From Octopus bimaculoides (taxonomy: Eukaryota), in contig NC_068995.1 of assembly GCF_001194135.2 (NCBI RefSeq), positions 53,353,740 to 53,417,739 on the forward strand: a DNA stretch of 64,000 bases. The letters are read 5' to 3'. A model generated the notes under the pieces. It did no database searches and was not told the origin of the DNA. It worked only from the letters and a program-made list of their open reading frames with translations. Each line of letters opens with the position of its first letter. The stretch's first letter is position 1. Both the position numbers and the translations under genes were made by a program. This document shows, in pieces, positions 1 to 64,000 of this stretch.

Positions 1-1940
1 TATATATATATATATCATCATCATCATCATCGTTTAACGTCCGCTTTCCATGCTAGCATGGGTTGGACGATTTGACTGAGGACTGGTGAAACCGGATGGC
101 AACACCAGGCTCCAATCTAATTTGGCAGAGTTTCTACAGCTGGATGCCCTTCCTAACGCCAACCACTCAGAGAGTGTAGTGGGTGCTTTTACGTGTCACC
201 CGCACGACACAGTGGAACCATGGTTTATGAATTTTATTCTTTCCTGAAGGCTGTCTGCTATCCAAAATGCTCATAAACTGAAACTATTTTTCACATGGGG
301 GAAATTCAAGAAAATGCACAATGAATTCAAACATGGATGTGCACTGAGCAAAAAAGCCAGACATTAACTAATGCTCCCCTGTTAATACCCCCAGTTCATC
401 ATCGACTCTTGTTGCCAGCTTGCATGTCCATTACTCGAGACACTGTTCATCACCCGAAATGTTTCATGTTAAAAAAATTGTTCGTAAACTGATTTCTTTA
501 TTATGAGAGGTGTTTGAAAACTGAGGTGCCACAGTGTACACACACACACACACACACGTTTATGAGAGGCTTCTTTCAGTTTCCTTCTACTAAATTTACT
601 CACGAGGCTTTGATCAACTGCGGCTATAACAGAAGACACATTGTCCAAAATGGGAGCCATGCAGTGGGATTGAACTCCAAGCCATATACTTGGGAGGTGA
701 ACTTCTCAACCAGACAGACATGCTGGTTCTTAGATGTACTCATGAAATAAGCAACACTGTACGTGATTATCATTTATCAGCATAAATATAGATATGACGT
801 TATTAGGCTATTTTCAACCGTGATACACGGCCAAATGACTGAACCAGTCGACAGGGTCGCTATCAGTCATCCTCCTCCAAGCACTTAATAACTTTAGATA
901 ACCTCACACATTGAGATGTTACGTATTGTTATCTGAAAGGTGTGTGAGTTTATTATAGAAATTATGAAATAGGTTTAAATTGAACAACTTTACTGATCAG
1001 AATGCAAGACCTAGTTATCTTAAATTCTGTTGAAAAGTAGAAGTGCGAAATAGGACAGATGAGAACTCTGTCCTGGATATGAAATGCTTCGACACAGCCA
1101 TTTTGGCACGGCTTATTTGGCATTGCTGTTCGATGCTGACTTATTTGACATCAGACATTTTAATGTTTCTCTCGTTTTCTCTCTCTCTCTCTCTCTCTGT
1201 TTATGTGTGTGAGCAGATTTCCCTTTATGTGTATGAGGAAAGGGAAAATGCTTTATGTCTGTCATTTACAATTAATAATTAATAAATTGTAATGTCCATC
1301 TCTGTTGGGTGGTTGGTGTTAGGAAGGGCATCCAGCTGTAAAATCCAAGCCAAGACAAGACACAGAAGTCTGCTGCAGTCTCCTGTCTGGCCAACTCCTG
1401 TCAAACTGTTCAACCCAAAGCAAACATTAAACAATGATGATGATGATGATAGTGATCGTTTTCTCCTTCACTCTATCTCTTTCTCTCCTAGTATCTCTCT
1501 CTCTCTCTCCCTCTTGCTCTGTGTTAATGTGCTTATATGTATCAGCAAATTTCTCTATGATTATGAGGAGAGACAAATGTTTGTGTTGTGTTCAATGTCA
1601 CAGTCTCTGTCTCTCTCTGTATGTGTATATTTCTGCATGCGCATATGTGTGTGTGTGTGTTTGCCTCCAGTGCCAAAAAGTACTGCCACCAAAACCATCT
1701 GAATGTCCAGTCATCTGCACCAAATCATCTCATTCTAATCTGGGACAAGGGACCAAACTGTGATTCTTCCTCTCAAACTGGTTCATATTTTAGTGGCACT
1801 TTATCTGTCTTTACGTTCTGAGTTCAAATTCCACCAACGGCAACTTTACCTTTCATCTTGTTCTGGTCAATAAGTACAAGGTGAGCTCTGGAGTTGGTGC
1901 AATCAACTCAATGTCTACCCTAAAATTATTAGTGTTGTTG

Positions 1941-1998
<58 letters not shown>

Positions 1999-3247
1999 AC
2001 TATTATTATTATTAAGATGGCAAACTGGCAGAATTGTTAGTGAGCTGGACGAAATGCTTAGCGGTATTTCACAAGTCACTATGTGCTGAGTTNNNNNNNN
2101 NNNNNNNNNNNNNNNNNNNNNNNNNNNNNNNNNNNNNNNNNNNNNNNNNNNNNNNNNNNNNNNNNNNNNNNNNNNNNNNNNNNNNNNNNNNNNNNNNNNN
2201 NNNNNNNNNNNNNNNNNNNNNNNNNNNNNNNNNNNNNNNNNNNNNNNNNNNNNNNNNNNNNNNNNNNNNNNNNNNNNNNNNNNNNNNNNNNNNNNNNNNN
2301 NNNNNNNNNNNNNNNNNNNNNNNNNNNNNNNNNNNNNNNNNNNNNNNNNNNNNNNNNNNNNNNNNNNNNNNNNNNNNNNNNNNNNNNNNNNNNNNNNNNN
2401 NNNNNNNNNNNNNNNNNNNNNNNNNNNNNNNNNNNNNNNNNNNNNNNNNNNNNNNNNNNNNNNNNNNNNNNNNNNNNNNNNNNNNNNNNNNNNNNNNNNN
2501 NNNNNNNNNNNNNNNNNNNNNNNNNNNNNNNNNNNNNNNNNNNNNNNNNNNNNNNNNNNNNNNNNNNNNNNNNNNNNNNNNNNNNNNNNNNNNNNNNNNN
2601 NNNNNNNNNNNNNNNNNNNNNNNNNNNNNNNNNNNNNNNNNNNNNNNNNNNNNNNNNNNNNNNNNNATACATGTGTGTGTGTGTGTGTGTATATATGCAT
2701 GTATGTATATATATATATATATCTGTAGCTTCGTCTCAATTATACCTGGAAGAAGGAAATTAGAGAGTAATCTTTCTCATTTCTTGTTTCTTTTGGTTTA
2801 TTTTTTGTTGTATTTTTGTTCTTATTTCTTCACCTACAGACAATGAACTGCACCAACTTACCTTTTACAATATAACAAAACAATCATTAATCACCTGTTT
2901 AAAATCTTTGTTTCTTTTTTTGTCTTTTTTTTTTTTAATGTGTAATGTCTTCTACAGCCCTGCACAGACAACAGATACAAACAACTACCCCCCACTCCCC
3001 CACCTGCATAGTAGTTTGTTGGGATTAAATTGAATGAAAAAGGTCTTCACTTCTTTATTCCTCCTTTCTTTCACTTATTTTTTCTTACTTTGAACCTTTT
3101 TCTTTCCTTCTTTTTTTCTATCTTTCTTACTTCATTGCTTTCTTTCTTTCATTCTTTCTTCCAATAACTTTAACAGGTAAAATATGAAAGCTAAAAGATA
3201 TATATATATATATATATACTCACACACATATATATATATACATATAT

Positions 3248-3316
<69 letters not shown>

Positions 3317-3521
3317 NNNNNNNNNNTGCAGAACTAATGTGGGGTATAGAATATGGAATATACAATATATAATATAATATACAATATATAATATAAAATA
3401 AAATAAAAATGGATGGCACCATGAAATAAAGTATTGAATGTAGATGAAATATTGAGTGTTCAATATAAAGGATCAAATATATAAATATATAAATATAAAT
3501 ATAAATATATATATATAAAAA

Positions 3522-3561
3522 GGCGACTCGAGTTTCAGGGCTATTTCCCTTCGTCATGGCC
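3522..3561 (-). ncRNA. Minimal type I hammerhead-like motif (second family), one-base insertion in core
   Basis: Minus strand reads GGC-C(a)UGACGA-AGGG(aaauag)CCCU-GAA-ACUCGAGU-C-GCC: perfect palindromic helix III, GUC triplet, 3-bp helix I. Confidence 0.6.
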
Positions 3562-3617
3562 GGTATGACAATCTTTTATATATATATATATACATACATA
3601 CATACATATATATATAT

Positions 3618-3650
<33 letters not shown>

Positions 3651-3771
3651 TATATAGGCATATATTTAATCATACATACATACACACATATCCACATCTA
3701 CTCACACATTTCTACATATGTGTGCATATATATATATAAGGATATCTTCATCCACTTATACATTCTTATAT

Positions 3772-3812
<41 letters not shown>

Positions 3813-4858
3813 GCACATGCATACACTCATGTATATACACACATGCATACACACACATGCACATACACACCTACATACATAGGCACAGGTATTTATAAGT
3901 ACACTTATGTATATATATGTATAGACAAATGTTAACACAAGATATTTTATTTTGTAGAACAGTATTTGAAGAGGTGATAATAGTTCTTGAAGACTGATTG
4001 TCTACAAAACAACAAAGTACACTAGATAAATACTTAATTATGTCTCAATTTAGCCATTAACGAAACATCTGCCAAGTTTGAATTCAGAAAACGAAACAAT
4101 AAAAAAACAAAGAACCGAAAAAACCCCCCATTAAAACTAAGAAGTAAAAATGGACATTGGAGAAGCAAATTGGTTGAGAAGTAATTGTCAGGAATGATTA
4201 CAGAGTTCTGTGTTCTTCATTTGTAGAAACAACAAAGAATTCTGTTATTATTTGTTGAAATAACAAGTAAAGAACAATGAGTCAAAAATAGGTCCATACA
4301 GTTTATATCAGTTCACACCGAGAATCAATAAGAAAGGCCATTATGATGCAAAGCAGTGTAGCCTTTTAAGGCTGTTGGTGCCAACAAGAACCAAAATTAC
4401 AACAACAAAACAACAACAATGGGCAAATGAATGAACCTCTATATCAGTCATAGGCAAAATGTGACCCACAAGACTTTTGAATGGCATGTCTAATAAAAGG
4501 GGACAGCTCCGGTCAAACTGTCCCACCCATGCCAACATGGAGGGTGGACATTAAACGATGATAATGATGACAATGTTGATATATATGTATAAATACACAG
4601 CCACACACACACACACATGTATATATGTATGTATGTATATTTGTATGTACATATGTATGTATTTATATATGTATGTACATACATATGTATATATGTATAT
4701 ATTTATGCATTTATGTTTGCAAGTATAATTATATATGCATATTTCTCTTTCTTACATTTAGCGACCTTAGAAACATTTTCATTTTTGTAAACATTAATTC
4801 ATTTGCATACATTATACATTATACACATGCATCATGTATATATATTGCTTTCTTGCAG

Positions 4859-5027
4859 TCTGTGGCCATAGTATGGAGCAGTCCACTACCACCATGGGGA
4901 CCTGTATCACACAGTCAATGATGAGGTGTTTCTATCCAGCTTACCAGACTATGAAACAGCAGTACCATCGTCTCAGACGAACTTCTCACCTGCAATTCAA
5001 CAAACAAGATTTTGATAATATGTGCGA
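4859..5027 (+). CDS. Gene 1 exon A1 (VCGHSMEQ...QDFDNMCE), phase 1 to 2
   Basis: Acceptor ttcttgcag at 4857-58; donor GA|gtaagt at 5028; 169 nt. Confidence 0.85.
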
Positions 5028-7308
5028 GTAAGTTTTTCATCTTTTAATCTTTTCAATTAATTCTTTAATCATATACGCAAAAAAAAAATCAAATCAAATG
5101 AAAACAAACAACAAAAAACAATAAATTGAAATAATTGTAATAATTTTTGAGAAAAAAAAAATATATATTTGTTTTAATATCCGGGTTAATAAACATGGTG
5201 GTGAGCTAGCAGAATTGTTAGCGTGCCGGTTGAAACGCTTGGCAGAATTTCATCTGTCTTTACGTTCTGAGTTCAAATTCCACCAGGGTCGACTTTACAT
5301 ATCATTCTTCAGGGGTTGATAAAATAAATACCAGTTGGGTACTGGAGTTGATGTAATTGACTCACCCAATAATTTCTGGCCTTGTGCCAAAATTTGAAAC
5401 CAATATTATGACTTTGCCTTTCATCTTTTTGGAGTCAATAAATTAAGTACCTGTTGTGTACTGGGGGTTGACCTAATCAATTGGCATCTTCCGCCAAAAT
5501 CTTGGGCTTTGTGTCTAGAGTAGAGAAGAATATATATATATAAATATATATTTATATATATGGAGTGGCTGTGTGGTAAGAAGCTTGCTTACCAACCACA
5601 TGGTCCTTGGTTCAGTCCCACTGCATGGCAACTTGGGCAAGTGTCTTCTACTATAGCCCCAAACCAACCAAACCTTGTGAGTGGATTTGGTAGACAGAAA
5701 CTGAAAGAAACCCATCGTGCATGTGTGTGTGTTTGTCCCTACCATTGCTTGACAACCAATGTTGGTGTGCTTACGTTCCCCATAACTTAGCCTCATTCGC
5801 CATACTCATCAAACCTCTCGCCTACCGACTACCACTTTTTCAAGTATCTCGATAACTTCCTGCGTGAGAAATGCTTCAAAAACCAAGACGATGCCAAACA
5901 CGCCTTCAATGACTTCATTGCCACCAGAATGCAGGATTTTGATGCTACTGGCATAAATAAACTTGTTTCGCATTGGCAAAGGTGTGTTGATTCTGATAGT
6001 GTTTATTTCAAGTAATAAAGTTTTGCTTGAGCCGAGATATGTACATCTGAATTTAAGGGTTAAAAACAGCAAGAACTTTCTTGACAAACTAATAATTTCA
6101 AAATTAAAACTACCATTCAAAGCATTAAAAGAATATTTTTGCAATGTCTTAATGTAGGGTCTTGCAGACTGATATTGTATATTGTATGGACAAAATTGAA
6201 GATTCTTGTGGTCAGACAACAAGACAGAGTGCTTTGAAACAGCTGAACACAAGCTTTCATTACTTCTGCTACAATGGATGGAAAGGTATTTATGCCAATG
6301 AGCAAGATCTCAAGATTTGCTTTTTTCAGTCTTATCTAACTAATCCATACTTGCTGTCTAATAACTTTGATGATATGTGCATCCACACACACACACACGT
6401 GGTCTGCATCAGCAAGACGAATATTATAAATTAAAAATGATACAAAGAGTCCAATCAACCTGCAGTGAAGAATGGAAAATCCGACGTTTCAGACAGAGTC
6501 CCTCTTCAGAGAAAAGTTGAAAGGAGAGAAATTAATGAGAGACAGTAAAGTCTTTTTTTAACGATGCTGTGTCCCATTAATTCCTCTCCTTTCAACTTTT
6601 ATTTGAAGAATTCTATCCAAAACTATGTATGTTTATGAAATCTAAGTATTTACCATAGCTTCCTGACAAGATGTGATTGTCTTAGTAAGTTTTCATTTTG
6701 AGAAAGAATGAGTAGGAAATACTGACAATATGAAATTTTATAAGAGAAGTTTTAACAATGTAAAGAATTTTTCCCAGTCAGTTTCTCTCTCTCTTTCTTT
6801 CTCTCTTTCTTCCTCTCCCTTTCCCTTACATCCGCTTCCCTACCTCTCTCTCTCTCTCTCTTGTTCTTTCTTCCATAAAGCAAATGACATTTATTTTAAC
6901 CAATTGACATTTTGATCCCAAAGGTCTCAGACACAAAAATGTAACTTCAGGCCAGAAAACAAAATGAATTTAAACAACAGACAGCAAAGCCAAGAATTTT
7001 CTTTTTTGCCAATCAACTGTTACAGATGAATGATTCTGGAGACCTTGAAGCACAATTGGGAAGCTTACTCATCAAGGTGATATAAATAATGAAGATATAT
7101 ACACAAACCCTCAATCAATGAATATAAATTATCCAGGGACTTTATTGGTGCAAGTGTGACCATGTGATGAGATATTTGCTTCCCAACCACGTGGTTCTGG
7201 GTTCAGTCCTGTTATGTGGCACAAGTGTCGTCTACTATATCCCTGGGTTGACCGAAGCCTAGTGAATGAATTTGGTAGATGGAAACTGAAAGATGCCCAT
7301 GGTGTGTG

Positions 7309-7346
<38 letters not shown>

Positions 7347-7589
7347 GTGCATATGTGCATTTGTGTTTCCATCCACCACTGCCATTTGACATTTGGTGTT
7401 GGTTTGTTGACATCTTCATAGTTTTGAAGTTTAGTAAAAGTGACCAGTAAAATAAGCACAAGGGTTTTGAAAATTGGGTACAGGGGTTGATTCATTTGGC
7501 TAAAGTCTTTCAAAGCAGTGCTCCAGCATGGCCACAGTCCAATGACTGAAACAAGTAAAAGAAGACAGAAGATAAACAATAAAAGGTTA

Positions 7590-7622
<33 letters not shown>

Positions 7623-10600
7623 TTCTATGTGTTTTTATAGTAGCTTACTGTTATGTTTTTTAATTCCTGTAGTTTTCTCATCTTTAACAATTATGCATGT
7701 CTGTTGCAAGATCTGTAATCAGGTAAGAATGAGACTCTTGTTGATTGGTGTGGAATACTCTGTAACAAAACAAAAAAAAAACAAAACAAAAAAAGTGTAA
7801 ATTAACAACAAGATATAAAATGGAGTTTAATGATCCAATTCATTAATCAATCCATCATTCCATCAACAGTTCTGATAAATAATTGAATATAATAATATTG
7901 AATCATGATGTTTTTTTTGATAACCATGTTTATATATATTTTTTTTTTTTACAATTATTGTCTTCAACACCTGTTTCCTTCCTGATACTTTGGAGTTTTT
8001 GTGTGTGGTGCACACATCCACATGTTGTTGACTTGCCAATTTCCCCTTCTCACAGTACCGAGTCAACAACTTGTGGATGTGTACAAAACAGACTCATTGC
8101 AACATATGAAGTGGTAGGAACCAAAAGAGAGGAAACAAAGAATTTTCCTCACCCAAAAAAAAAAAAAAAAAAGCGTACAGGTACAGATTCAGAGGAAGAA
8201 TTTCATTTGCTAAACTTGATTTTGATTATTGTTTACATAATTAAATAAACAAAAATCTTGTATATCAATATTTATTGTATAATAAAGCTGGCAGAATTGT
8301 TAGCAAGCTGGCAGAATTGTTAGCAAGCTGACAGAATTGTTAGCAAGCTGGCAGAATTGTTAGTAAGCTGGCAGAATTGTTAGTAAACTGGCAGAATTGT
8401 TAATGAGCTGACAGAATTGTTAGTAAACTGGCAGAATTGTTAGCAAGCTGGCAGAATTGTTAGCAAAACCCTGCCTTTGTTTCAATTAATTTTGAAAATA
8501 ATTAAGAATTTAATAAAGCAAAATTGCCATTTTTAAATTGATATTTGGAACATAAATTAACAAGAAACTTTTATGAAATGTTTAAATTTACATCACTTTA
8601 AAGCATGAAATTTGCATCATAAAACCAAGGAAGTTCTCAGGCAGGTTGGTCACGAAAGGGTTAAACCTGATTCAGTTTCTCATTCCCAGTTTTGCTATTC
8701 AGTCCTGTGTTTTCTCATCCATTTTTCTATTGTCTGGTTTGTTTTCTTCCTTTTGTTTGCTGCGTTTGTTCTGTCTGTTTTCTTTTTCTTTTTTTCTATT
8801 CTACTCTCCTCACCAAACTTGTAGATTACCAGAAATTCCAGAAATGCTTCAAATCAGACAAGAACAATGTCCAAGAGAAAATAAGGCACTGCTACACAAC
8901 TTCAGATCTGAATCACAGAAATTTCTTTGAACATGAGTATGAATATTTCAATCGTGACTTCTTTTATAACTATCCAAACTCTTACAATTGGCAGGGATAT
9001 TTTAAGGACGATCCTAACAGGCAAGGTGATGGTCAAGTTCATGACCAAGGTCAAGGCTATCAGTCTGACCAAGCATTGCAACCTGATGCGCCTTTCTCTG
9101 AGACTGGCGCAGGTGGACTCCAAGCTGATGCAACTGCTCCTACTAAAACGGAAACTGCCACTTCTGCGGCCAAAAAGGATGGTATTAAAAATGAAAGCAA
9201 CAATGATGATGATGATGATGTCAACATGAACGAGTGGCTGCGTAACTTTGGAAATGGCTTTGACCAAAATCGCAACTATGATCACAACCGCAACCGTGAC
9301 TACTGGGCGAACAAATATGACAGGCATAACAGACACAACTATTACGATAACAATCGCCGTAACAACTACGATGGCAACAGACGTTGGTATGACAACAGTT
9401 ACTATGGCAATGACGATAACTATTACAACAAGAAATACAACCATGATGGCTGGCAGAATAGTCACTCACAAAGATCAGACCTTTTCAGCAATGACTACTA
9501 TAATCAGAACTTCGAGCGACTGAACCGAGAAACTCGAGAAGAACCTGGCAAGAAACAACCCCAGCCTGAAGCGGAGAAACTAAAACCTGACATCCATGGC
9601 AGTTATGAACAAGACAAGGACTGGGGGAATAACAGGAATACACCATTCTATAATAACTACTATCGGAACAACTATTATGATCGGAACAGGTTCTATGACC
9701 AAAACTATGATTATGATGGTCGTAACTACGGTTACAATTACTATAATTCCAATGAACGTAAACCAGATTACTGGGCGTTTTATAACTATGATGTAAGATA
9801 TCGCACAGACATTTGCAGGTAAGTGTTTCTTATACATTCTGTTCTTTAGTTACTATTATCATTAGATGCAGACATGGCTGTGTGCTTGAGAAGCTCTCTT
9901 TGCAACCAAGTGGGCTCAGGTTCAGTTCCACTGCATGGTACCTTGTGAAAGTGTCTTCTACTGTAGCCGTAGGCTCAACAATGCCTTGTGGGTGAATTTG
10001 ATAGACAGAAACTATATGGAAGCCTGTCATGTATATATATATATCAAATAAAGGTGCTGTAAAATACAACACACAATCATGGCATTTGTTGCAAAACACT
10101 GATGAGGTGAAATGCAACATTATATAACGATTCAAAAACTGTTGTGTAATTATGACAGTAATTTGTTGAAATGTGTGTATGGTATATAAAACATTGAATA
10201 GTACCTATGTTCTATATGTTATTGTGTGTGTGTGTGTGTTTGTATATACTCCCTTCACCTCTTGATACTCAATGTTGGTTTGTTTACATCAACATAACTT
10301 AGCAGTTTGACAAAAGTGATTCATAAAATAAGTACTACACTTTGAAAAATAAATACTGGGGGTCGTCAATTTGTTTGACTTGACCCTTTAAGGTCAAGCA
10401 ATGGCTGCTGTCCGGTGACTGAAACAAGTAAAGAAAAAAAAAAAAATTAATTCATTTAACAATTTATAATTCCAAAGTTTCATTTTTGTTTTCTTTTACC
10501 TTTATTTACAGCGGAATGTCAAAGATGAGAGACTGCTCTCATGAAATGAAGAAAGTCTGCAACCAGGAATCAGATAATTTTATGTATAATCTTAACAACA

Positions 10601-11208
10601 TGATCTATCAATTTGGACGTCTTTTTATGAACTGTGATATGTCAGCTGAATCTGCAGGTACATAAGTGTGTAATTCCAATCATAAAAACTCTAATTTTAG
10701 ACACAAACCTACATCTTCTGAAGACATATTCTCTCAAAATTTATAAATTCTTATGATGTCAACACCGTACAGTTCTCGCTGGTAAGAATAAAGTTTCTAA
10801 AATGGATAGAAAAATTCAAAGGATTGCTTTGGTACAATGGGAGTATGCTTGTCATGTTTACAAGAGATGTAAGTTTGAGTCCCATAAGCAGCCTACGAAT
10901 TTTTTATTATCAAAAAGGGGTTTTTAACCCAATATTTATGCACTATTATTCATAGTGTTACTGCTTCAAGATCCACCATTTCAAAAAAAAAAAAATGAAG
11001 AATAATTTCATATTCTTGTGAAGCATATATATGTATATATATGCACATATATATATATGTATATCACGAAACTCTCAGACCCTGAGTCACTCTGTTGCTT
11101 CTGCTAAATATTAATAAAAATATACATATACTCATATTTTGAGTTCTATTTTTCCTCTTCGCATCACCATACCGGTACATAAAAACATACATACATATAT
11201 AAATATAC

Positions 11209-11257
<49 letters not shown>

Positions 11258-13540
11258 CAAAATAAGCAACAGGATATCAAGTAGTAATGCAGTACGACCG
11301 TTTCAAGTGATACCAATATCTACCATGACTATAATTTTACTTGCCTTGACGAGTCTTCTTCTTATATAATTATATATGTATATATTCATACATTCATTCG
11401 TGCACATATATGCATACATATAACAGATATAACATGTATATGTGTATGTATTTATATATATGTATGTATGCATGTATGTATATATATGTATGAATGTATG
11501 TATATATGTATGTACGTACGTACGTATGTATATATATGTATGAATGTATGTATGTATGTATGTATGTATGTGTGTATGTATATATGCATGTATGTATGTG
11601 CAGTTTTGTATGTTTTATGTATGTATTCTCATGCATATAGTTGCATATCTAGACATGCTCATATATATTTAAATGATAAACTTCTGGAAAGTTTTACAGA
11701 CTTTTACAGTTCCAGTGATGGATTGGATCTGTAGTCTTCGAATCAGCTTTCTCCTTTCTGGTTTTGGACGATTTGACTAAGGCTCCAATAAGTGTGTGTG
11801 TATGTGTACTACATTTTGTTTTTTACTGATAATCTATTTTCAATGTTATCTGTGTGTTATGACTTTTCAACCTTATCATGACACATGTCAATGAATGAAC
11901 AATGCTTCTGCATGTGACAACAACAAAAAAAAAAAAACCAGAAAAAAAAACCCTCTGTGGTCTTGGTTTGTCANNNNNNNNNNAAAAAAAAAAAAAAAAA
12001 AAACAGAAAAAAAAACCCTCTGTGGTCTTGGTTTGTCAGAAATTTGACTCATTCTCTACAGCATCCGACTCTCATAGCCTGGTGGGACTCCACAAATTCG
12101 AATCCCCCATTTTATGCAAATGTAATTATTTTCTTGCATTTATTTTAATTTTTGTACTTTTCTCAAATTACAAAGTGGTTTTAAATGGTTCTCCTGGACT
12201 AGTTGGGTTTTATAAAAAAACACAACTTTTTTACCTAAGTTTTAACATCATCTCCTTCGAAGTAGTCACCTTACACAGCAAAACACCAGTCTCGGCCTTC
12301 CTGTGACTTTTGGAATCTGACCTGGAAGTTGTTTGGTCTAAGCAACTAGAGGACCTTCTGCTTTGGATTGATAATGGTATTAAAACAGCGACCTTTGAGC
12401 TGTGTTTTCCTCTGGGGGAAGAGATGGAAATCCACAGGTGGTAAATCTGGTGATTAGGGCAGGTGGAGAAGCAATACCATGTTGTTTTTGGTGAAAAACA
12501 CATAAATGGTGACATAGCTTGGTGACAGGGTAGGTAGTCGTCATGAAGAATCCAGTTCTTTGTGCTCCACAGATCCGGATGCTTTTGCTAAATGTTCTCC
12601 CTCAAATGCTTCAAAACATCATTGATTGTTCTCTGATGATATTCATGCACAAACTGATGAATTTTCTCCACATTTCCAGGGGTGACACTTGTAGCAAGTC
12701 TTCCAGATCACTCATCACCTTCCAGGGATGCTCTTCCGCTTTTGAAGTGCTCATGCCACTCAAAACATTGCAGACAACTCATAGTCTCATTGAGGTAGAT
12801 TTGTTAATTTGCCAGATGCCAATCTTTGTTTCAGTGCAAGGTAATATTTTGTCATGGTCAGACCTGATTTCACAGAAAACAGGTCACAAGTAACACCACA
12901 TGTATGACAATGACACTAATCTTATATCTGTTACATGATGTCAAGATAAGGTGATAAAAATACGCATACATGTACATGCACACAGCTACACAGACACACA
13001 CACATACACACCACACACACACACGTGTGTGCACAGACACAGACACATACATGCAGAGACACACACACACATACAAACCATAAAAAATCAGCAGATATGA
13101 GAGCTGACTATATTTATTTAACCACTTGTCATCCTTAGGATTACAGCTGTTCCACAGCTTCCATTGTGTAGCAATAATTTCAGTGTATAATAAATTATTT
13201 CATATGTCTGCACTACTATGGATGCTACACATTATTGAATACAACTGAAAATTTATAAATCAGAGCAGATGAAGGAAGCTAGCTCAACAGATCACTAGAA
13301 TATCATAGTTATTTGACAAATGGTTATATTTTCCTCATGAAATATTTTCATCGATTGGATCTCCTGGATTTCAGCAGCATAGAACTCTACATTATGCTCC
13401 TCTGTACTGGATCACTCTGTGGTCTGTTAACCAGGTCTGTCAGAGGAGCTTTCTGTGACAGCCACATGATTCTATAGATTCATATATTACACTGCAAATT
13501 AATTCATACAATATATATATATATATATATATACATACAT

Positions 13541-13583
<43 letters not shown>

Positions 13584-16500
13584 GTGTACTGTTCCGTGAT
13601 GGTAAGATCAGCAAAATACTCTTTCTGGTGAGCGATAAATATTATTTAATAAACACAGTATATATATTTTTACAAGCTACTAATAGTTTCAGGAGATGAA
13701 AACAGCTCAGACAGCATTTAATAACACATCTGGTGCCATCATGCAATTCTCAGGCTCTGCCCACATGGCATAACAAGCTAAAACAGGATGAAAGAACAAG
13801 AGAAAATACATGAAAAGGTGAGAAGAAAGTAGATGAAAAAGGTGGAAGGATGAAAACACAAATGTTTTCAACCTTCCACTTTTTCACCCTGATACCCCAT
13901 CACCACCATCTTTTTTCCCTTTCCATCTGGGATAGCCATGTACCTCTTCTACAGCAAGACACCTCTTCGTATCCCTCAATCACATTTTATTTTCTTAATG
14001 CCCAGCACAAGGACATTTATCTCAATATTACCCCTCTCCCCCATCACACTCAAGGGGTCTTGTCTTGTAAGTTACTTGGTGACCTTATTAGTGCCAGCGC
14101 CATATGAAAAGGCACCTGATAATATGCTGAAAAGCGGTTGGCATTCGGAAGGGCATTAAGCCATGGGAACCATACCAAAGTAGAGACATTGGAATTCAAT
14201 GCAATCCTCTGGATCATCAAATCTCATCAAACAATCCAACTTATGCCAGCATGGAAGATGGGCATTAAATGGTGATGATGGTGATGGAGATGACGACGAC
14301 GAAGACAAAGACGACAACGAAGACAGAAATAAAATTTTATATAACAGAAACAAACAAATAATGTCCCAGAATATGCCAGAGAACCCTGAACCTTACCACT
14401 CAGAAAGGACTGGAATATCTTCCACAAACTGTGACCATCCACTGCTCTGCACGTATGCCTTCTCAGCAACAACTCCAATAAGCAGTAAAGAAGCATCAGT
14501 ATGTCAGCCAAACTATAATGATCATCTATTTATCATATTTAATGTACATACAATTTTGGTAGGCAAGTTACTGCCCTATTTGTCCTGAAATAACATCCCA
14601 AATACATGTGCTAAACACAGCACATCCATATGAGATGTTATTTCAGGACAAATATCGCAGTAGCCGGCATACCAGCAATATGTATACATTAGATATGATA
14701 CATAGATGTCTATTTTGATTTAATTCTGCCTCATTTGCATGTACTGGATCCAAATTATATTTGTCGATTTCACCCTTTTTTCATAAACTTTAAAAAGACT
14801 TTCATCTGAAGACAAGATATCTTTGTTTTGTGTTTCTCAGAGCCTTCACCGGAAGCTGAGGCAGTTGCTAAAAGTGAAACAGCCTATTGTGACCACCGCA
14901 AAGCAATTACTTGCATCCAGCCGTTCCAGAACTGGTTTGGCTCTTTCAAAGACAATGAATTCAAGATATTCTCTGACTATGACACATTGAGGAATATGTG
15001 TGGGTAAGTTGTCTCTGATTGTGAAGAACAAAAATAATAACAAAAAAATATTTACTATTAGGCACAGGAGTGGCTGTGTGGTAAGTAGCTTGCTTACCAA
15101 CCACACGGTTCCGGGTCCATGGCACCCTGGGCAAGTGTCTTCTACTGTAGCCTCGGGCCGATCACAGCCTTGTGAGTGGATTTGGTAGATGAAAACTGAA
15201 AGAAGCCCATTGTATATGTGTGTGTGTGTGTCTGTGTTTGTCCATCCACTCTGCCTTGTTGCAATCAGTTTTGAAAATAATAAAGAATTTAATCAAATAA
15301 CTTAGTCATTCTCAAGCTACTCTTTGGAAGCTAAATTAACATGAAATTTTGGAGGAAGATTTTTAAATTTAAATCACTTAAAAACAAGAAGTAGCAGTAA
15401 CAGTAATGATAATGGGGTGGCGATGGGTGATGATAATGATGAATATGATTTTGGTGATAGTGATGATGATTTTNNNNNNNNNNNNNNNNNNNNNNNNNNN
15501 NNNNNNNNNNNNNNNNNNNNNNNNNNNNNNNNNNNNNNNNNNNNNNNNNNNNNNNNNNNNNNNNNNNNNNNNNNNNNNNNNNNNNNNNNNNNNNNNNNNN
15601 NNNNNNNNNNNNNNNNNNNNNNNNNNNNNNNNNNNNNNNNNNNNNNNNNNNNNNNNNNNNNNNNNNNNNNNNNNNNNNNNNNNNNNNNNNNNNNNNNNNN
15701 NNNNNNNNNNNNNNNNNNNNNNNNNNNNNNNNNNNNNNNNNNNNNNNNNNNNNNNNNNNNNNNNNNNNNNNNNNNNNNNNNNNNNNNNNNNNNNNNNNNN
15801 NNNNNNNNNNNNNNNNNNNNNAGATATACTAGAAATAAGATAATTTTGAAAACTGAAGAGAAATTCTTTGATTTTTTTTTTTTTTAACTCTTTAACATTT
15901 AGATTACTTTGTCAAAAGTGATGTTTATTTATTCTCATTTTTAAAATTCAATCATGTATTATCTTGTAGCTTTGAAATTTCAAGGATGTAATTGTTTATG
16001 TTTAGATTAACATTGTAGGGTAGGTGTAAGAGGCTGGATCTGGCTAGGTTCAACATAAAACAGGTAGAATATTTTGGCTGGGTATAACCAGTTTAAATAA
16101 TATTCTGTAACAAATTTTTTTTTTTTTCTTTTATAACTTTTTTTAAAAAATTATTCAGATCTGACCAACCACCATGAATGCTGGAGCAGCCACAGTGCCA
16201 ACGTCACTTACAGGCTTTGCAAAGAACTGATGCAAAGCAAGATGGAATATTATTATGACAGACATAAGGGAGACGCTATGCGTTATATCTGCGGGTAAAT
16301 CTCTTTTGCAAAATAACAAGTTAAAATATTCCATAATCCATTGTTAGAAATTCAAATTAAAATATCATTTATCCAAATTAAAAAAATTCCACATTCCACA
16401 TAGTTCTTCAAGAGGAACATGCTTCAACATATTATATTTAAATATCATAAATAAAACAAAGAACTCGTAGATCCATGTATTATTGTCTAGACATCTAAGT

Positions 16501-16756
16501 AGACATTATAGACAAAGCTTATCTAGGCTAAAAATATGAATAGTAATTATGGCAAGTAAAATGTAAATGACTTTTAATTCATTAAAAAAATGCTAATTTA
16601 TTGCATGAAATGTGATGTGTAGTTCAGTAAATAGTAATTAGCTTGATTTTCATATAAGCACAATTATTTCCATGTACCTTCTAATCTCAGTTTATAAACT
16701 AAAGCATGGCTATATTAAGCTTATATTCTGTGAATGAAGTTCCAAAAGGTGTGTGT

Positions 16757-16810
<54 letters not shown>

Positions 16811-17456
16811 TGGTTGACATCTTGTGATGACTGTAGACAAGCATCACTGTCAAATAAGTGGTGTTATGACGTTGCTCTCAGTTCCAATCTTCCATGGGAA
16901 ACATGTCTGGCCGTGGGAAATATTGATTGGAGACAGGAGAGGGATGGCAAGAAGAAGAAGAACGGAACCCAACTGTATAAAACCTGCCTCAACAAAATCC
17001 TGTCTGACCCATGCAAGCATGGCAAATTTGATATTAAAACAATGGTGATGGTGGTGGTGGTGGTGATGATGTGTCTCCCAGTTTTTAAAAGACTTACATG
17101 ATATCCCTTCATAACAGAAGAGGCAAATGAAAGGGCTGGTATTATGAAGAGCCCCCAACACTGCCTCAAAACAATTACGTCCTGCTCATACCAGCACAGA
17201 AGATCATATAAGGAAAAATGATGATGATGACGACAACGGCGACGACGACGACGATGATGATGACGATGATGATATATGTATTTTTTATTTGTTTTTTGTT
17301 TTTTTTCTTTTAGACTTATGTCTGAATTTCAACATTGTGTGACAATGATAGATTGTGAAGAAGATGCTAGAAATTTCATGGGGAATTTTTTGAGCGAAAC
17401 CATGGAACCCATCAAAGAATTCTACCAATGCAATGAGTCAAGGTACAAAGACGCTG
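4859..17456 (+). CDS. Partial multi-exon gene: uncharacterised Cys-patterned modular protein (4 modules) with a large Asn/Tyr-rich insert; join(4859-5027,6158-6285,8825-9818,10512-10657,14841-15003,[exon missing in gap],16159-16294,17314-17456)
   Basis: Seven AG/GT-bounded exons were translated by hand. Phases alternate 1-2-1-2 without stops, except at 15003/16159 where an N-gap intervenes. All four A exons end in M/I-C-(split codon). The Cys spacing recalls DUF19/CPG4/DUF1397-type helical extracellular modules (from memory, not searched). Secretion is inferred from the paired Cys; no signal-peptide exon was found. Confidence 0.85.
5198..5515 (+). mobile_element. Second SINE-like family (ggtgagctggcagaattgttagc...tctgagttcaaattc...gtcgactttgcctttcatc)
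   Basis: Related copies at about 1760-1930, 18270-18400, 23760-23850, 27900-28030 and 30545-30650(-). Confidence 0.75.
5562..5790 (+). mobile_element. tRNA-derived SINE, major family of the window
   Basis: A box tggctgtgtggtaag, B box ggttcagtcc, body gggcaagtgtcttctactatagc...gagtggatttggtagacagaaactgaaagaa. Confidence 0.85.
5800..6094 (+). mobile_element. mariner transposase 3' fragment plus right TIR
   Basis: 5800-6015 translates [14 protein letters not shown]...[21 protein letters not shown] (YSPDLAPxDYHLF motif and C-terminus); ends caagaactttcttgacaaactaata. Confidence 0.85.
6158..6285 (+). CDS. Gene 1 exon B1 ([17 protein letters not shown]...[10 protein letters not shown]), phase 2 to 1
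   Basis: Acceptor aatgtag at 6156-57; donor G|gtattt at 6286; 128 nt; in frame with A1 and A2. Confidence 0.8.
6480..6512 (-). ncRNA. Minimal type I hammerhead-like motif (third family) in a Penelope-like inverted repeat
   Basis: Minus strand reads UCU-CUGAAGA-GGGACUCUGUCU-GAAA-CGU-C-GGA: intact core, GUC triplet, weak helices with G-U pairs. 6503-6545 is an imperfect inverted repeat of 6567-6610. Confidence 0.55.
8285..8464. repeat. Minisatellite, 9 x 20 nt (aagctggcagaattgttagc)
   Basis: Nine contiguous units with few substitutions and no spacers; the unit matches the head of the second SINE-like family. Confidence 0.95.
8825..9818 (+). CDS. Gene 1 exon A2 (DYQKFQKC...YRTDICS) with Asn/Tyr/Asp/Arg-rich low-complexity insert
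   Basis: 994-nt open exon inside ORF 8692..9822; acceptor ttgtag at 8823-24; donor AG|gtaagt at 9819. Confidence 0.9.
10512..10657 (+). CDS. Gene 1 exon B2 ([16 protein letters not shown]...[11 protein letters not shown]), phase 2 to 1
   Basis: Acceptor tttatttacag at 10510-11; donor G|gtacat at 10658; 146 nt; three Cys spaced as in B1 and B4. Confidence 0.85.
12170..12860 (-). mobile_element. Degenerate, internally deleted mariner element
   Basis: Minus-strand fragments [52 protein letters not shown] and GDYFEGD. Confidence 0.8.
14577..14654. repeat. Perfect 21-bp inverted repeat enclosing a second 7-bp hairpin
   Basis: tatttgtcctgaaataacatc (14577-14597) / gatgttatttcaggacaaata (14634-14654); inner atgtgct-aaacac-agcacat. 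Confidence 0.9.
14841..15003 (+). CDS. Gene 1 exon A3 ([25 protein letters not shown]...LRNMCG), phase 1 to 2
   Basis: Acceptor tgtttctcag at 14839-40; donor GG|gtaagt at 15004; 163 nt. Confidence 0.85.
15474..15821. other. Assembly gap (348 N) predicted to hide gene 1 exon B3
   Basis: Flanking exons end in phase 2 and start in phase 1; no suitable exon in the sequenced part; other B exons are 128-146 nt. Confidence 0.7.
16159..16294 (+). CDS. Gene 1 exon A4 ([21 protein letters not shown]...AMRYICG), phase 1 to 2
   Basis: Acceptor ttattcag at 16157-58; donor GG|gtaaat at 16295; 136 nt; first Cys at the same codon position as in A2. Confidence 0.85.
17314..17456 (+). CDS. Gene 1 exon B4 ([14 protein letters not shown]...[13 protein letters not shown]), phase 2 to 1
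   Basis: Long T tract then AG at 17312-13; donor G|gtaagt at 17457; 143 nt. Further downstream exon(s) not identified. Confidence 0.85.
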
Positions 17457-17874
17457 GTAAGTCGGTTTCATAGGAATTTCTTCAATGTCTTATTTAATTA
17501 ATTTCTTAAATGTCTTGTTTAATTAATCGTTTGTTCTTTTACTGGTTCAAGAGAGGGCATGGCTTATTGGTTAAGGAGTTTGCTTCTGAAATGCATGGCT
17601 TTCGGTTCAGTGCTGCTATGTGGCACCATGGGCAAGTGTCTTCTACATTTGACAGAGTAACCTGTGAGTGCTAAAGGGCTAGATAAGTTTCAGCTCTTAT
17701 AATGATCTCATCAGTGAGGTCATAAAAGTTTACTGTATTTGTTAAAATAGTGATAAGAGTATCATTAAATGAATATACAAAATTCATTTAAGTGGTTTGT
17801 GTATAAAAATAAAATTGCTTAAAGAACAGATTACTCAGAGACAACAGCTTTATAAAAAACAAACAATAATTTTG

Positions 17875-18245
17875 TTACTACCTCCGCCTTTGCTAAGGTG
17901 GAGGTATTGTTTCAGTCATGTTTGTTTGCTTGTCTGTGGACAAGATATCTCAAGAACCACTAGATGAATTTGGTTGAGACTTTCAGGGATGTTTGGCCTC
18001 GTGGCTGGCACAAACCGATTAGATGTTGGGATCAATCCAGTACTGGACAAAGATTCTGGATTATTTTTCGTGTTTTTTTATTACTTAATTTTTGAGAGTG
18101 ATCAGGTTCATTTTCATTATTCTCGTTTGTGAGAGCAGTCGAGTTTATTTCAGATATTCTCATTTAAAAAATCATCTCTGACTAATCGTTGAGAGGATGT
18201 TGGTGTTGCCTTGGCAGAGTCTTGCACTCTATGAGTGCTCTTGTT
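17875..18245 (+). mobile_element. Non-autonomous Helentron-type (HINE/DINE-like) element
   Basis: 5' hairpin acctccgcctt-tgct-aaggtggaggt, then gtttgtttgcttgtctgt; 3' subterminal ccttggcagag, stem-loop gcactc-tat-gagtgc and T-rich end. Confidence 0.65.
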
Positions 18246-19934
18246 ATTGTTATTAAGCTTTACATTCTGAATTCAAATTTGACCATAGTTGAGTTAGCCT
18301 TTCATCCTTTGAGTGTCGATAAAATAAGCACAACTCAAGCACTAGAGTTGATATAATTGACTTCCTCATCTCTTCAAATACTGTTGGCCTTGTTGAAAAC
18401 ATTTGCCCGAGATACTGCGCAATGGAACTGAACTCAAAACCACATGGGTGCAAAGCAAACTTCTTAACCAGAAAGCTAAGCCTGCATCTAACATTGTTGT
18501 TTTATAGTTTCTTCCATAAACCACTTCCTGCTTTTTTCCACTACAACACTCTTACGCATAAATAACTATCACCTGCCACACACACATTGTTCTGTAATGG
18601 TTTCTGTCAAATTTTTGCACTTTAGTAAACTTGAGGCAATTAAAATATCACGAAGAAACATACTTGTTACAAGGCCTGTCAAGTACACCACTTGAGTATT
18701 TTAGATTCAAACGCTGAGAGTAGGGTGGGTGGGCAGTAGGGTTGGTTTTTATGGTTCACATACACACACACACAATTGCACAAATACACACAAGAGCATG
18801 CATGTATGTATGAAGCTACAAACAAGAGGAAAAGGTACTCAAGGCAGAAGTAATTTATGACTATTTATTGTAGTGGTATGATCATTCAATGTAGAATGTG
18901 TTTGCACATACATGCATACATTATATATACATATCTATATATATATATATAAAATAGGTTCCAATTATTGTTCTCTATGAAGACTGGTGGTTTTGTGATA
19001 ATCTATAGCTGACAGGTAGTTTCAATACAGTGACAGTGTAGAGGAAGTGTAGTGGAAGTGTATTATCAGTGTAGTAGCAGCATAGTAGTGGCCAAGCAGT
19101 GTAGTGACAATGTAATGACAGTGTTATGGCAGTGTAATGACTGTGAAATTGCAGTGTAAGGGGTAGAAATGATGATTTCATTATGAGTTATCCTCAGATC
19201 AGAAATCTGGTCCAAATGATTGCAATGGAATGGATTCCTCCAAAGGTGTCAAATGCATGCAGGGAATGGACTCTTCCAAAGGCACCTCATGGCATAAATA
19301 TTTGATTACATTATTAAACAACATGCTAGAAATAACAATTAAATTCTCTGAATAGTTGCTTACTTATTCTGCTAGAAATAGCAGCCAAACAACCCTGAAA
19401 TCATATCTTACTATCTTAGAACATGAAGGACATACAAGATGATGTAATCTTGATAAAAAAAAAACACTGCATAAAAAACAGGTTGGTTACGAGGATGCTT
19501 TTGATCATAAGTTGGTTCAATCTGGACTGATCTGGAACTAAGCAGCAACAATAAGAACAACAACAGCAGATGGTTCCAAGATGGACATTTACAAGATGGA
19601 AGACTAAAGATTTACCAAGATTAAAGATAATGGTCTGTGAGTTATTTACATGGCCAGCATGAAGCAAGCTCTATTCAGATTTCTCATACTGACCTTGTGA
19701 ATATCTGACGTATCGTTAAATCTTCATCATCCTCTCCAGTTGCAACTAGATTCCTACGGCAATGGTAAACAAGATAAAAATATTGGTGTAATGTAATCTT
19801 TTTGATTAGACATGTCTGAATCTTTCAGAATTATATCAGACACCATTTTAAGTTTAACATGTAATGTCTGAACATAGAATGTCTTTAAGCTCAACACAAG
19901 ATGTTTTTTAAGTTTAACAAACAATACGTTTACC

Positions 19935-20175
19935 TTATTTACCTTATTTACATTTCACGGATATTTGTCCGCATTTGGTTCGTTGTTAACACAACGTTTC
20001 GGCTGATATACCCTCCAGCCTTCATCAGGTGTCTTGGAGAAATTTCGAACCTGGGTTCTCATTCCTAAGGTATTTTTTGATGTTATTATTTTTATTATTA
20101 CTATTATTATTATTATTATTATTGTTATTATTATTATTATTATTCAGGTCACTGCTTGGAATCGATCTCGGAATT
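19935..20175 (-). mobile_element. tRNA-headed hammerhead SINE-like element, copy with 5'-truncated head
   Basis: B-box remnant, (AAT)n, shared body, hammerhead and tail ggacaaatatccgtgaaatgtaaataa; homologous to 44491-44655 and 47627-47906. Confidence 0.8.
19988..20033 (-). ncRNA. Minimal type I hammerhead ribozyme motif, core intact
   Basis: Minus strand reads GACAC-CUGAUGA-A-GGCUG(gaggguauau)CAGCC-GAAA-CGU-U-GUGUU. Helix I is GACAC/GUGUU, helix II has 5 bp, helix III is the palindrome ACGU, the cleavage triplet is GUU, and there is one extra A after A9. Confidence 0.8.
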
Positions 20176-21452
20176 GTTGTCAGTGCCACTGGACTGGCTC
20201 CTGTGCAGGTGGCACGTAAAAAAACACCCCTTGAGCGTGGCTGTTGCCAGTACTGCCTAACTGGTCCCCAAGCCAGTGGCACGTGAAAGCACCCACTACA
20301 CTCTTTGATTGTATGGAATAAAAGGAAATAAATAGAGAGAGAATGAAAGAAACCCGTGTTGAGTTCAGTCGTCCATCATGGCGATTCTTTATTCTTTTAC
20401 TTGCTTCAGTCATTTGACTATGGCCATGCTGGAGCACCACCTTGAAGGATTTTAGTCAAACAATCGACCCCAGGATGTAATTCTGTAGCCTAGTACTTAG
20501 TCTATCAGTCTCTTTTGCTGAACCGCTAAGTTACGGGGAGGTAAACACTAACACCAGTTGACAAGCAGTGATGGGAGGTCAAACACAAACACAATGACAC
20601 ACACACATGGATATATACATATAAATATATATACGACAGGCTTCTTTCAGTTTCCATCTATCACATCCGTTCACAAGGCTTTGGTCAACCCGAGGCTATG
20701 GTAGAAGACACTTGTCCAAGGTGCCATGCAGTAGGACTGAACCCAGAACCATGTGGGTGAGAAGCAAGTTTCTTACCACACAGATATGCCTGTGCTATAT
20801 ATATATATATATGTCTATGGGTGTGTGTGTGAGTATGTACGTGTATACATGTGTACATACATACACACACACACAAACATACATAAATAAACATGCACAT
20901 ACATATGTAGAATTATAACATTTTGCATTTAAATGCCAGAATAGAAAGAAACCAATGCAAGCAAGACATGCCAACCATTTCAGTTGATCTTTATCAAGAG
21001 AATTAGGAAATAAAATATCAGGAATGTCAATGTACCATAAAGATAAGAAATATATGTTGGGCTTCAATCAGCATTTTTAATTTTTCCTCTCTATTAATGT
21101 TGTTAAAAAAAACCTTGTAGTCCTTTCTCGGTTCATTAACCTATTCGTTACTGTATTTCTGGCCAAACATTGTTTATTTGTTTTAATTAATACTGAAGAT
21201 AGTCAAGAAACTGGAGGAATTTGAGTAAAATGAAAATCTTTCTGCATTTGTGTAGGAATGTCATTGTTTCTGACTGAATAATTTTCATGCTTGCATGGGT
21301 CAGAATAGAATTTGCTGCAGCAGATATTCTACGACCAGATGTCACTGGAAACAAACAAACTTGCTTGTATGATGATGATGATGATGAGGATGCTCATTTA
21401 TAATCATCATGTAATGTCCAGATAAGAGTACACAAAAGCATATACACATACA

Positions 21453-21718
21453 TATTGGGTTGGTGCATAATTATTGTGTCTTTTTTTTCAACAAATTTTA
21501 TTCAACAAAAACAATATTGAACAAAAACAATATTGAACAAAAACATCTTTAAATGACGGTATGACCGTCTGCCAAGCAAATGGGAAGCAGTAATTGAAGT
21601 AGATGGTGAATATGCTTCACAATAATCATTTAAAGATGCTTTTGTTACATGTTGTCATTGTTTTTGTTGAATAAAATTTGTTGAAAAAAAGCCACAATAA
21701 TTATGCACCAACCCAATA
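21453..21718 (+). mobile_element. mariner-derived MITE
   Basis: Perfect terminal inverted repeat tattgggttggtgcataattattg/caataattatgcaccaacccaata; internal remnant YDRLPSKWEAVIEVDGEY. Confidence 0.9.
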
Positions 21719-22417
21719 NNNNNNNNNNNNNNNNNNNNNNNNNNNNNNNNNNNNNNNNNNNNNNNNNNNNNNNNNNNNNNNNNNNNNNNNNNNNNNNNNN
21801 NNNNNNNNNNNNNNNNNNNNNNNNNNNNNNNNNNNNNNNNNNNNNNNNNNNNNNNNNNNNNNNNNNNNNNNNNNNNNNNNNNNNNNNNNNNNNNNNNNNN
21901 NNNNNNNNNNNNNNNNNNNNNNNNNNNNNNNNATATATCTATATATGTGTGTGTGTGTGAGTGTATATATATATATATATATATGTAGTGGCACAGGAAC
22001 CAATCAGGTGGAATTGGTATCAACAACACTTGAATGGTGCCTTTTATGTAGCACTGGCATTGTGTCAGATGGCACAGATAATCACACCTCATGGAATATT
22101 GCTTATTACAGATGGAATCAACTTTAGGGCACTACTCAGAAAATGATCAATTATTTTATCTCTTCAAATCCTAGAGATAATATTTATTTGGTTTATTGAA
22201 TTGTTTTATTGATTAGGAAATGATCTGCATGGCTGAAAGTAGATTCATTAATGAGCTGAGATTACACAGTGACAATTGATTTCACACTTTAATTAAAACA
22301 AATGTCTGCCACATCATGATGCATAATTAATAATGCTTTCTGTTAATTATAGTATCTCTATAATTGTATTGAAAAACTTAGATGATTTAATAATAACGAC
22401 AACAATGTATAAGTGAT

Positions 22418-22568
22418 GGGCGTGGCTCTGTGGTAAGAAGCTTGCTTCCCAACCACATGGTTCTGAGTTCAGTACCACTGTTGGCACCTTGAGCAAGTGT
22501 TCTCTTGGGTGACCAAAGCCTTGTGAGTAGATTTGGTAGACAGAAACTGAATATATGTATATATCTAA

Positions 22569-22630
<62 letters not shown>

Positions 22631-22845
22631 ATGTATCTGTGTGGGAGTGTTTGTTCTCCCCACCAGCACCACCATCACTTGACAACTGATGTTGGTGCGT
22701 TTACATCCCTGAAACTTAGCAGTTCGGCAAAAGATATCAATAGAATAAGTACTAGGCTCACAAAGAATAAGTCCTGGGGTCGATTTGTTCAACTAAAGGC
22801 GGTACTCCAGCATGGCCACAGTCAAATGACTGAAACAAGTAATAA
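22418..22845 (+). mobile_element. Near full-length copy of the major tRNA-derived SINE with internal (TA)n
   Basis: Same head and body as 5562-5790, plus 3' part ending gctccagcatggccacagtcaaatgactgaaacaagta. Other copies at about 566-724(-), 7165-7560, 9872-10030, 15065-15210, 20390-20792(-), 25190-25500, 28903-29040(-), 54036-54165 and 55555-55705(-). Confidence 0.85.
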
Positions 22846-24433
22846 AAAAAAAGAATATATATATTTAATTAATAAAACACATGTCAGAAAAGAACGACAC
22901 TCTAAAGAACAGAACAGTAATTATTACAACAATAATATCTTGGACATAGAGTTACCAAAGGTTTCACATCCACAAAGCCAAAGCCTTGTGGACAGCTTGT
23001 CCGATTCTGTACAAGGACAAAAAATTTTTAAACTTTCTACGTCAAGATTTCTAANNNNNNNNNNNNNNNNNNNNNNNNNNNNNNNNNNNNNNNNNNNNNN
23101 NNNNNNNNNNNNNNNNNNNNNNNNNNNNNNNNNNNNNNNNNNNNNNNNNNNNNNNNNNNNNNNNNNNNNNNNNNNNNNNNNNNNNNNNNNNNNNNNNNNN
23201 NNNNNNNNNNNNNNNNNNNNNNNNNNNNNNNNNNNNNNNNNNNNNNNNNNNNNNNNNNNNNNNNNNNNNNNNNNNNNNNNNNNNNNNNNNNNNNNNNNNN
23301 NNNNNNNNNNNNNNNNNNNNNNNNNNNNNNNNNNNNNNNNNNNNNNNNNNNNNNNNNNNNNNNNNNNNNNNNNNNNNNNNNNNNNNNNNNNNNNNNNNNN
23401 NNNNNNNNNNNNNNNNNNNNNNNNNNNNNNNNNNNNNNNNNNNNNNNNNNNNNNNNNNNNNNNNNNNNNNNNNNNNNNNNNNNNNNNNNNNNNNNNNNNN
23501 NNNNNNNNNNNNNNNNNNNNNNNNNNNNNNNNNNNNNNNNNNNNNNNNNNNNNNNNNNNNNNNNNNNNNNNNNNNNNNNNNNNNNNNNNNNNNNNNNNNN
23601 NNNNNNNNNNNNNNNNNNNNNNNNNNNNNNNNNNNNNNNNNNNNNNNNNNNNNNNNNNNNNNNNNNNNNNNNNNNNNNNNNNNNNNNNNNNNNNNNNNNN
23701 NNNNNNNNNNNNNNNNNNNNNNNNNNNNNNNNNNNNNNNNNNNNNNNNNNNNNNNNNNNNCTGCAGGCTGGCATTGGACCAAATGCTTAGTGGCATCTGT
23801 TCCAACTCTTTGGGTTCTGAGCTCAAATTCCACCAGGGTCAACTTTGAACAGGATAAACTATCCATATTTTGCAGAAAAATCTGTCATCGGTCAACCATG
23901 TGACTCGAACTCACTTTCCTGTGATTATGTGTCAAGTGATTTACCATTAAGCTAAACTGCCCCAACGACAAATTCTTCAGCAAATGTAGGATATATAAAT
24001 CTAGTTTTATAAGACATTATTGTAAGTTACATTGAAAGTCAACAAATTTGCTTAGAAGCGTTGATATGTATCTTTCAATACATCTCAATGCTTCTAAAGC
24101 AAACTTTGGTCGTTATATCAGAACTGACCTGGGTTAGACAACAACATCAATCATCACATTAATTAGATTGCATATTTGTCATTAACTTGAAATGACTTGT
24201 TTTCTGTATCATTTTTCTGTCTCTTCCAGTTAACCACTTAATTAGTTCAATCAATCAAATCAACACAAAATAGAAATTACTAAATAACATTGGAGGCATT
24301 ATTATATTAGATGCATTTAACCAAATCAACAGTCACATTTTTGCACACCTCTGTTGCAGTTTGACATTGTTTTAATAAAAACTGTTGCTATTAAATAGCA
24401 ATAATTAATTTTGTGCATATGCAAATAATCATG

Positions 24434-24650
24434 TATGAGAGGGTGCTGAAAAGTCCCTGGCTTTAAGGGTATCGCAAAAGGCTTGGTTGAGGCCCAACCT
24501 TCCAAGTTCTTTTACAGGGCTTAGAAAAACTGAAGGACCCCCTGCAATAAGTGTGTGAATCTGAGAGGGGAATATGTTGAATAAAACCATAACTAACCCT
24601 CCTGTATTTTCTTTTACCCAAAGCCAGAAACTTTTTACCTTCCCCTCATA
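24434..24650 (+). mobile_element. mariner-derived MITE
   Basis: Imperfect TIRs tatgagagggtgctgaaaagtccctggcttt/aaagccagaaactttttaccttcccctcata, bounded by TA. Confidence 0.75.
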
Positions 24651-26307
24651 AATCATTAATTAGGAGTAATTTTTGTAGACTAGGTGTGGACTCTATTGAG
24701 ATGTTTTGAAATATTCTGAAGCTGTTTGTTTGAAGTTCTATGAAGTCTGGCAATCTATTCTCCTCTCGGTAATCAATCTTTTCTGCCAGTTCACCTGAAA
24801 TTAAGCCGAATATTATCTTTAGATGTTCTAGTTGTTTGTAAGATATCAGCTCTATAATAGGTTAATCTCATAATTATAGAGAACGAGAAGAACTTTGTTG
24901 ATTTAATAGGTTAATGTTATTTACAGCTCAGATGTAATATCTCTATTCTCCAGGGTCCTTCTTCTTGTTACATTCTATAGACAAACTACAGATCTTCAGT
25001 GGATGTAAAGAAGAGATACACACACACACTTAAAGATATATTTGTGTGTGTGTGTTATTCATTATACAAAGAAAGAAATAGCACTCGATTTAAAGATTAT
25101 GTCTGTGTCTGTAGGCACACACGACACACCCCTAGAGTGCTGGATTAACCATTAAGCAAATTAAGCACGTACTTAGGACGTGGGGAGAGTGTCTTCTACT
25201 ATAGTCTCAGGCCAACCAAAGCCTTGTGAGTGGATTTGGTAGACGGAAAACTGAAAGAAGCCCGTCGTATATATATTTATAAATGTGTGTGTGTGGGGGG
25301 GGGGGAGTGTGTTTCACCACTTCCCGACAACCAGTGCTGGTGTGTTTGCGCCCTTATAACTTAGCGGTTCAGCAAAAGAGAACGATAGAATAATTACTAG
25401 GCTTAAAAAATGAATAACTCCTGCAGTCGATTTGTTCGACTAAAACCCTTCGAGGCGGTGCTCCAGCATGGCCGCAGTCAAATGACTGAAACAAATGAAA
25501 GAAAGAACATACGAACACACACACAGAATTAATAAACTATTTACACATATGCTCCCGCCCCCGCTCAAATAAAACCCTTTGTAAAAATTGGCGATGTGTG
25601 TTTAAGACTTTTGTTAGTATTGGAGCAATGGTGTAGGCCTTATCTCCTGATTCAGAAAAAAAAAAAAAATAATAACAATAATCTGCAATGATTTATGAGC
25701 GGGAGCCGAATAGCTATTGATAACAAGGAATGCGTCTCCGTCAGCCAGTCACAAGACAATGACAACTTATTTAATTCCCTGCAACACCCATCTACTTTAC
25801 AAACAGTTTCTTCCTCACACAACAAGTGTCCTGCATAATAAATTACTTTCAAGCCGCGCGCGCGTGTGTATGTATGTGTGTCATTAAACACAATAGCAAA
25901 AACGAATGCTCGTATTCTTAGCAATTGTTATTGCTGTACTACATCACATCAGCCTCGTTTCTTCGTTGTAGTCTACAGCGTGATTCAGAAGCCCTTCTTG
26001 GCATTTAAATGATATATACAATTTATATTTTGTTACAGTTTTGTTTTGGTAGATTATTATGACAGTCTTTATAATGTTGCTGTACCTAAATCCACACACG
26101 TGACTTCGGATTCTGTCCCACTGTGTGACCCCCATTAGCAGTCCTTTGTTACAACCCGGGGATGATCAAAACCCCGTGATAGGTTGACGGAAACTGGAAG
26201 ATGTCTCTTATAAACCATAAAATCAGGAGGCAGCAGAGTGAATATATTTGGCGGAGGTAACCTCCGCCTATCTCTCTCTCTCTCTGTATACACACACACA
26301 CACACAC

Positions 26308-26361
<54 letters not shown>

Positions 26362-26764
26362 ATGTACCTTGTAGCTACAGGCAAATACCAAAATGTATTC
26401 TAATCGAAATAAGCGAAAAGGAGATTAGAAACACGAGGGTCCCATTAAGTACCCCTGACTATTTTCTTTCTCCACCCCTCATCGCCATTGTTACAACCCA
26501 CTTCAGCCCCTCACTAACTGCTATGCTCAGTCTTTTCCTCTCCAGTACATCGACCCTTGGGCAGTAGTGCAGCTAGGGAGTGGAGGTGGGGTGGAGGCGA
26601 TTGGTGGGTAGTGTTGGAGTCCGCCCTGGGTGCCGTTTTGATGGAGCCAGAACTTTTAGGCCTGCTTTATAAGCCTGCTTCAGGGGTTGGGGCAGAGTGG
26701 AGCACAGGTTAACATTTCCCCCCCTCCTTCTCTATATGCCGAGTCTGGGTGAAGAGGCAATGAC

Positions 26765-27180
26765 TCCATCTTTGACCTTTGAAAAGCCGTTTGTGGTCGG
26801 TGAGCTTGATATCGTTAAATGTTCTATTTAAATTGTTGTAGGACAACACTTGCAGGAAAGCCATGAGCAGAGAAAAGATGCCAGAGGGCCGATGTTCTGG
26901 AAGGTAAGACTGGGCATATTGATTAGTACAGGGCTAGATGGGGGTAGATGTAACTAGGGTGATGAGAGGTGGAGATGGAGAGGCGAGTGGTGGAGGTACT
27001 TTCTGGCCCCATAGAAAAGAGCCAGTCTTTGGGATACGGTTCTAGTTATGCTCAGTGTATGCTTTTGCCATGAGAGATCGTCGCTGATAGCGAGGCCCAA
27101 CATTTAGAGCATCTGTGAGGGCTCTTGTTGAGTCCTGCTGATGTTTAGTGTAGGAAACAAATTTGGCGCTCATGGTCGAG
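26765..27180 (-). mobile_element. Degenerate non-LTR retrotransposon RT C-terminal fragment (CR1/L2/Jockey-like)
   Basis: Minus strand 27103-26995 reads MLGLAISDDLSWQKHTLSITRTVSQRLALFYGARKY, matching the LGv.i..dLsW..H motif. Confidence 0.7.
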
Positions 27181-30100
27181 AAGAAAACAACTTTGTGCTA
27201 TTGTTAATCATTCTTCATTCGAACAAAGAAAATAGATTCGACCACCCGTGAAAGGACAAAATATCATCTATACTGTTTCATCTAATGGAAAAAAAAATCT
27301 TGTAGAAAATAGAGGAATAATTAAAATAGAGCTCCAAGTTCTATGCTAATGGTTTAGGAAAATCTTTCGGAGAAACATAAATGGTGAGATATTCTCCACA
27401 GAATTCTTCATTGCGTAAATTTTTAGCAACTCAAAAAATCTTGCATTGCATGTTCAAAAGGAATCACATAGCCATAAAGGAGAAAGCAACTGCTGAGAAA
27501 TTCTTTTAGATGCGGTGTTATTAAAATTATCAGGAAACTTTGATCCGCTAATAATAATAATAATAATAATAAAAATACTAAAACCAACACAATCGCTGCA
27601 ATGTGGCATAGAACTGAAGAAAAATATCCATATTTATGTCAGTTAGTGTAGAATTATTGTATTAAGTTGAAGGCTTCAACTGTTCACCAGATATTACTAC
27701 TTAATATTCATAAGGTCAAATATTTTGACCCCTGTGTTTGATTCAACTGCAAATAAAGCACATCAATAGAAATAGCATAAACAGTTGTTATGTTGATATT
27801 GATTTTAAGAAAACAATTTTATAAAAGAGTCTTTTCTTGGATTTATCCAATGAAAACGAAAGGATGCTGAAAATATAGTGAAAGATTGGAACAACTGGCG
27901 ACGGCGGCGAAATGGCAGAATCGTTAGAGCGTAAAGCAAAATGTTTTGCTTTACTTATAACCACACTTGAAGTTCAAATTACACTGGGGTCAACTTTGAT
28001 TTTCATCTTTTCAGGGTCGATAAAATAAAGTACAAATTAACGACAATGTGGTGGTGGAACTGTTAGAATGTCAGACGAGATGCCTTGTGGTATTTGCTTT
28101 GACTCTTTGAGGAGTTTTGAACTCATGTAGGAACCGACTTAAATCGGCGCTCGTTTTAGCACCACCACTTGGTTCTGTATGCTTTTAGAGGAGTACATGC
28201 TGTGGCCAGCTTTGGGGTTAGATTTTCGGTTCGAGCATAACTTCGTCCTTTCCTTCTAACAGTCATAAAAGAAAGAAAAGTAGAAAAAAAAATTCCGAGT
28301 CATGAGCGTTGCACCTCCATTCCTGACTAAACTGTAACCCCCACCTCCCAAACTTAAAAGACGAAACCCTTTAGAAGCGGTCGATCTAATTTTTATGCCA
28401 ATGACGAAGTGTTGCCTGGTTATTAAAGTGGTGTTCAATAGAAAATTAAAACAAAAAAAAAAGGAAAAACAAAACAAAGGTATTTTTACAAGTATCGATA
28501 ATTATTCTTTCAATTTCGTTGGAATTTGTGTTGCTAACCACAATGTATCGATAATAACTTATTTCGGTGTAGTTCATAGTGGCATAGCTAAACTGTGTGC
28601 TACCCCAGGAGCTTGTCACTCCATCAGGTCCCCAGCCCTGCACAAGCAGACCCAAATATACTGCTTTCATAAAAGCGTCACTCGAACCAAAGTGTCGCCC
28701 GGAGCGGACCCTCTCCTGTCTCCACCATCAACCATATTACCGGCAATTCAATTGCTTTATTCATCTCGTTTTTTTTTTCGGTCTAACTTTTCATTAACAA
28801 ATGCCGAATTTTTTTATCAGGACGTTACTAACATTTTGGAAGAAGTTTTTTTTTTCTAGTGTGTGCAAACGCTTTCGATTAATCTTTTCAAGCACACATG
28901 TTTCTTTCAGTTTCCGTCTACCAAATCTACTCACAAGGCTTTAGTTGACGGAAACCGTAGTAGAAGACTATACCACGCAGTGGGACTAAACCCAAAATCT
29001 TGTTTTGGGGCAGTAAACTTCTTACCCACACAGCCACTCCCGAATATCTTGATATCACAGCGAAATTTTGAGCAAAGCATGCATGGTTGACGATTAAAAT
29101 CAAACCAACGATACAAAAGCTAATACAAGGCAGGCGCTGAATTTAATCACGACTTTTAATCTCTGTGTTGCTGGGATGTTAAAATATAATTCCTATTTGA
29201 TGGACTGGGTTGAAAAAATGATTACATGATACTACCAAGAACTTGTATTTAAAACCCTTTAAAGACTTTTTTTAAGCAGCCGGAAATGATTGATCCATGA
29301 TTCTTTTGAAGCTGGGTTGAAAGTATTCGATCAATGGGATGTTCAAACGGAAAGACACCGGAGGAAGAAGGTACAAAGAATGAATGAAAGTGCTAAGGGA
29401 TGGGGGACGGAAGGGCAGGTGCTCCCCCCATCAAGGAGAGAAGTGCGCCCTTCAAAATCATGTTATTACGCTCTTTTCTCCTGGGATCGTATTCCCTTCT
29501 GACTTTGTGCCCTCCCTTTGAAAAAATTCCTGGGACCGGCCCTGCTACGAATGGAGAAATAATGGAAGAAACTGTTTCGTTTGCAAGATTCGAATGTGAA
29601 ACTTGTTCAGCTACCAGCTCAGGCTCTGATGCTCGCCAAGCCCTAGCGTTGCTAGAGTGTATGCCGCCCGGGTGGCCTTTTCATTTGCCACCCCCGAACC
29701 CCACAAAAAACGCATATTGCTTACAACAAACCCAAAAGTGCCGCCCGNNNNNNNNNNNNNNNNNNNNNNNNNNNNNNNNNNNNNNNNNNNNNNNNNNNNN
29801 NNNNNNNNNNNNNNNNNNNNNNNNNNNNNNNNNNNNNNNNNNNNNNNNNNNNNNNNNNNNNNNNNNNNNNNNNNNNNNNNNNNNNNNNNNNNNNNNNNNN
29901 NNNNNNNNNNNNNNNNNNNNNNNNNNNNNNNNNNNNNNNNNNNNNNNNNNNNNNNNNNNNNNNNNNNNNNNNNNNNNNNNNNNNNNNNNNNNNNNNNNNN
30001 NNNNNNNNNNNNNNNNNNNNNNNNNNNNNNNNNNNNNNNNNNNNNNNNNNNNNNNNNNNNNNNNNNNNNNNNNNNNNNNNNNNNNNNNNNNNNNNNNNNN

Positions 30101-31379
30101 NNNNNNNNNNNNNNNNNNNNNNNNNNNNNNNNNNNNNNNNNNNNNNNNNNNNNNNNNNNNNNNNNNNNNNNNNNNNNNNNNNNNNNNNNNNNNNNNNNNN
30201 NNNNNNNNNNNNNNNNNNNNNNNNNNNNNNNNNNNNNNNNNNNNNNNNNNNNNNNNNNNNNNNNNNNNNNNNNNNNNNNNNNNCACATATATATATATAT
30301 ATATATATATAAATCAGAGATGGTATCAGACGCGTCAAAATGAAATTAACATACATACACACATCTTATATAACTTTTCATTCGTTGGAAGAAGGATGAA
30401 AAGCCAAACTGACGCCTCATCACCCATTGGATTTGAACTTAGATCTTGAGGACCTTGTAACTAAAGACTACGGCATTTCGTCCGATCACTTAACGTTTTC
30501 GTCGTAGAAATATATACCGATCCAGTTCTTAAGACTGCAAAGTTGAAAGGCAAAGTCGATCTGGACGGGATTTGAACTCAGAACGTAAGAAGGTACAAGT
30601 AAATACCGCAAGGTATTTTAGTTTGAAACTAACGAACCTGTTAATTCATCGCCCTGAAGGACTTGCGTGCATTTTTTTCTGTCGAACACTGCTGTTGTTT
30701 TTGCAAAGCTTTCCCGCGATGTTCTAAGCTAGCACGTTATCACATGATCAAGTGACGTCACAGCTAGTTGATCTTGGGACAACGACGACGACGCAAACGT
30801 CGGGAGGGGCATTCCGATTCATTGCTTTGCGCTATTATTGTACTGTTGTTTGGCTCCAGGGTTAAACCCGATGCGTGCAGGCGGCCTTCTAAATCTGTTA
30901 TGTAGAACTTCGTTATCTAATGTGTGTTTTAACTAAGGCTGGAGTATGTGGCTTGGAGGCTGCTATTTCTAGCGTAGAAGTTTCTGCGTTGGCATGTGAA
31001 CTGTAGTGTAGAATCTTTGCGCTTGAACCTCACGTATGTAACACTGTGAATGAAAAGAAAAAAACTGCAAAAAAAAAAACAAAAACTTCGACTAACTAAA
31101 ATTATCCAAGAAATTGGTTGACAAAATTTTCCTCTGGTGGGGATGTTTAAAATCTAAACAACGAAGAAGGGAGATAAATCCAACAAGATCAGCGGATCGA
31201 AATATTCAACACTACATAATGCAGATTGTTCAGGTCCTCGGTTCGTCTCTCGTTTTCTTATCTCTCGTTGCTTATCCATTCATGCTGCAGTTGCTGACTT
31301 TCCGGTGCTGATGCAACGCCAACATATTTTCTGCTGCAGTGTATAGCTTTGCTGTTTGCACCGAGAATGCAAGTGCATC

Positions 31380-32190
31380 ACTAGTCGTCACGAGATGATT
31401 TGGCGCTCCAATTTAACTCAAGTCAATTTATTTTCTTTACTCAATAAATAATAATATAGTAATAATGAAAGCGACCTCAATATCAACAGCATACCACTAC
31501 TGACACGACCTCATTCATAGAATATATCAACTGCAACAGAATAGCAGCAATAGTAACACGAGAAAATAAATAGCTGAACTCCGAGACCGGTATGAGAGTA
31601 CAAGCAGACGGAGAAGACGTGAAAGAAGAACCGTAACAACAACAATACACCATCGTTATCACCACCAAACAGCATTATTAGTACGCACGAAAACAATAAC
31701 TTGTCAGTCCCAGCCTGAATTGTAAAGTTTCATGTATATGTGACGAAGCGTGTAAATATGTGATAGAAACGAAAGTCTGACTAAACACAACAGTGAAAGA
31801 AGAAGACTGGCGACAACTGCAACGGGAACAAACGATATAAAAATCAATATCAATATCGGCAACTGATATAAATAAATATAAATATCATCTGCACAGAATA
31901 TAGAACAACGGAACAGTATTCTACGTAACAACGGAACATCTTTCTACGGAACAGTGGAACATACCCCGGGAAAGGGAACAAGCTAAAAGTATTGCAATGG
32001 CTTGAGAAATATCTGTATATTCCTTTTAATATTATTATCTTTTACGTCTCCCTTTTATCGATATCCTCCACTTAGATTCCCCGTTTTTCATATTTTGGAA
32101 TTAAACAACACAGCAACATCGATAGGACCTTAGGATAAACACAAGTCATGTTTGTATTACCAAGTCGCCGTTTGATTCTTAATTAAAATG
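31380..32190 (+). promoter_or_regulatory. Candidate first (5' UTR) exon in a CpG-retaining region, possibly of the LRRK gene
   Basis: About 28-35 kb visibly retains more CpG and has fewer SINEs; TGACGTCA at 30753-30760; consensus donor ATG|gtaagt at 32190/32191. The 5' boundary and the gene assignment are guesses. Confidence 0.3.
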
Positions 32191-34122
32191 GTAAGTAATG
32201 TTATCAGATGATTTCTTTTGACGTGACCAACTTTTTGTAGAGTATAATTAATTTTTTTCGGGGAAAAAAACCCCTTAATTGTTTTTAAAATTTAACCTCA
32301 TCCAAACCAAGGAGTACGCGCAAATTTGTATTTCTGAATGATTGATTGAAATATTTTCCTTTTTTTTATTTATTTGTAGCTAGTAATTAAGTGGACTTCA
32401 TATCGATAGATGAAATATTAAGTTTGCTTTAATTAAGGTCTAAATTCGCAATTACAAACCATAACAATTAATAGTAACTACTCTAACCACTCGTTGTAGA
32501 ACGATGGTTTACACTGCAAGCACGGGTTGGTTTCATTAAACACTTAAGTAACATGAATTAATTTCTTTGGACTTGAATGTGTTATAAAGAATGATGTCGC
32601 AATTATAATGTACTCCTTAATTATTCTATCGATTCTTGAAATACTAAAAGGCAGAGAGTAGACTTGAGTTGAAATCGAACCGGGAAATATAGAGGGACAT
32701 ATCTTTTTTTTTTCTTTCTTATTGTTTCCGTATAGAGATGGCGAATATAGACGATCGAATTTTATCAAAGTATCTTACTGTATTTGGGGGTTTATAAATG
32801 ATTGTTTTGCCATCAAATGAAAGAAACAAATACACACATATTCACATATCTTGTCTATATATTCAGATATTTCAGGAACCACACCTGTTTAAATATTATT
32901 GAATTATTAAATAACAATAATTACAAACCTTACACATTTTCAATATTAAAATCTTTATTTCGTTGTGAAAATAATTTTTTTTTTACAACCATTACCCTAC
33001 GTGATTGCTTTCTATTTTCTTAATAAATTCGGAGTGCGCGTGTGTGCATTTGAATATATATATATATATATACACACACACATGGGTCTCAAAATGCGTA
33101 GATAACTATGAACAAATTGAAATTTTCACCTACACTCTGACGCACTGCGTTTATTAATTATTATTTATTTTCTAATGAACATGCACACATATCTCTGTCT
33201 CTCACCCCCTTATCTCTGTTTCTCTCTCTCTCTCTCTCATCTCGCTCTGTGTGTGTGTGTGTATGTGATTGTACGTATGGTAGGTGGATGTGTGCATGGA
33301 AAACGTAAGATGTACATTGTGTTCTGTTTTTCATCTCGGTAAAAGCGACGTATTGATTCTAAAATGCTCCGGTTCGTCTGTCGAATGTTGATAACTAGAT
33401 GCTTGCTGTATCATTTACTATTTATTCCATCCACAGAGAATGCGACGACCTGATGTTTCTATAGCTATTGCGAGATTGATGCTGTTTCACCATGTTTTTC
33501 TTCTCATTGATCATTGTGCATTTTATTATTTATTCTCCACCGCCCACTTTCGATTTTCAAATCATTCCATCATTTGCATAAGACGAATGCACTTCGACTT
33601 CGATCTGTGTGCATATACCTCTACTTACATAACACACATGTATGTATGTGTGAGTGTGTATATGTGTGTATAGGTGTGCAATGCACACTGCTGTCACCTT
33701 TACTCCCGTTTAAGCAATCACGATCAACGCTAACTCCATCACCACCACCATTAATAAACATATCCAGCAACTATAATCACTACCACTTCTTTATAATCTG
33801 TGCCACAATCAGCACAAACAACGACTACAGCTAGCATTACTACCACCACTGCTAGAAGTGTCACAATCCAGACGGTTTACAATCTCCACCACCACTATTA
33901 CTACTACTATTGATAATAATAATAATCATATCTGCACCGCCGGCGCTGCTGCTGCTACCACCAACATGTCAATAATTTTCCTTTCACATTCGGCGCTCGT
34001 GTATATTTTAGTGTGTGCGTGTATGTACGCACATACAATAGCGTCGGCAAAAGTTAAACCAAGTGTCGCATTATTTTTGTTATATATATATATATATCAG
34101 CAATCTTCCGGTATTAGTAGAC

Positions 34123-34156
<34 letters not shown>

Positions 34157-34434
34157 GTAAGCAATCTTCTTGTATTAGTAGATTGTGTGTGTATATGTGG
34201 TATATATATAATTATTATTTTCTTGTCTACGTTTTGTTTGCAATGTCCTGTACCCAGATATGCACCTATATATATACAGGTAGACATATGTATGCACATA
34301 CCTGTACGTATATATGCATATACTCATTTATTATTTGTTTTACATGATCGAACGCCTGCGTCATCCCTGTTGTAAGTAGTTTTTTCAACTTTATATTTTC
34401 TGACGCGACTCTATCTATTTCTCTATCACTTTTT

Positions 34435-34575
34435 CCCCCTTCTCGTTCTTTCCCTGCTACTACTACGTATCTCTCTTTACCCCTCTCGTTCTTCGTTCTG
34501 TTACTACTATATCTCTCTCTTTCCCCTCTCGTTCTTCCTTCTGTCACTACTATATTCCTCTCGTTGCTCACCTAT
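34435..34575. repeat. Imperfect pyrimidine-rich tandem repeat, about 43-nt unit x3-4
   Basis: Recurring ctcgttctt...tactacta...tctctct. Confidence 0.7.
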
Positions 34576-35062
34576 TCTTCTACTTCCTCCCCTTGTTTCT
34601 CCCTCTTCCTTACCCCCCCCCCCCTGGTCACATGCTTCCGGTCACTAATCCTTTTCTTCCTTGGCTATCGCCGAGCAAACACGCGAACTTACTTTGTCCC
34701 GACTTTCAGTTCGTGCCTCACAGCGTTCATATACACATAATTTTTCACGTCTGGCCGCATAGCCTTTTTTCTTTTCGTTTGTTTTCCTGTCTTGTTTTTT
34801 GTCCGCCACTACATTCCTCCATGGCACAGGTTTAATTTGTGTATACAAATTTAATTTGCGGTCCATGGGAAGAGCCGTTTTAACGATNNNNNNNNNNNNN
34901 NNNNNNNNNNNNNNNNNNNNNNNNNNNNNNNNNNNNNNNNNNNNNNNNNNNNNNNNNNNNNNNNNNNNNNNNNNNNNNNNNNNNNNNNNNNNNNNNNNNN
35001 NNNNNNNNNNNNNNNNNNNNNNNNNNNNNNNNNNNNNNNNNNNNNNNNNNNNNNNNNNNNNN

Positions 35063-35102
<40 letters not shown>

Positions 35103-35597
35103 GTGTGTACATAGGATATGAAGCGGAGGTGTCAATACGCGCACAAAAAAAAAAATCCCGAAAAGGGATGGGGTGCGTATTGTACATCTCTGCCGAATAT
35201 TATGCATTATAGTATATATATTATTATATAGATATATAGTGTATGTGTGTGAGCGTGCACAGAAATCTGAGGAACGAGTTCTCAATGCATAGCATAGAGT
35301 AAATAACACCAATTAAAATATTGAGATTTTACGCAATATTTACTTCGGATTTTGCGTTATTGCTTTTCGCCACATTGAAGACTGAATGAAGTGTTTTTAA
35401 ACATAACTTTTTTTTTGTCTTGGAATTGCTCTTGAGTATTGTCACCCATCATTACCAGATTTAGGAAGCCAGTAAAGACCCAAAATTTGGAAAAGGTTAA
35501 GAGGGTGAATTTATGTGAATGTTAAGCAAGTCTCTGCCAACGACTCTGAACATTTTTAATAAGAAGTTTAACTTTATATAACATCTCTGGCATATAC

Positions 35598-35811
35598 TAC
35601 CGGGTGTCCACAAGGTCTGGGTACACGGAGTAAATAAAATCATAATATAAACAATTAAATATAAGAAATAATAATTTCTTAAAGTATGTGTTAATCCCCA
35701 TGTGGGTACATGGAGTAAATAAAATAATAACAAACAATTAAATATAAGAAATAATAATTTCTTAAAGTATGTGTTAATCCCCATGCACCCAGACTTTGTG
35801 GACACCATGTA
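35598..35811. mobile_element. Tc1/mariner-type MITE with internal tandem duplication
   Basis: TIRs ggtgtccacaaggtctgggt/acccagactttgtggacacc, TA-bounded; the internal block of about 88 nt occurs twice. Confidence 0.8.
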
Positions 35812-37177
35812 TACTTTGAACAAAACATTGTCGAATCTTCCCGCCTTTCTTGTTTGCTCATCTAACCAGATCAGACAGTTGCCTCATCAAAAGAACCCTT
35901 TGCAATGAAACGATTATTATTGCTTCTGGTTGGTGTACTTTGGTTGAAGGCTGGTACCTAATCTGTTGTTGATGGCTCACTACTTAAAGATGCTAAACTT
36001 CATTGAATTCTAGCTTTGTTCAGTTATACATTAAATGGGTGACTCCTTTCATGGAACTTATACAGCTCCTAATTAATCCTATTTTTTGCAAATGATAAAT
36101 TGTTACTGCTTATCCCCGTCTTCATATTTGATTTCTTACGTTAAATTCTATAAGAAACGGGATCCAAAAGCAGCATCCAGATTCCACTGCTCAATAATAA
36201 AACATATAATAATAAAACATAATATATTTGAGAATGATAGATGCTTACTGTAATTTTCCTTTGATGTGACAGAAACCATAAGTGCTTTTCAAAGTGTGAT
36301 CAATGGAACGATCACTGACAGGAGTTCATGCTTATCCCAATAATGTTATTTTAGTTGGAAAAACTGTTGATGAATAACGATGGCGATTTGGCTCAATTTA
36401 CTTCATTAATTAAGAGTTTTGACATTACAGTGAACAATGGCGAATAGCTTCTCTGCCAAACATCCATTTGTTTCCTAGGATACAAAATAGAAAATAATTT
36501 GCTGAAAATAATTCTTTGCAATTAAACTTGGAATAATAAAAACCTCTTGTTGATTACCCAGCATACCTAATAATGCTGATCAACGACAGTTGCAAGGTTT
36601 CTTTAGTTACTACTTCAAAAAGTGTCTCATTTCTTGAAATTAATTCGACATCTAATAAATCCTTTTGTTCCATTGCAAAGAAGATACCCAAGAGGTATTC
36701 ATCTGCTTAAAACTTTGATAGTTAATACCTCTCTTTTAACTATTTTACATAAAAATTCCACTACATGTTGAAACGAATGTCTCTGGGTCTATATAAAACT
36801 GATGCTTTCTTCAACCAAACTTTCTTCATGTTCTCAACAAAATCTTTCCTAAACTGAAAAGGAAGATGTCTCTCTCTAAGAAAGTCTTCGGAAGTGAACT
36901 TGTTTACTTAGAAGCTATTTCATATCACACATCGTTATTTCAACGTTCGTTTTTCCATGTTTGCACGGACCAGGTGAAATTTGTTGAGGCAGGTTTTCTA
37001 CAACTGGATACTCTTCCTGTCACCTATCTTCACCTGTTTCCAAATAAGGTAATATTTTTCCATGGCCATGTTTTTCTTGGAACATTGGAAATGTTGGACC
37101 CTGCTGTATGATGGTGACTCTTGTTTTGCAAATATCATGTAATCTCAAGACAAGGAAGTCACCAAATTACATACACA

Positions 37178-37211
<34 letters not shown>

Positions 37212-37218
37212 GCCTGTC

Positions 37219-37258
<40 letters not shown>

Positions 37259-38679
37259 CCTGTCATGTATGTATATATATATATATATNNNNNNNNNNNN
37301 NNNNNNNNNNNNNNNNNNNNNNNNNNNNNNNNNNNNNNNNNNNNNNNNNNNNNNNNNNNNNNNNNNNNNNNNNNNNNNNNNNNNNNNNNNNNNNNNNNNN
37401 NNNNNNNNNNNNNNNNNNNNNNNNNNNNNNNNNNNNNNNNNNNNNNNNNNNNNNNNNNNNNNNNNNNNNNNNNNNNNNNNNNNNNNNNNNNNNNNNNNNN
37501 NNNNNNNNNNNNNNNNNNNNNNNNNNNNNNNNNNNNNNNNNNNNNNNNNNNNNNNNNNNNNNNNNNNNNNNNNNNNNNNNNNNNNNNNNNNNNNNNNNNN
37601 NNNNNNNNNNNNNNNNNNNNNNNNNNNNNNNNNNNNNNNNNNNNNNNNNNNNNNNNNNNNNNNNNNNNNNNNNNNNNNNNNNNNNNNNNNNNNNNNNNNN
37701 NNNNNNNNNNNNNNNNNNNNNNNNNNNNNNNNNNNNNNNNNNNNNNNNNNNNNNNNNNNNNNNNNNNNNNNNNNNNNNNNNNNNNNNNNNNNNNNNNNNN
37801 NNNNNNNNNNNNNNNNNNNNNNNNNNNNNNNNNNNNNNNNNNNNNNNNNNNNNNNNNNACGCATTATATGTGCTTGATAATGTTATTACACAAGTGCTGC
37901 TTCTGTTTCATATTTGAGTGTGTGTTTGTGTGCATATATACATACATATATATATATATATGCAAATACACACACACATATACCTAAATGTACACACACG
38001 TATATGGGCGTGTGTATGTATATAAAGAATATATGGGGTTTAGTTCACTGATCTAAACGAATAGGTATGCTATACAAGTGCTATAATTGTATAATTGTAT
38101 GCTATACAAGTGCTATAATCCGTTAGGTTCCAAGTTCACAGCTGAGGCTGGAGCTAGATATCTGTTGTAGGCTTCCGAGTCAGCAGGTATATAGCTGTGT
38201 GTATATGTATTATATATATATATATATGTATATATATATTATATACACACACACACACCAATGTATGTTCACTCCTCACCTGACTGATTTGGTTTTAGCA
38301 GAGAGAAAATTGTTTCTCCATTAGAATAAATATTCCATGTTATCATCTCCAGATGGATTTTGCTGGAACAAACGTTTTTATTATTGATTAACCTAGCTTG
38401 TTTTTATTGTCATTGGCGTTGTTTAGTCTCAGATCAGCCTTTTACCAAGCGTATCTAGGAATGACGCCATTCCAACCATTCGAGTATAGGGTTACTCTGA
38501 CTACATTGCCCTCAGTAAATGACTGGTATTTATTTTACTGACCTGGCTGGGATGAGAGCAGATGAGGATGATAATGATGTTTAACACCCCAAGTCACGCA
38601 TGATTGAGCAGATCAATGATCAAAAGCATTCATACTGACAAGTCCAAATTTTTCTTTTCAAGGATTGTATACCTTAGTC

Positions 38680-38965
38680 CAGTGGTTCCCAGACTTTTTC
38701 AGGCTGCCACCCCCTCAGCACCCGGGCCACATTCCTTCCCCCTCCTCCACTTATCACCCTTAAGCAGAGATTACTTTCTGCAGCAAATTCAACACAACTG
38801 TATTTCACGAATAAAACCTAACCTAATTAACTCATTGTCTGGGATTTTTTTACATGCATCACCCTCTTTTGGCCGTCCCATTATCACCCAACTTTTCTTC
38901 AATGCCCACCCTGGATCTTTCCACTGCCCCAAAGGGGTCAGTACTGCCCACTTTGGGAACCACTA
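38680..38965. mobile_element. hAT-type MITE
   Basis: Ends cagtggttccc/gggaaccacta; flanking 8-mers ccttagtc/ccctagac (6/8) fit a decayed 8-bp TSD. Confidence 0.8.
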
Positions 38966-39934
38966 CCCTAGACTGTAATGTTGTTTGAGAGGGATTCGGC
39001 TGCTATTTCTAGCAAGTTTAGCAACTGCATAGAGAGACAGAGAAACTTTAAAATACAAAGATCTGGAAATGGAGGTAACTTGAATGTGGAGTCTAAAGAA
39101 CAGAACCAATTCCTATCATAGTAGGCGCATTAGGTATGATAAAAATAATTCAGACAAACACATAACAAAAACACCAGGACTAACAAGTATATATAGCATA
39201 CAGAAAATGGCACTACTAGGCACTGCACATATCTTATATAAAACACTTTCAATACAGTGAAAATAAGAGCACCATAACAAACCACAGCACATACCCGAGG
39301 CACACAGAGCTGCGCTCGGTAGTGCAGTGAAATCACTTGATAAAAATAAGACTACTGAATGATAATAATAATAATAATGGTTCTTAGAAAATCATTTACG
39401 ATGACAGTAATGATTAATATTATAATAATTATAATAACGTAAAATATTATAATATTACATTGCATTTTCAGATAAATTTAGTTTTTACTGTTTATTTTTA
39501 ATCCTCAATCAATAATGTATTCTCCGTCGTTGTTCATGACTTTTAGCCAGTGTTTCACCGACTTGTTAATGTCATGATGGTAGAAATTGCCAGGTCATTT
39601 ACTTGAAAAATTCATCGAGCCACACTTTTAGCTCCATGTCAGTGTTGAATGAGATGCCTTGGAGAGTGACCAAAAAAGGGGATAATCTGAAGGTGCTTTA
39701 TCAGGAGGATATGGTGGATGGGGTAGAACTTTCTAACCAAGCTCTTGAATGGCATTTTTGGTAAAGTTGGTGACATGGGGGTGAGCATTGTTGTGTTGAA
39801 GAAGCTTGCTGTATCACTGGTTGGTTTGTTGTTGAGTTTGTCAGCTCCTTCCTCTACCAGGGCTCCACAGTCACCAACAATGGAGACCTGACCCTAGAAA
39901 CTAACTGTAGATATTGTCTGACCCCTGGGGTCAT

Positions 39935-40155
39935 GTACTCTCTATGGAAGCCCCTTTGGCACCAATGCTCTATCTCCTAGGAAGACGAAGCTCTGCATCT
40001 ACAATGCATCAACCCTCTCCATTTTCCTCTGTAGAGCAGAAATATGGCCCCTCTTGAAGATCCTGGCAAAGAAGATTGACAGCTTCAGTAGCAAAGCCCT
40101 GAGAACACTCAAGAACATCAGATGGTACCATTGTGTTTCCAACAAAAAACTGTGT
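39935..40155 (+). mobile_element. RTE-clade LINE fragment
   Basis: Reads TKLCIYNASTLSIFLCRAEIWPL...KIDSFSSKALRTLKNIRWYHCVSN, like RTE TKlriYna.vls.LLYg.EtW...I.W...vsN. Confidence 0.75.
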
Positions 40156-40759
40156 TGCCCCAGTATGGCCACAGTTTAAATGCCTGAAACCAGTAAAAGA
40201 TAAAAGACTAGTAATAAATTCATACCATGAAAGGTCACTGAAACCAGCTTCAGTCTCAGTGGACAGATCAGGTCATTTTACAGAATCACTTACAGATGCT
40301 GTGGTAGACTGCATGCTAAAGATTTGTTCCTCTAAGTTCCTTTAGGGTTAACAGAGGGTTTGAACCCATAATAATGTTCTGGGAATTGTCAAGGAAGCAC
40401 TGCATAGATTTTCAGATAAAGAAAAAAAAAAAAGAGAAAAAGAAAACTTTGGCTATTTTCCAAGAATACTTGACCTGGAAATGCCAGTTCATATTAAGCT
40501 GTAATAGACATAGCAATCTACATTGATAAAATCAGAACAAAGCCACCATATTCCACACACTCGTCCACCGTGCATGCATTAATGGTCTGTAGACTCATCG
40601 AGAACCGCTGGATATTGCATTTCCTGTTCTCTTCTTTTAGCATATCCATTATTTAAAATTATTATACAAATAAAACTTGCTAACATATGAGTCTTTATCT
40701 ATTGTGGGTGTATTTGTGTATGTATGTTTGTATGTGTATGTATATATATGTATATATAA

Positions 40760-40790
<31 letters not shown>

Positions 40791-40950
40791 ATCATTTATG
40801 TATATATGGATATAGTCATTATGCGTGCGTGTGTGTGCATATATACATATATGTGGATATCTACATACACCCACGCAATCATTAGATATTATCTATCCTA
40901 TCTATCTTTCTGTCTGTCTGTCTGTCTGTCTGTATGCTTCTGTCTATGTT

Positions 40951-41005
<55 letters not shown>

Positions 41006-41141
41006 CTCTAATGTAATGTTCATTACTTGTGTGTGTGTATATATGTATATATATATATAACCTGAGGGCTCTTATGGTACCTGCCTGGAAAATTTATCCC
41101 TATATACTCATTGTACATACATTCATGAATGCGTGTATTCA

Positions 41142-41175
<34 letters not shown>

Positions 41176-41189
41176 CATATATACATACA

Positions 41190-41600
41190 TGGTGATTGTC
41201 CATTCCTTATACAGAGTTTGACCACCTTCTGTACCTACACCTTAGCAACATCATGGCTTCTGATGTGGCTTTTTAACCCAGACAATGTTCTGAAAAGGTA
41301 CCCACATAGATTGCATATCCGATTTGGACCATCAGTACCTGCAGATAAGTTCTGATCTTTGTGGATCTTAAAATGTCTTTTGAGGCCTCCGTTGGATTTG
41401 CAAACCTTCTGGCATACACTGCATTGAAAGGTGTGCACAGACATAGAGGCAGAATAGTTGGTGGAGGTTCGTTTTCCATGGGTTCGCAGATGAGATTGGA
41501 GGCCTGCCAAAGAGAGGCATGTTCTGTCACAGACTGTGCACACACAATCATAGCTTTAATTGAGGGGATTCCTGCAGATGCAAGGACATCTGTGTTTGGA
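41190..41600 (-). mobile_element. Probable 3' end of an RTE-like LINE carrying three C2H2 zinc fingers (ORF 41235-41543)
   Basis: Three CxxC-x12-H-x3-H fingers with GLxSHxRxH-type signature; stop followed by a short tail and (TATG)n; in-frame stop just upstream and no convincing splice acceptor. Confidence 0.6.
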
Positions 41601-43179
41601 ATAAAAGAACATACATACATACATAGGAAAATCTTCTTTCAGTTTCCATCAACCAAATCCACTCACAAGGCTTTGGTCAGCCCTAGGTTATAGTAGAAGA
41701 CACTTGCCCAAGTGTGTGTGTATGTGTATAGATACAGTTCTGCGTTATTCGTGTAACAAAATTAACTTTGTTTCATAACTCTGGGAAATTGGAAAAAATA
41801 TGTATCAGTTATTTTCTGGGACCAACCTTATGACCTCCTTTTGTCTCATATGTGTAGCCTTGTACCCAACAAGAGAAATTATTATTTCTATCATTGGTGT
41901 GATGATGATGATGATCATCATCATCATTGTATCACTATCAATATGAGCATCATCACTACTATTCTGTTGCAGAATTAAAGCTTATGACTTTTGACAATAT
42001 CTACGGCATTTATTGACAAACGGAATTTTGCCCAGCAAAGACAAATACAAATATGCTGTCATTTATTTGCTTTGCTATAGACTATGCCCTGTTGTCTGAA
42101 TGACGTCCTGTTTGTTTGGTTTTATATAAAGCAGCATTTTGACAAGTTGTTTCAATAGTTATCTTTGATTCATGCTGTCATAAACTAGAGCGTGTTTNNN
42201 NNNNNNNNNNNNNNNNNNNNNNNNNNNNNNNNNNNNNNNNNNNNNNNNNNNNNNNNNNNNNNNNNNNNNNNNNNNNNNNNNNNNNNNNNNNNNNNNNNNN
42301 NNNNNNNNNNNNNNNNNNNNNNNNNNNNNNNNNNNNNNNNNNNNNNNNNNNNNNNNNNNNNNNNNNNNNNNNNNNNNNNNNNNNNNNNNNNNNNNNNNNN
42401 NNNNNNNNNNNNNNNNNNNNNNNNNNNNNNNNNNNNNNNNNNNNNNNNNNNNNNNNNNNNNNNNNNNNNNNNNNNNNNNNNNNNNNNNNNNNNNNNNNNN
42501 NNNNNNNNNNNNNNNNNNNNNNNNNNNNNNNNNNNNNNNNNNNNNNNNNNNNNNNNNNNNNNNNNNNNNNNNNNNNNNNNNNNNNNNNNNNNNNNNNNNN
42601 NNNNNNNNNNNNNNNNNNNNNNNNNNNNNNNNNNNNNNNNNNNNNNNNNNNNNNNNNNNNNNNNNNNNNNNNNNNNNNNNNNNNNNNNNNNNNNNNNNNN
42701 NNNNNNNNNNNNNNNNNNNNNNNNNNNNNNNNNNNNNNNNNNNNNNNNNNNNNNNNNNNNNNNNNNNNNNNNNNNNNNNNNNNNNNNNNNNNNNNNNNNN
42801 NNNNNNNNNNNNNNNNNNNNNNNNNNNNNNNNNNNNNNNNNNNNNNNNNNNNNNNNNNNNNNNNNNNNNNNNNNNNNNNNNNNNNNNNNNNNNNNNNNNN
42901 NNNNNNNNNNNNNNNNNNNNNNNNNNNNNNNNNNNNNNNNNNNNNNNNNNNNNNNNNNNNNNNNNNNNNNNNNNNNNNNTATATATATATATATGTATGT
43001 AAATATATAAAAACAAAAAGATAAAGAGAGCAAAGGTAATGTTGGAGAAGTATTTTATGGATAGAGTTTATATATATTACTACTCAACCCCCTCCCCTCG
43101 TACCGTGTCTCACAATCAAAGACAGCGTTTAAGTGTTTTATTTTAAAAGAAATCCGGTAGATTCAAGTCAGACACATAC

Positions 43180-43722
43180 ACACACACATTTCTGCACATA
43201 TACACCACACACACATGCATACATATATACGTACACATTGCATTCATAAATACCTTTCATTATCTCATATTCATACACTCATTTGTGCATACGTTACATG
43301 CATAGAAATATACATGCATGCATTGCATTATCTTATATGCATACTCATATGTACACACATACATTACATATATGCATACATACATACATGCATGAGCACA
43401 TACATATATACATTATCTTATATACATACACTCATTACATACATGCTTACATTACATATATATTCATACATTCACACATCTGTACATTACATACATACAG
43501 TATCTTACATATATACATACACTTATTACGTACATACATTACATATCTAGTCATGCATTCATATATACACACATACATACATTACATATATATATACATA
43601 TATTACATGCATATTCATACATTCAGACATATGTACATCACACACATACATATACACACACATACATATACACACACATACATACATACATACATACATA
43701 CATACATACATACATACATACA

Positions 43723-43756
<34 letters not shown>

Positions 43757-43780
43757 CACACATTATATACATTACATACA
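43180..43780. repeat. Long compound (TACA)n/(CA)n/(TA)n microsatellite, representative of many in the window
   Basis: Read directly; explains the His/Thr/Tyr/Ile pseudo-ORFs. Confidence 0.95.
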
Positions 43781-44490
43781 ACTGCCAACACAACCACTAT
43801 CTTCATTGCTAACAATACAGTTTAATCACCACCACCAATCACCACCATGACCACCACCACGAGCACCTCCCACCACTCCTCTGCTTTACTTACTGACTCC
43901 CTCCCAATACACTTAACACTACCACCAGAACTATTTGTTAAGAAACATCATCAATAATCTCCAGAAATGGATCAATGCCACAACAACAGCAAAGATAATG
44001 GTTTCCTTATCCTCTACTACACTCCTCCTCTTCCTCCTCCTTGCAACCCTTTTCTCCTCTTGCTACCCTCCCCCTCCTCCCTTTCCTACCACTACTCCCC
44101 TTCCTGCCACTCTTTTCCCTCCCTGTTGCCCCTCCCTCTCTGCACCCTCCCCCTTTCAACCAGCTTTCAATCATGAAATCTTGATTGTAATGACAAATCT
44201 TGCAAGATTTATTTTTTTATTTTATTCTGTCTGCTTGCCTCTATCTGCGTGTGTGCGTATGTGTGTGTGTGTGTGTGTATGTCCCTCTCTGCTGTTGCTT
44301 TAATCCTGATTTCTTTTGACTTTCTGCAAGACTAAATTTATTTATTTAGTCGGGAGGCTGTGTATAGTCAGCTTAATTGACCTTCGTTTATTACTGGTAT
44401 TTATTTAATGGGGTCAGTTTTTTTTTTATATTTAGAGCAGTGTGGCAGGATCTTTTTGCAGGGACTTTGAAAATTGGTCAGCAGTTGGAA

Positions 44491-44655
44491 ATACCCTCCA
44501 GCCTTCATCGGGTGCCTTGGGGAAATTTTGAATCTGGGTTCTCATCCCTAAGGTATTTTTTGATGTTATTATTATTCAGGTCACTGCCTGGAATCGAACT
44601 TGGAATCTTGAGGTTAGTAGCCAGCGCTCTTAACCACTATGCCATATGCCCGTGG
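44491..44655 (-). mobile_element. tRNA-headed hammerhead SINE-like element, 3'-truncated copy
   Basis: Full head (ggcatatggcatagtggttaagagcg...aagttcgattcc), short (AAT)n and body; hammerhead core mutated to CCGAUGA and sequence ends in the helix II loop. Confidence 0.75.
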
Positions 44656-46418
44656 GTACAATAATATAACTCATCCCTCAGTGTATCACTGGTACTCAAT
44701 TTACCACATCCCTTCCCCTTCTCATGGGATGAAAAGCAAAACAGACACGAGTGAGATTTCTGTTCACCATCTAAAAGGAATGGCATTAAATACTCTCAGG
44801 AATCTAATCCGTCTCATAACTGTTCTTGTCACTCATCATCCTAAATACCCATGAAGATATCTAGTTTGGTGCTTCGCTAATCCTGTTGACTCACAAACAT
44901 TTTAGAACATCGATTGCTTTTTTTTGTGTTTATTCTTCAATTTTTTTGACTCGTCATTTTGGTAGCAGAGAGAGGAAATGACGTGGGAATATTTCTTTAA
45001 GCTTTCTCCTGTAAGATAAGTGTTCTAAAGGAAATTTATGGTTTCATTTGGGAATTAAAACTGGATTGGCTGATGTGGATTAGAGTAATCTCACTACATT
45101 TGCATTTACTCAAGTTGCTTCTAGAAATAACAACCAAATCTCCCTCAAATCACACTCTGCTGTCTTTCACACTGCCCCTTGAGAGCAAAGGAGATGATGG
45201 TCATATCTGGAATAGCTTGCTGTTAGTTTTGGCTTGTTCAAACTGACCTTGGGTTGAACAGCAACGGTGTTAGTTTGCTTGTTTTTGCTCCTCTAAACCA
45301 GACAAGGGCAGCCCTTTTTGAGAAGCAGCCTGCATGAGATGTGACTCATTGTCAGGTGGGTCACACGACTAGGAAAAAAAAAAAAAAATTGCTGCCATTC
45401 AGAAAGTTCTCTGAGTCTCAGTTTGCTGTTGACTGCCTTAAGCTGTCCTACTCTTAACCCTATCTAGTTTCAGGTTGAAAGCTGCGGTCATACTGGGACA
45501 CCACTGTTTAAAAAAGTAAGAACAAATCCTGAAAGGCATTTTAGACTGACGCTTTAATGGTTCTGCCATTTACTTTCTGTGTCTGGTATCCTTCAAATGA
45601 CACCACAAGTCCTTCAGTGTTCACATAAGCTTTATGTTTGCTGTGATAAGAGAGTTTCTACATCGTCACTTGACCTGCAGGAAATAACCATTAAGTCTCC
45701 TTCAAATTCATATTTCAACAACTTAAAAAAATGATAAAATTAGAAAATGTATTCCAGAAGACAGGATGGTCATGGCTAGAACACCTTCAATCATAACTTA
45801 GCTTGGTCAACATTGAATTTTTGGTTAAGCAACAACATCTTCTGGTCTGATACAGCTTCTCTTTGCTCTTTCTTTCTTTCTTAGGACTTATTTCTGCTCT
45901 AAAGTATTTTCCTAGTGAGTACCTCCACCATCCAACAGCATGGATTGTGTGTATTTTATTGTGTTACTGGCTTTAGGTTTTCTGTGGCAGAACCAAAGAA
46001 TCCCTTCTAAATTGGGTCAACTCTTATTCTGAGTTACTACTCCATTGATCACACATACTCACATGCACACACGCACAAATACATTGTAGTTGCCAGCTCA
46101 CAGACAAGTGCAGCCTTTCCTGATAAATTCAAGACAGTGGTTATCAGCAATGCAGTACTGAAAGTGAAAGTAAATGACACTTTAACACATAAATAACTCG
46201 CTTAAGTTTGGATTACAAGAAAATCTTTTACAAATTGTTGTAGGACCCTCAACTGGTACAAATAAATCTAATAGAATGTTCTATAAACTTGCATAACACT
46301 GATGGGGTTCTCACCTCCAAAGCCAAGAAGTTCAGAAACAAATAAGAACCAGATCTTTGGTTTTGCAATGCGGTACAGGTTATTTTGGCTTTCCTTTCTC
46401 TGAGAGAGATGTCTAAAG

Positions 46419-46607
46419 CAGGGGTCGCCAAACTTTTTCGACCATCGACCCCCTTTAGCCACTTCTCCTTCCACATTGACCACCCTCTTTATTTAAAATG
46501 GTACTGACTAGGTATTTCAAGCAGTCCATCTGGGTAAGCTGGTCTTTCGCACACCGACTCCCATTCGACCCCTTGTAATTTCTCTCCAGCCCCTAAGGGA
46601 ACCCCTG
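46419..46607. mobile_element. hAT-type MITE
   Basis: Ends caggggtcgcc/gggaacccctg; TSD gtctaaag/gtctaaac (7/8). Confidence 0.8.
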
Positions 46608-47626
46608 GTCTAAACGAAGACTAGGTCTCTCCCACTCTCAGCTGTTGGATGGTCATTGACCCTACTGAATTCATATGTCCTTTGAGAGGTTTTACTTTCT
46701 GTCCTGTAGGCTGTCCAATGAAAATCTGCCTCCTTATTTTGCTAAGGCTTGGTTGGGTTGCCAGGTTAGTTTCCAATGGCTTTACTATGCAACAGTCTGT
46801 ATTGGGTTACATGTTATCAGTAGCACTAAGAGTGACCTGACAACACACACATACACATACATACATACCTACACACATGCATACACATACACATTCATAC
46901 ACACACATATATATACTCACACACACATACATACATAGCGTCGCCGTTTAGTCTATTCAAAATAGTAACCAAATCTCCTTAAATTATTACTAATTATTTG
47001 ATTATTTGTTGCTGTATGGTGGCCTCATTATTGACTTGTAACTTTACTGTTGGGTGTGGTTTTATTGCTATCCTTATTTAACCCCAGGCCAGCCCTAATC
47101 CTGCAGAGCTATGGTAACAACAGTCGAGTTATGAACATCCTGTCTTCCTAAAGATGTCCTTTCTTTCTTAATATGATAGAGCTTCATTTGAAGGAGATTT
47201 GGTTGCTATTTCTTGCCAGTTGAGCAATCATATAAAGGCTCCCCTTGGCAGTTGTTGTTGATGTTGAATTTGTTGATTTGTAACTGTTGTTGAGTGTGGC
47301 ATAGTGGTTAAGGGTGTTGGATTCATGATCGTAAGATTGTGGTTTCAGTTCCTGGACTGGGTATCACATTCTGTTCTTGAGCAAAACCCTTCATTTTATG
47401 TTGCTCCAGTCCACTCAGCTGGCAAAAAAGAGTAATCCTGCGATGGACTAGCTTCCCGTCCAGGTGGGGACTATATCTGCCATTGAAATTGGGAAACTGG
47501 CCCTTATGAGCCTGGCATCGTTCAAGAAGAAAACATTAATTTCACCATTATCTGTTGTTGATGCTGATGTTGTAGCTGTTGTCAGTGTGTTTGTTCAGTT
47601 CTGTATTTAAGAGATGAAGAATTATC

Positions 47627-47730
47627 TACATTATTTACATTTGATGGATATATGTCCACTGGCATACGGTGTAGTGGTTAAAAGCGCGAGCTACTAACCC
47701 CAAGATTCCGAGTTCGATTCCAGGCAGTAA

Positions 47731-47768
<38 letters not shown>

Positions 47769-47906
47769 TCGAAAGATACCTTAGGAATGAGAACCCAGGT
47801 TCGAAATTTCCCCAAGACACCTGATGAAGGCTGGAGAGTTTATCAGCCGAAATGTGTTAACAACAAACAAGATGAGGACAAATATCCATCAAATGTAAAT
47901 AATGTA
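47627..47906 (+). mobile_element. tRNA-headed hammerhead SINE-like element with inverted copy of its tail at the 5' end
   Basis: 47627-47657 is the reverse complement of 47876-47906 (30/31 match). Head with A and B boxes at 47661-47732; (AAT)n; hammerhead at 47816-47858 lacking the CGU of helix III. Confidence 0.82.
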
Positions 47907-48003
47907 GTGTGTTTGTTGTTGTTGATGTTTTCACTTTATAGACAGACAGATTGTAATATCGATATTCTTTCGCTTATGTTTCAGTGGTAGCCACGCTGAA
48001 AAG

Positions 48004-48235
48004 ATGTCCAGCGAAGTGAATAACTCCGATACCCCCTGCGCCGGCCTAGACGAATGGCCTGGTCAGATGATACATCAGGCAGCCATCTACAACAACAGTG
48101 AGTTGATGCAGTGTCTACTGGAAGGAGACGAGTTGGCAAATGTTAACCAATTAGATAGCAGTGGTCGGACAGCTGTCTATACTGCAGTGACAAATAACAG
48201 TGTTGATTGTCTCAAATGGCTCATACATTATGGAG
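48004..48235 (+). CDS. LRRK1-like: LRRK exon, N-terminal ankyrin repeats (MSSEVNNSD...LKWLIHYG)
   Basis: ATG at 48004; acceptor tgtttcag at 47983-84; donor G|gtaaat at 48236. The frame is also open from 47986, so an N-terminal extension from an upstream exon is possible. Confidence 0.85.
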
Positions 48236-48472
48236 GTAAATAATGTCCAGCAACTTTGCTGCTTAGCTTTCCATTTTTTTTTTATATTTATTACTTTTGT
48301 GTTTTGGTTTCCATGTTTTCCTTTTCTCAATTTTCTTGCTACAGTCTGTGTGACCTGACAACTTAACTCATTAGATAATTAATTCTCTCATTATTGAAAT
48401 TTAGTTTTGCCTCTCTTTCAAGTTCTCCCCATTGAATAGATATAGATCATAGTAAGCATATACATACATATC

Positions 48473-48527
<55 letters not shown>

Positions 48528-48591
48528 CTATATATATATGTATTGTATATATCATCATCATCATCGGTTAACGTCTGCCTTCCATGCTCGC

Positions 48592-48623
<32 letters not shown>

Positions 48624-49322
48624 ATATATGTATATATATATATATATACATGTATATATGTCTGTATATGTGCACATATGAACGCACGTGTGTGTATTTA
48701 TTGAAATGATGGCATTTACAAGACTAGTCATGGTTGTTTGAAGTTTTGCACTCATCTGATAATTTTGAAATTTGAAAGAAGTATGACCATGTTGGTACTA
48801 TCATTTGAATAAACACACATACACACACATATGTATGTATGTATGTATGTATGTATATATATATAGGAAAATGAAGAATAAGGCAGAATGCTAAACCGGA
48901 AGCATATTTCAATAAAGATTTCTCACTGGCTTTCATTGCGAAGCAAATTTTCAAGAAGGAGAATGGAAATGTTTTTTACAAAGAAGTTCAAAATGAAGAA
49001 AATAATATATAAAAAAAATAATATATAAAAAAATAACTATACCAATAGATTATATTGTCTTTGAGCTTTTGAAGTTCAATGGTAATCCATGTAGATAATA
49101 GTTGGAAAAATAAGGATGCATGAGAGTTGAGAGTTGTGTTAGGTTTAACAGAAGGGTTAAAAGTTTGTGTTAAGCAGGAAGTGTGGTGTCAAAACAGGAA
49201 GTGTGTGTAAGGGGAGACAAATGTTTTTAGTTGGAGTTATGAACTCTTTTTCAACAGGAACTTCAACTAAAAACATTTGTCTCCCAGCATGGCCGCAGTC
49301 AAATGACTGAAACAAATAAATG

Positions 49323-49386
<64 letters not shown>

Positions 49387-50188
49387 TATATATAGATATA
49401 TTTGTTTGTTTGTCTCTCCACCATTGCTTGACAACCGATGTTGGTGTATTTATGTCCCTGTAACTTAGCGGTTTGGCAACAGAGACCGATGCAATAAGTA
49501 CTAGGCTTACAAAGAGTAAGTCCAGGGATCGGTTTCTTTGATTAAAATGTTGTGCTCCAGCGTGGCCACAGTCAAAATGACTGGCACAAGGAAAAAAATA
49601 AAAGAATCCCACACAATTTTTTTTGTTTTGTTTAGTATTATTTAAAAAAGGGCTCTTGTGCAGGTCTTGTTTTTTTGAGTTGGTAGACCATTAATGGTGT
49701 GCAGTTAAGAAGCTGGTTTATTGATTGGTTTTTGCGTTTCAGAAAGAGAATGAAGTTTATATTTAGCAGATTCTGATAGACAGTCCAAAGTGTAATGGCG
49801 GAAGAGAGACACGGAGTGGATATTATAATATTTCTTTGCGTGCTCACAGACCATCGAAAGCTAAAGCAAACATTGAGATGGTGTGATGGAAAGAATCCTA
49901 CTTTACTGACTGATCTTAAGTCTTGCAGAGAGAAGGCTGCACATTTATTTCTGTGTGCATATGTGTGTGTGTGTGTATGTGTGTATAAATGTATATATAT
50001 GAATACACACAAATGCATGTGTCAGTATTTATATATTTATTTAAGCACACACATACACATGCACACATGTATATATATTGATATACACACACTCACACGC
50101 AAATATATAATAACTTATGTGTGTGTGTATATATACATACACATACATACATACACATACGTACGTGTATACTTGCTTGTATGTGTGT

Positions 50189-50236
<48 letters not shown>

Positions 50237-50438
50237 TATCATGTCTACTGAATAAATGTCACATATTTTTGCAGATATATATATATTTATATATATACAT
50301 ACATACATACATATATGTATCCATATGTATGTACATATTTGCATGTGTATGTGTGTGTGTGTGTATATATATATAAGCCTGCATATTTTTACACACATGC
50401 ATATACATACATATTACATATCTATCTATCTATCTATC

Positions 50439-50474
<36 letters not shown>

Positions 50475-52436
50475 TAATTGCACACATGTGTATTCAATAT
50501 GTATTCAGCAGTTTTTGGCAGGGCCCATTAAATCAAAATAATGGTGGTAGAGTGGAGAAACAGTGAGGAAGAAGATTGGATGTCATAAGCATTTTTTTTG
50601 CTTCCTACTCATAAACCATTGAAAATTAGAGACAACATTGATGATGCGATGAAGATAAACTTGTTATTGGTTGATTTTATGTTTGGTTGGAGAGGAGAAC
50701 ATTAATTTATATCTACATATAGAACAGCCTAGGAAACAGAGGCCATCTGTCATGGAGATGGCAGAAGTGGAGTGGATGTTTATGTAAAGTGAGATGGACT
50801 GACCTGTTAAGAGTTAAATGTTTTGGCTATGATTTTGTTCAACACTTAATGATGGAGATGCAAGCAGCTGACTCCGAGTTAACTTTGTGTTGTGTCCATT
50901 CATCATCAACATTGTTTTAACATCCACTTTTTCATGCTGGTATGGGTCAGATGGAATTTACTGAGGTGGATTTTCTATGGCTGGATGCCCCCTTTTTGTC
51001 ACTAATCTTTATCTGTTTCTAGGGCCATTGCTAAGCCCCTGCAAACCCTGTGGTCACAAGGGGCCCTCACGGTTGAAGGGCCCCATGTTAAGATCAGAGT
51101 ATGTAGATGAGTCCTCTATTTACATTGGTTAAGATGTCGAACAAGAATTAAACTATGTTAACTGAAAAATTCATGAAATAAAATGGTAATACATTGTACC
51201 TGCAAAAATTCTTGCCAAAATATTACATTGTACCACAAACGTGAACCAGACTTTGTGGATTATTTATGATATCAATTGAACACGAGCTTAGCTTTCAGCA
51301 TAATTATTCTGATTGATGATTTCATAAAGAGAAACGTGTGCCATGTTTGTCTTTGAAAGTTGCCTGGATTATAAAAAGTGCACTTTTATCCATATTTGGA
51401 AGTTTTACTTTTTGAAATTTGTAGTACATACTTCCAAATGTACATACTTCTAAAAGTACATACTTCCAAATGTATGTCTAGTCTCTTACAACCCTCCACC
51501 ACAACTTTGTATCAATTACAATCTGTGTACATGAATTAATTACTAAAATTTTTAATGTAAAGTGATATTAGAAATTATTAAAAAAACAGTATTAGTCTGA
51601 AGAGAGAAACAGACCAAAGTGATGGAGGAGGTAAGCTGTGTATGTGTTCAGGATTTTATACATAATGACAGCGATTTTATACATAATGTACATACATATG
51701 TATACATACATGAATGTATATGTGTATGAGAGAGAAAGAAAGAGAAAAAATGATTTAATATTTTATATAATTAATTACAAAAGCTTTAATTATTTTCAGC
51801 TAATCTGAACCTTCCGGGAGGCCCCAAATGTCACAACAATGTAAGTCTGTTTATATTTGTTGATTTTTGTTGTAGTTTAAAAGCTGCCAGTAGAAAGTGC
51901 CATCCAAAATAATTGTTGTTTTTTTCCCTACTTATCATTCTTCTGTTGCTGTTCACTGCTCGAGTAGAGACCTCTCTACTTTATGTTGTTTGCTGTTTGT
52001 TCATGCTCTGGCAAGACTAAAAAGAGTACTGTCTTCCCTGCATTGTCTCTAAGAGTGTGACAGAAGGAAGAAGTATTTGAGAGAGAAAGAGGGAGAGATA
52101 GATAGATAGAGATTGAAAAAGAGTAATTGACAGCTACATGATGGTTGTTGGTGAGGAGACTGAATGAAATCTTTATAACTGAGAGGAGTGACGGAAAAGA
52201 GAGGATAACAGAAGAGGAAGTATTAGAAGAGATCCAGCATGATAAAAGTGAAAAGGAAGGTGTAATAGGAAACAAATAGAGAGAGGGAGACAACTACCAT
52301 GATGTTTTTGGTAAGGAAATTTTGACTGAAATAGTATGATCAATGTAATGGGGCAAGCGAGAGTGACAGATTGGAGGCAGGGTGGTGGAATAAAAAATAA
52401 GGAACATGTGAAAGGAAAAGAGGTAGATGTCTGCTC

Positions 52437-52472
<36 letters not shown>

Positions 52473-55400
52473 AGGGAGAGAAAAAATGAGAGTGATGCTG
52501 AATAAAAGGGAAGACATAATGAGAGAGGGAGAGATTAATGAAGAGGGAGAGTAAGAGGTGCATTAAATAAGGACAGATCCAGTACTTTGCCAGTCTGTGT
52601 TGTGGTATGATGGAATAGAGACAGAGTGACAGGAGTGAAGAACAGTGATTAGAGAGTAACAGAGATGGTTGGTGGTAGCAGACTTACAAATTCACAATTA
52701 GTCTTTAATTATTATAATCCTAATTAACGAAACAATAGTATTGATTCTTTAATTGTCATAATCCTAATTAATGAAACACTAGTATTGACGTAAACTTATA
52801 ATTAAGTTTAAATTCGGTAGGTAACTTTTTTGTGTTTTTTGTTTGAAAAAACTGTGATGTTGAAAAACATATAATTTTACAATAATGAACTTTTTTGTAT
52901 AAAAAATAAAATTCCTCACAGAACAAATATACATTTTAGTAATTTAGAAGAAAAAAATTAATGAAGCAGAAAAAGATAAAAACACAAGTTTTAATGCAAA
53001 TTATTGTAATTGTAGATTTGTCCAAATTAGACAAATAAAAACAGATAATGATAATGTTCATAATCTAGGCTATCTTTCAGAACATTCCTGAAATGCTTTA
53101 TTTATTCCTATGCTTATAATGATAAGTAATTAATTCAGATTATCAGCAGAAATATTGAAAAAACAAAAAAACAAAAAGTGTCACATTCCTGTTTTGAGAT
53201 GAGGGGTGGTTTTTCGGTATCTTTGGTACTATATATTGTAGGAGGAATCTTATAAAAGAGGTTTAATACCTAATATCATACCAGACATTCCTTATGCTTC
53301 ACCAAAATCCATCGTTTTTCTCAAATGTTCTGTTCTACCTAAGCATGTATTTTATGTCTTTGATGATATAAAAGACACACGGAGATATTAGATGCACCTC
53401 AAATTCAACAGAACATATTGAGAAAACAAAAAAAAAAAAGAAATTCTAATTGCATTAAAGCTTATGAGAGACCCAGCTTTGTAGATAGGACTGAAGCAAG
53501 TAAGAGATAAAAAATTGCCAGTGCTGCCGGACTGGTTCCCGTGCAGGTAACTCGTGAAAAACACCTTCTGCGCGTGGTCATTGCCAGTACTGCCTGACTG
53601 GCCCTCGTGCAGGTGGCATGTAAAAAGCAGCTACTACACTCTCGGAGTGGTTGGCGTTAGGAAGGGCATTCAGCTGTAGGAACCTTGCCAGATCAGATTG
53701 GAGCCTCAGTCAAGCCATCCAACCCATGCCAGCATGGAAAGCGGATGTTAAACAATGATGATGATGATGATTGTATATTATTCTACTCCAAACAATTTAT
53801 GATATCAAATATTTCAGTTGGGTTCATACAGATTTAAAAACACTCTGGCTATTTGGGAATTGTTCCAAATTTGTAGACATGAAGGTGGTGTCTAATAGCT
53901 AAATGAATAAATAATGGTATTCTTAAAATAGATGAGAGATGAGTTAGGTTCTTTGTAACAAAAGAAATAACTGGGTCAAAGTCTGGTTAGAAAACTGGAA
54001 AGCGAGGGAATTTGTAGATTGTGGTAAATAGGTGCTGGCACGGCTGTGTGGTTTTGTGTTTAGTCCCATTGTGTGGCACCTTCGGCAAGTGTCTTCTGCT
54101 ATAGCCCCAGGCTGATCAAAAGCTTTGTGAGTGGATTTGTAAACAGAAACTGGAAGAAGCCTGTGTGTATGTGTTTCTTTGTTTTGGTTTCAAGTGATAT
54201 CCTTCATTTCCTGTCTTCTGTGGAAACCTGTAAGGCCATGGGGGAAATATTACCTTACTTGCAAAATTACTTTGCTTGCAAACAAGATAAGGCAGCTAGA
54301 GTGGCATCTGGCCATAGAAGATCTGTCTCACTGAACCTTGTTTAACCCATGCAAGCATGGAAAAGTGGTTGTAATGTATGGGTGAGAAATTGCATCTGGT
54401 CAGTTTTAACATAAAGCAGGTAGAATATTTGGGCAGGATTTGGCTGGATTAAATGCTAAAGGGTTAAACATGTATTTCTTTTGTTGCAGACACCGCTCCA
54501 TGTTGCTGTGGAGAAAGGCTTCAAGGACATTGTTGTCACCCTTCTTGATGCTGGCGCTGACCTCAATGCCTTAAATGTATTCAACTTGACCCCAGTGAAA
54601 ATTGCTGAACTGCGAGGGGATGTGGAGATCTACAGCTGTTTATTAAGAGAGAAAGGTAAATCCCTTGTGGTTATTTAATTAATGCAATTACCTTTTAACC
54701 CATTGCTACTGTTGTGACTCTGTCATCAATATGCTGCTGCCATTGTTGTGACTCCACAATAGTTGTGACTCTTCCAGAATTAAGACTCTACAGTTGTTGT
54801 TACAACAACATTATGATTGTGCAACCATTGTAGATCTGCAGTTGTTGTGACTCTGTATTTGATGTGACTCTTCCATTATGACTACAATTCTTCCATTATT
54901 CAGGTATCAAAATGCTTGTGCTGTTGTCTTTCTAAATACCTCAGGTCACTGAGCTCTGAGAAAACTAGGTACCAGATTTTCTGGATCAATCAATAAATGA
55001 TTAGTTCACAGTGCTAAAGTGCTAATCATTTATTGATACGTAGCTTTGGGCCATGGAAAGCCAGGTTATTATCTGCACAATGATTTTTTGCACAAGTTCC
55101 TGTCATAAATCAATATTTGTTTATAGATGTGTGTGTGTACATTTTCTTCATTATTAATCATAACTCACCTTTCTTCTCTTTTTTTTTTCTTTCTTTTAGC
55201 GAAAAGAACTGCAAAATGGGTTAAAATAGCTGATGGTGAGTTGGTTTTTGAGTTTCTTGTTTTTATTTCTCTCTTTGCATCAGTAAACAGAACGTTCACA
55301 TGTTTAAATGTTGCTGTGGCCATCATCTGGAATATTTAATGTAAGTTTACCTATAATTCTTAAATTACATATTTACCTGTTGAATGCAAACGTGAAACAT

Positions 55401-58400
55401 ATTTTTTTGTTTTTTTATACCTATTCACGGCCTGCTCTTGGATCATCATCATCGCCGCCAGTAGCAGCAGTAGCAACAGCACCATCAAATTTGGCAGTGG
55501 AGAACAAACACACACACACACACACACACACATACACACACACACACACACATGATGGGCTTCCACTCAGTTTCTATCTATCAGATTCACTCACAAGACA
55601 CTACTCTGCCTGCTGCTATAGTAGATGTTTGCTCAAGATGCCACGCAGTGGGACTGAACCAGAAACCTTGTGGTTGCCGAGTAAGCTACTTACCCATGCA
55701 GTCATGCATGTACCTATATTGATCTATTCAATCATTTTTACCACTTTAAATTAGAACAAACACATGAGACCTCCTCTGACTTGCTAGAAATAGCAACCAA
55801 ATTTCTTTCACATCACAGCCTCCTCACTTATAAACGAGAAGGACACTTTGGATACTGTAGTCCTAGGTACATTCTGTGCAAAAACAGAGACAAAATGGTT
55901 ATGGCCGAAAGGCTTTTGATCATGTGTTGGTTCAGTCAGGTTTCACCTGGGGTTAGGTTAAACAATAACAACATTAACAACAACATGCTTTACCTGGTGA
56001 GAAAAAGAAGAGGAAATAGATAAAATTATGAATTCATGTATTTATGTTTTAAGGATGGGTTAAAAACTTCCAAACTTGGAATCTTATTTCCACAAAATTC
56101 TTGAATACTTTTTATAATTCTTTTTTACAGAGTTTTTATTAGCTTGTGAACAAGGAGATATGATGAGAGCTTTGGAGTTACGGGAGAAAATCGGTGATCG
56201 GGCAGAATCTATCATTAGCGCTATGAAATACAACAAGACTCTTTTGTGGTAAGTATTGCATTGTTAGTATGCACTATAGAATATAGAACAGTAATAAGGC
56301 CCCAATGAACCTCATTGGAATCCTGAATTAATTTTCTATTTAAATTACCTGTCACTTTGATTTGTTCCTTGCATCTGTGATTTCTGGTCTGATGTTGATA
56401 TTAAAATACAGAGTGTGGGAGGTATTTGAGAATATATTTGGTAATATATATATGTAATATTTTTTTCTTTTCCAGTGTATGTAGATCAGGAGAGAAAGAT
56501 CTGGTTCGCCTTTTGCTCACAATTAATCTGGAAGTGGATAGTATCAGCTTTGGTGATAAATCTCCATTACATGTGTCCTGTGAAGAAGGTCATTTGGAAG
56601 TGACCTTGTTGTTGCTTGAGGTAAGATAAACCATTGATTATTTATATAAATTGCTCTTTGTGGTCAAACGCTCAGGAACAAGGGGTGCAGGGGTAGCAAG
56701 TGAACCCCTTAACTGACTTGAAACATTACTTTTCCATTATGGGGTTATCGTATTTGATTATCTTTTATCTTTTACCTCTTTCAGTCATTTGACTGCGGCC
56801 ATGCTGGGGCACTGCCTTGCAGGGTTTTAGTTGAACAATTTGCTCCCAGGACTGATTTACTTTTTAAGCCTAGTATAGTATTTATTCTGTCAATCTCTTT
56901 TGCCAAACTGCTATGTTACGTGGATGTAAACACACCAACACTGATTGTCAAGCAGTGGCGGGGGACAAACACGCACACACACACGCACACACACTCACAC
57001 TGGCTTGCCGGACCTCAGTCAAACCATCCAACCCATGCCAACATAGAAAGCAGACGTTGAACGATGATGGTGATGATGATGATGATGATGATTGAAGCTT
57101 ATAATGCCTGACATAATTTTACATTGAAAATCTTGACAGTTAACTAATTTCTGTATCATTGTTTTCTCTCCTTCCAGAAATATCCAGAAAATGCAGCGTT
57201 GCGTTGCCCCAACGGAAGACTTGCTATACATTATGCTGCCATGAATGGTAAACTAGATATTGTTTCCTTATTACTGGAGTTTCCATACCCTGATCAAGCA
57301 CTGATGCAAATTAATCACACGACTGATGGCATTCAACATTTCCATCACGCCTTCGATCCTGATACTTTGGACTTTGATTCCAAGTCAGCCTTGTACCACG
57401 CCTGTGAAAATGGACACTACAGTGTTGTCAAGTACATGCTTCACAAAGAAATGCCTGCGTGTAAGACATGTGTAAAATGCATTCCGGAAAAGGTAGAGAT
57501 AATCTTTTGATATTGTGTTGTTGCTTCTGTTGCAAGCTATGTGCTGTCTATGTTAGTGTGTATCTATTTTTGACCTTGTACCAGAACAAACATTTTGCCT
57601 AGCATGCTAATGATTCTGCCTGCTCGCCACTTTATTGATGATGATGATGATATGTTATACAGTCTTTAACCTTTTTGATGCCGACCTGGCTGAGACCTTC
57701 CTTGTTTTAAAGTCAGGGTCGGGTCAGGTGCAGAGGTATGTACAACTGCAGCTCATTGCTGCACTCATCATTTGTCGGTCTATTCCTGGGTTCTCTTGGT
57801 TGACCTGTTGAGCAGGGTCCCAGTCATACAATAACAGCCATACTAACAATCCAACATACCTCCATCATCAGCTGCCCCATGGATATCATTATGGTTTCGA
57901 CACCTGGGCAGCATGGAAAACAGATGCTATATGATGATGATGATGATGATGTGTGTGTGTGTATAAAATATATTAAAAACAGTTTCTTAACATCTAACAA
58001 GATTCTTTTCTTTCTGTTTTTCTCTCTCTCTTTTTCCAGACTTCTGACAGTATGACCCAAAGTCAAATGTTTCCCACAGTTCACTTATGTAAACCATTCA
58101 CTGTAAATGGACTGAGTCCTCTGCAAATAGCTGTTCTTCATAATTTCCAGGAAATTGCAAGTATACTGCTAGAGACTGGGGTTAACACAGGAGTTAGGGC
58201 TGACCCTAATGAACTCACATTCGTCTTGAAAACAGCTTCTGATTACAGTTACATTTCTTTGGTTGACCTCCTTTTACAACATGGTGCCAAAGACGATCGC
58301 AATCATATTCTCATGGCTGCTGAAATATCTCAGGATATCGAGATGCTTGGGGTGATTCTAAAATATAAAACTGTACCGGATACTCACTGTCATATTGACC

Positions 58401-59675
58401 GTAATCAAGTGAAGCTGAAAGCTTCTGAGCTGTCTTTTATGTCAGAGAGTGGTAACATTGAGAGCTTTAACTCTTCTGATCTCGACGGACAACTTTATCC
58501 TCCAATGACTGCTGTTTCTCTTTGCTGGCAGGACTTGCGGATTCTCACATGCGTGCACACTTCTTGGTTGATTTCTGCTTCTTTGCTTCACAACCCTTAC
58601 CTTAATAGCAGCCACACACAACTGTCATTGTGTACCATCACAAGAATTAATCTTCAGGGCAACAGAATATTAAAGTTTCCGTCCATTTTATATGAATTAT
58701 CTTCTCTTTGTTACTTAGATATTTCACACAATGAGGTTGATGCTCTTTCTGAAACAAACCCCTTACAGATTGGAGAACTGTGGCCAAATCTAGTCAAATT
58801 GAACATTAGTCACAACAAGTTACTTTTTTTACCAAGTTATATCTTTCATTTACCTATACTATTTTATTTAAATGCTTCTTACAATCGCTTAGAGAACATT
58901 CCAGAGGACTTTTGGTTCACATCTTCGTTAGAGAATGTTGATTTCTCTTATAATAACTTGCGATCCTTCATGTGTCCAGCTTATCAGAGCCGGGTAATGA
59001 TGTCAAATCGGCAAAGATATTCAACCACCTACTCATGCAATGAGAGTGTTTCCAGCAATGACAATTCAGAAGTATTCACCTTGGGACATTCCACCAGCCA
59101 AGAGCTGGAAGAGTATAGCGATACTGTGTTATCGCATAACTTGAAAATGGATGTGCAACATTGTGTCTACTGGCACAGCAGTTTGCAGGTGAGCACAGAA
59201 TCTGATGTGCCCGCTAACGATGAAAATGGACGTAAACTAGGCCTTAAAGTTCTCAACCTTTCATCCAATCACTTGAAAGAAATTCCTGAGGGTTTGGCTT
59301 GTTGTTTCCCAAACTTGGATCAGCTAAATATCTCGGAAAATGATATCTACAATTGGGGCAATCTCAGTCTTTATCCATCAATGTTGCGAGAACTTGATCT
59401 CAGTCAAAACCGACTCATCAATATGTCGTCGAAACAAGGTTCTACATCAACAAGCACGGAGTCGTTGTTTTGCTATAATACCAGACAGTGAGTATTCTTT
59501 TAATTCTTATGTTTTGTGTGTTTTGAAATGTTTTGTCTTTTTCTCAAGAGTTTCAGCTGATCATGTTGATGTTATATGATGCCTGGATACCAGACTAAAA
59601 CTTACAAGTTTGTATCCTGTCACTTTTGTTGTAATGTGTCCATTGCCAAGATGCAACTCTCAGTCGACCTTGTCG

Positions 59676-59709
<34 letters not shown>

Positions 59710-62700
59710 GGTTTGCTTTGTTAGTGAAGATTTACAGATAGGAATACCTATGTCTGCTGCAGGCTTCCTGATACCTGATGAGTCCAATTTGGGAGAAATG
59801 AGCATCCCTGCAGAAGCTGCATGGGAATGCAGGTAATCAGGGTTGGCTGCAGCATCCTTGTTTTTCCTTCTTTTTCACTTGTCTAAAGAGATGGTCTGAG
59901 AGCAGGTAAAGGCCACCAGCATCAAAGTAACTCTGCTAAAGATGTGTCTATGCTGGGCAGGACATGTCACTGGGATGGAAGATCATCGACTTCACAAAAT
60001 CACCCTGTATGGTGAAGTCACCCCAAAATTCTATTAAAGTGAATATTGTTTTTGTTTATTTGTAGGGGATCAACATCTTCGTGGAGGCACAGTGGCACAC
60101 CACCATTTACTTCTTACATACAAGACTTGAATACTTGTGTTCATCGTCAGCACCGAATTTTGGTGAATTTGCAGACATTGAATTTACACGCTAATCGTCT
60201 TTCATCCTTGAACTTCATTCATCCTGTTAATACATCTGCTGACTCTTGCCATTCACGGAATTCTGTTGGAACCGAAGGCTCTTTCCGAAGTGTAAGAATT
60301 ATTTTACCCTTTTCTTTTTCTCCTTTTTTTTGTTTGTTTGGTGTATTGTTTTCTTCTTTGCCTTTCACCCCCCCCCCCCGATAAAATGAAGTACCAGTCA
60401 ACCACTGGAGTTGATGGTATCGACTAACTTTACGTCTCCCAAAACTGCCATCCTTGTGTCTAAATTAGAAACAATTGTTGTTGTTGTTGTTGTCTTTGCA
60501 CAGCTTCTAACGCTGGAGATGAACTATGGTGTCAGCTGTTCACTACCAGTGAACTAAGGTAACACCTCTTATTTTTCGAGCACCTTCTGGAGTATTCGAG
60601 CGGTTCCAAGCAGTGCTGTTTTCTGCAAGTGCTCCACCCTTATTGCAGACCCTATTTGTTCCACGTACTTCTCGAGATTTTTGATCACTGTTCCTAGGGC
60701 TCCGACATTTATTGGTACTACTGCTACCTTTTCCATCGACCACAACTTCTTAACCTCCTAAGCTAACCTGTCATATCTCTCAACTTATCTTTCTTCCTTA
60801 TCGCATACCTTGTTGTCAGATGGGCATACTATATCTATGATCCAGCATCGTTTGTTTTCTTTCTCAATTAAGACTATGTCCATCTTCGTATTCTCTATCA
60901 CATGGTCGCACTGAATCATAAAATCCCATAGGATCTTTGCATTTCTATTTTCAACGATGCCTTCAGGTTTGTGGCCGTACCAATTTTATTATTATTATTA
61001 TTACTCTTGTTTTTTTTTTCAGTCTGCAACATCTGGAATAGGTCCACCCCCAGTGGTAATATTCCCAAACTTGACCATGTTGGATGTGAGTTTTAATCGA
61101 ATCAACAAAGTTGCTGGTGACATTGGTTTACTGTCTCAACTGAAAATGCTAAATCTTAGTGACAATGATATACGAGAGGTACGTCAGTCGGTTTTTTTTC
61201 CCCCTTTCCATGTTTTCTCATGCATCCCACATGTTTGATCAGGCTTTAGGATGCTAGCATTCCAATATAACAGGTGCATGTTGTTATTTAGCCCCAGGTC
61301 AGCTGATCCAGTGGACTTATAATCAGTCATATCACCCTCGACTATCCCCATTTTTAATGTTTTTGCATGATTGCAAAGCAAGCTTCTTAATTCCACAAAT
61401 ATGCCTCTGTCCATATTATATTAGCACCCACTTAACCATATATACTAGAATATAATATGAAACTGAATATAATGTAACCCGCACATTCATTTACACCTGA
61501 AACTAGGTAAAATATTTCTGATCCCTTTTTTTTTTCCTTCTTAAAACCAAGTATAATGATATTCCATGAATTTGAGCCTGATCTTTTGCATTTAATTAAT
61601 ATAATTTAGATTATGTCATGCTGATGATTTCTAAAAAGAATGAAATAGTGCTGCACAGACAAATAACCGTCAAATGTAAATAATGTAAATGATTCTCATA
61701 TAATACTCATGTAATTACAATATTAGTTTCAAACTGATAAGAAATAGAAATTTAAAAAAATGTATTTCCTTTCTTTCCTTTTTATTTTTTTATTTTTATT
61801 TCTTTATTTTGACAGCTTCCTGCTGAAATGGGTTTATTGAAAAGATTGTGGAAGCTTGATCTGGAAAACTGTCCCTTAGAAGGGCCTGTGCACGACTTGC
61901 TTGCAATGAATCGACCTGCTGTTGAGATTACAGGCTTTCTTAATTCAGTGCTTGAAGCGTAAGAATTTTACCATTTTTCCCTCCTTATTTTCCTCTTCTC
62001 AGTGGAGGTTTGTGGCCTAGGGGTTAGGACATGGCATTCACAATTGTAAAATCATAGTTTCAATTCCCAGACTGGGCGGTGTTTTGTGTTCTTGAGCAAG
62101 ACACTTCATTTCACATTACTCCAGTCCACTCAGTTGCAAAATGAGTTCCAGCAATAGCTGGAAATTTAATCCTGCAACAGAATGGTTTTCCATTGAGATG
62201 AGAGTGTTATAATCTCAGCCATTTATTTGCTATGGAAACCTAGTTAGCCACACATCTCGTTTGTATCTTTTGCCAATCGTCCCTTTTATTATTTCCAATT
62301 CCTACACGGCTTTTTTTTTTTCTTTTCACATTTGATGTCTGTTTGTTTTGCAGGGAATGTGAATACAACTGCTTAAATCTGATGCTTGTTGGCACTCATA
62401 ATGTTGGTAAAACATCTTTACTGTTGCAACTGAGGAAACTCTGCAAAATACCCAAAGACAGTCGACCAAAAGTATGTCCAAACTTGCTGTGTTGTTTCAG
62501 GGTTATGTGTCTTGTTTGTAAGGCAATGGTGTTGGACGAGTGTGTTGTGTGGGGTGGGGAGAGATATAAATAAGTAGATAGATAGATAGATAGAGAGAGA
62601 GAGAAAGAAAGAAAGATTAAGTATCTAATGGTATTTTCTTTATTTGTTTCACATTTTCATATTTGAATCTTACTTGACATTATTATTATTATTATTATTA

Positions 62701-63707
62701 TAAAAAGAATTGACCTAACTCTTCACAAAGGTAAACAGTGAAGACGAAGAGTGCGATTCGATTGTAAGATATTTTATTGGTTGAACGATATTTCAACAGT
62801 AAGTCTGTCTTTGTCAAGTTCAAAATAAGAAGGAATAAAAATTCAAAATTACAGAAATTTAAACGTAAAGTATGAACGAGAGCAACCAGCGTCCACACGT
62901 TGATGGAATGACATCATCAGATTTTAAAGTTAGAATTTTATAACAGGCGAAAAGGAAAAGACAGAAAAAAAAAGAAAAGAAAAAATGATGAGAAAGTTTA
63001 TTTACTAAATTTCTTATTTTAAAAATTAATTGAAACTTAAGCAGAGTATTTCAACAAAGATGTGGAGCAATATTTTTCACATGGAACCATTTTACAAGAA
63101 GAATGAAAATCATTCTATGAGACTTGTCTGAAACCCAGTTCACAAAGCCAGAAATTTCTTCTCAAAATTTCAAGACTCAGTTCAATTCAAGCTGAAGTCA
63201 TTCTATATAATAGTATTTTTTAAGCATTGAATGGCTGTAGGGCCCCTTCCCCCACAAATAAGATAGGAATCAAAAACGGTCCATAAGGAAAAATTGGTTG
63301 AGAACCACTGCATTAGTATGTGATTAAGGGAGATTTGCCTGTTGTTTCTAGCAGGTTGACTGATCATGTAGAGGCTCTCTTGTTGGCTTGTTAATGGTGT
63401 TGGTGGTGATGATAATGATGATGATGATGTTGATGAGTGGATGTTGATGCTGGTGACATGAGGATGATGGTGATGTGGTGATGATGATGCTGTAATATGA
63501 TGATATTGATAATGGTGAAGATGTTACTGATGTGTGCAACAACAATGATTTCTACGTTCATTCCAGCATTGGGTGGAGCGCATTGGAGGAAGCGGCACAG
63601 CGAAGGGACGGTTATTATCAACAGTAGGCATTGACATGGAGAAGGTGATTCTTGATAAACCAACAAAAGGTCCAATCACATTCCGGACTTGGGACTTTGG
63701 AGGGCAG
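48004..63707 (+). CDS. LRRK1-like: LRRK-family ROCO protein (ankyrin repeats, LRRs, Roc GTPase); 3' part (COR/kinase expected) beyond window; join(48004-48235,51800-51840,54490-54655,55200-55235,56131-56248,56476-56620,57178-57492,58040-59487,60066-60291,61023-61178,61816-61958,62354-62471,63567-63707)
   Basis: 13 exons give an uninterrupted 1095-codon frame. Features: ankyrin motifs (GRTAVYTAV, TPLHVAV, KSPLHVSC, KSALYHAC), LxxLxLxxN LRRs, Roc G1 GTHNVGKT, G2 STVGID, G3 FRTWDFGGQ. HWVERIG and GPITFRTWDFGGQ resemble invertebrate Lrrk/lrk-1 as I recall them. Exact orthology (LRRK1 vs the protostome clade) needs a tree. Confidence 0.93.
51800..51840 (+). CDS. LRRK1-like: LRRK 41-nt microexon (ANLNLPGGPKCHNN), absent from ORF track
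   Basis: Acceptor tattttcag; donor AAT|gtaagt; supplies exactly the phase 1 to 0 bridge needed and completes an ankyrin repeat before TPLH. Confidence 0.85.
53500..53772 (+). mobile_element. Third interspersed family ending aggaagggcatccagctgta...atgccagcatggaaagcggacgttaaacgatgatgatg
   Basis: Related copies at about 17-207(-), 1300-1450, 14020-14300, 16805-17070 and 56990-57090; (GAT)n tail. Confidence 0.75.
54490..54655 (+). CDS. LRRK1-like: LRRK exon, ankyrin (TPLHVAVEKG...LLREK)
   Basis: Acceptor ttgttgcag; donor G|gtaaat; 166 nt. Confidence 0.9.
55200..55235 (+). CDS. LRRK1-like: LRRK 36-nt microexon (AKRTAKWVKIAD)
   Basis: Long pyrimidine tract then tag; donor G|gtgagt; phase 1 to 1, frame-neutral. 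Confidence 0.7.
56131..56248 (+). CDS. LRRK1-like: LRRK exon (EFLLACEQGD...NKTLL), absent from ORF track
   Basis: Acceptor ttttttacag; donor TG|gtaagt; phase 1 to 2. Confidence 0.85.
56476..56620 (+). CDS. LRRK1-like: LRRK exon, ankyrin (VCRSGEKD...TLLLLE)
   Basis: Acceptor ttttccag; donor GAG|gtaaga; phase 2 to 0. Confidence 0.9.
57178..57492 (+). CDS. LRRK1-like: LRRK exon, ankyrin (KYPENAAL...KCIPEK)
   Basis: Acceptor cttccag; donor AAG|gtagag; 315 nt. Confidence 0.88.
58040..59487 (+). CDS. LRRK1-like: LRRK large exon, last ankyrin repeats and LRR array with Ser-rich insert
   Basis: Acceptor tttttccag; donor CA|gtgagt; 1448 nt open (ORF 58052..59491). Confidence 0.93.
59757..59813 (+). 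ncRNA. Degenerate hammerhead motif (fourth family) in LRRK intron
   Basis: CUGCAGG-cuuccu-GAUAC-CUGAUGA-GUCC(aauuu)GGGA-GAAA-uga-GCAUC-CCUGCAG: extended bulged helix I is visible; the helix II closing pair and helix III are damaged. Confidence 0.5.
59900..60020 (+). mobile_element. RTE-clade LINE fragment in LRRK intron
   Basis: Reads ATSIKVTLLKMCLCWAGHVTGMEDHRLHKITLYGEV (WaGHv.Rm.d.RlpK..lygel motif). Confidence 0.75.
60066..60291 (+). CDS. LRRK1-like: LRRK exon (GSTSSW...CVHRQHRILVNLQTLNLHAN...SFRS)
   Basis: Acceptor tttgtag; donor AGT|gtaaga; phase 2 to 0. Confidence 0.85.
60476..60987 (-). mobile_element. 3' end of an RLE-type (R4/Dong/NeSL-like) non-LTR retrotransposon in LRRK intron
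   Basis: Minus strand reads WYGHKPEGIVENRNAKILWDFMIQCDHVIE...DIVLIEK...IIDIVCPSD...LWS...VPINVGALG...LQKTALLGTARILQKVLEK* with two internal stops; 3' UTR ends in (CAA)n. Confidence 0.85.
61023..61178 (+). CDS. LRRK1-like: LRRK exon, LRR (SATSGIG...DNDIRE)
   Basis: Acceptor tttttcag; donor GAG|gtacgt; 156 nt. Confidence 0.88.
61816..61958 (+). CDS. LRRK1-like: LRRK exon, last LRR and linker (LPAEMGLLKRLWKLDL...SVLEA), absent from ORF track
   Basis: Acceptor ttttgacag; donor GC|gtaaga; typical LRR-to-Roc hinge. Confidence 0.9.
62354..62471 (+). CDS. LRRK1-like: LRRK exon, Roc P-loop (LMLVGTHNVGKTSLL)
   Basis: Acceptor ttttgcag; donor AAA|gtatgt; GxxxxGKT motif. Confidence 0.92.
63567..63707 (+). 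CDS. LRRK1-like: LRRK exon, Roc G2/G3 (HWVERIG...STVGID...FRTWDFGGQ)
   Basis: Acceptor ttccag; donor CAG|gtaaaa; 141 nt. Confidence 0.92.
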
Positions 63708-63744
63708 GTAAAATATTGTTTTAACTCTGTCACTATACTTGACC

Positions 63745-64000
63745 TGACTTTTCGTCCGATGTCACTTTGTCCAACGTCATTTTGTCCTTGTATTTTGATC
63801 CGACGTCTTTTTTGTTTGATGATTTTTTTTTTGTCCAACAATTTTTTGTCCAATTTTAAATAAACTCTTTAGAAAACAAGATGAATATCAAAATCAAAGC
63901 AACACTGAGAATTTTATTGACAGGATTTGTCGTTGGACAAAAAAAAATCACTGGACAAAAAGACATCAAACCGAAAGACGTGGACGAAAAGACATTTGAC
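63745..64000. mobile_element. Foldback/MITE-like element with reiterated ttgtcc/ggacaa motifs, runs off the window end
   Basis: Several ttgtcc/tcgtcc motifs at 63745-63855 mirrored by ggacaa/ggacga at 63935-63990. Confidence 0.55.

Follow-up and report, generated by a model that had tools for sequence, protein, structure and literature searches.

The 994-nt exon at positions 8825..9818 (exon A2) of the window, that is, of the whole 64,000-nucleotide stretch of Octopus bimaculoides DNA analysed here, is a genuine exon of a cysteine-rich protein common to octopuses, the paper nautilus, and cuttlefish. The gene to which it belongs comprises at least nine exons, and its product of about 700 residues is secreted, as judged from a signal peptide seen in the orthologues only. 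Between two conserved Cys residues, A2 encodes a long region that, on the evidence of a structure model and of sequence conservation, behaves as an intrinsically disordered block-and-spacer region. With moderate confidence, we propose that the product is a secreted matrix or structural protein in which this conserved disordered Tyr/Arg/Asn/Asp region would mediate multivalent association, as its composition suggests.

Exon A2 and its gene

The acceptor of A2 was found to be strong, with a long pyrimidine tract (...cttgtag/AT), and its donor is the consensus CAG/gtaagt. All 330 full codons of the exon are open, within a surrounding open frame of 376 codons; when the A2 DNA was shuffled (2000 mononucleotide shuffles), chance open runs reached a maximum of 157 codons, with a mean of 72. 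The encoded residues are dominated by N (15.8 %), Y (12.1 %), D (11.5 %), and R (7.9 %), together with 2.1 % W and only 0.3 % M. Codon usage is mixed, with both synonymous codons employed for N, Y, and D, and all six for R. Moreover, TRF and repeat scans of A2 detected no tandem DNA repeat beyond (GAT)5, which encodes DDDDD, and weak 18-nt echoes. The composition bias of A2 therefore lies at the protein level, and the possibility that the insert arose from a microsatellite or tandem repeat in the DNA was ruled out. An Rfam scan of the window returned 0 matches.

The gene was rebuilt as an alternation of phase 1-to-2 and phase 2-to-1 exons, and seven exons with canonical splice sites were found to join in frame within the window. 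Their positions, together with those of an assembly gap and of part of a database model, were as follows:

4859..5027, forward strand: exon E0, phase 1 to 2; sub-module 1 of unit 1, C-x7-C-x31-C, ending in ..NMC
6158..6285, forward strand: exon B1, phase 2 to 1; C-x7-C-x19-C; residues 57-100 of O. vulgaris P0013 map here
8825..9818, forward strand: exon A2, phase 1 to 2; third of the coding exons located in the window
8919..9822, forward strand: second "exon" of database model A0A0L8GA73 (P0001), judged a mis-annotation
10512..10657, forward strand: exon B2, phase 2 to 1; C-x7-C-x24-C; closes unit 1
14841..15003, forward strand: exon E3, phase 1 to 2; sub-module 1 of unit 2, C-x7-C-x28-C, ending in ..NMC
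15474..15821, no strand: assembly gap (N run), expected place of exon B3
16159..16294, forward strand: exon A4, the A2 counterpart in unit 2; C-x12-C-x23-C, with a short 23-residue loop
17314..17456, forward strand: exon B4, phase 2 to 1; C-x5-C-x29-C; last exon found

E0, which has canonical AG/GT sites, is in frame with the next exon and contains the start Met of the database model. It matched residues 2-58 of P0013 at 96 % identity; A2 matched residues 101-442 at 87 %, and B2 residues 438-490 at 94 %. E3 and A2 share NW.G.FKD and F..YD....C (pairwise z=3.8). Exon B3 (TMQQ..FPC..C..LC.. in the orthologues), which is present in P0002, P0003, and P0013, was not found in the window and probably lies inside the N gap at 15474-15821. 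The short terminal exon of the orthologues (YMKS.SWYDYLPPEMA..) was likewise not found in the window. A scan of the window yielded no signal-peptide exon; in the octopus, this exon may lie upstream or in a gap.

For this locus, the databases contain a single model, A0A0L8GA73, which joins 4894..5027 to 8919..9822. Its second "exon" uses an AG inside A2 (8917-8918) as acceptor and runs past the donor at 9818 to a TAA at 9820-9822. Given that all of the orthologues, as well as the Sepia transcripts, use the acceptor at 8825 and the donor at 9818, this model was rejected as mis-spliced. Mutually exclusive use of the exons starting at 4859, 8825, 14841, and 16159 (all of a length that leaves 1 on division by 3) was ruled out by the interleaved phase 2-to-1 exons, and also by the orthologues, which hold all of the exons in series. 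A tandem row of small genes was ruled out as well, because each of them would need a signal-peptide exon to itself, whereas the scan found no such exon and the orthologues form one long protein.

Word-indexed protein searches with the exon or with the spliced insert-free protein returned only the mis-modelled entry; the orthologues were recovered by an exhaustive HMMER search. In these database searches, matches were found only among cephalopods, all of them orthologues of the A2 gene, and the family is annotated solely as "hypothetical" or "uncharacterized". The window exons were colinear with O. vulgaris P0013, Argonauta hians GAB1605186.1, and Sepia pharaonis transcripts, and full-length orthologues confirmed the exon chain in these three species. 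The Sepia sequence consists of five spliced RNA-seq contigs; run SRR3011300 is from a whole S. pharaonis animal (PMC5541922). On a genomic contig of the cuttlefish lineage, the large exon of the Sepia mRNA was a single block, with introns 3' of it, and the A2 exon boundaries were shared by the genomic calls P0006, P0008, and P0009. A single-unit homologue (runs ERR14857104 and ERR12370320) showed 37 % identity and was equidistant from octopods and Sepia, which marks it as a paralogue or an outgroup sequence. A literature search returned nothing specific on the A2-locus accession, the runs besides SRR3011300, the CPG4 domain, or Asn/Tyr-rich cephalopod proteins.

The five independent Sepia contigs contain an in-frame upstream stop followed by a signal peptide, MSFLIALLACILLATEG, and transcripts of a more distant homologue (P0010-type) encode a hydrophobic N-terminus. 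The O. vulgaris and Argonauta models are without a signal peptide. As no signal exon was found in the window or in the octopod models, secretion in the octopus is deduced from the transcripts of Sepia and of the distant homologue, and these agree with the extracellular location proposed in the original prediction.

The Cys-module scaffold and its disordered insert

The protein consists of two tandem units of four exons each. When seven unit sequences (both paralogous units, from four species) were aligned by MAFFT, 12 Cys residues were invariant per unit. Alignment of unit 1 with unit 2 by hhalign was significant (E=9e-6, probability 83 %, 167 columns), with all 12 Cys residues colinear and A2 set opposite A4. 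In A2, Cys is encoded by codons 7, 22, and 330 (nt 8845-47, 8890-92, and 9814-16), and the exon ends in ..DIC; in A4, Cys is encoded by codons 7, 20, and 44, and the exon ends in ..YIC. The exon sequences thereby confirmed that A2 and A4 share their phases, a first Cys at codon 7, and a terminal IC, and that their second and third Cys residues are 307 versus 23 residues apart. The homology originally claimed for the two exons also holds, because the unit profiles align significantly with A2 facing A4, though A2 and A4 alone were not significantly similar (pairwise z=0.4). A deeper duplication that would yield four tandem 6-Cys domains was not supported, as the profiles of half-unit 1 and half-unit 2 were not significantly alike (hhalign E=0.2, probability 0.3 %); the short alignment obtained keeps three Cys residues in register.

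An AF2 model of the uninterrupted unit 2 had a mean pLDDT of 76, a pTM of 0.62, and nine helices, and both units are predicted to be all-helical. In this model, the site equivalent to the insert is the loop 120-123, between helices 96-119 and 124-141; the equivalent turn of unit 2 is a 23-residue helix-turn-helix. As for the folded disulfide scaffold envisaged at the outset, the fold held up, with the Cys residues flanking the insert placed in a conserved, all-helical module, and the disulfide bonding of the invariant Cys residues is presumed. A Foldseek search of PDB with the unit 2 model gave a best E of 1.8 with TM below 0.3, and no solved structure with this fold was found. Foldseek searches with both AF2 models returned nothing meaningful, and sequence-profile searches of PDB returned nothing below E=0.1.

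Pfam CPG4 (PF15481) was matched by 7 of 7 unit sequences and 4 of 4 full proteins, at E values from 1.6e-6 to 0.02 and in the same register; the best CPG4 stretch is in B1. The highest score, 29.0 bits for O. vulgaris P0013 (E=1.6e-6), did not reach the gathering score of 32.7 bits; the other full proteins scored 26.8, 20.2, and 15.9 bits, and unit 2 alone 27.4 bits. In the unit 1 and unit 2 pieces, taken separately, the third Cys of the A-type exon fell at CPG4 profile position ~31. These matches, all of them sub-threshold, make a remote kinship of the units with the invertebrate extracellular CPG4 domain probable. DUF19 (PF01579) gave one weak match, to exons A4+B4 (E=0.039). Since the modules repeat every ~95 residues, domain boundaries based on Pfam and on exons are indistinguishable, and the insert could therefore be a linker near the N-terminus of a domain rather than an internal loop.

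The insert region lies between Cys22 and Cys330 and has a fixed block-spacer layout, as follows:

8893..9813, forward strand: insert region, whole
8917-9006, forward strand: aromatic block
9007-9204, forward strand: spacer 1, acidic, Ala/Pro/Thr; rich in Thr/Ser/Ala/Pro and ending in an acidic run
9205-9219, forward strand: DDDDD, the acidic run
9220-9255, forward strand: conserved island 1
9256-9516, forward strand: N/Y/D/R block (aromatic/Asn/Arg)
9508-9540, forward strand: conserved island 2
9517-9624, forward strand: spacer 2, short and charged
9625-9813, forward strand: N/Y/D/R block, the last aromatic block

In the insert, aromatic residues make up 19.5 % (Tyr 12.7 %), N+Q 21.8 %, Arg 8.1 %, I+L+V+M 4.6 %, and Met 0.3 %. 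The charged fraction is 0.296, with a net charge of -0.04 per residue and the charges well mixed. The alternation of aromatic-Asn blocks with aromatic-poor spacers was as originally described, and aromatic residues were clustered relative to shuffles at z=3.0 in O. bimaculoides and at z=0.9-1.8 in the orthologues. A sulfation-type context (Tyr beside acidic residues) was not enriched, being found for 20 of 39 Tyr, with 20.4 expected from shuffles.

The insert is 307-308 residues long in O. bimaculoides, 318 in O. vulgaris, 301 in Argonauta, and 301 in Sepia, and its composition is conserved. Relative to O. bimaculoides, its identity is 89 % in O. vulgaris, 60 % in Argonauta, and 39.5 % in Sepia; the corresponding values for the modules are 96 %, 84 %, and 69 %. 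The block-spacer layout, the aromatic profile, and the two short islands are conserved in both Argonauta and Sepia; the spacer has diverged most, and the aromatic blocks keep their composition. AF2 pLDDT was ~20 over the equivalent residues 130-435 of P0013. This low pLDDT, combined with low identity at conserved length, composition, and layout, argues that the insert is disordered and is consistent with the sticker-and-spacer loop first suggested for it. Moreover, that length, layout, and composition have stayed constant across the octopus-cuttlefish split points to a function for the disorder itself. The insert was found in all three coleoid lineages and is not an octopus novelty, and the recent insertion implicit in the original prediction does not agree with its full length in cuttlefish and argonaut. 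The prediction had further asked about orthologues that combine the same insert with a known function; the same insert is present in them, and a known function in none.

Proposed role and alternative readings

Given that all lineages keep a floppy Tyr/Asn/Asp/Arg-rich stretch of ~300 residues, the protein is probably part of an extracellular material. In the mechanism that we propose, the disulfide-stabilised helical modules would serve as a stable, possibly ligand-binding anchor, and the disordered region as a multivalent "sticker" segment. Its contacts would be Tyr/Trp-Arg cation-pi and Tyr-Tyr interactions, with Asn and Asp supplying hydrogen bonds or binding Ca2+. Through these contacts, the protein could associate with itself or attach to a matrix of polysaccharide or mineral, in some extracellular material that octopods and cuttlefish have in common. 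Our view that it self-associates derives from its composition, and its part in a material, like the tissue concerned, is likewise inferred. The protein offers a natural experiment, because it contains the same folded unit twice, with a 23-residue turn in one copy and a region of ~300 residues at that place in the other. Should the insert prove to drive assembly, intracellular sticker-and-spacer domains would have in it a secreted analogue anchored to a scaffold. With the gene model corrected, octopus RNA-seq and proteomics data that are already available can be searched anew.

A narrower form of the proposed mechanism, in which the ligand is specified, is that of a biomineral or skeletal-matrix protein (of the statolith, stylet, cuttlebone, or gladius). 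Here, the acidic run and the Asn/Asp blocks would bind Ca2+, crystal faces, or the chitin of the shell sac, and sugar rings would be contacted through stacking of the aromatic residues. The protein is secreted in its orthologues, and in every lineage spacer 1 closes with an acidic patch at the same place (Octopus, NNDDDDDVN; Argonauta, N8DDNDDNND; Sepia, DSDADADSD). W, Y, N, D, and R are enriched where proteins contact carbohydrates, and low-complexity regions rich in Asp are typical of mollusc shell-matrix proteins (also summarised in 10.1101/2021.07.10.451900). However, searches of the text of a study of the argonaut eggcase matrix brought up no Asn- or Tyr-rich or low-complexity protein of this kind, no known chitin-binding or shell-matrix domain was detected by Pfam, and the net charge of the insert is near zero, so that this is not an acidic protein. 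We consider the biomineral explanation rather unlikely.

A bolder possibility, one we would likewise call improbable, is that this cephalopod family is an extracellular counterpart to the reflectins. A secreted, conserved Tyr/Arg/Asn/Asp block-copolymer loop of ~300 residues, set in a disulfide-locked helical module, would condense or coacervate outside the cell. The protein would thereby build or tune a material peculiar to cephalopods, for example that of the beak, the radula, the cuticle of the suckers, the statolith, or the eggcase matrix. With both ends held, the insert would be displayed as a closed loop, not as a free tail. If true, this would be a new design principle, in which a folded scaffold carries a phase-separating loop as a graft. 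Work on bio-inspired materials takes the low-complexity proteins of cephalopods (reflectins, suckerins, and beak proteins) among its leading models; each was found via the tissue that it builds, and the A2 family came to light via its sequence alone.

That the protein is a glycoprotein or proteoglycan core similar to C. elegans CPG-4, with functional O-glycans or glycosaminoglycan on its low-complexity region, seems distinctly unlikely. The modules are CPG4-like, CPG-4 itself pairs its domain with a low-complexity half that has sites for chondroitin (PMC2063922), and the Thr/Ser/Ala/Pro-rich spacer 1 has a mucin-like look. Nonetheless, the O. bimaculoides insert contains 0 Ser-Gly, Argonauta and Sepia have a few at positions that do not align, only 1 N-x-S/T sequon occurs among 50 Asn, and conservation is lowest in the spacer, not in the aromatic blocks.

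The original prediction also raised the prospect of a prohormone or peptide precursor, cut at KK/RR/KR to free bioactive Tyr-rich peptides. A signal peptide is encoded in the orthologues, and the KK/RR/RK pairs pointed out in the octopus insert were indeed counted there, six in all. Of these, however, 0/6 are conserved in Sepia, 2/6 are dibasic in Argonauta, and 3/6 are still KK/RR in O. vulgaris; there are no repeated peptide units or Gly-Lys-Arg amidation signals, and 24 invariant Cys residues in large helical modules do not resemble the build of a neuropeptide precursor, making cleavage highly improbable. Finally, although the sole database model at the locus is mis-spliced, the idea that A2 has no coding function, being an open frame of low complexity that arose by chance or through decay, or else an artefact of annotation, is already effectively refuted by the orthologues, which keep its frame, length, and boundaries in four species from three coleoid lineages and include the whole equivalent exon in cuttlefish mRNA, as well as by an open frame well beyond the shuffled maximum and by mixed codons that exclude a DNA-level repeat.

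Comparison with known systems

Similar to the A2 units, members of the nematode extracellular family DUF19 have twelve conserved Cys residues per ~150-170 residues; our sequences gave a single sub-threshold match that covered half of the profile and was not reproduced in the other sequences. CPG4 proteins share with the A2 protein an extracellular Cys-rich repeat with a period of ~94 residues. In C. elegans CPG-4, the domain is joined to a long low-complexity half with chondroitin sites (PMC2063922), and the A2 protein likewise joins such modules to a long low-complexity region. In contrast to CPG-4, its four sub-modules make two 12-Cys units, and its low-complexity region is not a C-terminal half but lies inside the array, between two Cys residues. 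The insert is also rich in Tyr/Asn/Asp/Arg rather than Ser/Gly/acidic residues and is without conserved Ser-Gly sites.

Squid beak His-rich proteins and suckerins are secreted, and their long low-complexity aromatic regions are thought to coacervate or assemble extracellularly. They are rich in Gly/His/Ala, contain short tandem repeats, and lack a scaffold of Cys modules. The A2 protein resembles them in being secreted and in having a long low-complexity aromatic-rich region, and the Tyr/His/Pro/Gly-rich insert of P0010, GHMYPFPYGYPYGPY.., is reminiscent of them; the octopus insert differs in being Asn/Asp/Arg-rich, non-repetitive in its DNA, and embedded in a folded module. As in FUS-type prion-like domains, aromatic stickers (19.5 %) are set in a polar disordered chain with Arg as partner and 22 % N+Q. 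Unlike those domains, the insert is extracellular, has its aromatic residues in blocks rather than evenly spaced, and is 30 % charged, which does not fit the earlier label of prion-like in the usual uncharged Q/N sense.

Tyr/Arg-rich disordered regions drive association, as exemplified by the reflectins, in which Met makes up about 15 %, Tyr 20 %, Arg 11 %, and aliphatic residues less than 1 %, and which have a Met-rich reflectin motif (10.1101/456442). Like the A2 protein, reflectins are restricted to cephalopods, and like its insert they are disordered, rich in Tyr/Arg/Asp/Asn, poor in aliphatic residues, and laid out as block copolymers; by analogy, the chemistry of association (cation-pi and pi-pi) is plausibly the same. 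Kinship with the reflectins was not borne out. A regular-expression search of the insert for [M/F]D-x5-MD-x5-MD gave 0 matches, and neither the word-indexed nor the exhaustive searches matched a reflectin, with only cephalopod orthologues returned. In addition, the insert departs from reflectin composition in its Met (0.3 %), Tyr (12.7 %), Arg (8.1 %), and I+L+V+M (4.6 %). Reflectins are cytoplasmic, intronless, and without Cys modules, whereas the A2 protein family has a signal peptide, 24 conserved Cys residues, and at least nine exons.

Gene structure in the window

When the forward strand of the window was scanned for open AG...GT intervals, four phase 1-to-2 exons were found, each with three Cys codons and a terminal (I/M)C, and phase 2-to-1 exons were found interleaved with them. 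All detected exons joined in frame.

Exons detected by the AG...GT scan (window positions)
4859..5027 (+), phase 1-to-2 exon
6158..6285 (+), phase 2-to-1 exon, three Cys
8825..9818 (+), phase 1-to-2 exon, the large exon (A2)
10512..10657 (+), phase 2-to-1 exon, three Cys
14841..15003 (+), phase 1-to-2 exon
16159..16294 (+), phase 1-to-2 exon, A4 of the original prediction
17314..17456 (+), phase 2-to-1 exon, three Cys

The phase 2-to-1 exon expected between 15003 and 16159 was not found; this sixth coding exon most likely falls within the 348-nt run of N there (15474..15821), and another assembly gap may contain the terminal exon. Gaps account for 3925 bases (6 %) of the window, with nine further N runs at 2093-2666, 3317-3326, 11974-11983, 21719-21932, 23055-23760, 29748-30283, 34888-35062, 37289-37858, and 42198-42979.

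The large exon (994 nt) is bounded by ...ctcaccaaacttgtag/ATTACC at the acceptor, preceded by a long pyrimidine tract, and by TTGCAG/gtaagt at the donor. Its first two bases complete a codon, its last two open the next, and the 330 full codons between them are open. The open frame across it extends for 376 codons, compared with a longest frame of 157 among 2000 shuffles of the same DNA. Its composition (N 15.8 %, Y 12.1 %, D 11.5 %, R 7.9 %, W 2.1 %, M 0.3 %) and its three Cys (codons 7, 22, and 330) bore out the predicted Asn/Tyr/Asp/Arg/Trp-rich stretch, and the aromatic blocks and spacers quoted in that prediction were present in the translation. Both codons each were used for Asn, Tyr, and Asp and all six for Arg, and (GAT)5, coding DDDDD, was the sole tandem DNA repeat; selection for this compositional bias thus acted on the amino acids.

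The UniProt entry A0A0L8GA73 (Octopus bimaculoides, 'uncharacterized') is identical to the window translation from NFFEHEY to DICR. Its model joins 4894..5027 to 8919..9822 via an internal AG at 8917-8918, thereby omitting exon 6158..6285 and losing both N-terminal Cys of the large exon, and then continues past the 9818 donor as far as a TAA; the exons downstream are all unannotated. Judged by the orthologues and the exon chain, this splicing is wrong at both ends of the large exon and was rejected.

Several other features were observed in the window, including a dispersed SINE-like repeat (about 150-230 nt, 70-78 % identity, both strands) in at least 10 places.

Other features (window positions)
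9830-10060, SINE-like copy directly 3' of the large-exon donor
562-722 (-), 5566-5702, 15118-15197, 20619-20792 (-), 22423-22548, 25185-25281, and 54058-54164, examples of other SINE-like copies
41533..41302 (-), C2H2 zinc-finger open frame, isolated and adjoining repeat copies, so probably transposon-derived
47926..48240 (+), ATG-initiated ankyrin-repeat exon (Pfam Ank_2, E=6e-10), which seems to begin the coding sequence of another gene
62354..62517 (+), candidate P-loop GTPase-like exon (LMLVGTHNVGKTSLL), no Pfam match

Orthologues, secretion, and conservation of the insert

Word-indexed protein searches returned no match besides the mis-modelled A0A0L8GA73. When the spliced protein without its insert was used in an exhaustive HMMER search, three representative clusters emerged.

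Clusters from the HMMER search
Argonauta hians GAB1605186.1, orthologue, 682 aa
Logan contigs of 2.4-2.8 kb, orthologue cluster, 657-662 aa
Two ERR runs, homologue, 396-421 aa

A profile search added a 705-aa 'hypothetical predicted protein' of O. vulgaris (P0013; 83 % identity by BLAST, 92 % in the alignment). One Sepia-type transcript, L001, derives from SRR3011300, a whole-animal RNA-seq data set of Sepia pharaonis (PMC5541922). Every orthologue found traversed the reconstructed exon chain in order, and together they provided the exon absent from the window (TMQQ..FPC..C..LC..) as well as a short terminal exon. In L008, a genomic contig of a cuttlefish-lineage assembly, the large exon forms a single block, with introns of about 4.8 and 4.5 kb preceding the next two exons, and gene calls from cuttlefish-lineage genomes end exactly at the octopus exon boundaries (..PT/DYQKFQ... 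and ..TIC/). Together with the Sepia transcripts, these data indicate that the cuttlefish large exon is transcribed and spliced at both ends, with no internal splicing. The distant homologue (L002/L003; Logan ERR14857104 and ERR12370320) is 37 % identical, has a single 12-Cys unit, and carries a 220-residue insert in which Tyr, His, Pro, and Gly are abundant (..GHMYPFPYGYPYGPYLPPHG..). Octopods and Sepia lie equally far from it, so it is a paralogue or an outgroup sequence.

The database gene calls for the five Sepia-type transcripts (L001 and L004-L007) began at an internal Met (MKNQ...), but the true ORF starts 46 codons upstream. In all five, an in-frame stop is followed by MSFLIALLACILLATEG/AGEQ..., a signal peptide whose short n-region precedes a hydrophobic core of 12 residues, with small residues at positions -3 and -1. 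The distant homologue begins MVNRLWTVFPLLVIMAAVAMLTVV.... The signal-peptide exon was not found in the window scan and is also missing from the O. vulgaris and Argonauta models; we thus infer secretion of the octopus protein from orthology.

Insert and modules compared with O. bimaculoides (spacing counted as residues between Cys2 and Cys3, plus one)
O. bimaculoides: spacing 308
O. vulgaris: spacing 318; insert identity 89 %; module identity 96 %
Argonauta: 301; 60 %; 84 %
Sepia: 301; 39.5 %; 69 %
Distant homologue: 220; 33.7 %; 38 %

N, Y, D, and R dominated the insert in every species compared, with Met below 2 %. The layout was also kept: an aromatic block, a spacer of about 65 residues that is poor in aromatics and ends in an acidic run, a mixed N/Y/D/R block, a short charged spacer, and an aromatic block, with two conserved islands (VNM.EW.RNFGN and (F/Y)ERLN.ET.E). 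Charged residues, well mixed, make up 30 % of the insert, with aromatics at 19.5 %, I+L+V+M at 4.6 %, and a net charge close to zero; in the full-length AF2 model pLDDT was about 20 throughout. It is a conserved, disordered, aromatic-rich polyampholyte. It goes back to the last common ancestor of octopods and cuttlefish or earlier, and these lineages split a few hundred million years ago; the insert is thus old and did not arise newly in octopus. Its conservation argues strongly for function.

The cysteine module and the position of the insert

When unit 1 (the first four exons, insert trimmed) was aligned with unit 2 (the next four), 12 Cys columns were invariant across seven sequences (hhalign E=9e-6 over 167 columns). 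The predicted homology of A2 and A4 holds in this profile alignment, which sets the two opposite each other, but a direct comparison of the pair shows no similarity (z=0.4), A2 being closer to 14841..15003 (z=3.8). A deeper duplication into four 6-Cys half-units found no support (E=0.2).

CPG4 (PF15481) matched every full-length orthologue (E=1.6e-6, 7.8e-6, 9e-4, and 0.02) and 7/7 isolated units in consistent register, with no score reaching the Pfam gathering threshold of 32.7 bits; the unit is probably a distant homologue of CPG4, not a member. AlphaFold2 of unit 2 (12 alignment rows) gave nine helices (mean pLDDT 76, pTM 0.62), and neither Foldseek nor sequence profiles returned a related solved structure.

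In unit 2, the counterpart of the insert is the 23 residues between the second and third Cys of A4, modelled as a four-residue turn joining the end of helix 96-119 to the start of helix 124-141. NFFEHEYEY of unit 1 aligns with ELMQSKMEY of unit 2, and a second, 13-residue segment of unit 1 with 14 residues of unit 2; about 280 extra residues lie in unit 1 between these two segments. In unit 2 the short turn is YYYDRH, already close to the insert in its Tyr/Asp/Arg character, which suggests that the insert grew out of this turn. Because one repeat is as long as the Pfam domain, the sequence fits the Pfam and the exon-based domain boundaries alike; a loop within the module is the better-supported description, and a linker near a domain's N-terminus the less likely one.

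Possible function and comparison with known families

The architecture, a secreted multi-exon Cys-module protein with a disordered region conserved in length, composition, and layout, is very probable. A material or association mechanism is proposed more tentatively from the sequence, and for the two combined we put the chances at about even. The modules would be disulfide-bonded and serve as a stable anchor or binding unit, and the insert would act by multivalent weak contacts (Tyr/Trp-Arg, Tyr-Tyr, and Asn/Asp hydrogen bonds or Ca2+ binding), either self-associating or coating a polysaccharide or mineral matrix. A mineral or chitin matrix protein, a sub-case of this explanation, is favoured by the conserved acidic patch and by a residue set resembling carbohydrate interfaces. 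A glycan-bearing core like CPG-4 is disfavoured, as the insert has no conserved Ser-Gly sites and one sequon only. The precursor cut at dibasic sites, raised in the original prediction, likewise fares poorly, the sites not being conserved among orthologues. A non-functional ORF is excluded by the orthologues.

Databases hold the family, found so far in cephalopods only, as hypothetical proteins, and literature searches found nothing on it. Reflectin identity was rejected: the insert lacks the reflectin motif, has almost no Met, and has more aliphatic residues and lysine, the gene has introns, the orthologues have a signal peptide, and sequence searches gave no match to reflectins. The suggested prion-like loop also fails, the insert being too charged for a classical prion-like domain. 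Likeness to beak His-rich proteins and suckerins is limited to secretion and aromatic richness; the Tyr/His/Pro/Gly insert of the distant homologue is nearer to their style. As in CPG-4, a CPG4-type module is joined to a long stretch of low complexity; the two proteins differ in topology and composition, and the one described here lacks glycosaminoglycan sites. A folded extracellular module with an aromatic low-complexity region is of a familiar kind. The topology is unfamiliar: a conserved disordered region of about 300 residues is enclosed by two Cys of a helical module, and the same protein carries an uninterrupted paralogous copy of that module.
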